Shown here: in pieces, positions 1 to 64,000 of the stretch
Numbering within the stretch: position 1 is the stretch's first letter
Layout: each line of letters begins with the position of its first letter
From: an uncultured Candidatus Saccharibacteria bacterium
Lineage (GTDB): Bacteria; Patescibacteriota; Minisyncoccia; UBA6257; GWB1-50-10
Assembly: GCA_964489845.1 (NCBI GenBank)
Contig: CAZAZV010000002.1
Coordinates: 770-64,769, forward strand
DNA: 64,000 bases
Direction of reading: 5' to 3'
Notes under the pieces: generated by a model
What the model was told of the DNA's origin: nothing
Databases searched by the model: none
What the model saw: only the letters and a program-made list of their open reading frames with translations
Made by a program: the position numbers and the translations under genes

Positions 1-173
1 CGCCTTTCATCGCTGCATGATATCAAGGCATCCACCGTTCACCCTTACGTTCTATTTGCTATAGAGAGCTTCTACCTCGAAAAAATGATTTTTCAAGTTC
101 AAAGAACGTTCTCATATTCGGTTCTCAAAGTTCGCTCGGTGCAATTCTCCACGACAGACCTCACACGATGCGG

Positions 174-200
174 AATAAAAAACCGCCGGTACGGCGGGGG
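174..200 (-). terminator. Rho-independent terminator ending the map-containing transcript
   Basis: GC hairpin ccgccggtacggcgg (183-197) followed on the minus strand by TTTTTTATT. Confidence 0.6.
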
Positions 201-748
201 TCATGGACAGCACTGCTAACGTGCCGGGTATCACGGCTTCCCGCCATGCGAGATATATTCGTGGAACTGCATGTATGGGAACATTATAGAGTACCCCCGA
301 GCGGCGTGTCAAATGAAGAGCCCCTCGACACGGTGTCGAGGGGCAATGCCGGAAAGAAAGGAGGAGCATGGCGAAAGTTCGCGCCACCGAGCGAGGGTCC
401 GCTCCCCTCTGGTGGCCTTGAGAATGAGACGAGAAACAAGGACTGTTCATGAGTGGAAGCTCTCCTTGTTATTTCGCCCGGTCAAGACCTGCGCGATGTC
501 CGGAGGTTACCGTGCTTCCGATGAAAGAGACCGCTGGGAAAGGCATAGCACCTTCATAGGCCTTCTTCTCCTTTGCCCGGCCGAAGTCGAGCCGATATGA
601 GGTTCTACGCGTAACGGTATCACAAATGAATCGGCGTGTCGATGGACGTCGTGTGCGTATTCTGTCTCGCGCTCGGGTTCGTTGTTCCCTCCGCCGGTGC
701 ACGCGCGCTGCGATATGGTGCGACGCAGGCGGGGTTCTTTTTTATTAC
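201..748 (-). other. About 550-nt apparently non-coding GC-rich region between the map stop and the terminator; candidate structured RNA(s)
   Basis: No credible ORF in any frame (only Arg-rich junk ORFs). Several perfect hairpins, e.g. gcccctcgaca-cgg-tgtcgaggggc at 320-345. Same transcript orientation as map. Confidence 0.3.
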
Positions 749-1513
749 TTAGTCGATAGCAACGAGCACCTCGGGACCGTGCGACGTAATCGCAACGGTC
801 GTTTCGAAATGCGCGCTCACGTCGCCGTGTTCCGTCGCGTAGCTTCCGTCCGTGCGCGGAACGGCTCGCTCCGATACGAATGCGAACATCGGCTCGAGCG
901 CGAGCACCATGCCTTCCTGCAGTTTCAATCCCGTTCCCCGCTCGCCGAAGTTGTACACGTCGGGCGCTTCGTGCAGCTCGAAGCCGACGCCGTGACCGAC
1001 AAGATTGTGTATAACCTTCACCTGGGAGCGGAGTGCCGTCTGCTCCACTTCATGTCCGATATCCCCAAGCCGGTGTTTTGTGTCGCACACCCGGAGCGCA
1101 TTGCCGAGCGCCTCGCGCGTCGCCCGCATGAGGCGCTTGTTGTCTTCCGACACGGTGTCGACGCCGACCGTCACCGCCGCATCGGTCACGTACCCGCGAT
1201 AGGTTACTCCCATATCGAGAGACAAGATATCTCCGTCGCGCAAAACGGTCCCGTTCGGCAAACCGTGCACGACGATGTTATTGAGAGACGCGCAGATGCG
1301 CGCCGGATACGCCGGCAGGCTCGGCTCGGGCCGGTATCCCAGAAACGCGGCATCGGCCCCCTCGGCGCGAAGCAGCTCCCCGGCAAGCGCATCGAGTTCC
1401 GAAAGTTTCGTGCCAGCAGCCGCGCGCACTTTGAGTGCCGAAAGAATGCGCGAAAGGATTACCCCAGAGGCCCGAAGCCCCTCGATGTCCTCGCTCGTTT
1501 TGATGCGAATCAT
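749..1513 (-). CDS. map: Methionine aminopeptidase type I
   Basis: 254 aa; metal-binding pita-bread fold motifs (VVHG, DGDILSLD, HNLVGHGVG, MVLALEPM); last gene after adk-secY. Confidence 0.9.
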   Translation of the reverse strand: MIRIKTSEDIEGLRASGVILSRILSALKVRAAAGTKLSELDALAGELLRAEGADAAFLGYRPEPSLPAYPARICASLNNIVVHGLPNGTVLRDGDILSLDMGVTYRGYVTDAAVTVGVDTVSEDNKRLMRATREALGNALRVCDTKHRLGDIGHEVEQTALRSQVKVIHNLVGHGVGFELHEAPDVYNFGERGTGLKLQEGMVLALEPMFAFVSERAVPRTDGSYATEHGDVSAHFETTVAITSHGPEVLVAID

Positions 1514-2202
1514 GCAGTGAGATGAAGCGCCGCTTTCACGCGTTCGTGCACTTCGTAGGGATATCCGGTGCCATCAACTTCCGTGACCGAAACGCCGAAC
1601 GTCCGTATTTTTTCCACGAGCGGAAGAATCCCTTCCGCGTACACCTTGAGGCGCGCCCGAATCGTCTCCGGATTGTCGTCTTCCCGTTTCTTCCCCTCCC
1701 CGCCGCAGAAGTTGCACCGCGCTCCCTCGGATGCGTTCATCATCGGCAAGCCGCACACCGAGCAAATAAAGCGCGTGGAATTGCGCCGCAACGATTCCTC
1801 GGATGGGACGCGAAGCAGCACCATATGGATGTGTTCTTTCCCGTAGTATTCCGCGAGCGCCGGGAGCAGTCCCTGGTGCTCCGCATCGCCGAACGCTTCG
1901 AACCCGGCGCGCGGCGAACCGCTCAAAATAATGTCGAGTCCCGCCTGCGCGATGCGGAATACTTTGTCGCGCTCGATCGCGAGCACCCACTTCGGGTCGA
2001 CGAGTTTGCCCGCCGCGTATTCCTCGCGCTTCTCCTTGATGTCAGGCGTGAGCGCGATGTCGGGAGAGAAAAGAAGGTGTTCCAGATACCGTCCGGTATC
2101 GAAGTGAATGAAGTGAAATGCCCGCGCCAGGAGCTCCGCTTGCGTTCCCTTCCCTGCCCCGGGAGGACCGTAGAGGATGATGGCTTGACTAGATTCCTTC
2201 AT
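1510..2202 (-). CDS. adk: Adenylate kinase, zinc-lid type
   Basis: ILYGPPGAGKGTQ P-loop; CSVCG...CNFCGG lid zinc ribbon. Confidence 0.9.
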   Translation of the reverse strand: MKESSQAIILYGPPGAGKGTQAELLARAFHFIHFDTGRYLEHLLFSPDIALTPDIKEKREEYAAGKLVDPKWVLAIERDKVFRIAQAGLDIILSGSPRAGFEAFGDAEHQGLLPALAEYYGKEHIHMVLLRVPSEESLRRNSTRFICSVCGLPMMNASEGARCNFCGGEGKKREDDNPETIRARLKVYAEGILPLVEKIRTFGVSVTEVDGTGYPYEVHERVKAALHLTA

Positions 2203-3454
2203 ATTCCCGTACCGAGAGCTGCGACTGCAGCTGCTTCATCACGTCTAGGGCGACGGCGACGACGATGAGCAGCGCCGCACCGCCGAGTGCGAAGGTCTGG
2301 ACGCCGGTCAAGACCTGCGTGACGTTCGGTAGTATCGCGACGAATCCGAGAAAAATCGCGCCGAAGAGCGTGATGCGGTGCACGACGCGCTGCAGGACAC
2401 CCGTCGTCTGCTCGCCCGGGCGGATGCCGGGGAGGAATCCCCCGCTCTGCCGCAAGTTTTTCGAAATCTCTTCCGGGTTGAACGTAATCGCGGTATAGAA
2501 GTATGTGAACATTCCCACGAGGATGAAGTAGATGCCGCTGTAGAGAACCTGATTGTTGAAAAGGTTCGTCACGAAGTTATTCGCCCGCGCCGCCAAGCTT
2601 CCCGAGAATACGCCGAGAACCTGCGCCAAAAATTGCGGGAAGAGGAGCAGTGAAATCGCGAAGATGATCGGGATCACGCCCGCTTGGTTGATTTTGAGCG
2701 GCAGATACGACGCGACGCCGCCGTAAAGCTTGTTGCCCCGCACCTGTTTCGCGTACGACACCGGTATTTTCCGCTCGCCTTCGTTCACGTGCGTCACCGA
2801 TGCGATGATGGCGATGGAGAGCACGATGTAGCCGATATACGTAGGGAGCATGCTCGGCGTGTACGAAGCGACGCTCGAAGTAACGGCTTCCGGCAGCCGC
2901 GCGACGATACCGGAGAAAATGATGATGGAAATGCCGTTCCCGATTTTATACTCGGAGATGATTTCCCCGATCCACACGAGGAGCATCGTACCCGCCGTGA
3001 TGATGGTGATATTCGCGAAAACCTGGAGGAACGAGAGCCGGGCGATGACTCCCTCAGACATAAGCAGATTCAGAAATCCATACCCCTGCATGAGCGCGAG
3101 GGGAACGGTGAGGTAGCGCGAGATGCGGTTGAACTTCGCCCGCCCTTCGGCGCCCTCTTCGTAGTACGCTTCCTTCAGCTTCGGGAAAATCATCATGAGA
3201 AGCTGCATGACGATAACCGCCGTGATGTACGGCCCGACGCCGAGCATCACGAGCGAGAGGCGGGACAACCCGCCGCCCGAGAATATGTTCAAAAATCCGA
3301 AGAGTTTGTTCGATGCGAAAAACTGCGCGAGCGCCTGTGCGTCGATGCCCGGTATCGGTATCGCCGCGAGCAGGCGGAACACGCCCAAGAGCGCGATGAC
3401 GGAAAGGACTTTCTTGCGGAGGTCGGGAATCTTGAAAACTTGTAGAATGTTCAT
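2189..3454 (-). CDS. secY: Preprotein translocase SecY
   Basis: 421 aa, 10 TM segments, position after rplO. Confidence 0.92.
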   Translation of the reverse strand: MNILQVFKIPDLRKKVLSVIALLGVFRLLAAIPIPGIDAQALAQFFASNKLFGFLNIFSGGGLSRLSLVMLGVGPYITAVIVMQLLMMIFPKLKEAYYEEGAEGRAKFNRISRYLTVPLALMQGYGFLNLLMSEGVIARLSFLQVFANITIITAGTMLLVWIGEIISEYKIGNGISIIIFSGIVARLPEAVTSSVASYTPSMLPTYIGYIVLSIAIIASVTHVNEGERKIPVSYAKQVRGNKLYGGVASYLPLKINQAGVIPIIFAISLLLFPQFLAQVLGVFSGSLAARANNFVTNLFNNQVLYSGIYFILVGMFTYFYTAITFNPEEISKNLRQSGGFLPGIRPGEQTTGVLQRVVHRITLFGAIFLGFVAILPNVTQVLTGVQTFALGGAALLIVVAVALDVMKQLQSQLSVREYEGI

Positions 3455-3459
3455 GGCGC

Positions 3460-3867
3460 TTATGCAACCGCCCCTCCCGCGTGCTCGATGGCCGCTTTTG
3501 CCTGTTTCGAGACCGGTATGCGCTGCACGGTCAGCTTCTTTCCTATCGGTCCGTTTCCCAAAAGCTTCGGTTGCTCCCCTTTCCTGATTATACCGCGACG
3601 CGCGAGTTCGTCACGCGTCACGACACTCCCCGCCTCGAATGCATCGAGAAGCGAGACGTCCACAGCAACCGGCTTCCGGTTCAAAGGACGGAACGTGACG
3701 CCGCGAAGCTTCGGAAACGTTTTCACGTATTCCTCCTTCGCGTTGTACTTGTGCGTTCCCGCGCGCGCCCGCTGTCCTTTCACGCCACGACCCGAATACG
3801 TCCCGCGCTTCCCGCCTCTCCCGATGCGCTTCCTAGAGCGCCGGGGTATGTTTCTGAGTAATTCCAT
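3460..3867 (-). CDS. rplO: 50S ribosomal protein L15
   Basis: RKRIGRGGKRGTYSGRG motif; directly follows rpsE with no L30 gene between. Confidence 0.9.
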   Translation of the reverse strand: MELLRNIPRRSRKRIGRGGKRGTYSGRGVKGQRARAGTHKYNAKEEYVKTFPKLRGVTFRPLNRKPVAVDVSLLDAFEAGSVVTRDELARRGIIRKGEQPKLLGNGPIGKKLTVQRIPVSKQAKAAIEHAGGAVA

Positions 3868-4339
3868 AGTGTTGCAACGCGCGAACCACCGCGCGCGCGA
3901 TGTTAAGTTTGTTCGACGTCGTACCCAAAAGCTTCGCCGAAACGTCCTTCACGCCGGCGAGTTCCAGAACCGCCCGCGCCGCGCCGCCGGCAACGAGGCC
4001 GTGTCCTTCCCGGCTGGGTTTGATTCTCACCCGCGCCGCGCCGTACTTCATGTCGATATCGTATGGAACCGTCCGGCCGTACTTCGGCTCGAAATGTATC
4101 AACTGTTTCTTCGCCGCCGTCCGCGCCTTGTCGATGGAACCGGCAACGTCCTTGCCGCGCCCGGTGCCGATACCGACCCGGCCCTTGCGGTCGCCGATGA
4201 CGATGCTCGCGCGGAACACGAACCGCTTGCCGCCGGCAACGACGCGCGTCACCCTCCGTATTTCGAGGACTACCTCGTCGAACTCGCGCGGTTCCCGCGG
4301 CGTTCGTTCTCCACGTTGTTCTCTTGGTCTTATCATCAT
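3833..4339 (-). CDS. rpsE: 30S ribosomal protein S5
   Basis: VTRVVAGGKRFVFRASIVIGDRKGRVGIGTGRGKDV. Confidence 0.92.
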   Translation of the reverse strand: MMIRPREQRGERTPREPREFDEVVLEIRRVTRVVAGGKRFVFRASIVIGDRKGRVGIGTGRGKDVAGSIDKARTAAKKQLIHFEPKYGRTVPYDIDMKYGAARVRIKPSREGHGLVAGGAARAVLELAGVKDVSAKLLGTTSNKLNIARAVVRALQHYGITQKHTPAL

Positions 4340-4359
4340 AATAATAAATGCTTTCCCCT

Positions 4360-4701
4360 CTAGAACTTGAGTCCTCCTTCCCGCGCCCCCTCGGCAACCC
4401 GCCGCACTCTTCCGTGATACCGGTACGGGCCCTTGTCGAAAGCGACCGTTTCCACATGCGCTTCCCGCGCCCGCTTCGCGAGCTCCTTGCCCATCTCGAA
4501 CGCGGCGTCCGTCTTGCGCGTCTTCTTTACCCCGCGCGTACTCGCGGAAGCGAGCGTGACGCCCTTCGCGTCATCGATAACCTGTCCGTATATATACCGG
4601 TTGCTGCGGAAAACCGACAAGCGGGGTCTCTGACTTCCCTTGATATGTGCGCGCGTCCGGCGCGCCCTTCGTATGGTGCGTGCGCTTTTCATAATCCTCA
4701 T
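4360..4701 (-). CDS. rplR: 50S ribosomal protein L18
   Basis: RPRLSVFRSNRYIYGQVIDD...AFDKGPYRYHGRV. Confidence 0.9.
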   Translation of the reverse strand: MRIMKSARTIRRARRTRAHIKGSQRPRLSVFRSNRYIYGQVIDDAKGVTLASASTRGVKKTRKTDAAFEMGKELAKRAREAHVETVAFDKGPYRYHGRVRRVAEGAREGGLKF

Positions 4702-5240
4702 CCAGCGCTGCTGGCTGCTTTCTTACCCGCTTTGCGGCGGACAACCTCGTCCGAATATCGGAATCCCTTTCCCTTGTATGGTTCGGCTTTCCTGAATTTC
4801 CGAATCTCGGCGGCAACTTGTCCTACAAGCTGGCGGTCGTGCCCTTTCACGCGAAGCGTGTTACCGTCTGTCACGAAAGTTATTCCCGCGGGCGCTTCGT
4901 ACACGACGGGGTGAGAAAAGCCAAGTGAGAGCGTGAGCGTGCTGCCCAAGAGCGCGACGCGGTACCCGACACCTTCCAGAATGAGCGTCTTCTCGTACCC
5001 TTCGGTCACGCCCCGCACCGCATTCGCGAACAAGCTCCGTACCGTCCCCCAATTCCGCCGCGTCTGCGCATCCTGCCGCTCCGCGGAGAAGCTCACCGCG
5101 CCATCCTGGAGTGCGTATGAAATGCCGGCGAGGAGCGGTACGCGAAGTTCCGTCTCGCCGCGAGACACCTTCAAGACGCCGTTCTCCGAAACGACATCCA
5201 CCCCTGCGGGGATAGTAACCGGTTGTTTCCCGATTCTGCT
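4698..5240 (-). CDS. rplF: 50S ribosomal protein L6 (start trimmed to MSRIGKQPV)
   Basis: IGKQPVTIPAGV...GVGYRV; Lys-rich C-terminal tail. Confidence 0.88.
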   Translation of the reverse strand, partial: SRIGKQPVTIPAGVDVVSENGVLKVSRGETELRVPLLAGISYALQDGAVSFSAERQDAQTRRNWGTVRSLFANAVRGVTEGYEKTLILEGVGYRVALLGSTLTLSLGFSHPVVYEAPAGITFVTDGNTLRVKGHDRQLVGQVAAEIRKFRKAEPYKGKGFRYSDEVVRRKAGKKAASSAG

Positions 5241-5247
5241 CATGGCG

Positions 5248-5619
5248 TTACCATATCTTGAATAAGAGCTTTCCGCCGACGCCTTCTTTCCGCGCCGCTT
5301 CTCCGGAGAGCACGCCCTTCGTCGTCGAGACGACAAGGAGTCCCGTGCCTCCCTTGACCGGTTTCAAATCCCGCGCGCCCGCGTATCGCGCGACCGATGG
5401 CTTCGAGAGCGTCTGGAACCCGTACGGGTGCGGTCGTGTCGGGAGCGCGAGCTTCAAGAGCTTCTTCGGGCTTCTGCCGAGGACGGCGATTTTGCTCACG
5501 AACCCGCGACTCTGAAGCAGCGTCGCCACGGCGGCGTCGATTTTCGTATACGGCGCCCGCACCGTCCGCCTGCCCGCGGCTTGCGCGTTCTTGATCCTGT
5601 TCACCAAATCTATATACAT
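5248..5619 (-). CDS. rpsH: 30S ribosomal protein S8
   Basis: MYIDLVNRIKNAQAAGR...VVSTTKGVLSGEAARKEGVGGKLLFKIW. Confidence 0.92.
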   Translation of the reverse strand: MYIDLVNRIKNAQAAGRRTVRAPYTKIDAAVATLLQSRGFVSKIAVLGRSPKKLLKLALPTRPHPYGFQTLSKPSVARYAGARDLKPVKGGTGLLVVSTTKGVLSGEAARKEGVGGKLLFKIW

Positions 5620-5658
5620 ATCATATATGGTAATCCTTTTACGCGGAGAGAAACCTCG

Positions 5659-5844
5659 TCACCAGCTCGCCTTTTTCACGCCGGGTATCTCGCCGTTGCT
5701 CGCGAGTTCGCGGAAACAAATGCGGCACACGTTGAAATCCCGCATATATCCCCGCACTCTCCCGCAACGGAAACAGCGCCGCACGATGCGGACGCTATAC
5801 TTCGGTTCCCGCTTCGACTTGATGATTTTTGATGTCTTAGCCAT
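5659..5844 (-). CDS. rpsN: 30S ribosomal protein S14 type Z (zinc-binding, 61 aa)
   Basis: [19 protein letters not shown]...[20 protein letters not shown]; ORF track extension upstream is spurious. Confidence 0.9.
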
Positions 5845-6340
5845 TGTCTTGTTCTTTCTTCTCGAGCGGCACGCCGAACTCGCGGTAAACCCTGAGCATC
5901 TCGTCGCGGTTTTGCTTCCGCCCGACGATGGTGACCTGCAAACCAAAGTCGGTCGCCGCGTCTTCCATATTGATTTCCGGAAAAACGGACTGGTCTTGCA
6001 ATCCGATATTCAAGTTACCGTGCTCGTCAACGGCTGTCAAAGGCAATCCGCGAAAGTCCCGCACGCGGGGAAGGACTGCCCGCATGAGGCGCGTGAAGAA
6101 ATCCGCCATCCGTTTCCCCCGGAGCGTCACCTTCAGTCCCACGGTATCACCCTGGCGGGTCCGGAATTCCGAGATGGACTTTTTCGCGACGGTCTGCACC
6201 GGTCGCTGTCCGGTGATTGCGGCGAGCGCGAGGGAAAGGTACGGCACGAGTTTCTTCTCGAAGTCCGCTTGTTTCCGCAATCTGCCGACGCCGGTGGTCA
6301 CGACGATGCGGTCGACGTACGATGTGATGTTACCATTCAT
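5837..6340 (-). CDS. rplE: 50S ribosomal protein L5
   Basis: [34 protein letters not shown]...[13 protein letters not shown]. Confidence 0.9.
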
Positions 6341-6644
6341 GGTTGCAGTGCTTGCATACGCGGGTTCCGCCTTTTGCCGTTCGCTTGACGCCGACTCTCG
6401 TCGGCTTCCCGCACGAGGGGCACACAACGAGTACGTTCGAGAGCGCGAAGGGAGCCGATTTCTCGACGACTTCCCCTTTCTCGCCCTGCCGCTTCGGGCG
6501 GACGTGTCGCTTGTGCGTGTTGACGCCGTCGACGGTCACCGTGCCGCGCGCGACGGCGACGTGCACCACCTTCCCGGTTTTCCCCTTGTCCTTGCCGGCA
6601 ATGACTTTCACCGTATCTCCCTTTTGTATCTTCGCAACGCTCAT
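6330..6644 (-). CDS. rplX: 50S ribosomal protein L24 with C-terminal CxxC...CxxC zinc-ribbon extension
   Basis: KOW core MSVAKIQKGDTVKVIAGKDKGKTGKV plus tail [30 protein letters not shown]. Confidence 0.85.
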   Translation of the reverse strand: MSVAKIQKGDTVKVIAGKDKGKTGKVVHVAVARGTVTVDGVNTHKRHVRPKRQGEKGEVVEKSAPFALSNVLVVCPSCGKPTRVGVKRTAKGGTRVCKHCNHEW

Positions 6645-6654
6645 GGCAGTGTGA

Positions 6655-7020
6655 TTAAATAACATCCCCCGAGAGGGAAATGATTTCCGGATATCCCTTG
6701 TCTTTCAGCTCGCGCGGTATGGGTCCGAAGATGCGCGTGCCGCGCGGCTGTTTCTTCTCTATCAGGACGACCGCGTTCTCGTCGAACGAGACGTACGAGC
6801 CGTCGGCCCGCCGGAAGGGCTGCCGCTGGCGGACAATCACGCCGCGCACGATGTCTTTCTTCTTGATCGTCTTGCGCGGCTCCGCCACCTGCACGGAGCA
6901 TACAACGACGTCGCCGATGCGCGCATAGTGGCGCTTGGAGCCGCCGAGAATGCGGAAGCAGCGAACCTTTTTGGCTCCGCTGTTATCCGCGACGTTCAAT
7001 ATGGCTCGTTCCTGTATCAT
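6655..7020 (-). CDS. rplN: 50S ribosomal protein L14
   Basis: MIQERAILNVADNSGAKKVRCFRILGG... Confidence 0.93.
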   Translation of the reverse strand: MIQERAILNVADNSGAKKVRCFRILGGSKRHYARIGDVVVCSVQVAEPRKTIKKKDIVRGVIVRQRQPFRRADGSYVSFDENAVVLIEKKQPRGTRIFGPIPRELKDKGYPEIISLSGDVI

Positions 7021-7021
7021 A

Positions 7022-7255
7022 TTATTTCTCTGCCTTTCCGATGATATTCCATCGCTTGCCTTTCGACAGCGGACGGACCTCCTGGATTACAACTTCGTCC
7101 CCGACATGGTACGCGTTTTCCGCGTCGTGCGCCTTGAGGCGCGTCGTCTGCTTCAGGTATTTCTCGTAGCGGGGGTGTTTCACGAGGTTGACCACCGTGA
7201 CAACCCTCGTCTTGTCCATCTTATCCGATGTAATGATGCCTTTCAGGGTACGCAT
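7022..7255 (-). CDS. rpsQ: 30S ribosomal protein S17
   Basis: GIITSDKMDKTRVVTVVNLVKHPRYEKY. Confidence 0.9.
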   Translation of the reverse strand: MRTLKGIITSDKMDKTRVVTVVNLVKHPRYEKYLKQTTRLKAHDAENAYHVGDEVVIQEVRPLSKGKRWNIIGKAEK

Positions 7256-7279
7256 AGAACGGGTTTTGGTTATTGGTTG

Positions 7280-7483
7280 TTAGTTTTTGGTTGTGGATTG
7301 CTTCAGAAGCGTCAAGAGTTGCGCGATGGTGCGCCTCGTCGCCTGGACTTCCTTCACATTGCTCACCTTGCCGAGCGATAAATCAAAGCGCAGGCTCTGC
7401 AGCTTTTCGCGCGCCTCGGCGAGGTGTTTCGTGAGCTCCGATTCGGGCAACGCTCGCGTTTTTTCGAATTCTTTCTTTTTCAT
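7280..7483 (-). CDS. rpmC: 50S ribosomal protein L29
   Basis: 67 aa, ELTKHLAEAREKLQSLRF. Confidence 0.85.
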   Translation of the reverse strand: MKKKEFEKTRALPESELTKHLAEAREKLQSLRFDLSLGKVSNVKEVQATRRTIAQLLTLLKQSTTKN

Positions 7484-7484
7484 G

Positions 7485-7898
7485 TTATTTGCTTGCCACG
7501 ATTTTCGCTTTCACCGGCAGCTTGTGCGCCGCGCGACGCAATGCTTGGCGCGCCAGGGTATCTGCAATGCCGTCGACCTCGAAGAGGATGCGGCCCGGAT
7601 ATACCGGCACGACGTAATGCGAGATGCCGCCCTTGCCTTTTCCCATCTTTACTTCAGCCGGAAACTTTGTGACCGGCTTGTCGGGGAAAATCCGAATCCA
7701 CAGTTTTCCTTCCCGTTTCAAAAAGTGCGTGATCGCGCGACGCGCCGCTTCGATTTGCGCGGCGGTAATCCACGCCTGCGTGAGCGCCTGCAAACCGAAG
7801 CTCCCGAAGTCGACGTTCGTCCCCCGCGTGTCGCGCTTCCGGTTGAGCGAGCGCCCCTTCTGCGTCCTGCGATACTTTTGTTTCTTCGGCTGCAACAT
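7485..7898 (-). CDS. rplP: 50S ribosomal protein L16
   Basis: MLQPKKQKYRRTQKGR...GKGGISHYVVPVYPGRILFEV. Confidence 0.92.
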   Translation of the reverse strand: MLQPKKQKYRRTQKGRSLNRKRDTRGTNVDFGSFGLQALTQAWITAAQIEAARRAITHFLKREGKLWIRIFPDKPVTKFPAEVKMGKGKGGISHYVVPVYPGRILFEVDGIADTLARQALRRAAHKLPVKAKIVASK

Positions 7899-7907
7899 GA
7901 AAATGCG

Positions 7908-8558
7908 TCACACTTTGTACAACCACACGTCGACGCCGATCGTGCCGTAGGTAGTGTAGGCAATGGCCCTCCCGAAGTCAATGTTCGCGCGGAGCGTTTG
8001 GAGCGGCATTTCGCCGAAACTCAACGATTCCGTGCGCGCAATTTCCGAGCCGTTCAATCGCCCCGATACGGTGAACTTCGCGCCCCGCACGGCCTTCACG
8101 ACCTGTACGAATTGCAGGTGCCGCTTCAGCACGGTGCGGAACGGGAGACGCTTCTCGAGGTCCTGGGCAATTTGCGCCGCGACGATATTCGCCGACACGT
8201 CGGTGCGTGGGATTTCCACGACGTCCAGGTGGAGCGAGAAGGTCATCGTGATGTGCCGCTCCTTCCGGAAGGTCTTCAGTTCGCGCACGACGAGTTTGTT
8301 CAAATCGTCGATGCCGCTCCCCCGCCGCCCGATGATAAGACCCGGCTTGTTCGTCTTGATGCTCACCCGGACATCCTCCCGCGTCCGCTCGATCTCAATA
8401 CCGGCGACGCTCGCCTTCGGCAGGTGCTTCATGATGATGCGCCGGAGGAGGCAGTCCTCCTCGAGGAAGAATTTCAATGACTTCTTGAAAAACCACCTGC
8501 TCGGCCAGGGTTGCGTGATGCCCAAACGTAATGATGTCGGTTTGATGCTTCTGCTCAT
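7908..8558 (-). CDS. rpsC: 30S ribosomal protein S3
   Basis: KH domain, RLGITQPWPSRWF, 216 aa. Confidence 0.92.
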   Translation of the reverse strand: MSRSIKPTSLRLGITQPWPSRWFFKKSLKFFLEEDCLLRRIIMKHLPKASVAGIEIERTREDVRVSIKTNKPGLIIGRRGSGIDDLNKLVVRELKTFRKERHITMTFSLHLDVVEIPRTDVSANIVAAQIAQDLEKRLPFRTVLKRHLQFVQVVKAVRGAKFTVSGRLNGSEIARTESLSFGEMPLQTLRANIDFGRAIAYTTYGTIGVDVWLYKV

Positions 8559-8563
8559 GGTTT

Positions 8564-9088
8564 TTACACTGACTTGCGACGGAACATGCGTTTCAGACCG
8601 CCGCGCCCGCCCTTCACGTGCTCGGCGCCCGCTTTCGACACCGGTCCCTTCTTCGCCGTTTCTTTCTCAACTTTCTCTTGCTTCGCTTTCTTCTCCGGCG
8701 CAGCGACGCGGTACCGGGGAATACGGACGGTGTCGCGCTCTGCGAGCTCGATGGAAACGTGGCTCATGCCCTTTCGCAACACATTGGTGGTGCCACGGGC
8801 CCGATACTCGACTCGCTTCAGAACCGGTCCGTCGTCGACACTAATGTGCGAGATAAACAGGTTGTCCTGCCGCGTCTCGCCGTCACGCTTCGCATTATGC
8901 ATGGCGGAGCGCAGGAGTTTCAAGAGCGCCACACTCGCGCGCCGCGGACTCACGGCGAGCTGCGCTTCCGCTTCGAGCGCCGAAAGCCCGCGCACGGTGT
9001 CAGCGACGAGCCGGACTTTGCGCGGCGCGATGTGGAGGTACCGCAAGTGCGCCGTTGCCCGTATCTTTTGTGTTTCCGTCTGTGCCAT
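8564..9088 (-). CDS. rplV: 50S ribosomal protein L22 with Lys-rich C-terminal extension
   Basis: ATAHLRYLHIAPRKVRLVADTVRG; 174 aa. Confidence 0.88.
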   Translation of the reverse strand: MAQTETQKIRATAHLRYLHIAPRKVRLVADTVRGLSALEAEAQLAVSPRRASVALLKLLRSAMHNAKRDGETRQDNLFISHISVDDGPVLKRVEYRARGTTNVLRKGMSHVSIELAERDTVRIPRYRVAAPEKKAKQEKVEKETAKKGPVSKAGAEHVKGGRGGLKRMFRRKSV

Positions 9089-9097
9089 GGATATTTG

Positions 9098-9415
9098 TTA
9101 TGACGCCTTCGGAGCCGGTGCGGCCGCTGCTTCCTCGCCCGCCTTCGTCAACTCCTTCTGCATCTTGCCGCCGTGCCGGATAAACTTTCTCGTCGCGGCG
9201 AACTCCCCGAGCCGGTGGCCGATCATGTCTTCCGTCACGCGCACGGAAATGAAGTTCTTGCCGTTGTGCACTTCAAACTCGTATCCCACCATTTCCGGGG
9301 AAATCTCCGAACCCCTGGCCCACGTGCGAATCGGACCGTCATTCGGCTTGCGACGCTCCATTTTCTTCAAAAGCTTTGCGTCGACGTATGGTCCTTTCTT
9401 TAAACTTCTGCTCAT
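9098..9415 (-). CDS. rpsS: 30S ribosomal protein S19
   Basis: [12 protein letters not shown]...[20 protein letters not shown]. Confidence 0.92.
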
Positions 9416-9435
9416 ACCCAGTATATCAACATGGT

Positions 9436-10209
9436 TTATTTCCTGCTTTTGCGCTTCGGCTTCCGCCGCACGACGATGAATTGATTCGACGATTTCTTCC
9501 TGTTGCGCGTCTTCCTGCCTCCCGTCACGTTGCCCCAGATATCCTTCGGCCGCTTCGTGCCGCGCGGGGCGCGTCCTTCGCCGCCACCGTACGGATGGTC
9601 GACGGGGTTCATCACCGAACCGCGCACGATGGGTCTCCTCCCCCGGTGCCGCATCCGGCCCGCGTTCTTCACGCGTTCCATATTGTGTCCGCGGTTGCCG
9701 ACGGCGCCGATGGTGGCAAAGTTCCCCCAGTGCACGCGACGAACTTCTCCCGAAGGAAGCTTCAAATGCGTAAATCCGTCTTCCTGCGCGAGGACCTGGA
9801 GCGACGTACCCGCCGCTCTCCCGAGAATCGCTCGCTCGCCGGGACGGAGCGTCACGTTGTAAACGAAACTGCCGACGGGAATCCGCTCTATGAGCGTGCT
9901 GTTTCCCGCGGTCAGGGGCGCGGTGTCTCCCGTCTGAACCTCATGGCCCGCCGCCATTTCGTCCGCCGCGAGCACATAGCGCCGCTCGCCGTCTTGGTAG
10001 AGTAGCCGTGCGATGCGGGCGGTCCGGTTCGGGTCGTACTCGATCGCCTCGACGCGCGCGGGAATGCCCCGCTTGCGGTATTCGAAATCGATGAGGCGGT
10101 AGAGCCGCTTCTCGCCTCCGCCGCGATGGCGCGTGGTAATCCGGCCCGCGTTGTTGCGCGCGCCCGCCCGCTTCCCCCCATATGTCAGATGTTTCAACGG
10201 CTTCGCCAT
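9436..10209 (-). CDS. rplB: 50S ribosomal protein L2
   Basis: [15 protein letters not shown]...PSGEVRRV...[13 protein letters not shown]. Confidence 0.94.
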
Positions 10210-10211
10210 AC

Positions 10212-10490
10212 TTATATATTGAATACCTCGATGGTCTCGCCCGGCTTGAGCTGCACAAGCGCCTTTTTCTCCGTTCGCAATCCTCCCGCCCTGCCCATGA
10301 GCCGCCCGACACGCCGCTTCGTATTCACGATGCGCACCGCGCGTACAGTCACGTGGTACTGCCGTTCCACCGCTTTCTTCACCTCCGGCTTCGTTGCGTC
10401 AGGATGCACGATGAATGAAAATACCTGGCTCGCCGCGCTCGCGCCACGGGATTTCTCGCTTACCAAAGGACGTTGCAACAGTTGTTTCAT
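10212..10490 (-). CDS. rplW: 50S ribosomal protein L23
   Basis: RPLVSEKS...FIVHPDATKPEVKKAVE. Confidence 0.88.
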   Translation of the reverse strand: MKQLLQRPLVSEKSRGASAASQVFSFIVHPDATKPEVKKAVERQYHVTVRAVRIVNTKRRVGRLMGRAGGLRTEKKALVQLKPGETIEVFNI

Positions 10491-11095
10491 AGTTTGATAT
10501 CCGAAAGCGCCTTTTGTTCGACGAGCACCGCGTTGTGGTTCATGAGCTGCACAACATCGAGCGAACCCGCGCGGACGGTGTCAAGGCGCGTCATGTTCCG
10601 CACGGCGCGGTAAAACGCCTTGTTGTCATTCGCAGTGAGGAGCAGTGTTTTCTTTCCGCCCTGCAGCTGCTTCACGCACGTCCGCGCTTCCTTCGGCGCG
10701 AGGTTGGCGTCGAATGCGTCAATCACTTTCAGGCCGCCATCCCGGTATCGCCGCGAGAAAAGCACGGCAAGCGCCGCCCGCCGCTCCTTCTTGTTGATTT
10801 TCCCCGCGAAATTGCGAATCGCACCGCCGAACGCGACGCCTCCCCCTTTCCACAACGGCGAGCGGACGGAACCGTGCCGCGCGCGGCCTGTCCCCTTTTG
10901 TCGCCACGGCTTGCGGCCGCCGCCGCTGACATCGCCTCTCCCCCGAGGATACGAGCGCTGCACCCGCGTGTTCGCGAGTGCGACGGTGAACGCCTGCTTC
11001 AGGAGTACGCCGTTCCACGGCGTGTTGAAGAGCGTGTCGGAGACCTCCGTCGTGCCGACTTCCTCGTTCTTCAGATTGTAAACGGGAATGTTCAT
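10487..11095 (-). CDS. rplD: 50S ribosomal protein L4
   Basis: [33 protein letters not shown]. Confidence 0.92.
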
Positions 11096-11517
11096 TTTGA
11101 AATCACTTCAACGGCGCCGCCTTTCACGCCCGGGACGGCTCCTCGTATAAAAATCTGCTTTTTCTCCGCATCGACGTGCGCCACCTTCAGATTCTTCACC
11201 GTGACGCGCTCTCGTCCCATCCGTCCCGCCATCCGCTTCCCCGGCATGACGCGCTGGGGGTCCGTCGAGCCGATGGAGCCCGGCGTGCGGTGCGTCTTCT
11301 TCGTGCCGTGCGACTTCGGTCCGCCGCTGAAGCCATGCCGCTTCACGACGCCCTGGAATCCCTTTCCCTTGCTCGTGCCGACGACGGTCACCTTCGTTCC
11401 TGCTTCCGGGAATACCATGTCCCCACCCCCGCTCTTCACGAGGACCTCCGTGACCGGTACGACGATGTCGTTCTGCCACAATTGGGACATTCCTTTTTTG
11501 ATTCCCTTGAGTTTCAT
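11092..11517 (-). CDS. rplC: 50S ribosomal protein L3, compact form (141 aa)
   Basis: [14 protein letters not shown]...[25 protein letters not shown]...[17 protein letters not shown]; internal loop region absent. Confidence 0.88.
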
Positions 11518-11565
11518 GTTTTAATCTTTTTCCCTTCGCTTTGCACTTTTCGCTTTACACTTTTA

Positions 11566-11682
11566 TTATCCTTGCCGCTGTTTGTGCTTCGGGTTCTTTT
11601 TACAAATCACATACACCCTGCCCTTCCGGCGGACAATCTGGCAATTCTTGCAAATCTTTTTGACCGAAGCTCTGACTTTCAT
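11566..11682 (-). CDS. rpmJ: 50S ribosomal protein L36 (38 aa), not in the ORF track
   Basis: Translated by hand from the minus strand: [38 protein letters not shown]; occupies the slot where rpsJ normally precedes rplC. Confidence 0.85.
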
Positions 11683-11783
11683 GTTTATAAACAACCGCGC
11701 CATCCCGCTTTTGGAGAAGCGTACTTCTCGTGTGTCTCACGCAAAATGCGGACCCTCAAAACGGGAGACGAGTCGTACTGAAA

Positions 11784-11812
11784 AGTGTACCTAAACGGAC
11801 AAAAACAGTCAA
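11784..11812 (-). promoter_or_regulatory. Sigma70-like promoter TTGACT-17-TACACT for the rpmJ-rplC operon (copy 1 of a duplicated promoter/5'UTR segment)
   Basis: Minus strand reads TTGACTgtttttgtccgtttaggTACACT about 100 nt upstream of the rpmJ ATG; about 60 nt identical to 12264-12330. Confidence 0.55.
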
Positions 11813-11837
11813 GAATCTACGAAATCACGCCGGTGAC

Positions 11838-11878
11838 CAAGAAAACACTCCGAAAAAATCGGAGTGTTTTCTTGGTCT
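11838..11878 (-). terminator. 18-bp perfect hairpin immediately after the small zinc-ribbon ORF stop (terminator-like)
   Basis: gaccaagaaaacactccg-atttttt-cggagtgttttcttggtc. Confidence 0.5.
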
Positions 11879-11883
11879 TTCGC

Positions 11884-12042
11884 TTAAGCACTTGGAGACT
11901 GATGCTCCGTTGCGGGCTGACCCTGGTCTTGCGGTTCTTGTTCCTGCCGAGGTTGAGTGTTCGCCTCAACCATCGGCACCTTGCACGCTTGGCACTCTCC
12001 CATCTGTTCGGAGGTTGCGCCGCACTGTGGACACTTGTACAT
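11884..12042 (-). CDS. Small hypothetical zinc-ribbon protein (52 aa), not in the ORF track
   Basis: Translated by hand: MYKCPQCGATSEQMGECQACKVPMVEANTQPRQEQEPQDQGQPATEHQSPSA; CxxC-x9-CxxC; lies between the duplicated promoter copy 2 and the hairpin. Confidence 0.4.
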   Translation of the reverse strand: MYKCPQCGATSEQMGECQACKVPMVEANTQPRQEQEPQDQGQPATEHQSPSA

Positions 12043-12283
12043 GTTTTTAAGGTCTTTACAACGACGTACGACTATTACCGTTTCCCAGAGTATGCCTTAT
12101 TAAACCACGTCTCGCGCATTATTGCAAAAATCCGAAGATGGATGTGCTGAAAGCGGCGGGTGAGTTATTAACCAGCAAGCAAAAGAGAGATAGAGAGGGT
12201 GGTTAAGAAGGCGACGGAGCAGCTCGGCGAGACGTTCAGGCGCCTCGGTAAAGAATGAAAACGAGAGACGAGTCGTACTGAAA

Positions 12284-12313
12284 AGTGTACCTAAACGGAC
12301 AAAAAACAGTTAA
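12284..12313 (-). promoter_or_regulatory. Second copy of the TTAACT-18-TACACT promoter/5'UTR segment
   Basis: Near-identical to 11767-11812; overlaps the T-tract of the upstream terminator. Confidence 0.5.
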
Positions 12314-12341
12314 GAAAGCCCCGCGGGAGCGGGGCTTTCTT
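12312..12341 (-). terminator. Rho-independent terminator of the cohesin/dockerin operon
   Basis: aagaaagccccgc-ggga-gcggggctttctt followed on the minus strand by aactgTTTTTTgtccgttt, directly after the 12352 stop. Confidence 0.7.
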
Positions 12342-12351
12342 GGTTATTGTC

Positions 12352-13143
12352 CTATGAATGCTTCTTGCGTCGACTCCGGACACCACTGTAAATCGCGTAA
12401 CCGAGGAAGACGAGCACGACGATAATAGCTATGCCAAGGAAGATGCTATTTGTACCGAACGTCACGAATGTGGCAACTTGAGCAAGAATAGATCCCGGGG
12501 GCACAACGATAGGTTGCTCCGTCGTCGTTGCAAGCTGCTTACCGGAAGTCGTTGCTACTTCTGTTACGGGAGGCACAGTTTCCGTCGCGGGCTTCGAGGT
12601 CGGTGTTACTTGCGTAACCGGCGCTGTTTGCGTCGGCACCGATGGCGCCGCTATTGCTACCGTCGTGCGCACCGCTGCGCTCGCGAGCACGTTCTGATTC
12701 CCCGCGTCAAGCGTAAGCGAGGAATTATCAAGCGCGATGGTTCCGGTACCGCTCTTCTTAGCGTGGAACGTAACGGTCCCGAACGTGACTGCCGACGATA
12801 CGCCACCCGGATAACCGGCGGTCTTAACAAGAACACCGTTCGTGTTGTCGGTCAGGTCGTAACCGGACTGGGTAAGCGGCATCCAGGTATTCGCGAACGC
12901 AAACGAAGTAACTTCCAAGAGATTGGCGGGGTACTGGAGCTCCGTTTTGACGGTGTAGTTTTTCACTCCTCCTGGATTTACTCCAACCGTCAGTGTGAAA
13001 CTCTGGCCCTGGCTGACATTCACAGTAACCGGCGCGAAAGACACACTCGTCGCGGCAAGCGCAGGCACAACAAGAACGAATGCACCGGATATTCCTACTA
13101 ACAGGGCAACTATTGATCTCCGCATGATAGTTAAACTGTCCAA
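12352..13143 (-). CDS. Membrane-anchored cohesin-like domain protein (signal peptide, beta-sandwich domain, Thr/Pro linker, C-terminal TM anchor)
   Basis: N-terminal signal peptide; FTLTVGVNPGGVKNYTVKTELQYPANLLEVTSF resembles the cohesin core; TQTAPVTQVTPTSKPATETVPP linker; C-terminal TM FLGIAIIVVLVFLGYAIY plus RSRRKKHS. Confidence 0.55.
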   Translation of the reverse strand: MDSLTIMRRSIVALLVGISGAFVLVVPALAATSVSFAPVTVNVSQGQSFTLTVGVNPGGVKNYTVKTELQYPANLLEVTSFAFANTWMPLTQSGYDLTDNTNGVLVKTAGYPGGVSSAVTFGTVTFHAKKSGTGTIALDNSSLTLDAGNQNVLASAAVRTTVAIAAPSVPTQTAPVTQVTPTSKPATETVPPVTEVATTSGKQLATTTEQPIVVPPGSILAQVATFVTFGTNSIFLGIAIIVVLVFLGYAIYSGVRSRRKKHS

Positions 13144-14240
13144 TAAACCATGAGCAGGTTGAAATCAAGAACGTCGACCTTACCATCACTGTTGAAATCA
13201 GCCGTGTCACTCGCACCCGTATTCCCCCAATGTACCATGAGCGTGTTGAAATCCAACAGGTCAACCTTACCATCTTTGTTCATATCAACTTTCTGGGAAG
13301 CGGGAGTCACGCTTATTCCTCCGCCTCCGCCGCCTCCACCCCCACCACCACTTGGAGCCGGAGTAGAGACAGTGTGAGAAGCCAAGAAATAGGATGCCCT
13401 CGTTGCGCCGAAGGTGCATGCTCCAGCACCCACCACGCATGTTGCCGGTGACGTAATCCCATCGCTTGTCCAACCGGAACTACCGGTTGTCGAACGAGTG
13501 ACGTTCAATGTCTGACCATTGAAACTCGCGCCCACGAAGATGGTGATGCTTATCGGTGAACTGAATTGCAACTCGGTACCTACCAGTCCCCATTGAAGCG
13601 CCCCATCAGCCACTACGCCCGAACCGAGTCCGGAAAGCGAACTGACAGCGGTAGAACTCGCGGTTAGGTTATTGGCGTCAAAAGTTCCGCCCCCCGCTCT
13701 CGTAATCGTGGTACCCTGCGGAAGAACCACCACGCTCGTACCGCCACTCACTGCAATGCTCACCACCACCTGCTGGGTGGTATTGACGGAGGTAGCGCTT
13801 CCCGCGGCTCCGGAAACAGCGAGTGTTCCGTTGTCCAATAAACTCGTGAGATTGGTGCTGCTGACCTCCACTTGGTTGATGGCAAACGATAGATTCAACT
13901 GTTCAACCATACCACTCTCGAACTGGGCAATCTGCGGCGCTTCAATTCCGGAAACCGAGAAGTGAATAGTGTCACCCGTCTGCAAGTCATCTCCTTGAAC
14001 CAACAGTTTCTGGTCATAGGCGCCTGGACCTCCGTACTGTCCCGCTACCGCCGTTGTCACTCTTCCCTTTTCAACGCCGTTAACACTGGCTATGAGCACG
14101 GTACCGACAGGAGCAGGAGCGTTGTTTATGGTGAGATTGCCATAAAAGATGTGTGGTAATTGAGGTACCTGCGCAAGAGCGGCTATCGGTAACGCCAAAA
14201 GCGCGGCAGAAATAACAAGAGCTCGAATTGATTTTCTCAT
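13131..14240 (-). CDS. Secreted dockerin-containing protein (signal peptide, beta-rich domain, poly-Gly linker, type-I dockerin)
   Basis: C-terminus has two canonical dockerin repeats, DMNKDGKVDLLDFNTLMVHW and DFNSDGKVDVLDFNLLMVYW, after an 11-Gly linker. Confidence 0.75.
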   Translation of the reverse strand: MRKSIRALVISAALLALPIAALAQVPQLPHIFYGNLTINNAPAPVGTVLIASVNGVEKGRVTTAVAGQYGGPGAYDQKLLVQGDDLQTGDTIHFSVSGIEAPQIAQFESGMVEQLNLSFAINQVEVSSTNLTSLLDNGTLAVSGAAGSATSVNTTQQVVVSIAVSGGTSVVVLPQGTTITRAGGGTFDANNLTASSTAVSSLSGLGSGVVADGALQWGLVGTELQFSSPISITIFVGASFNGQTLNVTRSTTGSSGWTSDGITSPATCVVGAGACTFGATRASYFLASHTVSTPAPSGGGGGGGGGGGISVTPASQKVDMNKDGKVDLLDFNTLMVHWGNTGASDTADFNSDGKVDVLDFNLLMVYWTV

Positions 14241-14300
14241 AGGCGTAATGACTTCGAGGAACTCCCCCGACGTATTTTTGTCGGGGCGCCATCGTCAATA

Positions 14301-16967
14301 TTAGAGGTTGTTCTTCGTGAATGACTTGGCGGCATTCATAAAGACCCAGTAGCCGTCATGCGTGGAGAGGTCCTTTGCCGGCAATCCGGTAATGGGGTTT
14401 GCGTTCAGGTCTCTGTCCCCGTCGCTCGCCCATGGATTACTGCCGGAATCTTTCCGTGCGTTGTAGGTATCCGGTACGTAGAGCGTTATCATACCGGCCA
14501 CCGTTTCCGTGTTTTGGATGGACGAGAACTCGTCTTGTACCGTACCGGAATTATTCGTCCCGACCAAGTTCCATCCGGCGACGAGGTCTTTGCTTGTCTG
14601 TGACGGCGCACTGCTTGTGTCGGCGTACCTGAACCCTACGCCGCCACCACTATCTACCTTCGTGTAGAACGCGCTGATTGGTTTGACGATGTCCGCGTTA
14701 TCTGCGGCTGGCGAACCGAATGCCCCATTCCCATAAATGAGTAGTGCCACGGTCCCCGTCGCATTGTTATCCACAACCGCAGGTGCTTCAGAGAGAAGTT
14801 TCGGAGCGGAAATTAAAGCCCACGCATCTGCATCGGTGAGAGCGATGGTTTCGTCGTACGTATCTCCATTCGCTTCCAAGAGCCACGGCCGGTAACTGAC
14901 ATCCGCAGAAACCGCTCCGGCGGCAGGACCCGAAGCAGCGCCCCAGTAGTTATCAGTTGCATCAAGTGTTCCGGAACCTCGTGCGGCGTAACCGACCGCA
15001 GCCATCGAATTGTCATAGATACTGTTGTTGTGCACAACCGTCTCCGCGTCAATCGGCTGATTGACATATATCCCAGCAGCATTCCCGTATATCTCATTCC
15101 CCGCTACTGTCACCGCCGAAGAATCGGCGCGTACCGTCGAGGGCAAATTGGTGGTATAGTCGGTATTATCGAACGCAACGCCGGCACCTGCGGTATAGCC
15201 GTGGACTGCGTTGCCCGCTATCGAGGTCGCGTAGAACTGCCCGCCGATACCGGAGCCATTCGCGAGGGAATCGGTGCCTATGACTTCATTGTCAGAAATC
15301 ATACTGCTACTCAAATACCCCGTAATACCGAATTGGGAATTTTCTACTTTGTTGTTGGAGATGGTGGCTCGCGTGAGAACGCCGTCATTGGTATCTGCCG
15401 TATTGGCGTCATTGCCGCCGGTAATCCCACTCGTACCTGCACCTTTCACCAAGTTCTGCTCCACATCAGCTACCTTAGCTTGCCAGAGATTAATGCCATC
15501 AACACTCGCCGACTCAATAATGTTGTTTTTCACAACCACATTGTCCGTGACTCCTCTGACATGAATCGCCTTTGCCGGACTGCCGCCGATTGTGAAACCG
15601 TCGATGGTCACCGTACCAGTTATTGGTCCGAATGGACCGATTTGTACGGACCCGGACGGATCGCCGGAAGAAATGACGGATTCATCACCGCTTCGAGTTC
15701 TCGCATCATTACCTGCCTGTGCGCCGTTCAAGATAAGCGGCTTATTGATATGGAGCGTTTCACTATATGTTCCAGCTGCAACATTAATCGTGTCATCATT
15801 ACCCGCATTTGCAATCGCTTCAGCAATAGTGTTGTATCCGATCTTACTCGTCTCATTGAACGCGTTATAACTACGAGTTATGGAACAATCTGATGTTTCG
15901 CACCAAGGAGAGAACGAGACGGCTCCATCAAGACTGCTAGTTGCTGGGCCGGTCACGCTCCCCCAATAATTATTAGCCGCATTAATAGCTGGGCTTCCAG
16001 CGGTCGTTGAGATATTGTACTCGTTATCTGTAAACCTTACGTTAGTGATGCTAGATAGGATTCCCCCGCCATACGCAAGTACGCCCGCTGCAGTATCATC
16101 GTCAGGTGCATAGTTGAAATTGGAGATGTTTGCACCGGTAACAGACCCCGTAACAGTACCACCACCTCTATTCCACAAAACAATTCCATTCTGCGCAATT
16201 GCATCCGTCGGACCGGCGCCTGTAATGCTGCCACCAAAAACGGTTAAGGTAATGGTGGCATGTACGCCGCTCGTGGCACCATTGCCATTGATGGCATCAA
16301 TGCCGTTCTTCTGGAATCCAGAGATATCGCAATCACTCACGGTCAAATCTGCTGTTTGTTCGTTACCAGCGTCAACCGCTATTCCTTGTCCCGTTTGACT
16401 CCCGTTTATTGTATATGTACCGGCTATGGCACAATTTTCTAAACTACCCGTTGATGCATTCCAGAAAAGAAGAGCATCCGGACCACCGCTACCAGGCGCT
16501 TTCCCATTATCCTTAATACCCAAACTCTGGAGAGTAATATTGGTTGAGCTACTCACCAACACCGATACCTTCATGTTCGCGGTGTACTTGTGGGTAATAC
16601 CACTCGCAACGAGCATCGTCGGTTGTATAACGGTAGAGGACTTTCCAGCACCGATAATTAGTAAATCCGACTTATTGACCACTGAGAAACTTTCGTATTG
16701 ACCGGCTACGACGGTGATTGTATCGCCAGCGGACGCAGCATCAATAGCGGACTGAATCGAGCTGCAAACAGGATCAGTTGCACTGCATGTGCTGGTTGCA
16801 GACGAACCATCGACTGTCCACGACGTTGTCGCCGCTTGCGCAACACCCCCAAGGAACAAAAAACCGCTCACGAGTAACGCTGCGGTTATGATAACTGTAG
16901 AAACTTTGAGAACTGTTGAGTTGAAGAACGAAAAAGATTGTATAAGGGGTTCGCCCAAATGATTCAT
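14301..16967 (-). CDS. Secreted right-handed parallel beta-helix (PbH1) repeat protein, about 889 aa
   Basis: Signal/TM MNHLG...FLGGVAQA; many PbH1-type repeats (NNIIESASVDGINLW, ISNNKVENSQFGITG, GNAVHGYTAGAGVAFDNTDY, HNNSIYDNSMAAVG). Confidence 0.7.
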   Translation of the reverse strand: MNHLGEPLIQSFSFFNSTVLKVSTVIITAALLVSGFLFLGGVAQAATTSWTVDGSSATSTCSATDPVCSSIQSAIDAASAGDTITVVAGQYESFSVVNKSDLLIIGAGKSSTVIQPTMLVASGITHKYTANMKVSVLVSSSTNITLQSLGIKDNGKAPGSGGPDALLFWNASTGSLENCAIAGTYTINGSQTGQGIAVDAGNEQTADLTVSDCDISGFQKNGIDAINGNGATSGVHATITLTVFGGSITGAGPTDAIAQNGIVLWNRGGGTVTGSVTGANISNFNYAPDDDTAAGVLAYGGGILSSITNVRFTDNEYNISTTAGSPAINAANNYWGSVTGPATSSLDGAVSFSPWCETSDCSITRSYNAFNETSKIGYNTIAEAIANAGNDDTINVAAGTYSETLHINKPLILNGAQAGNDARTRSGDESVISSGDPSGSVQIGPFGPITGTVTIDGFTIGGSPAKAIHVRGVTDNVVVKNNIIESASVDGINLWQAKVADVEQNLVKGAGTSGITGGNDANTADTNDGVLTRATISNNKVENSQFGITGYLSSSMISDNEVIGTDSLANGSGIGGQFYATSIAGNAVHGYTAGAGVAFDNTDYTTNLPSTVRADSSAVTVAGNEIYGNAAGIYVNQPIDAETVVHNNSIYDNSMAAVGYAARGSGTLDATDNYWGAASGPAAGAVSADVSYRPWLLEANGDTYDETIALTDADAWALISAPKLLSEAPAVVDNNATGTVALLIYGNGAFGSPAADNADIVKPISAFYTKVDSGGGVGFRYADTSSAPSQTSKDLVAGWNLVGTNNSGTVQDEFSSIQNTETVAGMITLYVPDTYNARKDSGSNPWASDGDRDLNANPITGLPAKDLSTHDGYWVFMNAAKSFTKNNL

Positions 16968-17081
16968 ATTTTTAGGTGCTGTGGGGGCGTTTTGCAGAGA
17001 ACGTTCGACCTGCCATCCCGAGCAAATACCCCGCACATGTGGTGCTGAAATTAAGGAGCACCAAGTTTGGCCTTAGTTACG

Positions 17082-17109
17082 AGTGTAGAACCATTGAGCT
17101 CGATGTCAA
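17082..17109 (-). promoter_or_regulatory. Promoter TTGACA-16-TACACT for the beta-helix/dockerin/cohesin operon
   Basis: Minus strand reads TTGACAtcgagctcaatggttcTACACT about 110 nt upstream of the 16967 start. Confidence 0.5.
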
Positions 17110-17278
17110 GAGTAACCAAAACAGCGCCTCCCAGAGGTGGATAAAAAGCGGAAAACGGCATATCACGCCAAATTCGTCAAGAAAACTTAGTAACGAATTG
17201 AAAAAGAACGCCAGCAATCAACTACGGTGATTGCACTTTTAATACTCCGAAGCGGGTGGGTTTCTTTCAATCATTTTC

Positions 17279-17318
17279 TCTAGAACGAGAAACCCTGCCA
17301 TATGGCAGGGTTTCTCTG
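17279..17318 (-). other. Perfect 13-bp palindromic hairpin immediately downstream of rpsJ
   Basis: gagaaaccctgcc-atat-ggcagggtttctc; no T-tract, so function (terminator or processing site) is uncertain. Confidence 0.35.
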
Positions 17319-17639
17319 TTACACCATCTTCACTTCCACGTCTATGCCGGCGGGGAGATTCAAGCTCCCGAGCGCTTCAACGATGCGCTGACTCGCTCCC
17401 GGCACTTCGATAAGGCGCTTATGCACCTTCATCTCGAACTGTTCGCGCGACTTCTTGTGCACGAAGGGAGAACGGTTCACTGTGTATCGCCGGATGGCGG
17501 TCGGCAGCGGAATCGGCCCGATGACTTCTCCGCCGTACCGCTGGATCGCCTCGACGATCTGGCGAACCACGCTCTCGATAAGGCGCGCATCGTAACTCCT
17601 GACGCGCAACCGCAATTTGCTTGTCTCCTCCTTAGCCAC
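17319..17639 (-). CDS. rpsJ: 30S ribosomal protein S10
   Basis: LRLRVRSYDARLIESVVRQIVEAIQRYGGEVIGPIPLPT...VHKKSREQFEMKVHKRLIEV. Confidence 0.92.
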   Translation of the reverse strand: MAKEETSKLRLRVRSYDARLIESVVRQIVEAIQRYGGEVIGPIPLPTAIRRYTVNRSPFVHKKSREQFEMKVHKRLIEVPGASQRIVEALGSLNLPAGIDVEVKMV

Positions 17640-17640
17640 G

Positions 17641-18837
<1,197 letters not shown>

Positions 18838-18877
18838 ATATGTGTGTTTCGCGCTGTTTTATGCGTGTTCGACCTTA

Positions 18878-18906
18878 CTTCAGTTTTCGGTATCGGTAGT
18901 ATAACG
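18878..18906 (-). promoter_or_regulatory. Candidate tuf promoter TTGCCA-17-TATACT
   Basis: Minus strand reads TTGCCAtttatcgtcggattcgtTATACT about 40 nt upstream of the tuf ATG. Confidence 0.45.
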
Positions 18907-18929
18907 AATCCGACGATAAATGGCAACCC

Positions 18930-19367
18930 TTACGGCGTCGCTCGCTCGCGCGACGGTTTGAGGAGCAGTGCGTAACCTGCGGCACTCACAGCAACCGCCG
19001 TGACAATACCGAGCGCGAGCGCGAGCGGCGAGGCGAAGCCGAGGTATGCCTGCCCCAGTCCCTGGAGCACCGCCGTCCCGAGCATGAGCCATCCCGCCGC
19101 TTCATGGAAGAGCAACACGCCCAGTGCGAGCGTGAAGAGGAGCGTCGCGTACGTCGAGGGAAACGGAAACCCGAACATATGGAACGTGTGGACGATGAGG
19201 CCGTTCGAAACGACGAGTGCGAGCACGATGCATGCGGCGAAGAAGCATGCGCGCTGCTTCGTTTCGACCCCTTTCGCGACGAGGACGAGCGCCACGGCGC
19301 CCGTGAGGTACGGGAGGTACACGGCGAACACTCGCATCACGATGGTAGTGACCGCGTGAAACTGCAT
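18930..19367 (-). CDS. Hypothetical integral membrane protein (about 145 aa, 4 TM)
   Basis: Hydrophobic segments; start set at MQFHAVTTIVMRVF, and the ORF track's upstream extension is Arg-rich junk. Confidence 0.5.
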   Translation of the reverse strand: MQFHAVTTIVMRVFAVYLPYLTGAVALVLVAKGVETKQRACFFAACIVLALVVSNGLIVHTFHMFGFPFPSTYATLLFTLALGVLLFHEAAGWLMLGTAVLQGLGQAYLGFASPLALALGIVTAVAVSAAGYALLLKPSRERATP

Positions 19368-19372
19368 ACGCG

Positions 19373-19579
19373 TTACTTCCCTGTGTATGGCAGGAGCGCC
19401 ATGCGGCGAGCGCGTTTCACCGCCCGCGCGAGCGCGCGCTGGTGCTTGGCGCAAATACCGGTGTGGCGCGGGTCGATGATTTTCCCCTGCGCCGAAACGT
19501 ACTGCCGCAGGAACCCGATGTCCCTGAAATCGATATCTGTGATATTCTTCGAACAAAATGCGCACTGCGTGTGTCTCAT
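19373..19579 (-). CDS. rpsR: 30S ribosomal protein S18
   Basis: [60 protein letters not shown]. Confidence 0.88.
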
Positions 19580-19599
19580 GTGCCGAATGTGTCTAAATC

Positions 19600-19667
19600 T
19601 TACGAGTTGAGTGTAACGAAACGAAGTAAATTTAGCAACAGATTCGAGCATCCCGCCGCAGCGGGAT
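19600..19667 (-). promoter_or_regulatory. Terminator-promoter module (hairpin cccgctgcggcggg, then TTGCTA-17-TACACT) upstream of rpsR; identical copy at 22320-22386
   Basis: 68-nt exact repeat; minus strand reads aatcccgctgcggcgggatgctcgaatctgTTGCTAaatttacttcgtttcgtTACACT. Confidence 0.55.
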
Positions 19668-19671
19668 TACC

Positions 19672-20157
19672 CTAGAACGGTATGTCTCCGCTGTCGATTT
19701 CGATTCCGTCCTCGACCTGTATCTCCGGAACGCTCTCTGGCTGCGGCATCGAGGCGGGTTTCGCGGCTCCGCCGTACGGCCGGTTGCCGCCTCCGGGAGC
19801 CGTCGGATTCCCTCCCCCGACGCCCCCCGCGGAGCCGGGGCCGAACTGCACACGGTCGGCGACGACTTCCGTCCGGTATCTCGTCTGCCCGTCCTTGCCT
19901 TCCCACTTCCTCGTCTGCAGCCGTCCCTCGACGAAAACCGTCGCTCCCTTCTTCAGAAACTGGTGCGTGATTTCCGCCTGGCGCCCCCACACGACGACGT
20001 TATGAAACTCGGTCTGTTCCTGCTTCGCCCCCGCCTGGTCTTTCCATACCCGATTCGTTGCGACCGAGAAGTTCGTCACCGCCGTACCGGACGTGGTGTT
20101 CCGCAGTTCGGGGTCCCCCGTCAGCCGCCCGATGATGAATACTTTATTCAAATCCAT
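19672..20157 (-). CDS. ssb: Single-stranded DNA-binding protein
   Basis: OB fold, Gly-rich tail, C-terminal DIPF. Confidence 0.92.
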   Translation of the reverse strand: MDLNKVFIIGRLTGDPELRNTTSGTAVTNFSVATNRVWKDQAGAKQEQTEFHNVVVWGRQAEITHQFLKKGATVFVEGRLQTRKWEGKDGQTRYRTEVVADRVQFGPGSAGGVGGGNPTAPGGGNRPYGGAAKPASMPQPESVPEIQVEDGIEIDSGDIPF

Positions 20158-20193
20158 ATCAGAAGCGTAAAGCGCAAAACGAAAAGTGTAAAG

Positions 20194-20538
20194 TTAGGCC
20201 TCGATTTTCAATCGGCGCAAACGCTTCGCCTGCAGGCGGTTCTTCGGGAGCATATTGCGGACGGCGCGGCGCACCGCTTCACGCGGGTCCCGCTCCAAGA
20301 GCTGCTCGAGCGTCCGCGACTTCAAGCTGCCGATGCGCGTGCTGTGGCGGTAGTACCGCTTCTGCGTAAGCTTGCTGCCAGTGAACTTGAGCGAAGCGGC
20401 GTGCACGATTTTTACGACATCCGTCCCTGCGAGGCGCGGTTCGTAGCTCGGTTCGTGCTTCCCCTGCAAGATGAGCGCCGCCTCCGTCGCGATGCGCCCG
20501 AGCGCTTTCCCTGTTGCGTCTATGACATGTTCTTTCAT
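20194..20538 (-). CDS. rplM: 50S ribosomal protein L13 (short form)
   Basis: HVIDATGKALGRIATEAALILQGKHEPSYEP...AVRNMLPKNRL. Confidence 0.85.
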   Translation of the reverse strand: MKEHVIDATGKALGRIATEAALILQGKHEPSYEPRLAGTDVVKIVHAASLKFTGSKLTQKRYYRHSTRIGSLKSRTLEQLLERDPREAVRRAVRNMLPKNRLQAKRLRRLKIEA

Positions 20539-20539
20539 G

Positions 20540-20893
20540 TTACTTCACGAATTCTATGGTCGCCTTCCGCGCGTTGTCCTGCACGCGCCGTTCCATGTGC
20601 CGGATGACGCGGGTGTATCCGCCGTGCCGCTCGGCGTACCGAGGCGCGATCTCGTGCTGCATCCGGTATGCCGCCTGTTTCGGCAGCCGTTTCAGGAGCT
20701 GCCGCAAACCCGCGATGTTCTGCCGCTTGCCGTAGGTCACCAAGCGGTCCGCGAGCCGCTTCAATTCCTTCGCGCGCGCTTCCGTCGTCACGATGCTGTC
20801 CCGCATCACGAGCTGGTACGCCAAATCACGCAAAAAGTTCTTGCGGTCGCCGCGCTCTCTGCCGAATTTTCTGCCGCGCTTCAGGTGACGCAT
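20540..20893 (-). CDS. rplQ: 50S ribosomal protein L17
   Basis: MRHLKRGRKFGRERGDRKNFLRDLAYQLV...HGGYTRVIRH. Confidence 0.88.
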   Translation of the reverse strand: MRHLKRGRKFGRERGDRKNFLRDLAYQLVMRDSIVTTEARAKELKRLADRLVTYGKRQNIAGLRQLLKRLPKQAAYRMQHEIAPRYAERHGGYTRVIRHMERRVQDNARKATIEFVK

Positions 20894-20903
20894 AATTCAC
20901 GTG

Positions 20904-21686
20904 TTACTTCGCGCTTTTCGCTTTGCGCTTCGCGCTGCCGCTCTTTGCGGTTTTCTTTCCGACTTCCGGTTCTATCTCCTGTTTCGTCTCCGAGGGGAAC
21001 GCTTCCGCGACTTTCGCGAAGTGGTCGCGCATGATGTTGCTTGCCTGGTGCAGCGCCCGCGACGGGCTGATGGAGCCGTCGGTCGTGATGGTGAGCCGCA
21101 GCTTGTTGTAGTTGGTGCGCTCGCCGACGCGCATATTCTCGACTTCCGTCTCGACGTTCACGACCGGAGAAAACATGCAGTCCAAGAGAATCGTCCCGAC
21201 CGGCAGCCGTTCCGCTTGCCGCTCTTCGGCCGAGAGGTATCCGAGTCCTTTCTCGACGACGAGCTCCATCGAGAGCTCTGTCTTGCCATCGGTGATTTCG
21301 GTGATGTACAAATCCTTGTTCACGACTTCGGCGAGCGGGTTCGATTCGATGTCTCCCGCCGTCACTTTCCCCTTCCCCTTCGCCTTGAGATACAGCGTCT
21401 GCGGTTCGTCGGCGTGGAAGATGAAACGCACCTGCTTGAGGTTCAGGATGATGTCCAGCACGCTGTCCATCACGCCCTCCATCGTGGAGAACTCGTGTTT
21501 CACGCCTTTGATTTTCGCCTGCGAAATCGCCGCGCCGGGAAGCGACGAGAGGAGCGTCCGCCGCAGGGCGCTGCCGATGGTAATACCGTAGCCCGGATAG
21601 AGACCTTCGATGGAAAACTCGCCCACTGTGTCGGTTTCCTTTCCTTTTTTGACGTTCACCGTATCGCTCAAGTATGAGTAGTCCAT
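20904..21686 (-). CDS. rpoA: DNA-directed RNA polymerase alpha subunit, N-terminal domain only, with Lys-rich tail and no recognisable alpha-CTD
   Basis: 260 aa; dimerisation/assembly domain (GYGITIGSALRRTLLSSLPGAAI...) ends in KKTAKSGSAKRKAKSAK. Confidence 0.8.
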   Translation of the reverse strand: MDYSYLSDTVNVKKGKETDTVGEFSIEGLYPGYGITIGSALRRTLLSSLPGAAISQAKIKGVKHEFSTMEGVMDSVLDIILNLKQVRFIFHADEPQTLYLKAKGKGKVTAGDIESNPLAEVVNKDLYITEITDGKTELSMELVVEKGLGYLSAEERQAERLPVGTILLDCMFSPVVNVETEVENMRVGERTNYNKLRLTITTDGSISPSRALHQASNIMRDHFAKVAEAFPSETKQEIEPEVGKKTAKSGSAKRKAKSAK

Positions 21687-21699
21687 ATGAAAATAAGTG

Positions 21700-22302
21700 T
21701 TAGTTGTTGGTTGCGACCAAACTCACGTCGAAAAGCTCGAGGGCGTCCGTCGTCGGTTCGCCCGTGCACGTTCCCGAGAGCTTCTGCGGGTCGACCGTGA
21801 GCCACGTCGGGAGCGACTGCTTCGTAAGCCGCTCCTGCAATCCATTGAAGAGCGCGCTCCCCCGCGACTCGGGACGGATACTCATGATGTCTCCCTTCCG
21901 CACCTCGTACGATGAGATAGTCACCTTGCGTCCATTTACCAGTATATGTCCGTGTGAAACGAGCTGTCGAGCGACCCGTATCGACGGCGCGAAACCAAGG
22001 TAGCGCGTGACGCTGTCGAGCCGCCGCTCGAGCGCCTTGATGATCGCCTCGGGATTGCCCTCGTGCGCTTCAAGCACGCGCTGCAGCGTGTGGTTGGTGA
22101 GCCCGTAGCTCCACTGCATCTTCTGCTTCTCCCGCAACTGGTGACTGTAGTCGGAGGGTCTCCGCTGCCGCTTCGCGCCGTGCATGCCCGGTCGGTACGG
22201 CCGGCGTACCATGACGCACTTCGGAGAATTGCAGCGCTCCGCTTTCAGGAAAAGCTTTTCGCCGAGCGCCCGTTCAACTTTTTCTTTCAAGTGTTTCCGC
22301 AT
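21700..22302 (-). CDS. rpsD: 30S ribosomal protein S4
   Basis: CNSPKCVMVRRPYRPGMHG zinc motif; S4 domain. Confidence 0.92.
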   Translation of the reverse strand: MRKHLKEKVERALGEKLFLKAERCNSPKCVMVRRPYRPGMHGAKRQRRPSDYSHQLREKQKMQWSYGLTNHTLQRVLEAHEGNPEAIIKALERRLDSVTRYLGFAPSIRVARQLVSHGHILVNGRKVTISSYEVRKGDIMSIRPESRGSALFNGLQERLTKQSLPTWLTVDPQKLSGTCTGEPTTDALELFDVSLVATNN

Positions 22303-22319
22303 GTGCCGAAGATGTCTAG

Positions 22320-22386
22320 GTTTACGAGTTGAGTGTAACGAAACGAAGTAAATTTAGCAACAGATTCGAGCATCCCGCCGCAGCGG
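22320..22386 (-). promoter_or_regulatory. Second identical terminator-promoter module (TTGCTA-17-TACACT) upstream of rpsD
   Basis: Exact 68-nt repeat of 19600-19667. Confidence 0.55.
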
Positions 22387-22392
22387 GATTCT

Positions 22393-22845
22393 TTAGATTC
22401 TCCTTGCTTTCTTCGGCCGCGGCCCGTTGTGCGGCAGTGGCGTGATATCCGAAATGGAGGTCACCTCGAAGCGCTGCGTCGCGAGTGCGCGGAGTGCTGC
22501 ATCGCGACCGCTTCCAATACCGCTCACGAACACCGCGATTTCGAAAGGACCCGTCCGCTCCAGTTTCTCGCTGATGGCTTCGATGACTTTCGACGCAGCG
22601 AAGGGCGTCGCCCGCTTCGGTCCCGAGTAACCGAGCGAGCCGGAGCTCATCCACGCGACGGTGTTCCCCGCCTCGTCCGTGACGGTCACGGACGTGTTGT
22701 TATAGGAAATCCGCAGGTACAGCCGCCCGCGCTCGATGCGCTTCTTCGCGCCTTTCCCGATTTGGGCGGCGCGTTTCTCTTCGACAACCTGCGCTTCTTT
22801 CGCCGCTGTCTCGGTCGTTTGTTTCGCTACTTTCTTCTTGCCCAT
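22393..22845 (-). CDS. rpsK: 30S ribosomal protein S11
   Basis: GRLYLRISYNNTSVTVTDEAGNTVAWMSSGSLGYSGPKRATPFAA. Confidence 0.92.
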   Translation of the reverse strand: MGKKKVAKQTTETAAKEAQVVEEKRAAQIGKGAKKRIERGRLYLRISYNNTSVTVTDEAGNTVAWMSSGSLGYSGPKRATPFAASKVIEAISEKLERTGPFEIAVFVSGIGSGRDAALRALATQRFEVTSISDITPLPHNGPRPKKARRI

Positions 22846-22859
22846 GCCAAATATCTCTT

Positions 22860-22930
22860 AATTTACAAGTTGAGTGTAACGAAACACAGTAAATTTGGCA
22901 AGATATTTGAGCACGCCGAGCTTGTCGAGG
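22860..22930 (-). promoter_or_regulatory. Diverged third copy of the promoter module (TTGCCA-17-TACACT) upstream of rpsK
   Basis: About 75% identical to the 19600/22320 repeats; same TACACT -10 element. Confidence 0.45.
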
Positions 22931-22978
22931 TGACGCTCCACCAAACCGCTCGTGTTGCACGCTCGCGGGGCGGGAGCG

Positions 22979-23362
22979 TCATTTCAACTCCACTTTACGC
23001 TTTCCGCTTCCCGCCGTGTGGCGAACGTTACCGCGCACCGTTCTCGTGTTGCGCCGCGTCCGCTGGCCCCGCACCGGCAGTCCTCTGCTGTGCCGCATGC
23101 CCCGGTACGCGTGAATCGTCTTCAACCGCTGGATGTTCTGCTTTATGAACTGACGCAGCTCTCCTTCGATGCGGTACTTGCCGTCGATGATGGATTGTAT
23201 CTTGTTGACTTCGTCGGGGGTCAGATCCTTCGCCCGTTTCTCGGCATCCACGCCGGCTTCGGCCAAAATATTCCTCGCTGCCGAGGTTCCGATTCCTTTG
23301 ATGTAGCGGAGTGACGCCCACACCTTCTTTTCGTCTGGGATGGTAATACCGACGATGCGCAT
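22979..23362 (-). CDS. rpsM: 30S ribosomal protein S13
   Basis: MRIVGITIPDEKKVWASLRYIKGIG...RGLPVRGQRTRRN. Confidence 0.92.
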   Translation of the reverse strand: MRIVGITIPDEKKVWASLRYIKGIGTSAARNILAEAGVDAEKRAKDLTPDEVNKIQSIIDGKYRIEGELRQFIKQNIQRLKTIHAYRGMRHSRGLPVRGQRTRRNTRTVRGNVRHTAGSGKRKVELK

Positions 23363-23390
23363 ATGAAACTGGTTTTTAGTTGTTAGTTAA

Positions 23391-23609
23391 TTAGAGACGC
23401 CTGACTATCCTACCTCGTTCTGATTTCTCGTCAGGCATTTCGACGATAACGGCGTCCCCGGGAACGACTCTGATGCGGTACAGCCGCATCTTCCCCGCCA
23501 GGTGAGCCAGTATGGTTTTCCCTGATTCGAGCGTCACGCGATACTGCATGGCGGGAAGTGCTTCTTCCACCTTCCCCGTCACCGTAATCACATGTTTTGA
23601 AGTGGGCAT
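23391..23609 (-). CDS. infA: Translation initiation factor IF-1
   Basis: VTGKVEEALPAMQYRVTLESGKTILAHLAGKMR...RIRVVPGDAVIVEM. Confidence 0.88.
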   Translation of the reverse strand: MPTSKHVITVTGKVEEALPAMQYRVTLESGKTILAHLAGKMRLYRIRVVPGDAVIVEMPDEKSERGRIVRRL

Positions 23610-23769
23610 AAAACGCAGAGGTTATACTAACAGGCGATTGAATGAGCGTCAACCCCGATGGTGCCAGGACGCGCTCGCGCATCCCCCACAAAATACTGTC
23701 GTGTCCAACGTATAAGAGACGGTATGTGCAACATTCATAGTTGGTCTGTGTAGATTGGCACTATCGGGG

Positions 23770-25347
23770 TTAGCTGCCGATTTGGACGACGATTTTCTTG
23801 GCGTCATTCGGTATGTCTTTGAAAAAGCTTGGCCACAAATTCACCTGCGCGCTCTTCAGGCCGGGAACCGAAAGGAGCGTAGTTTTCACCGACGCCTCGC
23901 TCTGCCCCATGAGCTGCCGCTCGACGCTCGCCACATCGAGCTTGGGGAGGGCGGTGAAGCTCCCCGTCACGGTAAACCGCAGGGTGCCGTTCTCGAGCGT
24001 GGAGGTGCTGAAAGAAAATTTCGGGTCGCTCATCGTCACGTCGTAATCGACGGGCGATTTCACCGCGGCGAGCACCGCGGTTTCGAGGTCGGATTCCTTG
24101 AACGCGATTTCTGTAAGCGTCCCCTCCGCGAAGACGCTGAACGTGTCATCTTTGCTCACGGTTTGGTCGACGTTGAACTGCGTGAGCGTGAAGGTCTGCG
24201 CGCCATCCGGAGACACGAGTCCCCCGCCGCTCGTCACTTGCATTTCCTGCGCCACGGCATCGCGCAAAATCGTTGTCACCTGTCCTTTCGCTGCAGTGAT
24301 GTCCGCATCCGTCGCGACGACATGCGCGCCGCTCGTGCCACCCGTGAGCGCGCCCGCCGGAACGCCGTAAATTTTCTGGTACTGGTCCGTGAGACCGTAA
24401 TCCTTGAAGCCGGGTATGGTCCACCGCTCGCCGCTCGACGGCGTGTAGTTGTACGACTCACCCGGTTGGTCAGCAACGATGGTCGCTTCCACCTTCCCCG
24501 GCACGCCGCTTGCCTCGGCCGGAACCGTGACGCGCGACGGTATCCGATACGTCAGTCCTTTCGGCGAAACAAACCGCGTGCTGGCGATAAGCGTCTGCGC
24601 GGAACTCCGCTCGTTGTAGATGTAGATGCTGCCGCTTGCCTTGCCCGAATCCGTCGAGCTCCCCGTCGCCGGGAACGTTTCCGTCACGTTCTTCGTGCTC
24701 GTGAAACGCTCGCCGGGAAGGATGATGTTCGTGCCGTCCACCGAATACACCGACACGTCGGTTCGGACGGTTACTGGGTTGCTGAATGTCACGGGGGTTT
24801 TCACCAAATGCAACACGATGGTCGCCCGCGGAAAATAGGTACTCCCCACCGCCCCGACGCCGCCCGCGAGGAGCAGCACGCCGAGCGCGATGGCGACCCA
24901 GCGCACGTTGAATTTCGTGGCGGGAAGCTTGCTCCGCTCGTGGCGCTCTTTCTTCTCGGGCCTCCTCGGGAGCGACACCGGCGTCGTCAGGAGCGGCCGC
25001 TCGGCACGAGCTCCGTCCCGCGCCGTACGCGGCTCCGATTTCGGAATCCGCTTGATGATGTCGACAACCATCCGTTCGTTCCTGCCGAAAATGGAATTCC
25101 GCGCCCCGAGCTTCGCCGCATAGGCAAGTTCCTCAAGATGTCGGTCGGTCGAGGTGACAACGACGTACACGCCCTGTGCATCCGCTTCGCGCTTTACGGC
25201 GTGGAAATTGTCGAGCGACTCGGCGAGCACCGAATCGCCTGGAATGTGCAAAACAAGACGCGCTCCCTTCCCCGCTTTGCCAAGGAGCGCGATGACTCGC
25301 TCAAGCCCGTCTTGCGGCTTCAGAAATATCTTTTTCCCCTCAGACAT
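23770..25347 (-). CDS. Hypothetical single-pass membrane protein with large extracellular beta-rich domain
   Basis: 525 aa; cytoplasmic N-terminal domain, TM at WVAIALGVLLLAGGVGAVG, Thr/Ser-rich C-terminal region. Confidence 0.5.
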   Translation of the reverse strand: MSEGKKIFLKPQDGLERVIALLGKAGKGARLVLHIPGDSVLAESLDNFHAVKREADAQGVYVVVTSTDRHLEELAYAAKLGARNSIFGRNERMVVDIIKRIPKSEPRTARDGARAERPLLTTPVSLPRRPEKKERHERSKLPATKFNVRWVAIALGVLLLAGGVGAVGSTYFPRATIVLHLVKTPVTFSNPVTVRTDVSVYSVDGTNIILPGERFTSTKNVTETFPATGSSTDSGKASGSIYIYNERSSAQTLIASTRFVSPKGLTYRIPSRVTVPAEASGVPGKVEATIVADQPGESYNYTPSSGERWTIPGFKDYGLTDQYQKIYGVPAGALTGGTSGAHVVATDADITAAKGQVTTILRDAVAQEMQVTSGGGLVSPDGAQTFTLTQFNVDQTVSKDDTFSVFAEGTLTEIAFKESDLETAVLAAVKSPVDYDVTMSDPKFSFSTSTLENGTLRFTVTGSFTALPKLDVASVERQLMGQSEASVKTTLLSVPGLKSAQVNLWPSFFKDIPNDAKKIVVQIGS

Positions 25348-25356
25348 AATACGAAA

Positions 25357-27075
25357 TTAGTATACCACACCGCGGATGCGGCGGACGCCGCGCGCGGCAG
25401 ACTCTTCCTTCGTGATTTTAAACGTCCCGATTTCCCCCGTACGCGTCACGTGCGGTCCTCCGCAGAACTCCTTGCTGTAGGCATCCGCAAGTGAGTTTCC
25501 TATGTAGTAGACGGAGACAACGTCGGGATACACGTCCCGCGTCGAGTGGAGCGCTCCTGTCTTTTCCGCCTCCGTCTTCGGCAACTCGATTTTTTGCACC
25601 GGTAAATCCTCGCGTATTTTCCCGTTCACCAATTCCTCCACGCGCGTTTTTTCTTCGTTCGTCAATTTCCGCTCGAAGCCGAAATCGAAGCGCGTCCGCT
25701 CCGGCGTGATGTCGGAACCCTCTTGCGGAATCTCCGCATGGAGCACGTCGCGGAGTGCCTGGTGGAGCAGGTGCGTCACGGTGTGCAAGCGAACGACTCG
25801 TTCCTCTTCCTCGCTCGTCCCCGCTTTCAATTCCCCGGTGTCAAGCGTGAGGCCGTGCCCGCCGAACTTCTTCCCCGCCCCCGCGCGGGAAATTTCCTGG
25901 TGCTTCTCGAATTCCTTGTCGAAATCCTCCCGATGCAGAGCACTCACTTTCGTGCCGCTGACGTCTTTCACGACCTCGTACGGAAGTCCGAAGGTTTGGT
26001 AGAGATAAAACGCGCGCGGCGCGTCGACGACAGCGAATTTTTCCAACTCTTTCAGCCCGCGCTCGAGCGCGGCCGAAAATTCCTCGCGCTCTTTCTCGAA
26101 AACATCGAGCACGAGTTTTTCGTCGAGTTCGCGATACGCCTCGCGGTATGACGCCACGACGGCGCGAAGCAACCGAGGCACATCGAGCCCTCTCCGCTCC
26201 CAAACAATGAGGCGGCGCAGGAGGCGGCGCAGAACGTATCCCGCTTCCTTATTCGACGGCAAGACACCGTCGGATATGAGGAACACAATCCCCCGTCCGT
26301 GGTCCGCGACAATGCGCTGCTCTTTCTCGGACAAGGAATCGGGGAGAAGCGCGATGAGCGGCTTGAAAAGGTCCGTTTCGAAAATCGTGGGGGTACTCTG
26401 CGAAACCATCGTGAGCCGCTCGAGTCCCATGCCGGTATCGACGCCGGATATCGCGAGCGGAGCGAGCCGCTTCTCCACATCGGCATAGAATTCGTTGAAC
26501 ACAATGTTCCACACCTCGAGTCCCCGCACGTACACCTCCGTCGTCGGCCCGCACGGCCCCTCGTTTCCCGTCGGTCCCCAGAATACGTCCGTGCCGTCGC
26601 CGCGGATATCCCGAACCCCGAGTGATTCCCAGATGACACGTGATTCGTCGTCACGAGGAACGTCCTTGCGCCAGTCGCCGTCCGGTACCTTGTCGGGGTC
26701 GAAAATTGTTACATAGTCAATGCTCAGTTTCATCACGTTTGTGATGAAATCGTATGCATATTCAATCGCTTCCTTTTTGAAATATCCGCCGAAGGAAAAG
26801 TTTCCGAGCATCTCAAAGAAGGTGAGGTGACTCTCGTCGCCCACCTCATCAATATCCGATGTGCGGAAACACTTCTGCACCGATGCGACGTTCCTGCTCC
26901 CGAAACGTTTTTTCGCACCGAGTTCTCCCGTGTAGTACCGCTTAAACTGCTGCATCCCCGCAGTAGTGAGGAGCACCGACGCATCGTTGGGTATGAGTGA
27001 CGAAGACGGAACTACGACGTGTCCCTTCTGCTCAAAATACTCGAGAAACTTTTTCCTAATCTCCGCGGACGTCAT
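25357..27075 (-). CDS. alaS: Alanyl-tRNA synthetase, short form (572 aa; catalytic and editing domains, no C-Ala domain)
   Basis: TTAGMQQFK...QKCFRTSDIDEVGDESHLTFFEMLGNFSFGGYFK; editing motifs THLLHQALRDVL and FCGGPH. True start at the internal MTSAEIRK, which shares 1 nt with the rpoD stop (TGATG). Confidence 0.85.
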   Translation of the reverse strand: MTSAEIRKKFLEYFEQKGHVVVPSSSLIPNDASVLLTTAGMQQFKRYYTGELGAKKRFGSRNVASVQKCFRTSDIDEVGDESHLTFFEMLGNFSFGGYFKKEAIEYAYDFITNVMKLSIDYVTIFDPDKVPDGDWRKDVPRDDESRVIWESLGVRDIRGDGTDVFWGPTGNEGPCGPTTEVYVRGLEVWNIVFNEFYADVEKRLAPLAISGVDTGMGLERLTMVSQSTPTIFETDLFKPLIALLPDSLSEKEQRIVADHGRGIVFLISDGVLPSNKEAGYVLRRLLRRLIVWERRGLDVPRLLRAVVASYREAYRELDEKLVLDVFEKEREEFSAALERGLKELEKFAVVDAPRAFYLYQTFGLPYEVVKDVSGTKVSALHREDFDKEFEKHQEISRAGAGKKFGGHGLTLDTGELKAGTSEEEERVVRLHTVTHLLHQALRDVLHAEIPQEGSDITPERTRFDFGFERKLTNEEKTRVEELVNGKIREDLPVQKIELPKTEAEKTGALHSTRDVYPDVVSVYYIGNSLADAYSKEFCGGPHVTRTGEIGTFKITKEESAARGVRRIRGVVY

Positions 27076-28250
27076 CAATATCCCTCCAGGTGCTTCACCT
27101 TCCGGTGCTTCCGAATCTGCTCGATCGCCTTCGCCTCGATCTGCCGTATCCGCTCGCGCGTCACGCCGAAGTCCTTGCCGACTTCTTCCAGGGTGTGCGT
27201 GATGTTGTCCTCGAGCCCGAAGCGCATGGAAAGAATTTTCTGTTCCCGCTCGGTGAGGTCGACGAGAATGTCCCTGATTTGCTCCTTCAAAAGGGCGTAG
27301 TTCGCCTGCTCGTCCGGCGGAATGCTCTGCTCGTCGGGCAAGAGGTCCGAGAGCGTGGAGTCCTCCTCGCTGTCGCCGATGGGCATTTCGAGCGACAACA
27401 CTTCCTGCGAAATTTTCTGGATATACCGCACCTTTTCCACCGGCACGCCCATCTCGACGGCGATTTCCTCGGGGAGCGGCTCGCGCCCCAACTCCTGCAT
27501 CAGCTGCCGCCGCTCCTGCGTATACTTTGTAATCGTCTCCACCATGTGCACGGGGATGCGGATCGTGCGCGAGTAGTCGGCCAAAGCGCGCGTCACCGCC
27601 TGGCGTATCCACCACGTCGCATAGGTCGAGAACTTGAATCCTTTGGTGTAGTCGAATTTCTCGACCGCCCGCGTGAGTCCGATGTTCCCTTCCTGGATAA
27701 GGTCGAGGATGCTCATGTACGGGCTCCGGTTCACGTACCGCTTCGCGATGGACACGACGAGACGCAGGTTCGCCTGCACGAGTTTCTTGCGGGCTTCTTC
27801 GTCGCCCTGCTCGATGCGCTTCGCGAGTTCCTTTTCCTCGCGCGACGTGAGGAGCGGCGTTTCCCCGATCTCTTTCAGGTACATCTGCACGACATCCGGC
27901 ATCCCCTCGCTCGCACGGGTCGCGGCTTTCAATTCCTGCTTGCTTACTTCTTCGCTGTCCGCGGTAACCAGCGGCAGCGCCTCGAGCACTTTCACGCCTT
28001 CCGCTTCCAGTTTCTCGTACACGCTCTCGATAAGGGGGATGTTGCGCTCAATGTACGGGAAGTAGCGGAGTATTTCCACGTCCGTCACGAAACCGCGCTG
28101 CTTCCCCCGTGCGACGAGTGTCGCAAGATTCTCGTCGCGGTCTTCCCCTTCCGGAACGGCAATGTGCTGCTGCGTCTCGTGGCGCTTGAGCCCCGATTCG
28201 CTCTGTGCGGAAAATCCGCACACGCTGCAGATAAATGTTTTCTTAGCCAT
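27075..28250 (-). CDS. rpoD: RNA polymerase sigma-70 factor with N-terminal C2H2-like zinc finger
   Basis: Regions 2 and 4 ([42 protein letters not shown]; [23 protein letters not shown]); N-terminus [24 protein letters not shown]. Confidence 0.88.
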
Positions 28251-31098
28251 TGGTGCGCAACGTATCCAGTTCCCCCGAGAGTTCCGAAAATTGCTTCAGC
28301 AGCCGCTCGCGCTCGGCTTCTCCGATGACGGAAGCGATACGCGATTTGATTTCTTTCTGCTTCACTTTGAGCATCTCGATCCGCAGCTGCCGCATAAGTT
28401 CTTTGAGTTCGTCTGCCAGTTCCTCATGCGGAACATTGTTGAACAAATAACTCGCCTCGAGTTCCAGGAGTCCCCCCTCGGCCGTTCTGCGCAGGAGTAT
28501 GTCCTGGTAATGCTCCGGCAAAAGGTCCTGCTCCGATTCCACTTCAGCATAAAACGAGTCATCGGAGAACGCAACGGTGAGGAGCCGCCGCGCGATGCGG
28601 TCTATGCGTTTCACTTCGGCTTCCTGCGGCGTCTCCGCTTCGACCGGCGCCGGTCCGCCGGCTTTTACGGTCGCGAACGCCTCGCGGAGCATCTGCTCCG
28701 AAATGCCCGCTGCGCGGGAGAGTTCCTTGAGCCACATATCCTGCTCCACGGCGCTCTCAAGGCGCGAGATGAGCCGCAGCATCGTCCCCACCATCCGCTT
28801 CCGCGCCGCGGGGTCGAGCGTGCCGCCGAAACGGACGGCGAAGAGCCGCTTGAACGCGGGTTCGGCTTGCGCGACACGTTTTGCGAACCCCTCCGCGTCT
28901 CTTTCCACAAACTCCGCCGGGTCTTTAAAGGTGCCGAGATCAACCGCCTTGACATAAAAATCGAACGTCCCGAGGAGCTCGAGGGAACGCTCGAGCGCCT
29001 CGATGCCCGCCTCGTCGCTGTCGAAACTCACGACCGCCGTGTCGGTGAGCCGCCGCAACGCGGTGAGATGCGCCGGCGTCAAACTCGTCCCGCACACCGC
29101 GACGGCATTCGTCACGCCCGCCTGGTGCGCCATGAGGGCATCCATATATCCCTCCATGACGAAAACGCTTTTCTGCTGCGCGATGTCCCGCTTCGCCTGC
29201 GAGAACCCGTAGAGGAGTTTCGATTTTTGGAAAATCGGCGTCTCGGGAGAATTCACGTACTTGGGGTTATTGTCGTCGTCCGCGAGCACGCGCCCCGCGA
29301 AACCGACGACCCTGCCGATATTGTTCCAGAGCGGGAACATCACGCGGTTCGCGAAAAAATCTTTGTAGAGTCCTCCTCGCTTCACGGCAAAGCCCGCTTG
29401 GACGAGTGTCTCGATGGAATGTCCTTTGTGGAGGAGGTACACGGTGAGCGCGTCACCACCGGGCGCATAGCCGAGCTCAAAGCGTTTCGCTGTCTCGCCG
29501 GTGAGGCCGCGTCCCTTCAGGTACGCGATCGTTTCCGCGTTCTCTTTTAGCTTGCTCCTGAAGAAGTCCCGCGCGAGCTCGTTCACTTCGTACAATTCGG
29601 CGAAGCGGTGCTCCATGCCGCCCCGGCCGCGCGAAAGTTCGATACCCGCCCGCTCGGCGAGAAGCTGGAGCGCCTCGGGAAACTCAATGCCCTCGTAGAG
29701 CATCACGAACTTGATGACGTCTCCCCCCTGTCCGCAATTCGCCACCGCAAAATGATTTGCTACGTATGAATGGTCTTCGTCGACAGTTAAGTTATAGACA
29801 GGACCGGTATACGGTTCTTTCCACACTTCCTTTACGGGAAGGAGCCAATAACGCCTTCCTTCGACCTCCTCGTATATGAAGCTATGCTGGGACTTCGCCT
29901 CCTCCGACCAGAGGATTCTGTAGACCTCGCGATGATTCACGCCTCGCGCATCGTGCCTTGTCCCCCGAACTCCGAAAGAAGGAAAGAGGTTGTTTCTTAA
30001 GAGTATGTCAATAACCTGCTCAGCAAGAATTCTCGAAATACTCGTGATGCTTTTATGCGTTTTTGTGGAACGACTGAATATACCGGTATGCCCATCGCCT
30101 CTGAAAATGGCATCGACCAGCACCTTCTGCTTTTCTGGAGGTAAAACTTGGAACACAAAGGGTATGTGTTTATACTCTGCTCCCTTGCCGCAAAGATTCT
30201 CAAAAATATTGGCGAGCTGTGCATGGCACGCGGTAATTTCGAGACCTGTTTTCTTTGTCTTGTTCGGATTTCTTTCATAAATCTTCGCTTCAAGTCCGAA
30301 AACGTTTTTCACGAGACGGACGATATCGTCGGCAAATTCCCGCTCATGATTCCCCAAACTGAATCGGATATACGCCCGATGACTGCTTCCCTCAGCTATC
30401 CAATAACCGAGAAGTCTCAGAAAGTCGTCATCAAGGGCAATGTTGAGTGAAATATCCCGCGAATGAGGACCAAACGTATATCCCTTGGTCAAATAGTCAT
30501 TGAGGTCGATGCGGGTCAGTTCGGCAACCGAGTTCTCAATCGGATAAAACACAAAATCGGCCGGTGCAATGCTGCCCGCATTGATTTCGATGATACTTCC
30601 GTGTTGCCGCGCCGCCTCGGAGAGCGTACGGGCCGTGCCCCGCGATACCGCATCGCGGCACAGACGATAAAACTGTTTGGTTTTCTTGCGGTAAGAAGTT
30701 GCGGGTCGCAGAACCTTCAGCTTATGGTCAGCGGTCATGGATACTGTCTCATTAAGTTTTCTCGTTCTCACATGAACTAAATCGCCCACATAATTTCTCA
30801 CATGAGTCGCGAGTACTCTCCGAACCTTCCCCGAACCGGAGTAGACGTAATGATTCTCGTCAATGTCTTCTATGTTATGGAGACCAAAGGGAGTTTTTAC
30901 CTTCTGACCCGGCGGGAAACACCCGAAGCAGTGCCACATCCGTCGCTCGGGAGACACCATGAAGGACGGAGTTTTCTCCTGATGGAAGGGGCAGAGCGCT
31001 TTGTAGTTCTTGCCCGCCGGCCTCAGGTCGATGTATCCCTTTAACACATCGAGAATGTCGGTGCGCTCTTTCACGCGCTCCACGTCAGTTGTTGCCAT
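28243..31098 (-). CDS. dnaG: DNA primase DnaG interrupted by a 395-aa LAGLIDADG intein in the zinc-binding domain
   Basis: Exteins: [24 protein letters not shown] | [12 protein letters not shown], then TOPRIM ([17 protein letters not shown]...SFDSDEAG). Confidence 0.85.
29737..30921 (-). mobile_element. Intein (Cys1 ... Asn395, with a Cys at the following extein position) with a LAGLIDADG homing-endonuclease domain, inserted in the DnaG zinc ribbon
   Basis: Starts CFPPGQKV (block A), TADH (block B), [11 protein letters not shown] and [12 protein letters not shown] (LAGLIDADG blocks), ends ...HFAVAN followed by an extein Cys. Removal restores the HCFGCGQGGD primase consensus. Confidence 0.75.
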
Positions 31099-31173
31099 AC
31101 TGATATTATAGGCAGCCCCATGCCCAAACTCAAAATTATCGGTATCGGATACCCATAAAGTTATCCACAGGCA

Positions 31174-31202
31174 TTGACAAAAATCTGATTATTCGATATA
31201 AT
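31174..31202 (+). promoter_or_regulatory. Perfect consensus sigma70 promoter TTGACA-17-TATAAT
   Basis: TTGACAaaaatctgattattcgaTATAAT about 55 nt upstream of the 31259 ATG, which has a strong AAGGAGGA Shine-Dalgarno site. Confidence 0.6.
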
Positions 31203-31258
31203 ACGAGCAGTAAACCCGACGTTGTCGGGCTTCACAATCAAATACAAGTGCAAGGAGG

Positions 31259-31912
31259 ATGCGGATGGACAAATCGCAATCAATCGGGGCCGTACGCGGT
31301 TCGCAAACAAAACTCGAAGCATGCTTCGATAACCAGCTCAAGACGCTGGAACGGCGCGGCGTGGGAATTACGGTTCTCTCGAAACTCCAGGAACAGAGGA
31401 GCGCCGTCATCGACGAGGCGATTCGCATCATCGGCGGGCTGCCGGACGAAACGGACGATGGTAATTTTCCTTTCATCCCCATCATCCCGCTCACGTATTT
31501 CGGCTACTATGGCCTCGTGACGCTCGCGATGCACGATGCGGAAGAATACATCCAATTCGATGTAAGCGAGATAAGCGACGTTGTGAAAACACCGGAAGAG
31601 CCGTACTACGTCCTCAACGTAGAGGATGGGACAATGACGCGCGGCCTGACGGTGGAGAAGGGGACCAAATTTGTCATCGACCGGGAGAGATTCCCGCTCA
31701 CGACCGTTGAGGCGCTCAGCCTTTCCCTCGTCACGGACGTGCTCACTCGTCACGACATCGCGGCAACGTGCTCACGGCGCAAAAAGGACTTCACCAAGAC
31801 GGCGATGGTACCCCTCATCTCCCAGGACCACCTCGACTGGATACTGGGGTTTATCGGGAAACCGGACTGCGGAACGCCGTCATGCCAGCGCAGGCGCCGC
31901 CCCACCTCCTAA
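31259..31912 (+). CDS. Hypothetical protein (217 aa) with its own consensus promoter and terminator
   Basis: ORF with strong RBS; no recognisable domain. Confidence 0.5.
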   Translation: MRMDKSQSIGAVRGSQTKLEACFDNQLKTLERRGVGITVLSKLQEQRSAVIDEAIRIIGGLPDETDDGNFPFIPIIPLTYFGYYGLVTLAMHDAEEYIQFDVSEISDVVKTPEEPYYVLNVEDGTMTRGLTVEKGTKFVIDRERFPLTTVEALSLSLVTDVLTRHDIAATCSRRKKDFTKTAMVPLISQDHLDWILGFIGKPDCGTPSCQRRRRPTS

Positions 31913-31921
31913 TGTGCTAAA

Positions 31922-31948
31922 GGCAGGCCATCACCGACCTGCCTTTTT
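31922..31948 (+). terminator. Rho-independent terminator
   Basis: ggcagg-ccatcaccga-cctgcc followed by TTTTT. Confidence 0.6.
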
Positions 31949-31953
31949 CATAT

Positions 31954-32406
31954 TTACGCCTCGAGTGTTTTGAAAACGACTTTCCCGGAGTAGTCGAGCG
32001 CGTCTTCCGCCTTGATTTTCTGGAGCGGCGGGAGGTTTGAAACAGGAACAAATTTATATTCTGAATGTTCGTGACTCAACGTGATGTGGCTCATATCTGA
32101 AACGGCGCATGTGAAAACCGCAAGCTGTGTATGGATGCGGGGAAGGAAGTAGATGCCGGTGAGCGTCTTCGGCTCGACGTCGAGTCCCGTCTCTTCCCGA
32201 CACTCGCGCTTGAGCGCCTTATGGAGCGTTTCCGTTTTCTCCGCCGCGCCGCCGGGCAAACCCCACTCGTCATCGTACGAACTGTGCAGGAGGAGAATTT
32301 CTCCGGCGCTATTCATGATAACTCCCTGCACGGCGAGGCCGGGCGGCGAGAGGCGCGCAACGAGGTCTCCGAAGAGATATACCATGCGCTTCAATACGTG
32401 TTTCAT
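31954..32406 (-). CDS. NUDIX hydrolase
   Basis: Nudix box GLPGGAAEKTETLHKALKRECREETGL. Confidence 0.8.
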   Translation of the reverse strand: MKHVLKRMVYLFGDLVARLSPPGLAVQGVIMNSAGEILLLHSSYDDEWGLPGGAAEKTETLHKALKRECREETGLDVEPKTLTGIYFLPRIHTQLAVFTCAVSDMSHITLSHEHSEYKFVPVSNLPPLQKIKAEDALDYSGKVVFKTLEA

Positions 32407-32426
32407 AACCTCGATGCTATGCGGTT

Positions 32427-32657
32427 TTATAATGTCTCCAAAATTTCCAAATACTGCTCGCGGGTTATATTCAGGATACGGAGATTGTTGCGGATAACAA
32501 AAACCGGCAGCGTACTATCTTGCGGAACCACTACCGGTCTCTTAACGTCTTCACGGCGATAGATGCGATGGTCTCCCTTCTCACGAACAAACACGCAACC
32601 GACCCGGAGTAAAAATTTCTCGAACGTTTTCCAATCGACAGGACGAATCCTTGGCAT
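32427..32657 (-). CDS. hicA: HicA-family (YcfA-like) toxin
   Basis: 76 aa; FEKFLLRVGCVFVREKGDHRIYRR...PVVVPQ matches the HicA pattern; directly downstream of a HicB-like gene. Confidence 0.6.
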   Translation of the reverse strand: MPRIRPVDWKTFEKFLLRVGCVFVREKGDHRIYRREDVKRPVVVPQDSTLPVFVIRNNLRILNITREQYLEILETL

Positions 32658-32663
32658 CCTACA

Positions 32664-32945
32664 CTATGCGCAAACCGCAACCGAGACGGGTTCAGAACCC
32701 TGTGAGACAATTTCCGGCGGCTGCCAATTTCGCTCCAGCTTCTTCCAACCAAGCTCCGAGAGCACTTCATCAAGCGTTCCCATCTTGACCAATTCTTCAA
32801 AGAAAAGGCGGACCGCTTCGCCAAATCGTTGCTTCACCTGCATCTCACTCTCTCCCGACGTAGACAAATCCAAAGCGGGTGTATATGCCACATATCGCCC
32901 CTCTTCTTTTAAAACCGAAACCGGCAAAACGCAACGCATTTCCAT
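32664..32945 (-). CDS. hicB: HicB-family antitoxin (UPF0150 N-terminal domain)
   Basis: LKEEGRYVAYTPALDLSTSGESEMQVKQRFGEAVRLFFEEL. Confidence 0.6.
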   Translation of the reverse strand: MEMRCVLPVSVLKEEGRYVAYTPALDLSTSGESEMQVKQRFGEAVRLFFEELVKMGTLDEVLSELGWKKLERNWQPPEIVSQGSEPVSVAVCA

Positions 32946-33000
32946 AAGCTTAACTATATCATAAAAGTCTTAATTTTCAACGTACCCTTCATAAGTCAAA

Positions 33001-33027
33001 AAACCGCCGGTCTCTCGGCGGTTTTCA
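33001..33027 (-). terminator. Terminator of the rpsL-rpsG-fusA operon
   Basis: aaaaccgccgg-tctct-cggcggtttt, T/A-rich on both sides. Confidence 0.6.
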
Positions 33028-33049
33028 ATATAAACGTAGTTCGTAAAAA

Positions 33050-33125
33050 CTACTGTCCGACAATACTCTCGGCAATGTTTCTTGGCACAATGCCGTAGTG
33101 CGAGAATTCCATATTGAACGTCGTC
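33050..33125 (-). pseudogene. Diverged remnant of a fusA 3' end (last about 25 codons: ...[24 protein letters not shown])
   Basis: 42 nt identical to the true fusA 3' end, then about 75% identity to the stop codon. Confidence 0.7.
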
Positions 33126-33261
33126 GTCCCGCCAGGGCGGGACTCCTCCCCATAGGGCTTCAGCCCTCTGGTGTCACTCGCTTCGCTCGTTCCAGTCACC
33201 CCAAGCGGGGAAACTACAGTTTCCCCGACCCCCTTCGCACGTTCAATACGGTAAGTCCCTG
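33126..33261 (-). repeat. Family-1 structured miniature element, copy R, immediately downstream of the fusA stop
   Basis: About 135 nt with hairpins (gtcccgccctggcgggac; ggggaaactacagtttcccc) and a T-loop-like end cgttcaatacgg; about 70% identical to copies at 35392-35544 (inverted) and 45866-46035. Confidence 0.65.
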
Positions 33262-35391
33262 CTATTTCCCGACTATCTCTTCGGCGAGGTTTCTTGGCAC
33301 AATGCCGTAGTGCGAGAATTCCATATTGAACGTGCCTCTCCCCTGCGTCATCGAACGCAACGTCGTCGAGTAGCCGAAAAGTTCGGCGAGTGGTATCTCC
33401 GATTCGATGACGCGGACTTTCTCCCGCTCTTCCATCGCGGTAATCGAGCCGCGCTTCGCGTTGATGTCGCCCGTCGCGTCTCCCAAGAATTCGTTCGGCA
33501 CGATGACCTGCACTTTCATAACCGGCTCGAGGAGCTGCAAGCCCGCTTTGCGCGCCGCCGATTGGAATGCCATCGAGCCGGCGATTTGGAATGCCATATC
33601 CGAAGAGTCCACTTCGTGGAACGAGCCGTCGTAGAGGGTCACCTTCGCGTCGATGAGCGGGTAGCCGGCAAGCACGCCTCTCGCGGCGGCTTCCTTCACC
33701 CCCTTCCCCACCGACGGAATGAATTCCTGCGGGATGGCGCCGCCCTTAATCGCGTTCACAAATTCGAATCCTTCCCCGCGCGGCAACGCCTCGAGTTTCA
33801 AAAATACGTGCCCATACTGACCGCGCCCGCCCGACTGGCGGATGTACTTTCCTTCCGCCTCGGCGCTCCCCATAACTGTTTCCTTATATGCGACTTGCGG
33901 GCGTCCCTGCGTCGCCTCGACGCCGAATTCCCGCTTCATGCGGTCGATGACGATCTCAAGGTGCAGTTCTCCCATGCCGGAGATAATCGTCTCGCCGGTA
34001 TCGGGGTCGCCCGACACGCGGAACGTCGGATCTTCTTCACCAAGCTTGTGGAGCGCCACGCCCATTTTCTCCTGGTCCACTTTGCTCTTCGGCTCGACGC
34101 GGACGGAAATGACCGGCTCGGGAAAGACAATCGATTCCAGACGTATCGGATGCGACGGGTCGCAGAGCGTGTCGCCGGTTGTCGTGTTCTTCAGGCCGAC
34201 CAGAGCGCCGATGTCGCCGGCATACACTTCCGGAACTTCCTCGCGGTGATTCGCATGCATCCTGAGAATCCGCCCGATACGCTCCTTCTCGCCGTTCGAC
34301 GAATTCAGGACGTAGCTTCCGCTCTGCAGCGTTCCCGAGTAGAGGCGGAAGAACGCGAGCTTCCCCACGTAAGGGTCGGAGGCGATTTTGAACGCGAGGG
34401 CCGCAACCGGTTCGTCGTCCTTCGGGTGGCGCTCGAATTCCTCGTGCGTCTTCGGGTCGAATCCCTTCACGGGCGGCAAATCGGCGGGACTCGGGAGATA
34501 GTCGACGACGGCATCGAGCAAAAGTTGCACGCCTTTGTTTTTCAGCGCGCTGCCGCAGAAGACCGGCACCACCATTCCTTGCAACACTGCCTTCCGGAGC
34601 GCGTGCCGTATCTCGTCCACCCCAATCGGTTCTTCTTCCAGATACTTGTGGAGCAAGGCATCATCCGCTTCCGCCGCCTTTTCGAGCACTTCGTGACGGC
34701 GCGTTTCCGCTTCCTGTTTCAAGTGTTCCGGTATGTCTATCTCGCGTATTTTTTCCCCGTGTTCGCCCTCGAAGGTGTACGCCTTCAGAGCGACGAGGTC
34801 GATAACGCCGGAGAAGTCGGACTCGAGACCGATGGGTAGCTGGACAGCGACCGCATTCGGCGTCAGCCGCTCGCGGATAGAGCGCAATCCTTTTTCAAAA
34901 TCGGCGCCGGTCCGGTCAAGCTTGTTCACAAAGCAGATACGCGGCACGTGATACTCGTCGGCGTAGTGCCAGTTCGTCTCCGACTGCGGCTCGACGCCTG
35001 CGACGCCGTCAAACACGACGACGGCACCGTCGAGCACCCGAAGCGAGCGCTTCACCTCGACGGTGAAATCGATGTGCCCGGGGGTGTCGATGAGATTGAT
35101 GCGGTGCTCGTGCTCTTTCCGCAACTCCTTCAAGCGCTCTGCGTCTTCGACACCTCCCCGCACGTACGTGGGCGTCCAAAAACATGTCGTCGCGGCGGAT
35201 GTAATCGTGATGCCACGCTCGCGCTCCTGTTCCATCCAGTCCATAATCGCCTGCCCCTCGTGGACTTCTCCGATCTTGTGGGAAATGCCGGTATAAAAAA
35301 GGATGCGTTCGGAAACCGTCGTTTTCCCGGCATCAATGTGAGCGATGATACCGATATCTCTAACTTTCTCTATGGGGTATTTTCTGGGCAT
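33262..35391 (-). CDS. fusA: Elongation factor G
   Basis: 709 aa; [22 protein letters not shown]; domains II-V. Confidence 0.97.
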
Positions 35392-35544
35392 GATTGATTA
35401 CGAAATTATCAGGAAAGCGAACATTGATGCGCGAGAGGGGTCGGGGGAACTGTAGGTCCCCCGTGGAGGAAAGCACCGAGGAGTGAAACGACGAGGGCCG
35501 GAAACTGTGGGTTTCTGGGGAGCCCCGCCAAGGGGCGACGCGAA
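35392..35544 (+). repeat. Family-1 structured miniature element, copy L, immediately upstream of the fusA start codon
   Basis: Plus-strand sequence cattgatgcgcgagaggggtcgggggaactgtaggtcccccg... is homologous to the reverse complement of copy R, so fusA is flanked by inverted repeats. Confidence 0.65.
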
Positions 35545-35600
35545 ATCTGGGCAATAATACCGATATCCCGTACTTTCTCTATGGGGTAAAGTCGAGCCAT
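35545..35600 (-). pseudogene. Diverged remnant of a fusA 5' end ([19 protein letters not shown]...) 12 nt after the rpsG stop. The ORF runs on through element L for 63 codons.
   Basis: About 80% nucleotide identity to the first 19 codons of the intact fusA ([19 protein letters not shown]); native rpsG-fusA spacing retained. Confidence 0.7.
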
Positions 35601-35611
35601 ATCTTCAGAAG

Positions 35612-36082
35612 CTACCGCAGGAAACTCGCGAACGCGCGGTTCGCTTCCGCCATCTTGTGCATTGTCTGCTTGCGCTTGATCGCGTTCCCTTCTCCCTCCG
35701 CCGCCGTAATCAATTCCTGCGCCAGGCGCTTCGCCATCGGCGCACCCTTTGCCGCCTGCGCCGCTTCGATGATCCAGTTCGCCGCAAGGAAAAACTTCCG
35801 CCCGGGACGGACTTCGCGCGGTATCTGATAGTTCGCACCGCCGACCCGCCGCGACACAATCTCGAGACGCGGCGACGCATTCTCGATTGCCTGCTCGAAG
35901 ACTTTCAGGGGGTCGGTCTTCTTCTCCTTCTCGATTGCGTCGAACGCGTCATACATAACCTGCTCGGCAACGGACTTCTTGCCGTCCTTCATGAGGTAAT
36001 TGATGAACAGACCGACGTCAACGCGGTCATATCGCAGGTCCGGTTTCCGGTCCCGCTTCTTATAATACGTGCTCTTACGCAT
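35612..36082 (-). CDS. rpsG: 30S ribosomal protein S7
   Basis: [21 protein letters not shown]...[15 protein letters not shown]; start trimmed to MRKSTYY. Confidence 0.9.
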
Positions 36083-36488
36083 GGACCTGTTTCGCTCCAT
36101 ACTTCGAGCGCTTCTGTTTCCGCCCTTCCACGCCGGTCGTGTCCAACACGCCACGCACAATGTGGTAGCGCACGCCCGGCAAGTCCTTTACCCTGCCGCC
36201 GCGGATCATCACGACCGAGTGCTCCTGGAGGGTGTGTCCCTCACCGGGTATGTACGCCGTTACCTCGGCGCCGTTCGTGAGACGCACGCGCGCCACTTTC
36301 CGGAGCGCGGAGTTCGGCTTCTTCGGCGTCGTCGTGAACACCTTCGTGCACACGCCGCGCTTGAACGGCGACGGATATGACGCGCGCCGGTTTTTTACGC
36401 TGTTGAAACCGAACGAAAGCGCGGGCGCTTTCGGCTTGCGCCGAATCGAGACCCGCCGCTTCCGCACCAATTGATTGATGGTAGGCAT
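36075..36488 (-). CDS. rpsL: 30S ribosomal protein S12
   Basis: [12 protein letters not shown]...[19 protein letters not shown]. Confidence 0.95.
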
Positions 36489-36527
36489 ACTAAAATGTAA
36501 TCCCGCTATGGTAACAAGAACCCCGCG

Positions 36528-37169
36528 CTACGTCAATTGCATAAACGCACGCCACGCCTCATTTCCGGCGAGTGCATGAAATACGGAAGCAACGAGGTTA
36601 AAGAATATGTTACCAAACAACGCGAGAAAAAGAAAGACGAAGACAATACCGGCGAGTCCGGCGCCCTGCACCGCGAAAGAATACCGCGGCGGCAGGAAGA
36701 GCGTCATAATCTTCGAACCGTCCAGGGGCGGTATCGGGATAAGATTGAAGAGCGCGAGGAGCAGATTCAGAAACACGACGAAGCCGAGTAGTGCGAGTGC
36801 TGTCTCCGACAAATATCCTCCCGCGAAGCGGAGAACGAGTCCGAGTACGACGGCGATGACGGCGTTGGTCGCCGGTCCCGCGAGCGCGACTTTCAGTGGT
36901 CCGTACTTCATATCCCGCCACAGATGCGCGGGGTTGTATGGAACCGGTTTCGCCCACCCGAAAATCACCGGCGAGCCCGTTATAATCAAGAGAAGCGGCA
37001 AAATGAACGAACCAAAGAGGTCGAGGTGCGCGACGGGATTCAAGGTCAGGCGACCCGCGTCGCGGGCGGTCGTATCTCCGAGCCATTCCGCCGTGTACCC
37101 ATGCGCCACTTCGTGTATCACGACGGAAAACAAGAGAACGATGATTTGAAACAATGGAAACAAATTCAT
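36528..37169 (-). CDS. M50-family (site-2 protease-like) membrane metalloprotease
   Basis: HExxH motif in a TM helix (VVIHEVAHGY); LNPVAHLD; multi-pass membrane protein. Confidence 0.65.
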   Translation of the reverse strand: MNLFPLFQIIVLLFSVVIHEVAHGYTAEWLGDTTARDAGRLTLNPVAHLDLFGSFILPLLLIITGSPVIFGWAKPVPYNPAHLWRDMKYGPLKVALAGPATNAVIAVVLGLVLRFAGGYLSETALALLGFVVFLNLLLALFNLIPIPPLDGSKIMTLFLPPRYSFAVQGAGLAGIVFVFLFLALFGNIFFNLVASVFHALAGNEAWRAFMQLT

Positions 37170-37211
37170 ACGTATTAAATATAGTATAATGAGGTCATAC
37201 GATACGCAATT

Positions 37212-37874
37212 ATGATGAAGCACAAATCGGAACACCACGGAAAGATTTTCTTCGCCGTCCTCGTCGGCGGCGGCATCGTCATCTGGGGAATGTACCTCAC
37301 GGCACGACTGAACTCACTCCAAGCGTCTGTCGCCGCGCTCAATGCCGCCCTGAACCTCGAGACCACCACGACACCGGGCATCGTATACAACCCGGGCGCC
37401 TCGAGCACCGCCGCGTCGTCCTCGACGCAAACACAACCCACCTCACCGACCTCATCCGCGCAGCAGCCCGTCTCCGGACTTGTCATCCCTTCGGCAATCA
37501 GCTTCACCGCGCTCTCGAGTCCGCTCCTCACACCGCAAAGTGATATCTCGGTCACCTTGAACAGCGTGGCGAAACTTGACGACGGAAGTGTCGCGCTTTC
37601 CATAACGGCGTCGGCGCCGCAAGCGCAAAATTACACCGCGCTCGAGCCGAAGGCGCTCTTCAGCATCGTGAACGGACAAAATACCATCTACCCCTCCGGC
37701 GTTTCGCAGGGATTCGATTCCCTGGCACCGCGGGGCTCCGTCACCGGCACGGTCACGTTCAGTCCTGCCGGATTCGGCAACGCGATTATTCTCAAAATAG
37801 ACGCGGAGGACGGCAGCAGTTACTACGAATTCAATTTCGCCACCCAAACGTACAAACCGGCGTCACTGGGCTAG
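37212..37874 (+). CDS. Hypothetical membrane-anchored secreted protein (TM, Ser/Thr linker, beta-domain)
   Basis: N-terminal TM FFAVLVGGGIVIWGMYL; low-complexity linker; C-terminal globular domain. Confidence 0.5.
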   Translation: MMKHKSEHHGKIFFAVLVGGGIVIWGMYLTARLNSLQASVAALNAALNLETTTTPGIVYNPGASSTAASSSTQTQPTSPTSSAQQPVSGLVIPSAISFTALSSPLLTPQSDISVTLNSVAKLDDGSVALSITASAPQAQNYTALEPKALFSIVNGQNTIYPSGVSQGFDSLAPRGSVTGTVTFSPAGFGNAIILKIDAEDGSSYYEFNFATQTYKPASLG

Positions 37875-38204
37875 CGCCCGCTTCACGAACTCCTGCGCTT
37901 CCCGTCTGAATTTGTTCGTCTCTTCTTCTATAAACGCATCTACGTGCGGAACTTTTTGAACAAGGAACGATTCGATTTCTTTTTGGGTATTGCCCTTTTT
38001 CTCCAAAAGTTTACCAAACACTTCTTTGTCGGTTTCCGAGAGCGCGTCGAGGATACGCACAATCACCCGCTCCCAGATAATCTTTCCGACATCTTCTAAA
38101 ACGCGTATTCGCTCATCCGCAGGAAGCGAGTCCAAACCGAACAAAACACTCACATCCTGCGGCAACGTGTTCGTATCATCCATATCGTCCATCGTGGTGT
38201 TCAA
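37863..38204 (-). CDS. Hypothetical acidic protein (113 aa)
   Basis: ORF only; no recognisable domain. Confidence 0.4.
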   Translation of the reverse strand: MNTTMDDMDDTNTLPQDVSVLFGLDSLPADERIRVLEDVGKIIWERVIVRILDALSETDKEVFGKLLEKKGNTQKEIESFLVQKVPHVDAFIEEETNKFRREAQEFVKRALAQ

Positions 38205-38227
38205 ACAGCGCGACCTTTCATTTCAGT

Positions 38228-46281: not shown

Positions 46282-47917
46282 CTGTTTTGCCAATCTCGAT
46301 TTTTTCAAACAACGATTCAACCTTCCCTATAGTAGCCCGTTTCAGGGCATCGCGTAAATCGCCCGCCGCATCGTCTTTCCAGTCGGGGAACTCGACGCCG
46401 GTCATACGAGCGAGCTTCTCCACGGTGTCCGGGAGAAGCGGTGCGAGCGTGAGCTGCAGCGCGAGAACGATGAAAAGGGCGTTTCCGACGATCGCTTCCT
46501 TTTCGTCTCCCTCTTTTTTCCATGGCGACGCGCCGGTGAGGTACTTGTTTCCGAAATCGGAGAGCGCGAGGACGGCGTTCAGGTACTCCCGGAACGATAC
46601 GCGCTCGAGCGCATGCTCGGCTTCGTGAACCCGCCGCTCGACCTCGGCTGCAACCGCCGCATTGACGCTTCCGCCGAGCGTCATGCCCGCCGCGAGCGTG
46701 AGTGTCCGGTTCACGAAGTTCCCGAGATTGCCGATGAGCACGTTGTTGTGCTTCTCCGCGAAATCGCTCCAGCCGAAACTCGTGTCTGCATACTCCGGCA
46801 TAATGTACGTGAGATAGAAGCGCACGGCATCACGCCCGTGTTTCGCGACAAACTCGCGCGAATCAACGGTGACTCCCCTGCTTTTGGAAAACTGTTTGCC
46901 GCCGAGCGTGAGGAACTGGTTGATGGAGACGACATCGGGAAGATGCAGGCGCTCGTCGTACCCGTGGAGTTCCGCGGGCCAAAACATCGTGTGAAACGGT
47001 AGATTGTCCTTGCCCATAAAATAGTAGTGCGCCGCGAGGTCGCTGTACCACCACTCCTTCCAGTCGCCGTTCCCGCGCTCACTCCACTCGCGCGATGCGG
47101 TGTAGTATCCCATCACCGCTTCCCACCAGACGTAAAACCGCTTGTGCTCGATGTCGTCAATTCGCTCTGCGGGAGAAATGGCATCGACGGGAAATGGGAC
47201 GCCCCACTCGATGTTCCTGCTGAACGCCCGCGCTTCGAGCCCGCGCTCGAGCCATGCTTCCGTCTCGCACCGCACCCACTCTTTCCATTGCCCCGCGTGC
47301 TTCTGCACGTACGATTCAATAAACGGCTGCAGTTTCTTGAGGTCGAAGAAATAGTGTTCGCTCGCCTTGAGTTCAACTGGTTCCCCGCTCAGTGTACTCT
47401 TCGGTTCTTTGAGCTCGCCTTCCCCGATGACGCGTCCGCACGTATCGCACTGGTCGCTGCGCGCTCCTACTGCGCCGCAGTACGGACACACGCCTTCGAC
47501 ATATCGGTCGGGCAAAAATTTCTCCGCCTTCGGGTCGTAATATTGTTCCCGCGTATCTTTAAAGAGATATCCCTTCGCGAGAAAGCTCAGGAAAAATTCC
47601 TGCGCCAGCTTCTGATGGTTCTCGGTTGCCGTCTTCGTAAACAAATCGAAACTGATGCCCACCTCCTCGAACAGTTTGACGTGCCTCGGGTGGTACTCGT
47701 CGACGATATCCTGCGGTGAGACACCCCGTTTGTCCGCCTCGACGGTCGTCGGCGTACCGTAACAATCGGAACCGGATACCATAAGTACCCGGTTTCCCCG
47801 CAAGCGCGAGAAGCGCGCGAATATGTCGGCGGGCAAGAGGTAACCCGCGAGGTGCCCGACATGCAAGTCACCATTCACATACGGCCACGCGACGCCGATA
47901 AAAATGTGCCGCTTCAT
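46277..47917 (-). CDS. metG: Methionyl-tRNA synthetase (546 aa, no C-terminal tRNA-binding domain)
   Basis: HVGHLAGY (HIGH), CPYCGAVGARSDQCDTCG zinc knuckle, KFSKS-like FSKSRG; start trimmed to MKRHIFIG. Confidence 0.9.
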   Translation of the reverse strand: MKRHIFIGVAWPYVNGDLHVGHLAGYLLPADIFARFSRLRGNRVLMVSGSDCYGTPTTVEADKRGVSPQDIVDEYHPRHVKLFEEVGISFDLFTKTATENHQKLAQEFFLSFLAKGYLFKDTREQYYDPKAEKFLPDRYVEGVCPYCGAVGARSDQCDTCGRVIGEGELKEPKSTLSGEPVELKASEHYFFDLKKLQPFIESYVQKHAGQWKEWVRCETEAWLERGLEARAFSRNIEWGVPFPVDAISPAERIDDIEHKRFYVWWEAVMGYYTASREWSERGNGDWKEWWYSDLAAHYYFMGKDNLPFHTMFWPAELHGYDERLHLPDVVSINQFLTLGGKQFSKSRGVTVDSREFVAKHGRDAVRFYLTYIMPEYADTSFGWSDFAEKHNNVLIGNLGNFVNRTLTLAAGMTLGGSVNAAVAAEVERRVHEAEHALERVSFREYLNAVLALSDFGNKYLTGASPWKKEGDEKEAIVGNALFIVLALQLTLAPLLPDTVEKLARMTGVEFPDWKDDAAGDLRDALKRATIGKVESLFEKIEIGKTE

Positions 47918-48092
47918 CCCGATAGGTAACAAAAAGGTCCCGCTCTGAGATTTACCCGGACTGACGCCAGGTGGGTTTCCGCAGCGGCAGATCCCTGAAC
48001 GAATCAGCGAATCGGCGCGATAATAGGAATCCCTGAGGTAATTGTTTTTGATCCGAAATCTGAAAAGCGAGACCTCTCCCAGTATACCACCG

Positions 48093-48674
48093 CTACTCGT
48101 CAACACCAAACCGCTTGTAGTCGAAGGCGGGGATTTCCCCGAACCAGTGCGCCATCTCGTGTGCCGCCTCCTCCTTGGTTTCCGAGGCGTGGACGAGGTT
48201 CATGACCGCCCGTTTTTCGGCATTCGCCAAAACGGGCGAATCTATCGAGAAATCGCCCCGTATAGTGCCCATATCGGCGGTCGAGGGTATCGTCGGACCG
48301 GCGATTTTACGCACCACATCCACGGCATGCAGGCCCTGGACTACCATTTTCACGAGGGGAGCTGAAACCATGTAGTCAACGAGCCACTTCCGCACCTGTG
48401 TCCCGATTTCGAGAGGGTCGGCCGTGCCGAGTTCTTTGAGGGGGTCGACGCCCTGCTGCTTGTATGTGCCGAGCGTTTTCTCGCCGAGGCGTTTCACCCA
48501 CGCCTCATCCTTCGGATAGTGGGCGTCAATTGCTTCGCGTGTCGGCCGGAACATCTCCAGGGCGACGATCTTCAAATCGCGCTGCTCGAAGCGGCGGATG
48601 ATTTCGCCGATGAGCCCCTTCCGCACCCCGTCGGGCTTCACCAGCACGAATGTTTTTTCTTCTTTTGGACTCAT
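48093..48674 (-). CDS. ndk: Nucleoside diphosphate kinase (long form)
   Basis: KTFVLVKPDGVRKGLIGEIIRRFE...NLVHASE. Confidence 0.8.
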   Translation of the reverse strand: MSPKEEKTFVLVKPDGVRKGLIGEIIRRFEQRDLKIVALEMFRPTREAIDAHYPKDEAWVKRLGEKTLGTYKQQGVDPLKELGTADPLEIGTQVRKWLVDYMVSAPLVKMVVQGLHAVDVVRKIAGPTIPSTADMGTIRGDFSIDSPVLANAEKRAVMNLVHASETKEEAAHEMAHWFGEIPAFDYKRFGVDE

Positions 48675-48678
48675 GGTT

Positions 48679-50079
48679 CTATGGCGTATCGATTTTTAAA
48701 TGCAATGCCTTGAGTTGTCCTTCGTCGACCGGACTCGGCGCGTGCATGAGGAGGTCTCTCCCGTCCCCCGTCTTCGGGAAGGCGATGACTTCGCGGATGC
48801 TCGGTTCATTTTGCAAAATCATGATGGCGCGGTCAATCCCGTACGCAACGCCCCCGTGCGGCGGCACGCCGTAGCGGAACGCTTCGAGTAAGTGTCCGAA
48901 CTGCTCCTGTATTTCCTCCGGTCGGTGCCCCAGGAGCTCGAACACGGCACGCAAGAGACTCTGCTCGTGAATACGTATCGAGCCGCCCCCGATTTCGTAA
49001 CCATTCAGCACCACATCGTATTGCCGGGCGACGATCGCCTCCGGATTTTTCGCGAACCGCTCCCGCAGCTCATCGGCATCCTTCACTTTCGGCATCGTGA
49101 AGGGATGATGCACCGCCTGCCAGCGCCGATGCTCTTCACTCCACTCGAACGCGGGAAAATCGACGACGAAGAGGAAGGCGAGTTCGTTTGGGTCGTTTCG
49201 GTCGCTCCGCACATCCGGCTTGTCACTCTGGTATCGCTCCATCGCCTCCGCATACGTCATCCGGGGAATACGCCCATCCGGCCCGAGTGTCAGCTTTTTT
49301 TCCGGATACAAATCGCGCACGAGGGAAAGGAACACTGCTTCGGTGAGTGACATGATTTCTTCCTCGTCCGTGAAGCTCAATTCGACATCAACCTGCGTGA
49401 ATTCCGGCTGGCGGTCTCCCCTGGTGTCCTCGTCGCGGAAACACCGCACGATTTGGAAATACCGCTCGAGGCCGGCAACCATCAGGAGCTGCTTGTACTG
49501 CTGCGGCGATTGCGGAAGGGCGTAAAACATGCCGGGATGCACGCGCGACGGAACGAGGTAATCTCTCGCTCCCTCCGGTGTTGATTTACCCAAATCCGGC
49601 GTTTCCACCTCGACGAATCCCCGCGCCTCGAAAAACCTCCGCAGATGCGAGATAACACAGGCTCGTTGGCGGATGTTCCGCGCCATCCGCTCCCGGCGCA
49701 AGTCGAGGTACCGGTACTGCATCCGCTTGTCCTCGCCGATATCCCGTCCGTCCCCCTCCACCGATATGGGCGGCGTGTCCGCTTCCGCGAGCACGTCGAT
49801 GCGCAATACCTTCACCTCGTAGCCGCCGTTCGGAAGCTCCGGATTCTCCATCCCCTTCGGGCGCTTCCCGACCGTACCGTGCGCGCGGATGACCCATTCG
49901 GAGCGAAGTTTGTTCCCGTCCTCATATGCATCGCCAGCAAAAACGATTTGCGCGACACCGCTCCGGTCGCGCAGGTCGATAAAGATGAGTTTCCCGTGGT
50001 CGCGCCGCGCGGCAACCCATCCGGCAAGCTCCATCTCTTTCCCTTCATATCCCCCGATATCGCGCGCTAAAATACGCAT
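48679..50079 (-). CDS. aspS: Aspartyl-tRNA synthetase (466 aa)
   Basis: OB anticodon-binding domain RDHGKLIFIDLRDRSG; class II motifs FRDEDTRGDRQPEFTQVD, GGSIRIH; start trimmed to MRILARD. Confidence 0.88.
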   Translation of the reverse strand: MRILARDIGGYEGKEMELAGWVAARRDHGKLIFIDLRDRSGVAQIVFAGDAYEDGNKLRSEWVIRAHGTVGKRPKGMENPELPNGGYEVKVLRIDVLAEADTPPISVEGDGRDIGEDKRMQYRYLDLRRERMARNIRQRACVISHLRRFFEARGFVEVETPDLGKSTPEGARDYLVPSRVHPGMFYALPQSPQQYKQLLMVAGLERYFQIVRCFRDEDTRGDRQPEFTQVDVELSFTDEEEIMSLTEAVFLSLVRDLYPEKKLTLGPDGRIPRMTYAEAMERYQSDKPDVRSDRNDPNELAFLFVVDFPAFEWSEEHRRWQAVHHPFTMPKVKDADELRERFAKNPEAIVARQYDVVLNGYEIGGGSIRIHEQSLLRAVFELLGHRPEEIQEQFGHLLEAFRYGVPPHGGVAYGIDRAIMILQNEPSIREVIAFPKTGDGRDLLMHAPSPVDEGQLKALHLKIDTP

Positions 50080-50170
50080 GGATTTAAGTGTAAAACGAAA
50101 AGCGAAAAATGCAAAACGAGTGGAGAGGACGAACGCTCGGTGCCCAAGAGAGTAAGAAAACCGGAGCGCC

Positions 50171-50911
50171 CTACGGTGTCCCCGTCGCCTCAAACGGTTC
50201 GGGGAACACCATGAACTGCGGCGGGATATACAAATCGTCCCGGTCGATCGGCCGGATACCGAACGCGCGAAGCGTTCCGCTCGAATCTTCCACGAAGCCC
50301 CCGACGACCACCGTATCCCCGACCGAAATGTTCGGCAAAGGGGACGGCAGCATCCGCTTGTCCGTTATGAAAAGCATGCGCCCGAACATATCCCGGACGA
50401 TGATATGGTTGTCGGACAAATCCATGACCTGTCCGACGATCGCCGGCCCTCTGCTCCGATGGAATTCCATGCCGGGAACGCCGGCGAATCCCCGCACCGG
50501 CGCATTGAACTGCCGCACATCGAGCAGGACACCGACGACAATGAGCACGCACACGACGAGCCCCGCGGAGTACAAAAGCGGCCGCTTATACACGACACCG
50601 TAGTGCCGCAGGAGCGCTTCGAGCGCGATAATGAGCACTGCAACGACCGCGACGGTAAGCCACGGGAAACTTCCAATGAACATGCGCCACCCCCACGCGC
50701 CGAAGCCGGGGAGGAACCAGATGCCGTTGCGGTGCAGCGACAGGCGTATCCAGCCGATAACAAAAATGACCGCGGCGGCGACGAGCATGACAATGAGCGC
50801 GTAGAGCGCCGCGCGGAGCGCGAAGTACCACCTGCCGCGCGGCTTCAGATGCCCTGAACGGATACGCTCCATGACGCGACTGAATGCGTTTTTGTTATTG
50901 GTGTTCGGCAT
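50171..50911 (-). CDS. Hypothetical multi-pass membrane protein co-transcribed with the ECF sigma factor (possible anti-sigma / regulator)
   Basis: Overlaps the sigma gene stop by 17 nt; 4 TM; C-terminal soluble domain. Confidence 0.45.
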   Translation of the reverse strand: MPNTNNKNAFSRVMERIRSGHLKPRGRWYFALRAALYALIVMLVAAAVIFVIGWIRLSLHRNGIWFLPGFGAWGWRMFIGSFPWLTVAVVAVLIIALEALLRHYGVVYKRPLLYSAGLVVCVLIVVGVLLDVRQFNAPVRGFAGVPGMEFHRSRGPAIVGQVMDLSDNHIIVRDMFGRMLFITDKRMLPSPLPNISVGDTVVVGGFVEDSSGTLRAFGIRPIDRDDLYIPPQFMVFPEPFEATGTP

Positions 50912-51494
50912 GTGCTTCGTGGAGAGCGCGTTTCAGCAAATCCTTCGCGCGCTTCAACCTGATGGCGACTGTCCCTTTCGGTATTCGCATGATATCGGAG
51001 ATGGCATCGTATGAAAACTCTTCGAAATAGTACAGGACAAGCGGCTCGCGATATTTCGGCGGCAAGGCGTCAACGGACGCCTTCAAGAATGCTCTTGTTT
51101 CCTTGCCGCTCAAGTCCGCTTCAAGATTCTCGTCAGCGGCAAGGTGTGGGAACACCACATCAAGGTCGAAAAAAGTAAGCGGTTCCCGTTTCGTCCGCCG
51201 TATGAAATTGACCGCCTCATTGTGCGCGATGCGGTACAGCCATGGGGAAAATCTGCGTGCCGTGTTGAAACTCCGGATATTCAGATACGCTTTCACGAAT
51301 GCCTCCTGCACGATGTCGTCGCTGTCCAAATCTCCCGCGAAGCGCTTCGCATATCTCGTGAGCCGCTCCTGATACCGTCTCGTGAGCTCTTCGAACGCCT
51401 CCACGTCCCCGCGCTGCACGCGCGCGGCGAACTCCTCGTCGGAAACCCCATCATTATTCATACGCGCCTCGTCCGCACATTCTTTCACAGCCAT
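50895..51494 (-). CDS. ECF (sigma-24 family) RNA polymerase sigma factor
   Basis: Region 2 DIVQEAFVKAYLNIRSF...SPWLYRIAHNEAVNFIRR; region 4 EFSYDAISDIMRIPKGTVAIRLKRAK; start trimmed to MAVKECA. Confidence 0.8.
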   Translation of the reverse strand: MAVKECADEARMNNDGVSDEEFAARVQRGDVEAFEELTRRYQERLTRYAKRFAGDLDSDDIVQEAFVKAYLNIRSFNTARRFSPWLYRIAHNEAVNFIRRTKREPLTFFDLDVVFPHLAADENLEADLSGKETRAFLKASVDALPPKYREPLVLYYFEEFSYDAISDIMRIPKGTVAIRLKRAKDLLKRALHEAHAEHQ

Positions 51495-51503
51495 TCCTTT
51501 ACT

Positions 51504-51524
51504 TATACTATCTTTGACAGTATA
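51504..51524. promoter_or_regulatory. Near-perfect 9-3-9 palindrome TATACTATC-TTT-GACAGTATA in the 39-bp divergent sigma/mnmA intergenic region; candidate operator
   Basis: Seen directly in the sequence; overlaps a TTGACA hexamer. Confidence 0.35.
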
Positions 51525-51533
51525 AAGAAAGCG

Positions 51534-52589
51534 ATGCGGAATATCGCGAAGGGAAAGAGGGTGTTTGTGGGTCTCTCCGGCGGTGTCGATTCGTCGGTTG
51601 CGGCGCTCATACTCAAGGAACGCGGGTACGACGTGCTCGGCGTGTACCTGAAGTGCTTCAACATAGATGGCTGCGCGGTCCGCGATGCCGAAGATGCGCG
51701 CCTCGTCGCGGAGAAACTGGAAATACCGTTTTACGTCTTCGACTTGGAGGAGGAATACAAGCGGCGCGTCGTCAATTACATGGTGCGCGCGTACGAGCGC
51801 GGCGTAACGCCGAATCCGGATGTGATGTGCAACCGGGAAATCAAATTCGGCCTCTTCCTCGAAAAGGCGCTCTCGAGGGGGGCCGAGTATGTCGCGACGG
51901 GACACTATGTGCGATTGCGACGTGGTAAACTCTGCACGGCGCGCGATGCGAAGAAAGACCAATCGTATTTTCTCTGGACGCTCACGAAGAAAGAGCTCGC
52001 GCATTGTCTCTTCCCTATCGGCAACTACGTGAAACCGCGCGTGCGGAAGCTTGCCGAACGGGCGGGGCTCCCGACCGCGCACAAGAAGGACTCGCAGGGC
52101 ATCTGCTTCCTCGGCGACGTGAAGATACGAGATTTCCTGAAAGCGTATTTGCCGGTGAAAACCGGGAACGTGGTCACGCCCGATGGTGCCGTCATCGGCA
52201 CGCACGAAGGTGCGCATTTCTACACTATCGGTCAGCGGCGCGGCCTGCACGTTGCAACGGGTGAGCGGCTCTTCGTCGCCGCGAAAAATCTCGAGACGAA
52301 TACGCTCGTTGCCGTCCCGGCGGGAGATGAGCTATTGTACGGGAAAGACGTCACACTCACCGAGGTAAACTTCATAACCGGCACTCCCGCGCTCCCCCGC
52401 CGCGTCCTCGCCCGCATCCGTTATCAGCAACCGCTGCAGAAAGCAACGCTCTGCAAACTGCGCACAAACGACTATAAACTGGTCTTCGACAAGCCGCAGA
52501 AATTCGTCACGCCGGGACAATCGGCGGTTTGCTACAGCCGACAAGGATTCGGAACGCATGAGATGCTCGGCGGCGGCGTCATCGGCTGA
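51534..52589 (+). CDS. mnmA: tRNA-specific 2-thiouridylase MnmA
   Basis: VFVGLSGGVDSSVAA PP-loop; C-terminal CxxC region. Confidence 0.9.
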   Translation: MRNIAKGKRVFVGLSGGVDSSVAALILKERGYDVLGVYLKCFNIDGCAVRDAEDARLVAEKLEIPFYVFDLEEEYKRRVVNYMVRAYERGVTPNPDVMCNREIKFGLFLEKALSRGAEYVATGHYVRLRRGKLCTARDAKKDQSYFLWTLTKKELAHCLFPIGNYVKPRVRKLAERAGLPTAHKKDSQGICFLGDVKIRDFLKAYLPVKTGNVVTPDGAVIGTHEGAHFYTIGQRRGLHVATGERLFVAAKNLETNTLVAVPAGDELLYGKDVTLTEVNFITGTPALPRRVLARIRYQQPLQKATLCKLRTNDYKLVFDKPQKFVTPGQSAVCYSRQGFGTHEMLGGGVIG

Positions 52590-52621
52590 CGTATTGCAAA
52601 ATACGCGCGATTTCGGGTAAG

Positions 52622-53197
52622 ATGGGGAACATGCTTGAATACAACGAATTGAGGCCGGGCAAAACTTTCATATTGGACGGCGAACCGTATGTCGTACTCG
52701 ATTACAACTTCGTCAAGAAGCAGCAACGGCGGCCGACCGCCCAACTGACGTTAAAAAATCTTTTGAGCGGCAAAGTGCGGGAGTACGGCGCGCACCAGGG
52801 AAGCACATTCGAAGAAGCGGACATTGTGGGGAAAAACTCCCGCTTCATCTATTACAAGGAAAAGACCGGCGAATACTGGTTTTGCAGCGCGGACAACCCG
52901 AGCGACCGCTTTGCGTTGAAAGCGGAGGTTGTTGGCGACGCCCGGAACTATCTCAAGGAAAATCTGGAAGTGACTATCCTGTCCTTCAACGACCTGCCGA
53001 TATCGCTCCGCCTGCCGGCGAAAGTTGACCTCAAGGTGACCGATGCGCCGCCGAGCGTCAAAGGAGGTACGGTAAGCGGCGGCACGAAATCCGTCACAAC
53101 GGAAACGGGCTTGAAAGTGACGACACCGCTTTTCGTCAATGCGGGAGACGTCATTCGCGTGAACACCGCGAACAGTGAGTACACCGAGCGCGTTTAA
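52622..53197 (+). CDS. efp: Elongation factor P
   Basis: RPGKTFILDGEPYVVLDYNFVKKQQRRPTAQLTLKNLLSGK; 3 OB-like domains. Confidence 0.9.
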   Translation: MGNMLEYNELRPGKTFILDGEPYVVLDYNFVKKQQRRPTAQLTLKNLLSGKVREYGAHQGSTFEEADIVGKNSRFIYYKEKTGEYWFCSADNPSDRFALKAEVVGDARNYLKENLEVTILSFNDLPISLRLPAKVDLKVTDAPPSVKGGTVSGGTKSVTTETGLKVTTPLFVNAGDVIRVNTANSEYTERV

Positions 53198-54696
53198 TCT
53201 TTCTTCGCTTCTCCGTTTCCTCCAAGCGCCCGTTCGAGGATATCTTTCAATTCCTCAACATTAACGTCTCCGCGCGGCGGCTTCTCTCCGGCATGCGGAT
53301 GCAATGGCGCGGGACGCCCTTCGTCTTCCCGGTGAAGGACGGTTTTAAGTCGTTGCTCTCCCCGCTCGCTCACCCGCTCCACTGCCAGCCGCTCGTCCTG
53401 CCACTCCGCGCGCAATTTTTCTTCGACGTAACTCCGCGGCGAGCCGTAGCGCCGCTGCGAGTACTCGACGATGGTTTCCTTCTGCGAGTGTTCGGGAGGC
53501 GTGGGGGGCGGGAACGTCCGCGCCGAGAAGGGCTGCGAGGTGATGCCGTCTATCATCATCTTGATGATGACGTGGTGCTTCGCGAGATTCACGAGGTCCT
53601 GCGCGGTGTACTGCGGCCCGAATTCGGGCTCGAGAAATTCGGCATCCGCCGCGCCGATGCGGAAACAAACGAGTGTGCCGACGTTCCCAAAAATCGCGTC
53701 GCGCACGCGCGTGTTGCCGTTGTCATGCACAAGCTGGTTGATGTACTGGTGCGCCAAAACGAGATTCAGGCGGTACTTCCGCGCCTCGGAGAGGATGTTC
53801 GCGAACGAATCGGTCGCGAAGTTTTGGAACTCGTCGACGTAGAGCACGAAGTCCCGCAGTTCATGGAGCGGCATATCGCCGCGCGACATCGCCGCAAGTT
53901 GCAGTTTGGTAACAATGAGGGAACCAAGGAGCGCTGTGTTGTCCTCCCCAACCTGTCCCTTCGACAGATTGACGATAAGAATTTTCCCGCTGTCCATCAC
54001 CTCGCGCATGTCGATGGCAGAGCGGGGTTGTCCCAAAATATTCCGGAGCAACGGGTTCGTCACGAATTGCCCGACTTTGTTCTGTATCGCGGCAACCGCC
54101 TCAATCTGCAACCGCTGCGTGTATTGGGCGAATTCCTCTTTCCAGAAGTGCTTCACAACCGGGTCTTCGATGTGATTCACGATTTCGTCGCGGTACCGCC
54201 TATCGGAAAACATCCGCAGAATGCCGAGCACGGTCGACGATGGATTCTCGAGGAGCGCGAGGACAGTATTGCTCAAAATATATTCCATACGCGCGCTCCA
54301 CACGTCAGGCCAAATTTTCTTGAACACTCCCATCATACCCGATGCCAAGAGGTGCCGCCGCTCCACCGAAACCTCTTCGAAGGGGTTAAAGCCGATGGGG
54401 TGCTCGAGGTCGCCCGCGTCGAAATAGATAACGTCTTCCACCCGCTCCTCCGGCACGTAGTGCAAGATGTGCTCCGCGAGCTCCCCATGCGGGTCGACGA
54501 CGCCGATGCCCTTACCGCTCTGGATGTCGGACACGATCATATTCTCGAGGAGCGTCGATTTCCCCACGCCTGTTTTCCCGATGACGTAAACGTGCCGCCG
54601 CCGGTCGTCCGCCTTGATACCGAAGCGCCGTTCTTCTCCGCGATAGTCCGTAATGCCGATAGGGGTGATGAGAGGGGTAACGTTCGAGTAATCCAT
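53194..54696 (-). CDS. P-loop ATPase of the TraG/TraD/VirD4 (type IV secretion coupling protein-like, AAA_10) family
   Basis: Walker A VIGKTGVGKST; Walker B VLYVDEFQNF; about 500 aa soluble ATPase. Confidence 0.55.
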   Translation of the reverse strand: MDYSNVTPLITPIGITDYRGEERRFGIKADDRRRHVYVIGKTGVGKSTLLENMIVSDIQSGKGIGVVDPHGELAEHILHYVPEERVEDVIYFDAGDLEHPIGFNPFEEVSVERRHLLASGMMGVFKKIWPDVWSARMEYILSNTVLALLENPSSTVLGILRMFSDRRYRDEIVNHIEDPVVKHFWKEEFAQYTQRLQIEAVAAIQNKVGQFVTNPLLRNILGQPRSAIDMREVMDSGKILIVNLSKGQVGEDNTALLGSLIVTKLQLAAMSRGDMPLHELRDFVLYVDEFQNFATDSFANILSEARKYRLNLVLAHQYINQLVHDNGNTRVRDAIFGNVGTLVCFRIGAADAEFLEPEFGPQYTAQDLVNLAKHHVIIKMMIDGITSQPFSARTFPPPTPPEHSQKETIVEYSQRRYGSPRSYVEEKLRAEWQDERLAVERVSERGEQRLKTVLHREDEGRPAPLHPHAGEKPPRGDVNVEELKDILERALGGNGEAKKD

Positions 54697-54697
54697 G

Positions 54698-55999
54698 TTA
54701 GAAAGAGGGTAAATCGGCCGGCGGGCTGCTCTTGCGCGCCTCGATGCGCTGCAGCATCGGCGACTTGACGCCGGTAATCGGGAAGTGGAAGAGCGTCGCG
54801 AGTTCCTCCGCGTTGTAGATGTTGAATTTCCGCACGAAATCGCGGGCGCGGTAATGCGCGTAGAGTTTCCGCCGCTTCCGGTCCGTTTTGAGGTTCTTGA
54901 ATGGCTGCTTTGCGGTCGTCATGGTTTCCTTGTTCACGCCGAGCGCGTTGAGGTTCAAGGTACTGAACTGCCTGAACACACCCATGAGCGCGGTACTGTT
55001 CGAACCGGTAAACGCATCCTTCCGGTCAATATAGACGAAGCGGATGCCTCCTTCAAATCCTATCTTCGACATCTTGTGTTCCACCGCCTCGATGATGCGC
55101 TTGTTTCCCTCAGTGAGTCCTCCTTTTTCTTCTTTTTTCTCCTCTTTGCCTCCTCCCCATTCGGGCACCACGAACGGCGCCTTGAGAAGATTCTGGCCGA
55201 ACTCGCCGACGTTTTGCCCCTGTTTCCCCGCCCACTCGGAGAACTTCATTTTCTTCTCCGGTTTTTTCTTGCCGAGCACGATATCGATGACTTCCTGCGC
55301 TTTCTTCGTCCATTCGGTCCCCGTCGGCCGTATGAGAATTTGAATCCACGCGGCTTCCGAACGCTCGAGGCGGGACATAACCTCGGTAATGGCGCCGATG
55401 GGGTCGACGCGGCGCTCTTCCTCGCGCTCCTCGAACTCCGGGTATGTCCGCAGGGGGTATCCGTCCTCGCGCACGAGCGCAAGCTCGCTCCCGAAAAGTG
55501 TATATTCCTCGTTCGGCAAGTCAGCCGGGAATGAGCGGACATAGTCGTCCTCGTCCGGGACGAGCGATATTTCCACGTCGGGATAGTGCGCGTACACGAC
55601 CGATTCAATCATGTCGCGGTATCCTTCCGGTATCCGTATGTAAAAATGCACCGCGCCAGCGCGCCCCGCGACCTCGAAGCTCGCCCACTGTTCCACGACT
55701 CCCTTGAACCACTTCTTGTAAAATGAGACGCCGAACGAATACATCCCGTGCACCGTGGCGAAAACTTGCTCCATCGCCTTCGCGGTCTGGGGAACCTCGC
55801 GCGGCGCTGTGAGCTCCAAGAGCACCCATTTGATATCGTTCTTGAACCGCTCTTCTTTATAAAACAACCATGCTCTCGAGAACGCGAAAAAGAGAGCGAG
55901 AGGGATGACCACCCACCATATCAAAACAAAAACGCCCCAAAACGCATGGAAGCCAACCGTTAAGGCATCACGAACTGCTGTAAGAGCGGTCAATAACAT
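54698..55999 (-). CDS. Hypothetical membrane protein (N-terminal 2 TM plus large soluble domain) co-transcribed with the ATPase
   Basis: 1-nt intergenic gap before the ATPase gene; TM helices in the first 50 aa. Confidence 0.45.
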   Translation of the reverse strand: MLLTALTAVRDALTVGFHAFWGVFVLIWWVVIPLALFFAFSRAWLFYKEERFKNDIKWVLLELTAPREVPQTAKAMEQVFATVHGMYSFGVSFYKKWFKGVVEQWASFEVAGRAGAVHFYIRIPEGYRDMIESVVYAHYPDVEISLVPDEDDYVRSFPADLPNEEYTLFGSELALVREDGYPLRTYPEFEEREEERRVDPIGAITEVMSRLERSEAAWIQILIRPTGTEWTKKAQEVIDIVLGKKKPEKKMKFSEWAGKQGQNVGEFGQNLLKAPFVVPEWGGGKEEKKEEKGGLTEGNKRIIEAVEHKMSKIGFEGGIRFVYIDRKDAFTGSNSTALMGVFRQFSTLNLNALGVNKETMTTAKQPFKNLKTDRKRRKLYAHYRARDFVRKFNIYNAEELATLFHFPITGVKSPMLQRIEARKSSPPADLPSF

Positions 56000-56025
56000 T
56001 AGTAAAATTATAACACGTACGCAGA

Positions 56026-56240
56026 CCGCTATCCCCTGAAAAAGGACCCGCGCAGGGCGAGCTGGCAGAACTTGCCCGAACGAAGTGAGGTTACAAGTTC
56101 GCCATCCCGAGGAGCTCTGCCAGCAGGCGGAGCGAGGAGGGGCTACCTTCAGCGAGAGAGCGAGCCCGAGCGTGAACGCGTCCCGCTCGCGGGGCGGGAC
56201 GACGTGTTTCGCTTCAGGGGCGTAGCGGTCGGAGTAGGTC
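56026..56240. repeat. Family-2 structured repeat / candidate ncRNA (copy 2, about 215 nt)
   Basis: ccgctatcccctgaaaaaggacccgcg...gagcccgagcgtgaacgcgtcccgctcgcggggcgggacgacgtgtttcgcttcaggggcgtagcgg; homologous to 39541-39715 with a 40-nt insertion. Confidence 0.5.
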
Positions 56241-57286
56241 TACTTCAGCCGATATGCTCCCCCCGGCAGTCGCTCGAAATACTGCCGGTTCTGGAGGTTG
56301 AGCACGATGGTATTCTCCTTCGAAAACTTGCGCTTCTGAACGGCGTTTATCAGTTCCCGGGCGCTCATCGGCCCGTTTTCTCCCAAAATCCTCGCGATCA
56401 CTTCCCGTACCGTTCCTCCTTCGTACCCGTCTTCCTTCAACCCGTACGTTCCCCGGCCCACGAGCACGAACCGCTCGTCTTTGATGAGTTCGTTATGAAT
56501 GGTCTGAGGATGCACGCGCCGTTCGGCAAGTCCGACTTCCTGGATCATTTTCGCAATGTCTCTGAAGTGCAACGGCTTCCCGTGCTTCTTCAGTATCAGG
56601 TACGCGCGGTCGCGCGAGAATCGCGGCGTGATCTCGGGCCACTCCGCAAGTCCCACGTCTCCGAACACGTTCACGGTGACGCGGCGGGCGAGCGGCAGGA
56701 GCCGCCCCAGTTCCATGGCGTCGAACCACTCGAGATGCTTACGCTTCACAAGAATTCCTTCCGGTCCCGCTTGCTCGAATCTCTTGATGAGCTGCTTCAC
56801 GTCCCGCAGCACCCCGCTCTTCTGCCGCTCGTCGAGGTACCAAAACGCTTCCACGTCCCGATCGCCGGGAAAATAAAACGGCGCGCCGTTCGAAACTTCG
56901 AGGACGAAGTGCAGTTTGTTCGCGCACTGCTGCACCGAGTCGACAAGTCCTTTGCGCTCGAGGTCGGCGAGAAATTGCTCGCCGTGCGCGTAGCCGCCGC
57001 GTTCCTTCAGAATCACGTACGCGTCAGCGAGAAAATCCTGCAAAAGTCCCGCGAGAACATCTGCGAGCGCTTCCCGCGTTTTTTTCTCTATTTGCCGCAC
57101 CCGCTCGCGCGTCAGTTCAAGGTCGTCTCCGATTTCCTGGAGCGTCCGCCGCGTACCGCTTCGGTCGAGACCGAATCGTCCTCGTATGACTTCGCGCTGC
57201 TTCGGGGAAAAATCCGCAAGCGCGTCCCGCAATATGCCATCCAAATACGTCATAGGAAATCTAACAATAACACACAAGTTATCCAC
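56240..57286 (-). CDS. Sigma-70 region-4 HTH domain protein with large unknown C-terminal domain
   Basis: FSPKQREVIRGRFGL...TLQEIGDDLELTRERVRQIEKKTREAL. Confidence 0.5.
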   Translation of the reverse strand: MDNLCVIVRFPMTYLDGILRDALADFSPKQREVIRGRFGLDRSGTRRTLQEIGDDLELTRERVRQIEKKTREALADVLAGLLQDFLADAYVILKERGGYAHGEQFLADLERKGLVDSVQQCANKLHFVLEVSNGAPFYFPGDRDVEAFWYLDERQKSGVLRDVKQLIKRFEQAGPEGILVKRKHLEWFDAMELGRLLPLARRVTVNVFGDVGLAEWPEITPRFSRDRAYLILKKHGKPLHFRDIAKMIQEVGLAERRVHPQTIHNELIKDERFVLVGRGTYGLKEDGYEGGTVREVIARILGENGPMSARELINAVQKRKFSKENTIVLNLQNRQYFERLPGGAYRLK

Positions 57287-57289
57287 ACG

Positions 57290-58195
57290 TCAATCCCCCT
57301 TGTTTCTGCCCTGCCACAGGTACAGGAGCGGGCTCGCCACGAAGATGGATGAATACGTTCCCGCGACGGTCCCGATGAGTACGGTAAGGAGGAACCCCAT
57401 GAGTGACGAGGGGCCGAAAAGGAGGAGCGCAATGAGCACGACGATGAGCGTGCCGGATGTATTCATGGACCGCATGAGGGTCTGATTCACGCTGTCGTTC
57501 ACAATGTCTCCGAGCGGGATCCGTTCGTTCTTCCGCTCGAGGAGGTGTTCGCGGATGCGGTCGAAGACCACAATCGTGTCGTGCACCGAGAAACCAACCG
57601 TCATCAGCAAGCCGACAAGTATCGTCGTGTCCACGTCGAAGAGACCGAAATGTCCGAAGAGTGCCACCGCGCCAAGCGGGATGCTCACGTCGTGAAACAG
57701 CGCGATGAGCGTCGAGAAGCCGTACTTCCACGAGGAAACCCTCGCCGCCGCCTTGCGGAACGCCCACCCGACAAAGAAGGTAATCGCCGCAATCGCGCCG
57801 ATGAGCGCCCAGAGCGACTGGCGCCACAATGCTTTGCTCACCGTCGGCCCGATACTCGAGAATCCGAGCGTCTGGAACGTTCCAAACGCCTTCGTGAGCG
57901 CCTGCTCGTACGCCGTCTTATCCGACGGCATCATCTGTTTCACCCGTATGACGATGCCCTCCCCCACCCGCTCGGTCGCCACATCGGCATGAAACGTTTT
58001 TTCGACGAACGCCCTCACCTGCTCCGGAGAAACGGTTGTCGAGGAAGCAAACTGCACGCTCCACGACGTGCCACCGGACAAATCCGCACCCGGCTGCAAA
58101 CCGAACACGAACACGCACACCCACGCCGCGAAAACGAGCGCGAGCGCGACACCCAGGAAAACGTTTCTGTGTTTTATGACGTCAAGCTTATGCAT
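57290..58195 (-). CDS. secF: Protein-export membrane protein SecF
   Basis: 301 aa, 6 TM, follows secD. Confidence 0.85.
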   Translation of the reverse strand: MHKLDVIKHRNVFLGVALALVFAAWVCVFVFGLQPGADLSGGTSWSVQFASSTTVSPEQVRAFVEKTFHADVATERVGEGIVIRVKQMMPSDKTAYEQALTKAFGTFQTLGFSSIGPTVSKALWRQSLWALIGAIAAITFFVGWAFRKAAARVSSWKYGFSTLIALFHDVSIPLGAVALFGHFGLFDVDTTILVGLLMTVGFSVHDTIVVFDRIREHLLERKNERIPLGDIVNDSVNQTLMRSMNTSGTLIVVLIALLLFGPSSLMGFLLTVLIGTVAGTYSSIFVASPLLYLWQGRNKGD

Positions 58196-59456
58196 GGTTT
58201 GATTCCGATTCAGTGCCGGCAGTCCGCGGCGCCTTGCTCGCGCGGAGTATCGTCCTCGTGAACACGACAGCCGTCAGCATGCTTGTCGCGACACCAATGA
58301 AGAGCGCGAGCGCGAACCCGCGGACGAAACTCGTCGTAATGTAGAAAAGAATCACGGCGGAGATCATCGTCGCGATATTCGAATCGCGTATGGAACTCCA
58401 CGCGCGCTTGAAACCGTTCTCCACCGCCTGCGCGTACGGTATTCCCTGCCGCAGTTCTTCTTTCATTCGCTCGAAGACGAGCACGTTCGCATCGACCGCC
58501 ATGCCGAGCGACAGCACGATACCGGCGATGCTCGAGAGCGAGAGTGTCACGGGAACCAGCTTGAAAATCGTAAGGTTCAGGAGCGCATAGACGATGAGCG
58601 CGATGACGGAATAAATTCCCAGGCGGCGGTAGTACAGGAGCATGTAGAGCGCGACGAACGCGAACCCGACGACACCCGCGACGAGCGCCTCATGGAACGA
58701 TTTTGCTCCGAGGAGCGGGCTCACGGTTTCTTGGTCGACGAGCTGTATCGGGGCCGGAAGCGCGCCGGCATTGAACCGCGCGGCGAGCTGCTGCGCCGCT
58801 TCGACGGTGAAGTTGCCCGAAATCTGGGCCTTGCCTCCGGTAATTTCTTCTCGCACCGTCGGCTCCTCGAGCAGCTTGTTGTCCAAAAAGACCGCAATCG
58901 GCTTGCCGATGTTCTGCCGCGTCAGGTCGGCGAAGAGTTTCGCGCCGTTTTGCGTCAGTTCGAAATTGACGACGGGCGCGCTCGTGTATTGGTCGAAGGA
59001 AACGCTCGCGCCGGTCACGTCGCTCCCCGTAAGCCCTGTCGGGGTGTACGTCTCCGTCCCGTCTTTTGCGACCGTCACGGTGCGGAAATCCAGGGTCGGC
59101 GTCGTGCCGATTTCCGCAATGGCTTCGTCGAGGTTCTTGATGCCCGCGAGTTCAACGACCAGCCGTTCCTCGCTCCCTACTCTCTTGATGTATACCTGCG
59201 GCTCGCTCACGCCGAACAGGTCGACGCGTTTCTCGATGACGTCGCGCAAGCCGGAGAGCACACTCGACTCGTCGGAAGCGGGAACTTTACTCATATCGAT
59301 GCTGTACTCGAGATGGCTGCCGCCCGCCACATCAAGTCCTAGCCGCCACGGCCTGAAATCGGAAAGCTGGCTCCAGACCGGTTGGTACACGAAGAGCGCT
59401 CCGAACAGCGCGATGACGGTGAAAATGATGAGAATGGAAGAGTTCCGCTGCGTCAT
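58188..59456 (-). CDS. secD: Protein-export membrane protein SecD
   Basis: 422 aa; periplasmic domain plus C-terminal 6 TM; LGLDVAGGSHL. Confidence 0.88.
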   Translation of the reverse strand: MTQRNSSILIIFTVIALFGALFVYQPVWSQLSDFRPWRLGLDVAGGSHLEYSIDMSKVPASDESSVLSGLRDVIEKRVDLFGVSEPQVYIKRVGSEERLVVELAGIKNLDEAIAEIGTTPTLDFRTVTVAKDGTETYTPTGLTGSDVTGASVSFDQYTSAPVVNFELTQNGAKLFADLTRQNIGKPIAVFLDNKLLEEPTVREEITGGKAQISGNFTVEAAQQLAARFNAGALPAPIQLVDQETVSPLLGAKSFHEALVAGVVGFAFVALYMLLYYRRLGIYSVIALIVYALLNLTIFKLVPVTLSLSSIAGIVLSLGMAVDANVLVFERMKEELRQGIPYAQAVENGFKRAWSSIRDSNIATMISAVILFYITTSFVRGFALALFIGVATSMLTAVVFTRTILRASKAPRTAGTESESNHA

Positions 59457-59474
59457 AAAATGTTCACGGTAATA

Positions 59475-60698
59475 CTACTCCAAACTTCTCCTTCCCCGCA
59501 ACTCCCGGTGGTACGTGATGGCGAAGCGGTGCGCCTCGTCCCGCACGCGGATGAGCGTCTCCTCCGAGGTGCCGCGCGGCACGCGGCCGATAAACTCGTT
59601 CTTCTTCCGCTTCGGCCCTTTCGCAATACCGACGACCGGCACGGAAATATCGTGTTTCGCAAGCACTTCCTGCACCGCATGAACCTGCGCCACACCGCCA
59701 TCGACGAGGACAGTGTCCGGCAGCGGCCAGTTGTCCTGTGGCGGAATGTGCCGCAGGCGCCGCGCGAGCACTTCCTTCAGCATGCCGACATCGCCACCCG
59801 CTTCGGTCCGGAAAGCGCGGATGCGGAATTTGCGGTACTCGCTCCGCGAGGGTTTGCCGTTCCTGAACACGACCATCACGCCAACCGCCGACGTGCCCGA
59901 TATATTCGAGATGTCGTACCCCTCTATCCGTTCCGTTTGTTCCTCTCGCGCCGCATCTCTGCTGATGAGCGCGATATCGTTCACGTGTGTGAGGGCGAAA
60001 AGCTGCCGCTTCGCGCGCTCCGCCGCTTCGTATTCCTGCCGCTTCGCGTACGTTTTCATATCCCGCTCAAGCCGCCGGACGAGCGCCTGCCGTTCGCCTT
60101 TCAAAACCTGTTTCAGTCCACGAAGGTCGCGCCGGTACTTTTCCTTTTCGAAATTCCCCGTGCACGTCCCCGGGCAAAGACCGAGTTCCGCATCGAGGCA
60201 CGGCCGCTTGAACGTACCGATGTCGTGCGGGTTGTGCGTGCTGAACGGGAAAATCTTCCGAAGGAGCTTCAGCGCGACCGTAATCTGCGAACTTTGCACG
60301 AAGGGACCGAAGGCGCGCGCTTTTTCCTGCTCCGTGAGTTCCTTTCCGCGCATAAGTTTCACCTGGGGTGCCGCGCCGCGCGTCACAACGACATAGAGAA
60401 AACTCTTATCGTCTTTCTCCTTGACGTTGTACGGCGGGTAGTACCGCTTGATGAGCTGCGACTCGAGCATGAGTGCTTCGAGCGCGGTGTCGGTCTCCTT
60501 CGTCTCGATACCGTCTATCAAGTTCACCATGCGCTCAATGCGGCTGTCGTGGGGACGCTCGAAATAGCTTCGCACGCGGCGCGACAAATTCCCCGCCTTT
60601 CCGACGTACAGAATCTTCCCCCGCTTGTCCTTCATCAAGTACACGCCCGGCGTCTGCGGAATTTTCTCCAGTATCTTTTTGGTAGTATCTTGGATCAT
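59475..60698 (-). CDS. uvrC: Excinuclease ABC subunit C, short form (GIY-YIG plus RNase H-like, no C-terminal HhH)
   Basis: GVYLMKDKRGKILYVGKAGNLSRRVRSYF GIY-YIG; UvrBC motif region. Confidence 0.75.
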   Translation of the reverse strand: MIQDTTKKILEKIPQTPGVYLMKDKRGKILYVGKAGNLSRRVRSYFERPHDSRIERMVNLIDGIETKETDTALEALMLESQLIKRYYPPYNVKEKDDKSFLYVVVTRGAAPQVKLMRGKELTEQEKARAFGPFVQSSQITVALKLLRKIFPFSTHNPHDIGTFKRPCLDAELGLCPGTCTGNFEKEKYRRDLRGLKQVLKGERQALVRRLERDMKTYAKRQEYEAAERAKRQLFALTHVNDIALISRDAAREEQTERIEGYDISNISGTSAVGVMVVFRNGKPSRSEYRKFRIRAFRTEAGGDVGMLKEVLARRLRHIPPQDNWPLPDTVLVDGGVAQVHAVQEVLAKHDISVPVVGIAKGPKRKKNEFIGRVPRGTSEETLIRVRDEAHRFAITYHRELRGRRSLE

Positions 60699-60705
60699 TT
60701 ATTCA

Positions 60706-61029
60706 CTACCTCACTTCCGACCCGGGCATAACTTTCTTGTCGGGCGTGAGAAGCGCCAAACTGCCCCCATCATCGCTCGCGGCAAGGAGCATCCCCTGGC
60801 TCTCGAACCCCATGAGCGTCCGCGGCGCGAGGTTTACGACAACAACAATCTGCCGCCCGACGAGTTCATCGGCCTCGTAATACTTCGCGATACCGGCGAC
60901 GATTTGACGTTCCTCCGTCCCGATATCAACGCGCAGTTTCATAAGCTTCTCCGAGTCCTCAACCCGCTCCGCGGCGAGAACCTTCCCGACCCGCAATTCA
61001 ACGTTTTTAAAATCTTCAAAAGATATCAT
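60706..61029 (-). CDS. tRNA-binding domain protein (CsaA/Myf-like OB fold)
   Basis: LRVGKVLAAERVEDSEKLMKLRVDIGTEERQIVAGIAKYY...QIVVVVNLAPRTLMGFESQGMLLAA. Confidence 0.75.
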   Translation of the reverse strand: MISFEDFKNVELRVGKVLAAERVEDSEKLMKLRVDIGTEERQIVAGIAKYYEADELVGRQIVVVVNLAPRTLMGFESQGMLLAASDDGGSLALLTPDKKVMPGSEVR

Positions 61030-61056
61030 GGAATTATTTTATCATCACTTGATTAC

Positions 61057-61397
61057 CTATTGCAGCCGGCTCCCGAGCCCCACATCCGGCTTGCCGGGCG
61101 TGATAAGGACCCACCCGCCGCCTTTCATGTTCCTAAATCCGAGCGTCAGAACCTCGGAAGAAAAGGACGCGATGCGCTTCAGCGGGAAATTCACGACGCA
61201 GACGACAAGCATACTAGACAGTTCTTCTTTGGTATGCGCCCCGACGGCCCGCACGCTTGACGTTTTTACACCGAGCTCCGGCCCGAAATCTATCTTCAGC
61301 TTGAACGCCGGCATCCGCGCTTCGGGAAACTCATTGACCTCAACGACTTTCCCGACACGAATATCAATTTTTCAAAATCTTCGTATGCAACGGTCAT
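61057..61397 (-). pseudogene. Tandem paralogue of the tRNA-binding protein, disrupted by a -1 frameshift in an A5 run
   Basis: Frame 1 gives MTVAYEDFEK; after gaaaaattg the alternative frame gives IDIRVGKVVEVNEFPEARMPAFKLKIDFG... A 6th A would restore EKIDIRVGK. Confidence 0.55.
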
Positions 61398-61580
61398 GAG
61401 ATCCCCTTCGGCCGCTCTTTTCAGTTTTTCCTCATCGAATTTCACAGCTCCGCGTTTCGCAAAGTGATCATCTCCATCTTATTTTTATCATATAAGGTTA
61501 TATGATAGTATTTTGGCTTCCTGTAATTTCGGGAGGGTCGAGAACTACAAAAATTAAAGCATGGTGGCTGTCTTCTCGCT

Positions 61581-61628
61581 GCTCAATATCTTTAGAACGA
61601 GATGTTCTCTGAATTTCACCATTTTCAT
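61581..61628 (-). repeat. 48-nt exact direct repeat = duplicated 5' end (MKMVKFREHLVLKILS) of the ASCH gene at 62656-62859
   Basis: Identical to 62812-62859; minus strand reads ATGAAAATGGTGAAATTCAGAGAACATCTCGTTCTAAAGATATTGAGC, then a stop after 6 more codons. Confidence 0.75.
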
Positions 61629-62165
61629 ACCGGTTTCGATACAAGTTTCAGGTACACCTCGCGCAAGAGTTTAGTATCATCCAGCGCGTGATGCTCCCGA
61701 TATTTCGTGTGGTCAATCCCCAACTCGTGGTAAAAATTGTTTTTGTCGCCATGGTAATAACTCTCCGGACTCACGCCAAAACCGAAAAGGATTGACGCGA
61801 AATCAATCGGTATCCAGTGAAACGGTGCCACCAGTCCCGCATAATTTATAGAGATAGAGCGCATCAAATTGATTCACGTACGCGACCATAAAGGGTTCAC
61901 CATCTCCCACGAACTTTTTTATTCTCTTCGCCGCCTCTTCTCTCCCGATTTTCTCTTCCGTAAGGAATGGGACAACGTGCTCCTGTACCCATTTGTCCAC
62001 AGCACCATCCCATTCCAGTTCGACGTATAATTCCTCGCCATTCAGTTTCACGAGTCCTACGGAAAGCAACTCTCCTTTATAAGGGTCTAAGCTCGTAAAT
62101 TCGGTATCGACGAATACGATATTATCTGAAAAAGGCGTGAATGGTTTCATAATTTCTTCGGCCAT
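61625..62165 (-). pseudogene. DEDDh (DnaQ-like) 3'-5' exonuclease split by a frameshift near 61850
   Basis: Exo I VFVDTEFTSLDP and Exo II-like AYVNQFDALYL in one frame; Exo III HHALDDTKLLREVY in the overlapping frame (ORFs 61803-62165 and 61625-61867). Confidence 0.55.
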
Positions 62166-62701
62166 ATTGCCAGAAAGTAAGCACTCGAATCGGGTACGTT
62201 ATTGAACCACGCGAATCGCAAATGTTCTGCTCCTATCGTATGGCTCTTTCCGTCTTCCGGATCATTATATCGAAAAGCATCTTTCTCACCCCGGTAGCCA
62301 GTAATAACAATAAAATGACCGGCCTTCGTCAGAGGTAAGCGATGAAGCAGTGAGTAACGGATGTTTACGATAACCGGCACCCCCCGCTTTAGAAAAGTTA
62401 TGATATCCTTCGTATCCGGCAGTTTCAGCTTCGCGCCCCCATCAGCGAGTTTCCTATTGTACGAGAAACAGGAAATGTTAAACCCGAGTTTCCCAGCAAA
62501 GTCTGCGAGTTTCGTTGTTTTCACGCCGTAACTTTTCAGACCACCAACTTCCCGTATTATTTCTTTCTCGGGTATATCCCGTCCCCAGAAAGATAACACC
62601 ATCCTCAAAGAGGTTGTTCCACATGTATTTTTGCGCTGTTTGAATTTCGGTACGTTTATAAACATCTCCTGATTTTCGAAACACTTCTTACCGTAATCCA
62701 T
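62147..62701 (-). CDS. Papain-like (C39-like) cysteine peptidase
   Basis: QRKNTCGTTSLRMVLSFWG catalytic Cys context; downstream His in GHFIVITGY. Confidence 0.5.
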   Translation of the reverse strand: MDYGKKCFENQEMFINVPKFKQRKNTCGTTSLRMVLSFWGRDIPEKEIIREVGGLKSYGVKTTKLADFAGKLGFNISCFSYNRKLADGGAKLKLPDTKDIITFLKRGVPVIVNIRYSLLHRLPLTKAGHFIVITGYRGEKDAFRYNDPEDGKSHTIGAEHLRFAWFNNVPDSSAYFLAIWPKKL

Positions 62702-62859
62702 GCGGACATCGCGCCGAATGTTTCTCCCGTGTTCCAGTTCACAAGCTCAATGCGGTCCCCTTCCTGCAAATCCTTGTCGTCGAAAAGCCGCCACGTAACC
62801 GTCTTCTCGCCGCTCAATATCTTTAGAACGAGATGTTCTCTGAATTTCACCATTTTCAT
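62656..62859 (-). CDS. Mini ASCH-domain protein (67 aa)
   Basis: EHLVLKILSGEKTVTWR...FGAMSAWITVRSVSKI; paralogous to 63296-63727. Confidence 0.5.
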   Translation of the reverse strand: MKMVKFREHLVLKILSGEKTVTWRLFDDKDLQEGDRIELVNWNTGETFGAMSAWITVRSVSKIRRCL

Positions 62860-63299
62860 ACTCTCCTAAACTCATAATACATCCTAATGCATTCATCTTC
62901 GTCTCGAACAAGCTCCATCATCAACGCTTCTTCCGGTGAAACCCACCGGTGTTCCCGTAACTCGTCGGCTTTCAGTACAATCTCCGGCAAAATATTAAAT
63001 TCTATTCGAAACATATGAAATATGAAGTGATGTTCCGGCCACACCACATATACTTTCGTTAAATATTGCAGCGCCGCCTGCGATACATCCTGTCCGATTT
63101 CTTCCCTGATTTCTCTTGCCATCGCCTCCGATACATCCTCGCCAGCATCTACCTTACCAGCCAGAACACCCCACTTGTCTCCTTCTGGTTTATGCTTAAG
63201 ACGACGTAAAAGCAAGATCTTACCATCATGCTCTATGAAACAACTCACCACTTCGGGTATTGTCGGGTTAAATTCTTGTGGAATCTCTTTATATATCAT
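62856..63299 (-). CDS. NUDIX hydrolase
   Basis: GVLAGKVDAGEDVSEAMAREIREEIGQDV Nudix box. Confidence 0.8.
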   Translation of the reverse strand: MIYKEIPQEFNPTIPEVVSCFIEHDGKILLLRRLKHKPEGDKWGVLAGKVDAGEDVSEAMAREIREEIGQDVSQAALQYLTKVYVVWPEHHFIFHMFRIEFNILPEIVLKADELREHRWVSPEEALMMELVRDEDECIRMYYEFRRV

Positions 63300-63727
63300 C
63301 GCTGTATCTTTGAAATATCATCCACGGTAATCCACGCAGACATCATGCCAAATCCGGTCTTGTCGATTTCGAATGGCTCGATTTCCCGCGGGCTCTTGAG
63401 GAAGATAAACATACCATACTGCTTATCCCTGAATCGTTCAAAGAAGGCGGGTACGTCGGCTTCCTCAAGCCCGTCATCCTTGTAGTACCTATCGAGCAAT
63501 TCCCTGACTCGTTTCGACGTCAAATCGGCGAATTGCACTACCTTCTCAACTTCCGCTCTCACGCTCACCGGCTCGCCGGAGTTCTTGAAGTAAACGGTTT
63601 CCCCGGGCTTTACGGCATCCCACGGCTTACACTTCGTCACGGACCAGCGCGATTCAATCGTCTTCCGCCCGTCTAAGATTTTCGGCAAGAGTCCCCACGA
63701 TTTGCGCATAATTGCCACGTGTTCCAT
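63296..63727 (-). CDS. ASCH-domain protein
   Basis: LPKILDGRKTIESRW...FGMMSAWITVDDISKIQR. Confidence 0.6.
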   Translation of the reverse strand: MEHVAIMRKSWGLLPKILDGRKTIESRWSVTKCKPWDAVKPGETVYFKNSGEPVSVRAEVEKVVQFADLTSKRVRELLDRYYKDDGLEEADVPAFFERFRDKQYGMFIFLKSPREIEPFEIDKTGFGMMSAWITVDDISKIQR

Positions 63728-63730
63728 ATC

Positions 63731-64000
63731 TCACTTCAAAACTTTCTTCAGATATTTCCCCGTTTCGCTGCCGGCAACCTGGGAGACCTCTTCCGGCGTA
63801 CCTTCGGCGACGACGTGGCCGCCTTTCACGCCCCCGCCGGGGCCGAGGTCGATAATCCAGTCAGCCGACTTTATCACGTCCAGATTGTGCTCGATGACGA
63901 GGATGGTATTCCCCCGCTCCACGAGTTTCTGCAGTACGTCGAGAAGTTTCTGCACGTCGTCAAAGTGGAGTCCGGTTGTCGGTTCGTCGAGCAAATAGAG
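63731..64000 (-). CDS. uvrA: Excinuclease ABC subunit A, C-terminal fragment (gene continues beyond the window end)
   Basis: [54 protein letters not shown]. Confidence 0.85.

Follow-up and report, generated by a model that had tools for sequence, protein, structure and literature searches.

A highly conserved DUF8128–ATPase gene pair of Parcubacteria-type Patescibacteria and its possible role as a two-piece VirB4/VirD4-class motor

Patescibacteria account for a substantial part of bacterial diversity and live in attachment to other cells. The T4SS-like apparatus of these bacteria, essential in the single species tested, has no assigned coupling protein, and the abundant 'orphan T4CP' genes await an explanation. 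In the survey by Quinonero-Coronel et al. (2025, PMC12102498), 5,713 VirD4-like homologues are reported from 2,918 of 3,035 Patescibacteria genomes, just 148 near virB4, and VirB4 is found in 2,417 of the 3,035 genomes (80%, vs. 96% for the T4CP homologues), so that many genomes seem to hold the ATPase without a T4SS. Further relatives are found in phages, i.e., the coupling ATPases of the 'DNA translocation operon' (0305phi8-36 orf201, SPO1 gp27.4 and phage G gp156; phrog_5156). These adjoin relaxase-like, VirB6-like and VirB4-like genes and are dispensable in the laboratory, and a 2012 paper had already remarked that their N-terminal domain is of unassigned nature and carries no TM helix.

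The locus described here lies in a window of 64,000 nucleotides, which is the whole stretch of DNA analysed, and comprises two genes on the minus strand. One encodes a 433-aa protein of the DUF8128 family (PF26449; 54698..55999, minus strand), and the other a soluble, 500-aa VirD4/VirB4-class P-loop ATPase (53194..54696, minus strand). Both open reading frames had been called in an earlier sequence-only reading and are real. The TAA stop codon of DUF8128 is separated by one base from the ATG of the ATPase gene ('tttcTAAcATGgat'), i.e., the genes are adjacent without overlap, and their translational coupling is plausible. The same reading took the genes for a two-gene module, which is borne out at the related loci: of the 72 with room for it, 68 have the ATPase gene immediately after DUF8128, a pairing that far exceeds chance.

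The ATPase possesses a nucleotide-binding domain, a helical insertion and a conserved C-terminal tail, with an N-terminal beta-hairpin at residues 10-28 and conserved C-terminal helices at residues 406-433 and 480-491. Its translation contains the Walker A motif GKTGVGKS (residues 40-47; 54556..54579, minus strand) and the Walker B region LYVDEFQNF (residues 285-293; 53818..53844, minus strand), and the all-helical insertion between them (residues 111-235; 53992..54366, minus strand) may be the counterpart of the all-alpha domain that coupling proteins carry. Among 51 ATPase homologues, no variation is seen at G40, K41, T42, G43, G45 and K46 of Walker A or at D288, E289, F290, Q291, N292 and F293 of Walker B. 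No hydrophobic segment is present (no Kyte–Doolittle window above 1.6), in agreement with the soluble ATPase recognised earlier.

Profile searches place this ATPase with the T4SS class at the level of Pfam families. TrwB_AAD_bind, one of the models proposed as a check with the sequence-only reading, gave 39.2 bits (cut-off 20.5), and T4SS-DNA_transf (32.8 bits vs. 20.1) and TraG-D_C (30.1 vs. 22) also exceeded their gathering scores. However, the ATPase falls under all curated NCBIfam T4CP cut-offs, e.g., conju_CD1115 (52.4 vs. 250 bits), SXT_TraD (51.1 vs. 366) and TraD_Ftype (19.1 vs. 521). VirD4-type sequence models score it better than VirB4 models: TIGR00929 (VirB4_CagE), with a cut-off of 643 bits, gave 22.7 bits, and Pfam CagE_TrbE_VirB gave no match. 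In predicted structure, the C-terminal half of the pair contains a VirB4-type RecA-like ATPase domain. The earlier interpretation as a coupling protein or an FtsK/HerA-like translocase is partly supported; FtsK_SpoIIIE stays under its threshold (17.7 vs. 24 bits).

The DUF8128 protein consists of an N-terminal membrane helix and a putatively cytoplasmic domain whose predicted fold resembles the VirB4 N-terminal domain (NTD). Several N-terminal TM helices had been suggested; an N-terminal membrane segment is indeed present, but it is a single hydrophobic stretch of ~30 residues (residues 18-47, HAFWGVFVLIWWVVIPLALFFAFSRAWLFY; 55859..55948, minus strand, translation checked), with Kyte–Doolittle hydropathy up to 2.5 in 19-residue windows. 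In the predicted structure this segment is modelled inside a single long helix (residues 2-55), and its WW..P..L pattern is kept across 52 homologues. Because K/R-rich sequence directly follows the helix, the large domain is probably cytoplasmic according to the positive-inside rule. Toward the C-terminus, the motif EELATLFHFP (54779..54808, minus strand) precedes a conserved K-G-x-PP-x-x-LP tail (54701-54778, minus strand), and all 52 sequences compared share E398, E399, A401, T402, H405, P407, P427 and P431. This motif aligns with 'nvqEmsqfiHlP' of phage G gp156 (residues ~300-315), which lies immediately ahead of the ATPase half of gp156. We propose that DUF8128 is the membrane anchor and adaptor of a motor, and that its C-terminal motif and tail dock the ATPase.

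PF26449 is precomputed on the identical NCBI protein (P0001) and on 119 other homologues among those listed, and the literature searched contained no mention of DUF8128 or PF26449; the present analysis gives a first structural hypothesis for the family. The kinship with the VirB4 NTD is one of predicted structure: a DUF8128 profile found no match among PDB sequences and none in pGO1 TrsD, pGO1 TrsE or phage G gp155 (hhalign probability <1%). The phage coupling ATPases, in contrast, are homologous to both halves of the pair. On phrog_5156, DUF8128 matches positions 49-309 (1.7e-11) and the ATPase positions 388-804 (3.1e-64), and hhalign of the two halves to phage G gp156 gave 98.2% and 99.9%, respectively. 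The DUF8128 match to a protein of the SPO1-like phage SP8 is weaker (81%), and identity to the phage coupling ATPases is just ~23-28%. A word-index search that started from the first 370 residues of gp156 returned no match. The hypothesis for DUF8128 also extends to the N-terminal domain of these Bacillus phage proteins, well supported for phage G gp156 and less so for SP8. A CPR-phage origin of the pair is unsupported, as DUF8128 has a single, partial match in viral contigs.

With a probability of about 0.55, we favor the reading that DUF8128 and the ATPase form a two-piece, membrane-tethered VirB4/VirD4-class motor. The two chains would then be one machine, in which DUF8128 is held in the cytoplasmic membrane by its single N-terminal helix, presents a ~380-residue cytoplasmic domain with the fold of the VirB4 NTD, and brings in the soluble ATPase by means of its invariant C-terminal motif and tail. 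The ATPase would contribute the nucleotide-binding domain and helical insertion as do the VirD4/TrwB coupling proteins and the VirB4 C-terminal domain (CTD), and the pair would thereby restore the NTD–CTD layout that is single-chain in VirB4 and in the phage homologues (phage G gp156 and, more weakly, SP8). By analogy to TrwB, VirB4 and HerA, the ATPase may assemble at the membrane as a hexameric ring that uses ATP to drive a polymer, most likely DNA, to a membrane conduit encoded elsewhere. The genes of the Patescibacterial T4SS-like apparatus lie elsewhere, near dnaA/dnaN in many classes and mostly without a linked coupling protein; that the pair is the 'missing' coupling or second ATPase of this apparatus is a tentative proposal, to which we give somewhat less than even weight. 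Against this proposal stand the higher number of genomes with T4CP homologues than with VirB4, and the finding that the T4CP homologue of Southlakia is dispensable while the T4SS of that organism is essential, although that homologue may not belong to the DUF8128-paired family.

A Pfam scan of ~30 of the larger ORFs of the window (all of at least ~200 aa) found ribosomal proteins, SecY, Adk, EF-Tu, EF-G, RpoA, RpoD, DnaG, AlaRS, GH130 and similar proteins, and no VirB3, VirB4, VirB6, VirB8 or relaxase, so that the earlier statement that other T4SS or conjugation genes are absent holds for these ORFs. That no T4SS, relaxase or channel gene was found there, and that the conserved flank at the related loci consists of SecDF, HARE-HTH and EF-P, argues against our preferred reading. 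Directly upstream, the window encodes a 348-aa protein (56240..57286, minus strand) with a sigma-70 region 4 (residues 22-74; Pfam Sigma70_r4, 1.5e-13) and a HARE-HTH domain (residues 227-284; 5e-14), whose profile matches region 4 structures of sigma A/RpoD at ~1e-19. It is probably a DNA-binding regulator or adaptor and a putative part of the module; its identification as a relaxase, like the Replic_Relax neighbour in phages, is ruled out (hhalign 0.1%). SecF (57290-58195, minus strand) and SecD (58188-59456, minus strand) follow as syntenic upstream neighbours.

This arrangement recurs with SecDF, HARE-HTH and EF-P as the conserved flank across 80 related loci. In 70 of 75 loci the HARE-HTH gene is the immediate upstream neighbour of DUF8128 (median gap 55 nt; in locus L038 they are separate genes 9 nt apart). 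SecD and SecF, which carry their Pfam families in related loci, were placed by tblastn on the upstream side of the HARE-HTH gene at most of the 80 loci. A GC-rich structured repeat of ~210 nt with terminal inverted repeats (56023..56231) sits between the HARE-HTH gene and DUF8128 in the window. As the sequence-only reading had noted, it lies just upstream of the pair; a second copy occurs at 39546-39687. The repeat folds at -106 kcal/mol as RNA (z = -4.4), a TATAAT-like box lies between it and the DUF8128 ATG, and an Rfam scan of the window found tRNA alone. It is a lineage-specific insertion outside the conserved module, and a role as a conserved regulatory RNA is ruled out by the Rfam result, by its second copy and by the 55-nt median gap at other loci, which is too short to hold it.

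Position and neighbours are the same in eight groups (Jorgensen-, Harrison-, Yanofsky-, Wolfe-, Colwell-, Moran-, Uhr- and Magasanikbacteria). The pair is thus a highly conserved chromosomal gene pair of Parcubacteria-type Patescibacteria outside any conjugation element, and together with the sigma4/HARE-HTH gene it would form a vertically inherited chromosomal operon rather than a mobile element. An alternative origin from an integrated conjugative element or prophage, of which a decaying T4CP gene and a passenger gene of hypothetical function would be left, would agree with the NCBI annotation of the ATPase ('type IV secretory system conjugative DNA transfer family protein') and with the fused homologues in Bacillus phages. 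However, both ORFs are intact with invariant catalytic and motif residues, the locus contains no integrase, relaxase or repeat-bounded island, the GC content of the pair equals that of its surroundings, and viral contigs yielded the one partial match only; the synteny and conservation data effectively refute this explanation. A role in anti-phage defence, in which the ATPase would be of the HerA/DndH/MADS kind and DUF8128 its sensor or anchor, is highly improbable. The ATPase has a PADLOC match to mad8 (6.9e-21), but DUF8128 has none and the HARE-HTH protein just a weak one, to MzaA over the sigma4 helix; the conserved neighbours are housekeeping genes, among which a nuclease, Sir2, methylase or any further mad/dnd partner is absent; and the near-universal, vertical, single-locus distribution at 58% identity is unlike that of patchy defence islands.

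The degree of conservation bears on a more serious alternative. The median identity of the ATPase is 58%, vs. 47% for SecD, 39% for SecF and 46% for EF-P, and in 37 of 38 loci it ranks first in conservation among the five syntenic genes. Such strong conservation is unusual for coupling proteins and speaks against the T4SS-linked reading. The same two-chain motor may instead work alone or with non-T4SS partners as a housekeeping translocase with a core function in Parcubacteria, e.g., in competence-linked DNA import or export, in FtsK-like chromosome handling at division, or in protein extraction or secretion near SecDF; we regard this as possible, though less probable than the T4SS-linked role. 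It would account for the near-universal T4CP homologues and the stable synteny with SecD–SecF and sigma4/HARE-HTH away from T4SS genes, and a ComEC-type competence gene lies two genes from the pair in a Jorgensenbacteria locus (L001). The authors of PMC12102498 themselves leave room for exaptation. However, such a translocase has no identified conduit or partner for substrate recognition, the phage relatives adjoin VirB4-, VirB6- and relaxase-like genes, the FtsK_SpoIIIE match is below threshold, and the position beside SecDF may simply reflect synteny in small genomes that rearrange slowly. FtsK itself is present in Saccharibacteria according to the literature. A bolder version, in which the pair, perhaps with the sigma4/HARE-HTH adaptor, is a widespread T4SS-independent Parcubacteria machine, a split VirB4/VirD4 hybrid moving nucleic acid across or at the membrane, appears rather doubtful; such a machine may serve scavenging, exchange with the host or chromosome handling, and it could also be a living intermediate of the transition from VirB4 to T4CP.

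With regard to known systems, the ATPase of the window very probably belongs to the same population as the orphan T4CP homologues of PMC12102498, and the NCBI names of its relatives are of the same kind; the DUF8128 partner, the VirB4-NTD-like fold, the sigma4/HARE-HTH and SecDF synteny and the phage fusions were not found in the accessible part of that paper. In the sampled Parcubacteria-type genomes, this orphan ATPase family has a fixed partner resembling the N-terminal half of VirB4, and the pair exceeds SecD and EF-P in conservation. HerA, FtsK and their defence relatives (HerA-NurA, DndH/DptH, MADS mad8) differ from the pair, which lies in a housekeeping context without nuclease, Sir2 or Dnd partners; their structural scores against the predicted model are below that of the VirB4 CTD, and those of HerA and FtsK are also below that of TrwB. 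The phage coupling ATPases are single chains of 825-906 aa, whereas the pair consists of two chains, has a membrane anchor and is encoded on the chromosome. The ATPase has the Walker motifs and Pfam models in common with type IV coupling proteins (VirD4/TraG/TrwB), but its chain has no TMD and the sole TM segment is on the separate DUF8128 protein; in addition, the pair is chromosomal, widespread and unusually conserved, with no relaxase or T4SS genes nearby. The closest coupling-protein class is that without a TMD, e.g., TraJ of pIP501 with the membrane protein TraI, although here the partner is a 433-aa VirB4-NTD-like protein rather than a small T4SS membrane subunit.

For VirB4 (TrwK of R388; the CTD of Thermoanaerobacter pseudethanolicus VirB4, PDB 4ag5), both the NTD and CTD folds are matched by the predicted structures of the pair. 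The pair differs in that two ORFs, with a stop codon and 1 nt between them, meet where VirB4 has its NTD/CTD boundary. DUF8128 also carries its own TM helix, and VirB3, VirB6 and VirB8 genes were absent from the scanned ORFs of the window. The pair does not amount to a new class of machine; it is a concrete, testable unit of two or three genes, with a predicted interface and, in phage, a counterpart fused into one chain, and it bears on the divergence of VirB4 and VirD4.

For this gene pair, a membrane-tethered, predicted catalytically intact ATPase of the VirB4/VirD4 class, made of an anchor resembling the VirB4 N-terminal domain (NTD) and a motor resembling a type IV coupling protein (T4CP), is well supported. 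Both open reading frames were found on the minus strand at exactly the positions given by the sequence-only reading, i.e., the 433-aa DUF8128 partner at 54698..55999 and the 500-aa ATPase at 53194..54696. The TAA stop of the partner gene is followed by a single base and then by the ATG of the ATPase gene; the two genes are thus adjacent without overlap, and coupling of ATPase translation to the partner gene is plausible. The ATPase translation contains the Walker A (GKTGVGKS, residues 40–47) and Walker B (LYVDEFQNF, residues 285–293) motifs recognized earlier, no hydrophobic segment was found in it, and its catalytic residues are invariant across 51 homologues. It exceeds the Pfam gathering scores of T4SS-DNA_transf, TraG-D_C, TrwB_AAD_bind and DUF87, the last two being models that the sequence-only reading had named. 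Every curated NCBIfam equivalog lies below its cut-off by a wide margin, the best being the VirD4-like CD1115 family (52 bits vs. 250), with VirB4_CagE at 22.7 vs. 643. The structural comparison figures were 26.9 for the DndH C-domain, 26.5 for TrwB, 23.3 for DotL, 22.8 for HerA, 21.9 for Cag-beta and 17.9 for FtsK. Since RecA, RAD51 and KaiC reach only about 11–13, the protein is not the unrelated RecA- or KaiC-type ATPase that had been named as the outcome contrary to a secretion-class assignment. The Pfam models and the structural comparison place the ATPase in the FtsK-HerA superfamily, on its VirB4/VirD4 branch, in line with the coupling-ATPase type first proposed; the modelled structure alone does not tell the VirB4 C-terminal domain (CTD) from VirD4.

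The partner contains one hydrophobic stretch of about 30 residues (18–47), modelled within a single long helix, so that of the N-terminal membrane helices first proposed, the N-terminal segment stands, but only as one helix. A K/R-rich sequence comes next, so that, under the positive-inside rule, most of the protein is expected on the cytoplasmic side. A local Pfam scan of the partner returned no match; in NCBI, PF26449 (DUF8128) is the precomputed assignment of a protein of identical sequence and of 119 further homologues listed, and neither name was found in the literature searched. The predicted fold of DUF8128 is VirB4-NTD-like. At its C-terminal end, the EELATxxHFP motif is invariant and the PPxxLP tail conserved; both are natural candidates for docking of the ATPase.

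The two halves occur as one chain in phages. In phrog_5156 (824 positions), positions 49–309 match DUF8128 and 388–804 match the ATPase. Similarly, in gp156 of Bacillus phage G (825 aa), residues 31–319 align to the DUF8128 profile (hhalign 98.2%) and residues 376–749 to the ATPase profile (hhalign 99.9%, E 4e-33), in the same order as the genes in the window. A 906-aa protein of the SPO1-like phage SP8 likewise holds both halves, the N-terminal one matching more weakly (81%). In the window, the break between the two genes coincides with the linker of the fused proteins; thus, DUF8128 and the ATPase together have the NTD-CTD arrangement of VirB4, with a membrane helix built in where VirB4 has VirB3. 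Given the predicted fold of DUF8128, the N-terminal domain of gp156 would also be VirB4-NTD-like, and that of SP8 less securely so. The hydrophobic segment of gp156 is internal, near residue 183, in place of the N-terminal one.

DUF8128 was found in 3,700 clusters (50% identity, E ≤ 1e-3) among 1.8 billion representatives and in at least 588 GTDB species genomes. The titles of the best 80 loci are nearly all of Patescibacteria-type lineages (Jorgensen-, Lipton-, Yanofsky-, Wolfe-, Colwell-, Moran-, Uhr-, Magasanik-, Nealson-, Wildermuthbacteria and others), with a few called no more than "bacterium" and one labelled Binatia; some MAGs are labelled generically as "uncultured Saccharibacteria", which is not reliable as a class assignment. 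Among these 80, the ATPase lies directly downstream of DUF8128 in 68 of the 72 loci with room for it (median gap 31.5 nt). The gene immediately upstream encodes a 330–360-aa protein with sigma-70 region 4 and HARE-HTH domains in 70 of 75 loci (median gap 55 nt); it is preceded in most by SecD-SecF, and EF-P often follows. All five genes are present in 38 loci, and the ATPase ranks first in conservation in 37 of them, with a median identity to the window of 58%, compared with 47% for SecD, 46% for EF-P, 39% for SecF, 37% for DUF8128 and 36% for the HARE-HTH protein. Viral contigs in IMG/VR gave a single, partial DUF8128 match. The pair and its neighbours are a vertically inherited core operon rather than an island.

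A role in defence is unlikely: the ATPase matches mad8 (6.9e-21) and resembles DndH and HerA, and R-M/OLD-like genes lie a few genes downstream in one locus, but genomic context and distribution speak against it. A mobile-element remnant is excluded by the synteny. Three loci (L027, L079, L086) have DUF8128 with no ATPase found in about 1.8–3.9 kb of downstream sequence, and an Uhrbacteria locus has two tandem ATPase paralogues after DUF8128 (6331-7572 and 8364-9617; 56% and 40% identity to the window ATPase). In the closest named relative (Jorgensenbacteria), a ComEC-type competence gene (PF03772; 9890-11245) lies two genes downstream of the ATPase, without a counterpart near the pair in the window.

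The HARE-HTH gene of the window (56240-57286, minus strand) encodes a primary-sigma-like region 4 domain (PDB profile matches ~1e-19) and a HARE-HTH domain. The protein is not a sigma factor, because sigma regions 2 and 3 are absent; it might compete for the beta-flap or act as a DNA-binding adaptor. A 60-nt stretch of the gene encoding its sigma4 domain (57086-57145) is 72% identical to one in region 4 of the RpoD gene (27135-27194, within 27075-28250), which suggests that the domain was derived from the primary sigma factor. The gap to DUF8128 is 240 nt here, vs. typically 55 nt in other genomes, and holds the structured repeat reported earlier, which proved real: about 210 nt long (56023-56231) and rich in GC, it has inverted repeats at its ends (GACCGCTACGCCCCTGAA ... 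TTCAGGGGATAGCGGTC) and folds very stably (−106 kcal/mol, z −4.4). It recurs in shorter form at 39546-39687; both copies are intergenic, and the one at 56 kb contains about 68 nt of additional internal sequence. Rfam gave no match to the element, which looks like a MITE-like insertion specific to this lineage. Between the element and the DUF8128 start codon is a TATAAT-like box.

The window is core chromosome, encoding a ribosomal protein and SecY/Adk/Map block, EF-Tu, RpoA, RpoD, DnaG, AlaRS, EF-G, AspRS, MetRS, Ndk, MnmA, EF-P, SecDF and UvrC. A scan of about 30 larger ORFs gave no VirB4, VirB6 or relaxase, in agreement with the earlier remark that other secretion or conjugation genes are missing from it. 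DnaG (28243-31098, minus strand) is 951 aa long because an intein with a LAGLIDADG homing-endonuclease domain separates the zinc ribbon from the catalytic core (matches to Pfam Intein_splicing and LAGLIDADG_3). The RpoA/S4 region is flanked by a 69-nt repeat that terminates in a GC hairpin and probably represents a further small repeat family (19600-19668, 22322-22390, 22863-22931; two identical copies and one at 72%). An exact 43-nt sequence occurs twice at 60-nt spacing (46161-46263), on the plus-strand side just above tRNA-Gly(CCC) (46082-46153, minus strand). Two stretches, 60000-64000 and 12000-18000, have lower GC (0.48–0.53 vs. ~0.58–0.60) and may be variable surface-protein regions; the former has a 61-nt repeat (98%) at 61570 and 62801, and the latter holds genes for a 911-aa beta-helix protein and for one with a dockerin domain.

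If it works like TrwB, VirB4 and HerA, the ATPase would form a hexameric ring and translocate a polymer, most likely DNA, to a conduit encoded elsewhere. The two proteins alone cannot be the minimal DNA uptake or export apparatus first suggested, because no channel component is present. The observation behind the sequence-only reading is confirmed and its interpretation partly supported. We give a probability of about 40% to the pair being a coupling or second ATPase for a Patescibacterial T4SS-like apparatus, since the phage relatives have T4SS-like neighbours, T4SS clusters lack a linked T4CP, and the NTD could make VirB4-like contacts. Quinonero-Coronel et al. 2025 (PMC12102498) counted 5,713 VirD4-like T4CP homologues in 2,918 of 3,035 Patescibacteria genomes, only 148 of them near virB4, with VirB4 in 2,417 genomes. 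This genome prevalence (96% vs. 80%), the exceptional conservation, and the constant linkage to SecDF and the sigma4/HARE-HTH gene favour a T4SS-independent housekeeping translocase, a possible but still doubtful alternative. The pair has a real yet unproven chance of being a central housekeeping machine that had gone unnoticed in these bacteria.

The same study reports that the Southlakia T4CP homologue is dispensable, whereas the T4SS is essential, and that exaptation "cannot be ruled out"; in the passages searched, TrsD, with remote homology to the VirB4 N-terminus, adjoins virB4, and no partner for the T4CP homologues is described. T4CPs that lack a transmembrane domain and depend on a separate membrane protein, as with TraJ/TraI in pIP501, form an established class (PMC7431656). 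In phages 0305phi8-36 and SPO1, Pathria et al. 2012 (PMC3357382) described a "DNA translocation operon", dispensable in the laboratory, of a relaxase, a coupling ATPase whose TM-less N-terminal domain was unexplained, a VirB6-like protein and an MreB-like protein. Such company recurs around the phage homologues: phage G has a small set of T4SS-like genes (774-6338 of its locus) comprising gp153 (TrbL_4/VirB6-like), gp155 (VirB4-like, P-loop_TraG/AAA_10) and the gp156 fusion, and in SP8 a Replic_Relax protein comes after the long fusion protein. The ATPase family was already annotated and counted, and the partner was a registered DUF; new here are the obligate DUF8128-ATPase pairing, the predicted VirB4-NTD-like fold of DUF8128 and hence of the gp156 N-terminal domain (with less certainty that of SP8), the three-gene core operon of unusual conservation, and the split-versus-fused relationship of the window pair to the phage proteins.

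Follow-up and report, generated by a model that had tools for sequence, protein, structure and literature searches.

The direct repeat in this locus is probably the 5′ head that two decayed copies of a small ASCH gene (ASCH110) have in common, and thus a recombination scar, not a device or a target-site duplication. It lies near one end of the 64,000-nt stretch of DNA that was analyzed (here called the window), in an island between uvrA and a tRNA_bind-uvrC pair. Comparison with a syntenic relative shows the anatomy of the locus, the ancestral position of the first repeat copy (R1) and of the exonuclease gene next to it, and the chimeric makeup of the “mini-ASCH” open reading frame (ORF) headed by the second copy (R2). 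The features are listed in Table 1.

The repeat itself is confirmed as real and nonrandom. A preliminary description had reported an exact 48-nt match (61581 to 61628 and 62812 to 62859), which is correct and is contained in an exact core of 50 nt (61581 to 61630 and 62812 to 62861). The core occurs twice in the window and was reproduced in 0 of 100 dinucleotide shuffles. A repeat search extends the similarity to 61 nt at a spacing of 1,231 nt, with 60 of 61 positions (98%) matching and a single difference (T at 61580, C at 62811). The match had been taken for the first 16 codons of a gene; duplication of a gene 5′ end stands, as the head that both broken ASCH110 copies share, but the extent does not, since the repeat opens 2 nt 5′ of the ATG and spans almost 20 codons. 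Likewise, the “dead-end” ORF at R1, given as 22 codons, has 24 codons plus a stop (61554 to 61628). Identity to the relative is 50 to 51 of 61 positions (51/61 for R2), and R1 bears a G17S substitution at a nearly invariant glycine.

Raw-read assemblies independent of the contig contain the repeat, its two upstream junctions, and the frameshift of the exonuclease. Logan unitigs from runs SRR12217123 and SRR12217122 stop precisely 30 nt into the 50-nt core (L001 covers 61601 to 62841; L002 and L003 begin at 62832), as a k=31 assembly graph does at a true repeat. The junction of NUDIX with the repeat appears in each of the two runs. Another unitig, L004, ends at 61330, where there is no repeat, which may reflect low coverage or heterogeneity at this point.

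Table 1. Features of the island in window coordinates, listed from the uvrA side
Feature	Coordinates	Strand	Remarks
ASCH143, intact, 143 aa	63296..63727	(-)	First island gene, directly after uvrA; stop overlaps NUDIX start (ATGA)
T1, native ASCH143 3′ tail (FGMMSAWITVDDISKIQR)	63297..63350	(-)	Ends at NUDIX ATG
NUDIX hydrolase, 147 aa, intact	62856..63299	(-)	Pfam NUDIX, 3.2e-20
R2, repeat copy 2	62801..62861	(-)	Head of chimeric 67-codon ORF
ASCH110 head (codons 1-49)	62712..62859	(-)	77.7% nt identity to L012 9004-9151 (blastn)
T2, ASCH143-type 3′ tail piece (AMSAWITVRSVSKIRR plus CL and stop)	62656..62718	(-)	Joined in frame to ASCH110 codon 49
C39-like cysteine peptidase, 172 aa, intact	62147..62665	(-)	Pfam Peptidase_C39_2, 2.3e-19
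DEDDh 3′-5′ exonuclease pseudogene	61625..62150	(-)	Full length save 2-nt deletion near 61827/61828; orthologue of L012 8480-9007
R1, repeat copy 1	61570..61630	(-)	Head of resident ASCH110, in ancestral place after exonuclease
ASCH110 3′-end remnant, stop, and spacer	61517..61569	(-)	Collinear global alignment to L012
AT-rich perfect palindrome (TATCATATAAGGTTATATGATA)	61486..61516	(.)	Marks ASCH110 unit end; kept in L012
csaA-type tRNA-binding gene	61057..61445	(-)	Apparent 1-nt deletion near 61366-61372; inactivated as assembled
Conserved tRNA_bind gene, then uvrC	60706..61029	(-)	Pfam, 1.6e-32; 80.9% nt identity to L012 10919-11241

Syntenic relatives were sought with ASCH143 in genome_contigs (32 loci) and with an ASCH110 alignment in metagenome_contigs (80 loci). 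Together, these scans yielded only one syntenic organism (L012/L013/L045), here represented by L012. At ~80% nucleotide identity, L012 may itself be derived. Its gene order is uvrA-ASCH143-exonuclease-ASCH (106 aa)-palindrome, followed further on by tRNA_bind-uvrC-secDF. The window is collinear with it in uvrA, ASCH143, the exonuclease with R1, the palindrome, tRNA_bind, and uvrC (76 to 83% by blastn; 96 to 97% for the palindrome). The exonuclease and R1 form a single 589-nt blastn block (83%) that spans the exonuclease-to-ASCH junction of L012, whereas ASCH110 codons 1 to 49 and T2 give separate matches. Judged against this sole syntenic outgroup, the junction at copy 1 is thus shown to be ancestral and in place. 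The DNA that the window has in excess of L012 consists of NUDIX, the second ASCH head (codons 1 to 49), T2, and C39, not of the exonuclease and C39. The two-gene module with a long target duplication proposed in the preliminary description does not survive this comparison, and the relative in which the insert was to be absent already holds the exonuclease and copy 1 at the site.

Exact-protein lookups returned only the source contig and Logan unitigs of SRR12217122 and SRR12217123, with no strain-level relative and no empty site. P0028, a 70% homologue of ASCH110, was considered as a second outgroup and dropped, as its context (TsaD-ASCH-M16 peptidase) is unrelated.

Collinearity with L012 indicates that the “dead-end” copy 1 is the resident ASCH110, internally deleted, and that the exonuclease is a resident as well. 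When the 53 nt that follow copy 1 were first aligned locally with L012, the match was not significant. However, a global alignment of these 53 nt with the ASCH 3′ end and spacer of L012 scores 6, which was reached by 1 of 2,000 shuffles (-7.7 ± 3.8) and by 0 of 486 control segments, and the proximal 25 nt match at 17 positions. The first 9 nt after copy 1 (61561 to 61569) do not align; the assignment is taken only for the proximal ~45 nt. Copy 1 has therefore apparently lost ~240 nt internally, roughly codons 21 to 100.

The “mini-ASCH” had been described as a gene in its own right. Alignments instead show a truncated chimera, in which codons 1 to 49 of ASCH110 are followed in frame by the 18-codon T2. 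Members of the ASCH110 family have ~107 to 113 codons. All 54 homologues (the window's own protein excluded) are 98 to 118 aa long, and they match only the first ~48 to 57 residues. T2 (62718 to 62663) corresponds to L012 8427 to 8482 at 78.6% identity by blastn and is also found by tblastn with ASCH143 residues 126 to 143. Over 54 nt, T2 shares 42 identities with the L012 tail and 35 with T1 and is thus nearer to the former. Upstream of C39, T2 stands in the same register to the start codon as T1 does to that of NUDIX, and the motif GATGTCNGCNTGGATTACNGT is confined to T1 and T2 (two matches in 0 of 100 shuffles). In-register alignments place the end of ASCH110 homology and the start of ASCH143-tail homology at TTCGG(C)GCG, a microhomology of 5 to 8 nt. 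As in a recombination scar, the joint unites nonhomologous positions (ASCH110 codon 49 and ASCH143-type codon ~125) at this microhomology, and R1 and R2 each lie within a block collinear with L012, of 589 nt for R1 and 148 nt (ASCH110 codons 1 to 49) for R2. Both copies are truncated, neither side restores the target gene, and no intact ASCH110 is left.

The remaining genes bear out the earlier description of a local island of NUDIX, ASCH, and tRNA-binding genes. Its GC content is 0.38 to 0.54, compared with ~0.58 in the rest of the window, and the island is low in GC in L012 as well. Gene junctions are ATGA stop/start overlaps throughout, in the window and in L012. ASCH143 has a weak Pfam ASCH match (E = 0.023), 80.7% nucleotide identity to L012 8050 to 8473, and 32 full-length relatives in CPR and archaeal metagenome-assembled genomes, all aligned through residue 142 or 143. 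NUDIX has its last codon and stop (GTA TGA) inside R2 and is missing at the counterpart position in L012. The C39-like peptidase reported between the repeats is there. Its start (ATG, 62665 to 62663; MFINVPKF) is set by homologue N termini, its stop overlaps the exonuclease start (ATGA), and it is missing from L012. Its homologues are at most 63% identical and occur in unrelated contexts; five contexts were inspected, and all differ. Only L126 has C39 in the context of ASCH110, with an ASCH110-family gene followed directly by C39 at an ATGA overlap. The idea of C39 and the exonuclease as a conserved pair was dropped, as the two adjoin in no other locus examined.

The exonuclease starts as its orthologue does (ATG, 62150 to 62148; MKPFTPF), has 528 homologues at E ≤ 0.001 (best, 83% identical), and has its last codon and stop inside R1. 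It is frameshifted, as had been noted, by 2 nt relative to the orthologue. A homopolymer sequencing error was excluded, given that the deletion is of 2 nt and recurs in unitig L001. The palindrome occurs once in the window, matches L012 at 9354 to 9390 and 9919 to 9952 (96 to 97% by blastn), and has an RNA fold z of -2.6. With its frameshift corrected, csaA scores 120.5 bits against TIGR02222 CsaA (cutoff, 119.65); L012 carries other genes at this position. The tRNA_bind and uvrC genes form the distal boundary of the variable island, and the flanking genes are uvrA, tRNA_bind, uvrC, and secDF.

The probable history starts from a basic unit that is seen once in L012, ASCH143-cargo (exonuclease)-ASCH110-palindrome. 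The locus in the window reads as two of these units in tandem. Unit 1 runs from ASCH143 with T1 through NUDIX to ASCH110 codons 1 to 49, which hold R2, and unit 2 from T2 through C39 and the exonuclease to the ASCH110 remnant, which holds R1, and the palindrome. The joint between them is that of ASCH110 codon 49 with ASCH143-type codon ~125 at the microhomology. We infer that recombination, unequal or illegitimate, between two versions of a cargo-swapping locus produced the array. The partners may have been either sister chromosomes or DNA of a related strain, in which case homology-facilitated illegitimate recombination (HFIR) would apply. Alternatively, two complete units lying side by side may have been fused by a deletion. 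Most of the resident ASCH110 would then have been lost in an internal deletion of ~240 nt, and deletions of 2 nt and 1 nt would have killed the exonuclease and csaA, respectively. The presumed parental alleles (ASCH143-NUDIX-ASCH110 and ASCH143-C39-exonuclease-ASCH110) were found at none of the 32 ASCH143 and 80 ASCH110 loci, and sliding identity to L012 gave no clear step that would place a recombination breakpoint inside ASCH143.

The ASCH heads are 98% alike and each ~83% identical to the orthologue, which suggests recent duplication or gene conversion while longer copies existed. This contrasts strongly with the 65% identity of T1 and T2 (Fisher P = 1.5e-6), and one duplication alone thus cannot account for both; a further step would be needed, for example gene conversion or replacement of cargo or tail. 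The heads could accordingly be old paralogues of the age of T1 and T2 that owe their near-identity to gene conversion and not to recent duplication. Direct paralogues 1.2 to 1.7 kb apart commonly convert each other, and ASCH110 codons 1 to 49 are as distant from L012 (77.7%) as the remaining locus is. However, the ends of a conversion tract cannot be delimited, since homology between the copies now stops at the deletion junction. We consider this account unlikely, and it would alter the dating only, leaving the anatomy and the conclusion of a recombination scar unchanged. A further proposal, quite unlikely in our estimate, is that this Patescibacteria lineage has a hot spot of cargo exchange between uvrA and uvrC that works without an integrase, the ASCH143 tail and the ASCH110 head being its conserved homology arms. 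The window would then show a two-unit intermediate, and whole ORFs (exonuclease, NUDIX, and C39) would be exchanged precisely at ATGA stop/start overlaps. If recurrent, such a hot spot would be a distinct route by which ultrasmall genomes shuffle accessory genes for RNA and nucleotide housekeeping.

Explanations that set the segment between the repeats apart fare less well. Campbell-type integration would have a 1,231-bp circle (ASCH head, C39, and exonuclease) recombine at a chromosomal ASCH head, perhaps still able to excise, so that the chromosome is really NUDIX-repeat-remnant with the circle present or absent. In the k=31 graph, the 1,181-nt unique segment does loop on the repeat node, which a circle and a tandem array fit equally, and a repeat of 50 to 61 nt suffices for some RecA-mediated exchange. 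Against this, L012 carries the exonuclease in its chromosome at the same position, a 1.2-kb circle lacking replication and recombination genes is not plausible as a stable replicon, and the 61-nt repeat is shorter than a normal Illumina read, so that spanning reads probably resolved the NCBI contig. Integration of this kind is very unlikely. It is very unlikely indeed that the assembly stitched two coexisting strain variants of a hypervariable island together via the shared ASCH head. The contig (64,879 nt) is metagenome assembled, the island lies ~1 kb from its end, and L004 halts without a repeat, but the NUDIX-repeat join is seen in two runs and the unique segment is repeat bounded at both ends in the raw-read graph; therefore, any linear genome with the segment holds the repeat twice. 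The path as assembled is the minimal explanation, and the mismatch at 61580/62811 tells the copies apart.

Extremely unlikely is a mobile cassette of C39 and the exonuclease inserted into an intact mini-ASCH with duplication of 48 to 61 nt of target, even though the repeat brackets two genes of genome-foreign GC and C39 homologues in many unrelated contexts fit frequent transfer. The exonuclease, copy 1, the ASCH 3′ remnant, and the palindrome are all collinear with L012, and the two genes are neighbors nowhere else among the loci examined. They are the sole genes between the repeats, where there is no transposase or integrase, and the repeat search (58000 to 64000) found no terminal inverted repeats near 61631 or 62800. 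Target duplications made by transposases are typically 2 to 14 bp, compared with 61 nt here, at a site that in L012 already has the exonuclease and copy 1. No island ORF has a tyrosine or serine recombinase domain, and an att duplication keeps its target gene intact, whereas here one copy is 49 codons with a foreign tail and the other lacks ~240 nt. The “cassette swap” raised earlier is apt insofar as L012 holds different cargo at the same position, but the exonuclease and C39 are not an inserted module. An integron likewise finds no integrase in the island, and genes overlapping at ATGA leave no attC-sized spacers. Neither a C39 relative nor the repeat was found in viral_contigs. Within the repeat and island, no Rfam match was obtained at E ≤ 1, and promoter- and terminator-like sites were not above shuffled expectation. 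Among anti-phage defense systems, PADLOC gave only a generic DEDDh match (1.5e-9) and the candidate NUDIX family PDC-S07, with nothing for C39, either ASCH, or csaA.

The locus is best read as a genome scar of an ordinary kind, in an island of a Patescibacteria (CPR) genome where genes are swapped. In annotation, the 65- to 67-aa “ASCH” ORF, the 24-codon ORF, and the two split genes (exonuclease and csaA) are to be treated as fragments of pseudogenes and not as small proteins, and the C39-exonuclease pair should not be handled as a functional module or mobile cassette. The locus offers a base-resolved example of how accessory islands in reduced Patescibacteria genomes may gain cargo through paralogous or allelic recombination of small genes and later shed it through deletions. 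The 50- to 61-nt repeat would be a substrate for RecA-type deletion of the 1,231-bp C39-exonuclease segment, and deletion variants lacking this segment are predicted.

Several known systems resemble parts of this arrangement. The attL/attR sites of integrative elements also include a direct repeat that copies a gene end, but this locus has no recombinase, encloses only 1.2 kb, and has an intact gene restored by neither copy. In gene-boundary mosaicism (integron cassette arrays, phage morons, and integration hot spots), ORF-sized cargo varies between conserved flanks, as it does here between L012 (exonuclease) and the window (NUDIX, and C39 with the exonuclease), with joints exactly at start and stop codons. 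The locus differs in lacking an integrase, an attC-like site, a phage context, and a repeated intergenic linker, and in having the coding sequence of two ASCH genes as its conserved flanks. Tandem segmental duplication by unequal crossing-over, with subsequent pseudogenization, would likewise leave units repeated head to tail, with a chimeric ORF where they join and with deletions and frameshifts acquired afterwards. However, the cargo of the two units differs (NUDIX versus C39 and the exonuclease) and the ASCH143 tails are only 65% identical, and plain duplication is therefore insufficient.

HFIR (de Vries and Wackernagel, 2002), as far as it is summarized in PMC6382021, involves uptake of related DNA, with reported joints of 3 to 10 bp. 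In the terms of that summary, the locus is similar in having a single new joint, made at the short microhomology TTCGG(C)GCG, beside ordinary homology, and in that foreign or allelic cargo was apparently added while sequence shared by donor and recipient was duplicated. It is unlike HFIR in that the donor, and natural transformation as its route into this organism, are putative, and the locus would be explained equally well by unequal exchange within the genome or by a simple deletion joining two adjacent units.

The direct repeat of the preliminary description was recovered by repeat search as two 61-nt copies with one mismatch, copy 1 at 61570-61630 and copy 2 at 62801-62861, spaced 1,231 nt apart. 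Its exact 50-nt core (61581-61630 = 62812-62861) occurs twice in the window and was reproduced in 0 of 100 dinucleotide-preserving shuffles. Read on the minus strand, which carries all genes at the locus, the repeat begins 2 nt upstream of an ATG and spans almost 20 codons (MKMVKFREHLVLKILS(G/S)EKT), and the last sense codon and stop (GTA TGA) of the NUDIX gene and of the exonuclease gene each lie within one copy. The dead-end ORF at copy 1, previously given 22 codons, has 24. The ends of three Logan unitigs fall exactly 30 nt into the core, as they should when a k=31 graph meets a true repeat. The NUDIX-into-repeat joint, the exonuclease-into-repeat joint, and the exonuclease frameshift are thereby seen in raw-read assemblies from two runs. 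A further unitig, L004 (SRR12217123; 58822-61330), ends within the csaA pseudogene at a site without a repeat, and no Logan unitig was recovered for 61331-61600; the end at 61330/61331 could reflect a strain variant or a drop in coverage.

Gene order at the locus, matches to contig L012 of a syntenic relative, and Logan unitigs
Feature	Position in window	Strand	Detail
uvrA, 3' end		minus	first in transcription order
ASCH143	63296-63727	minus	
NUDIX	62856-63299	minus	Pfam, 3e-20
"mini-ASCH," 67 codons	62656-62859	minus	
C39_2 peptidase	start ATG 62665-62663	minus	Pfam, 2e-19; start placed by homolog N-termini
DEDDh exonuclease, split	start 62150-62148	minus	start placed by homolog N-termini
24-codon ORF	after exonuclease	minus	
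csaA-type tRNA-binding gene, split	61057-61445	minus	
tRNA_bind gene, intact	60706-61029	minus	
uvrC, then secD/secF		minus	last in transcription order
uvrA block			80% to L012
ASCH143 block			80.7% to L012
Exonuclease + first 65 nt of ASCH gene			single 589-nt block, 83% to L012
Palindrome block			96-97% to L012
tRNA_bind block			81% to L012
uvrC block			76% to L012
ASCH codons 1-49	62859-62712		separate match, 77.7% to L012
T2 (tail fragment before C39)	62718-62663		separate match, 78.6% to L012
L001	61601-62841		SRR12217123
L002	start 62832		SRR12217123
L003	start 62832		SRR12217122

The top exonuclease homolog (P0081, 83% identical) is encoded on L012, which is syntenic with the window and has the order uvrB-uvrA-(NUDIX-like ORF)-ASCH143-exonuclease-ASCH(106 aa)-palindrome-TrpR-like gene-palindrome-three small genes-tRNA_bind-uvrC...secD-secF. 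Given the reassigned starts, 4-nt ATGA stop/start overlaps join ASCH143 to NUDIX, NUDIX to an ASCH head, C39 to the exonuclease, and the exonuclease to an ASCH head, and such overlaps are the same in L012. Blastn of the window minus strand against L012 gave collinear blocks, and because the exonuclease-ASCH joint that holds copy 1 is among them, this joint is ancestral. The 53 nt from copy 1 to the palindrome align collinearly with the last ASCH codons, stop, and spacer of L012 (score reached by 1 of 2,000 shuffles and 0 of 486 control segments; identity of 17/25 in the proximal nucleotides), which argues that copy 1 is the resident gene of the ASCH110 family (ca. 107 to 113 codons) with about 240 nt lost internally. 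In addition, copy 1 has the substitution G17S, which affects a glycine that is nearly invariant. What the window has in addition to L012 is T1 (the 3' tail of ASCH143) with NUDIX, the second ASCH head, and C39. Of the C39 and exonuclease genes previously suggested to be an inserted module, C39 is indeed absent from L012, but the exonuclease and copy 1 are already there.

Several other features of the locus and of L012 were observed. An additional NUDIX-like ORF between uvrA and ASCH143 (L012 7366-8045), broken by an assembly gap (run of N), has no counterpart in the window, since ASCH143 begins there 4 nt past the end of uvrA. L012 has four other small genes at the position of the csaA-type gene, which marks a second variable section in the island. 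The perfect AT-rich palindrome TATCATATAA-GG-TTATATGATA is single in the window (61486-61516), and its two copies in L012 (9354-9390 and 9919-9952) flank a Trp_repressor-family gene that is missing from the window; it could be an operator, terminator, or recombination point for that gene. UvrC is usually about 600 aa long. Its length is only 407 aa here (59475-60698, minus strand) and 378 aa by the gene call in L012 (11625-12761); it has GIY-YIG, UvrC_M, and RNaseH-like domains and none reported further C-terminal.

The ORF previously called a mini-ASCH gene is no gene proper. All 54 proteins found with it, its own product left out, are ASCH proteins of 98 to 118 aa, and they align to residues 1 to ~48-57 only. 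Downstream of TGETFG the ORF reads AMSAWITVRSVSKIRRCL, a sequence with homology to the C-terminal tails of two proteins, the neighboring 143-aa ASCH143 (FGMMSAWITVDDISKIQR) and the L012 orthologue of ASCH143 (FGAMAAWITVNKVSKIRK). In the window, a motif of this tail occurs only at the ends of the ORF and of ASCH143. The tail belongs natively to the ASCH143 family, since the alignment extends through residue 140-143 for 30 of the 32 relatives, which come from CPR and archaeal MAGs. The switch in homology falls within TTCGG(C)GCG, and T2 and T1 share the register in which they run into the C39 ATG and the NUDIX ATG, respectively. By these alignments, the ORF is a chimera of an ASCH110 head and an ASCH143-type tail.

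The two heads share 60/61 nt but only 50-51/61 with L012, so they are either recent duplicates or homogenized by gene conversion. The tails, compared over 54 nt, share 35 (T1/T2), 37 (T1/L012), and 42 (T2/L012), and the T1/T2 versus R1/R2 (head) contrast is significant (P = 1.5e-6); judged by sequence, T1 and T2 are not recent duplicates. T2 seems to be the resident tail, similar to that of L012, and T1 with NUDIX the more foreign part. The ASCH143-like family (L013-L044, genome contigs) is shared by CPR bacteria with many archaeal MAGs (labeled Nanoarchaeota, Micrarchaeota, Woesearchaeota, Bathyarchaeota, and others) at 42-72% identity, a distribution that suggests wide horizontal spread. One locus (L043), in which only the tail fragment (residues 99-142) remains, has a tRNA_bind gene ~800 nt farther downstream.

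The island has a GC content of ~0.45 over ~61.1-63.7 kb versus ~0.58 in the remaining window, and it is decaying: the exonuclease has, as previously noted, a frameshift (a 2-nt deletion relative to L012), and a 1-nt deletion near 61366-61372 inactivates the csaA-type gene, whose corrected product exceeds the NCBIfam CsaA cutoff (TIGR02222). This pseudogene adjoins the intact, distantly related tRNA_bind gene. Elsewhere, a 951-aa DnaG primase ORF (28243-31098, minus) harbors an intein that bears a LAGLIDADG homing-endonuclease domain (LAGLIDADG_3, 7.8e-12; Intein_splicing match weak), at the place of a low-GC patch (30-31 kb). A second NUDIX gene (31954-32406, minus), whose 150-aa product shares 26% identity with the island NUDIX, is located in a further lower-GC stretch at 30-33 kb. 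Another lower-GC patch (12300-17100, minus; GC 0.48-0.54) carries genes for a beta-helix protein (911 aa) and a dockerin-domain protein (369 aa) plus a 263-aa ORF without a Pfam match, which are probably surface or accessory genes.

Insertion with a long target duplication, as first proposed, does not fit: island ORFs have no transposase or recombinase domain, the interval ends have no inverted repeats, and the exonuclease-copy 1 joint is ancestral. Viral contigs contain neither a C39 relative nor a copy of the repeat, which speaks against phage origin. A structured RNA or regulatory element was rejected, as no Rfam family matched and promoter and terminator signals were not above background, and PADLOC gave no convincing match to a recognized defense system. 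Nor is C39-exonuclease a conserved pair, as C39 homologs (≤63% identical) occur in unrelated neighborhoods; one of them (L126) directly follows a full-length member of the ASCH110 family, the two genes overlapping by ATGA. Homologs of ASCH110 and ASCH143 elsewhere showed no synteny with the window at their loci, although at a few of them (L058, L059, L076, L077, and L082) ASCH110, ASCH143, and NUDIX genes do lie near one another. A 1,231-bp circle, or a tandem array, that loops on the repeat is unlikely, as is a strain-chimeric assembly: in L012 the exonuclease is chromosomal, the raw-read graph has the repeat on both sides of the segment, and 61 nt is shorter than ordinary reads.

The repeat is genuine and marks a well-resolvable scar of recombination, of an ordinary kind, within a variable accessory island in a Patescibacteria genome. 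It matters chiefly for annotation, in that four ORFs at the locus are gene fragments, and it illustrates gain of cargo and decay in reduced genomes. In the window, the unit of ASCH143 tail, cargo, and ASCH110 head is present twice in tandem, and in L012 once. Set against this one outgroup, at ~80% identity, the simplest candidate histories are three. Two complete neighboring units may have been fused by deletion, or a tandem duplication may have been followed by cargo replacement. Alternatively, two versions of the locus (ASCH143-NUDIX-ASCH110 and ASCH143-C39-exonuclease-ASCH110) may have been joined at the TTCGG microhomology by a single exchange, unequal or illegitimate, with sister chromosomes or related-strain DNA as partners. 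Each history would require a subsequent internal deletion in the distal ASCH110, and the identity profile of ASCH143 against L012 shows no recombination breakpoint. With related-strain DNA, such an exchange would be homology-facilitated illegitimate recombination, which has been described for naturally transformable bacteria (PMC6382021).
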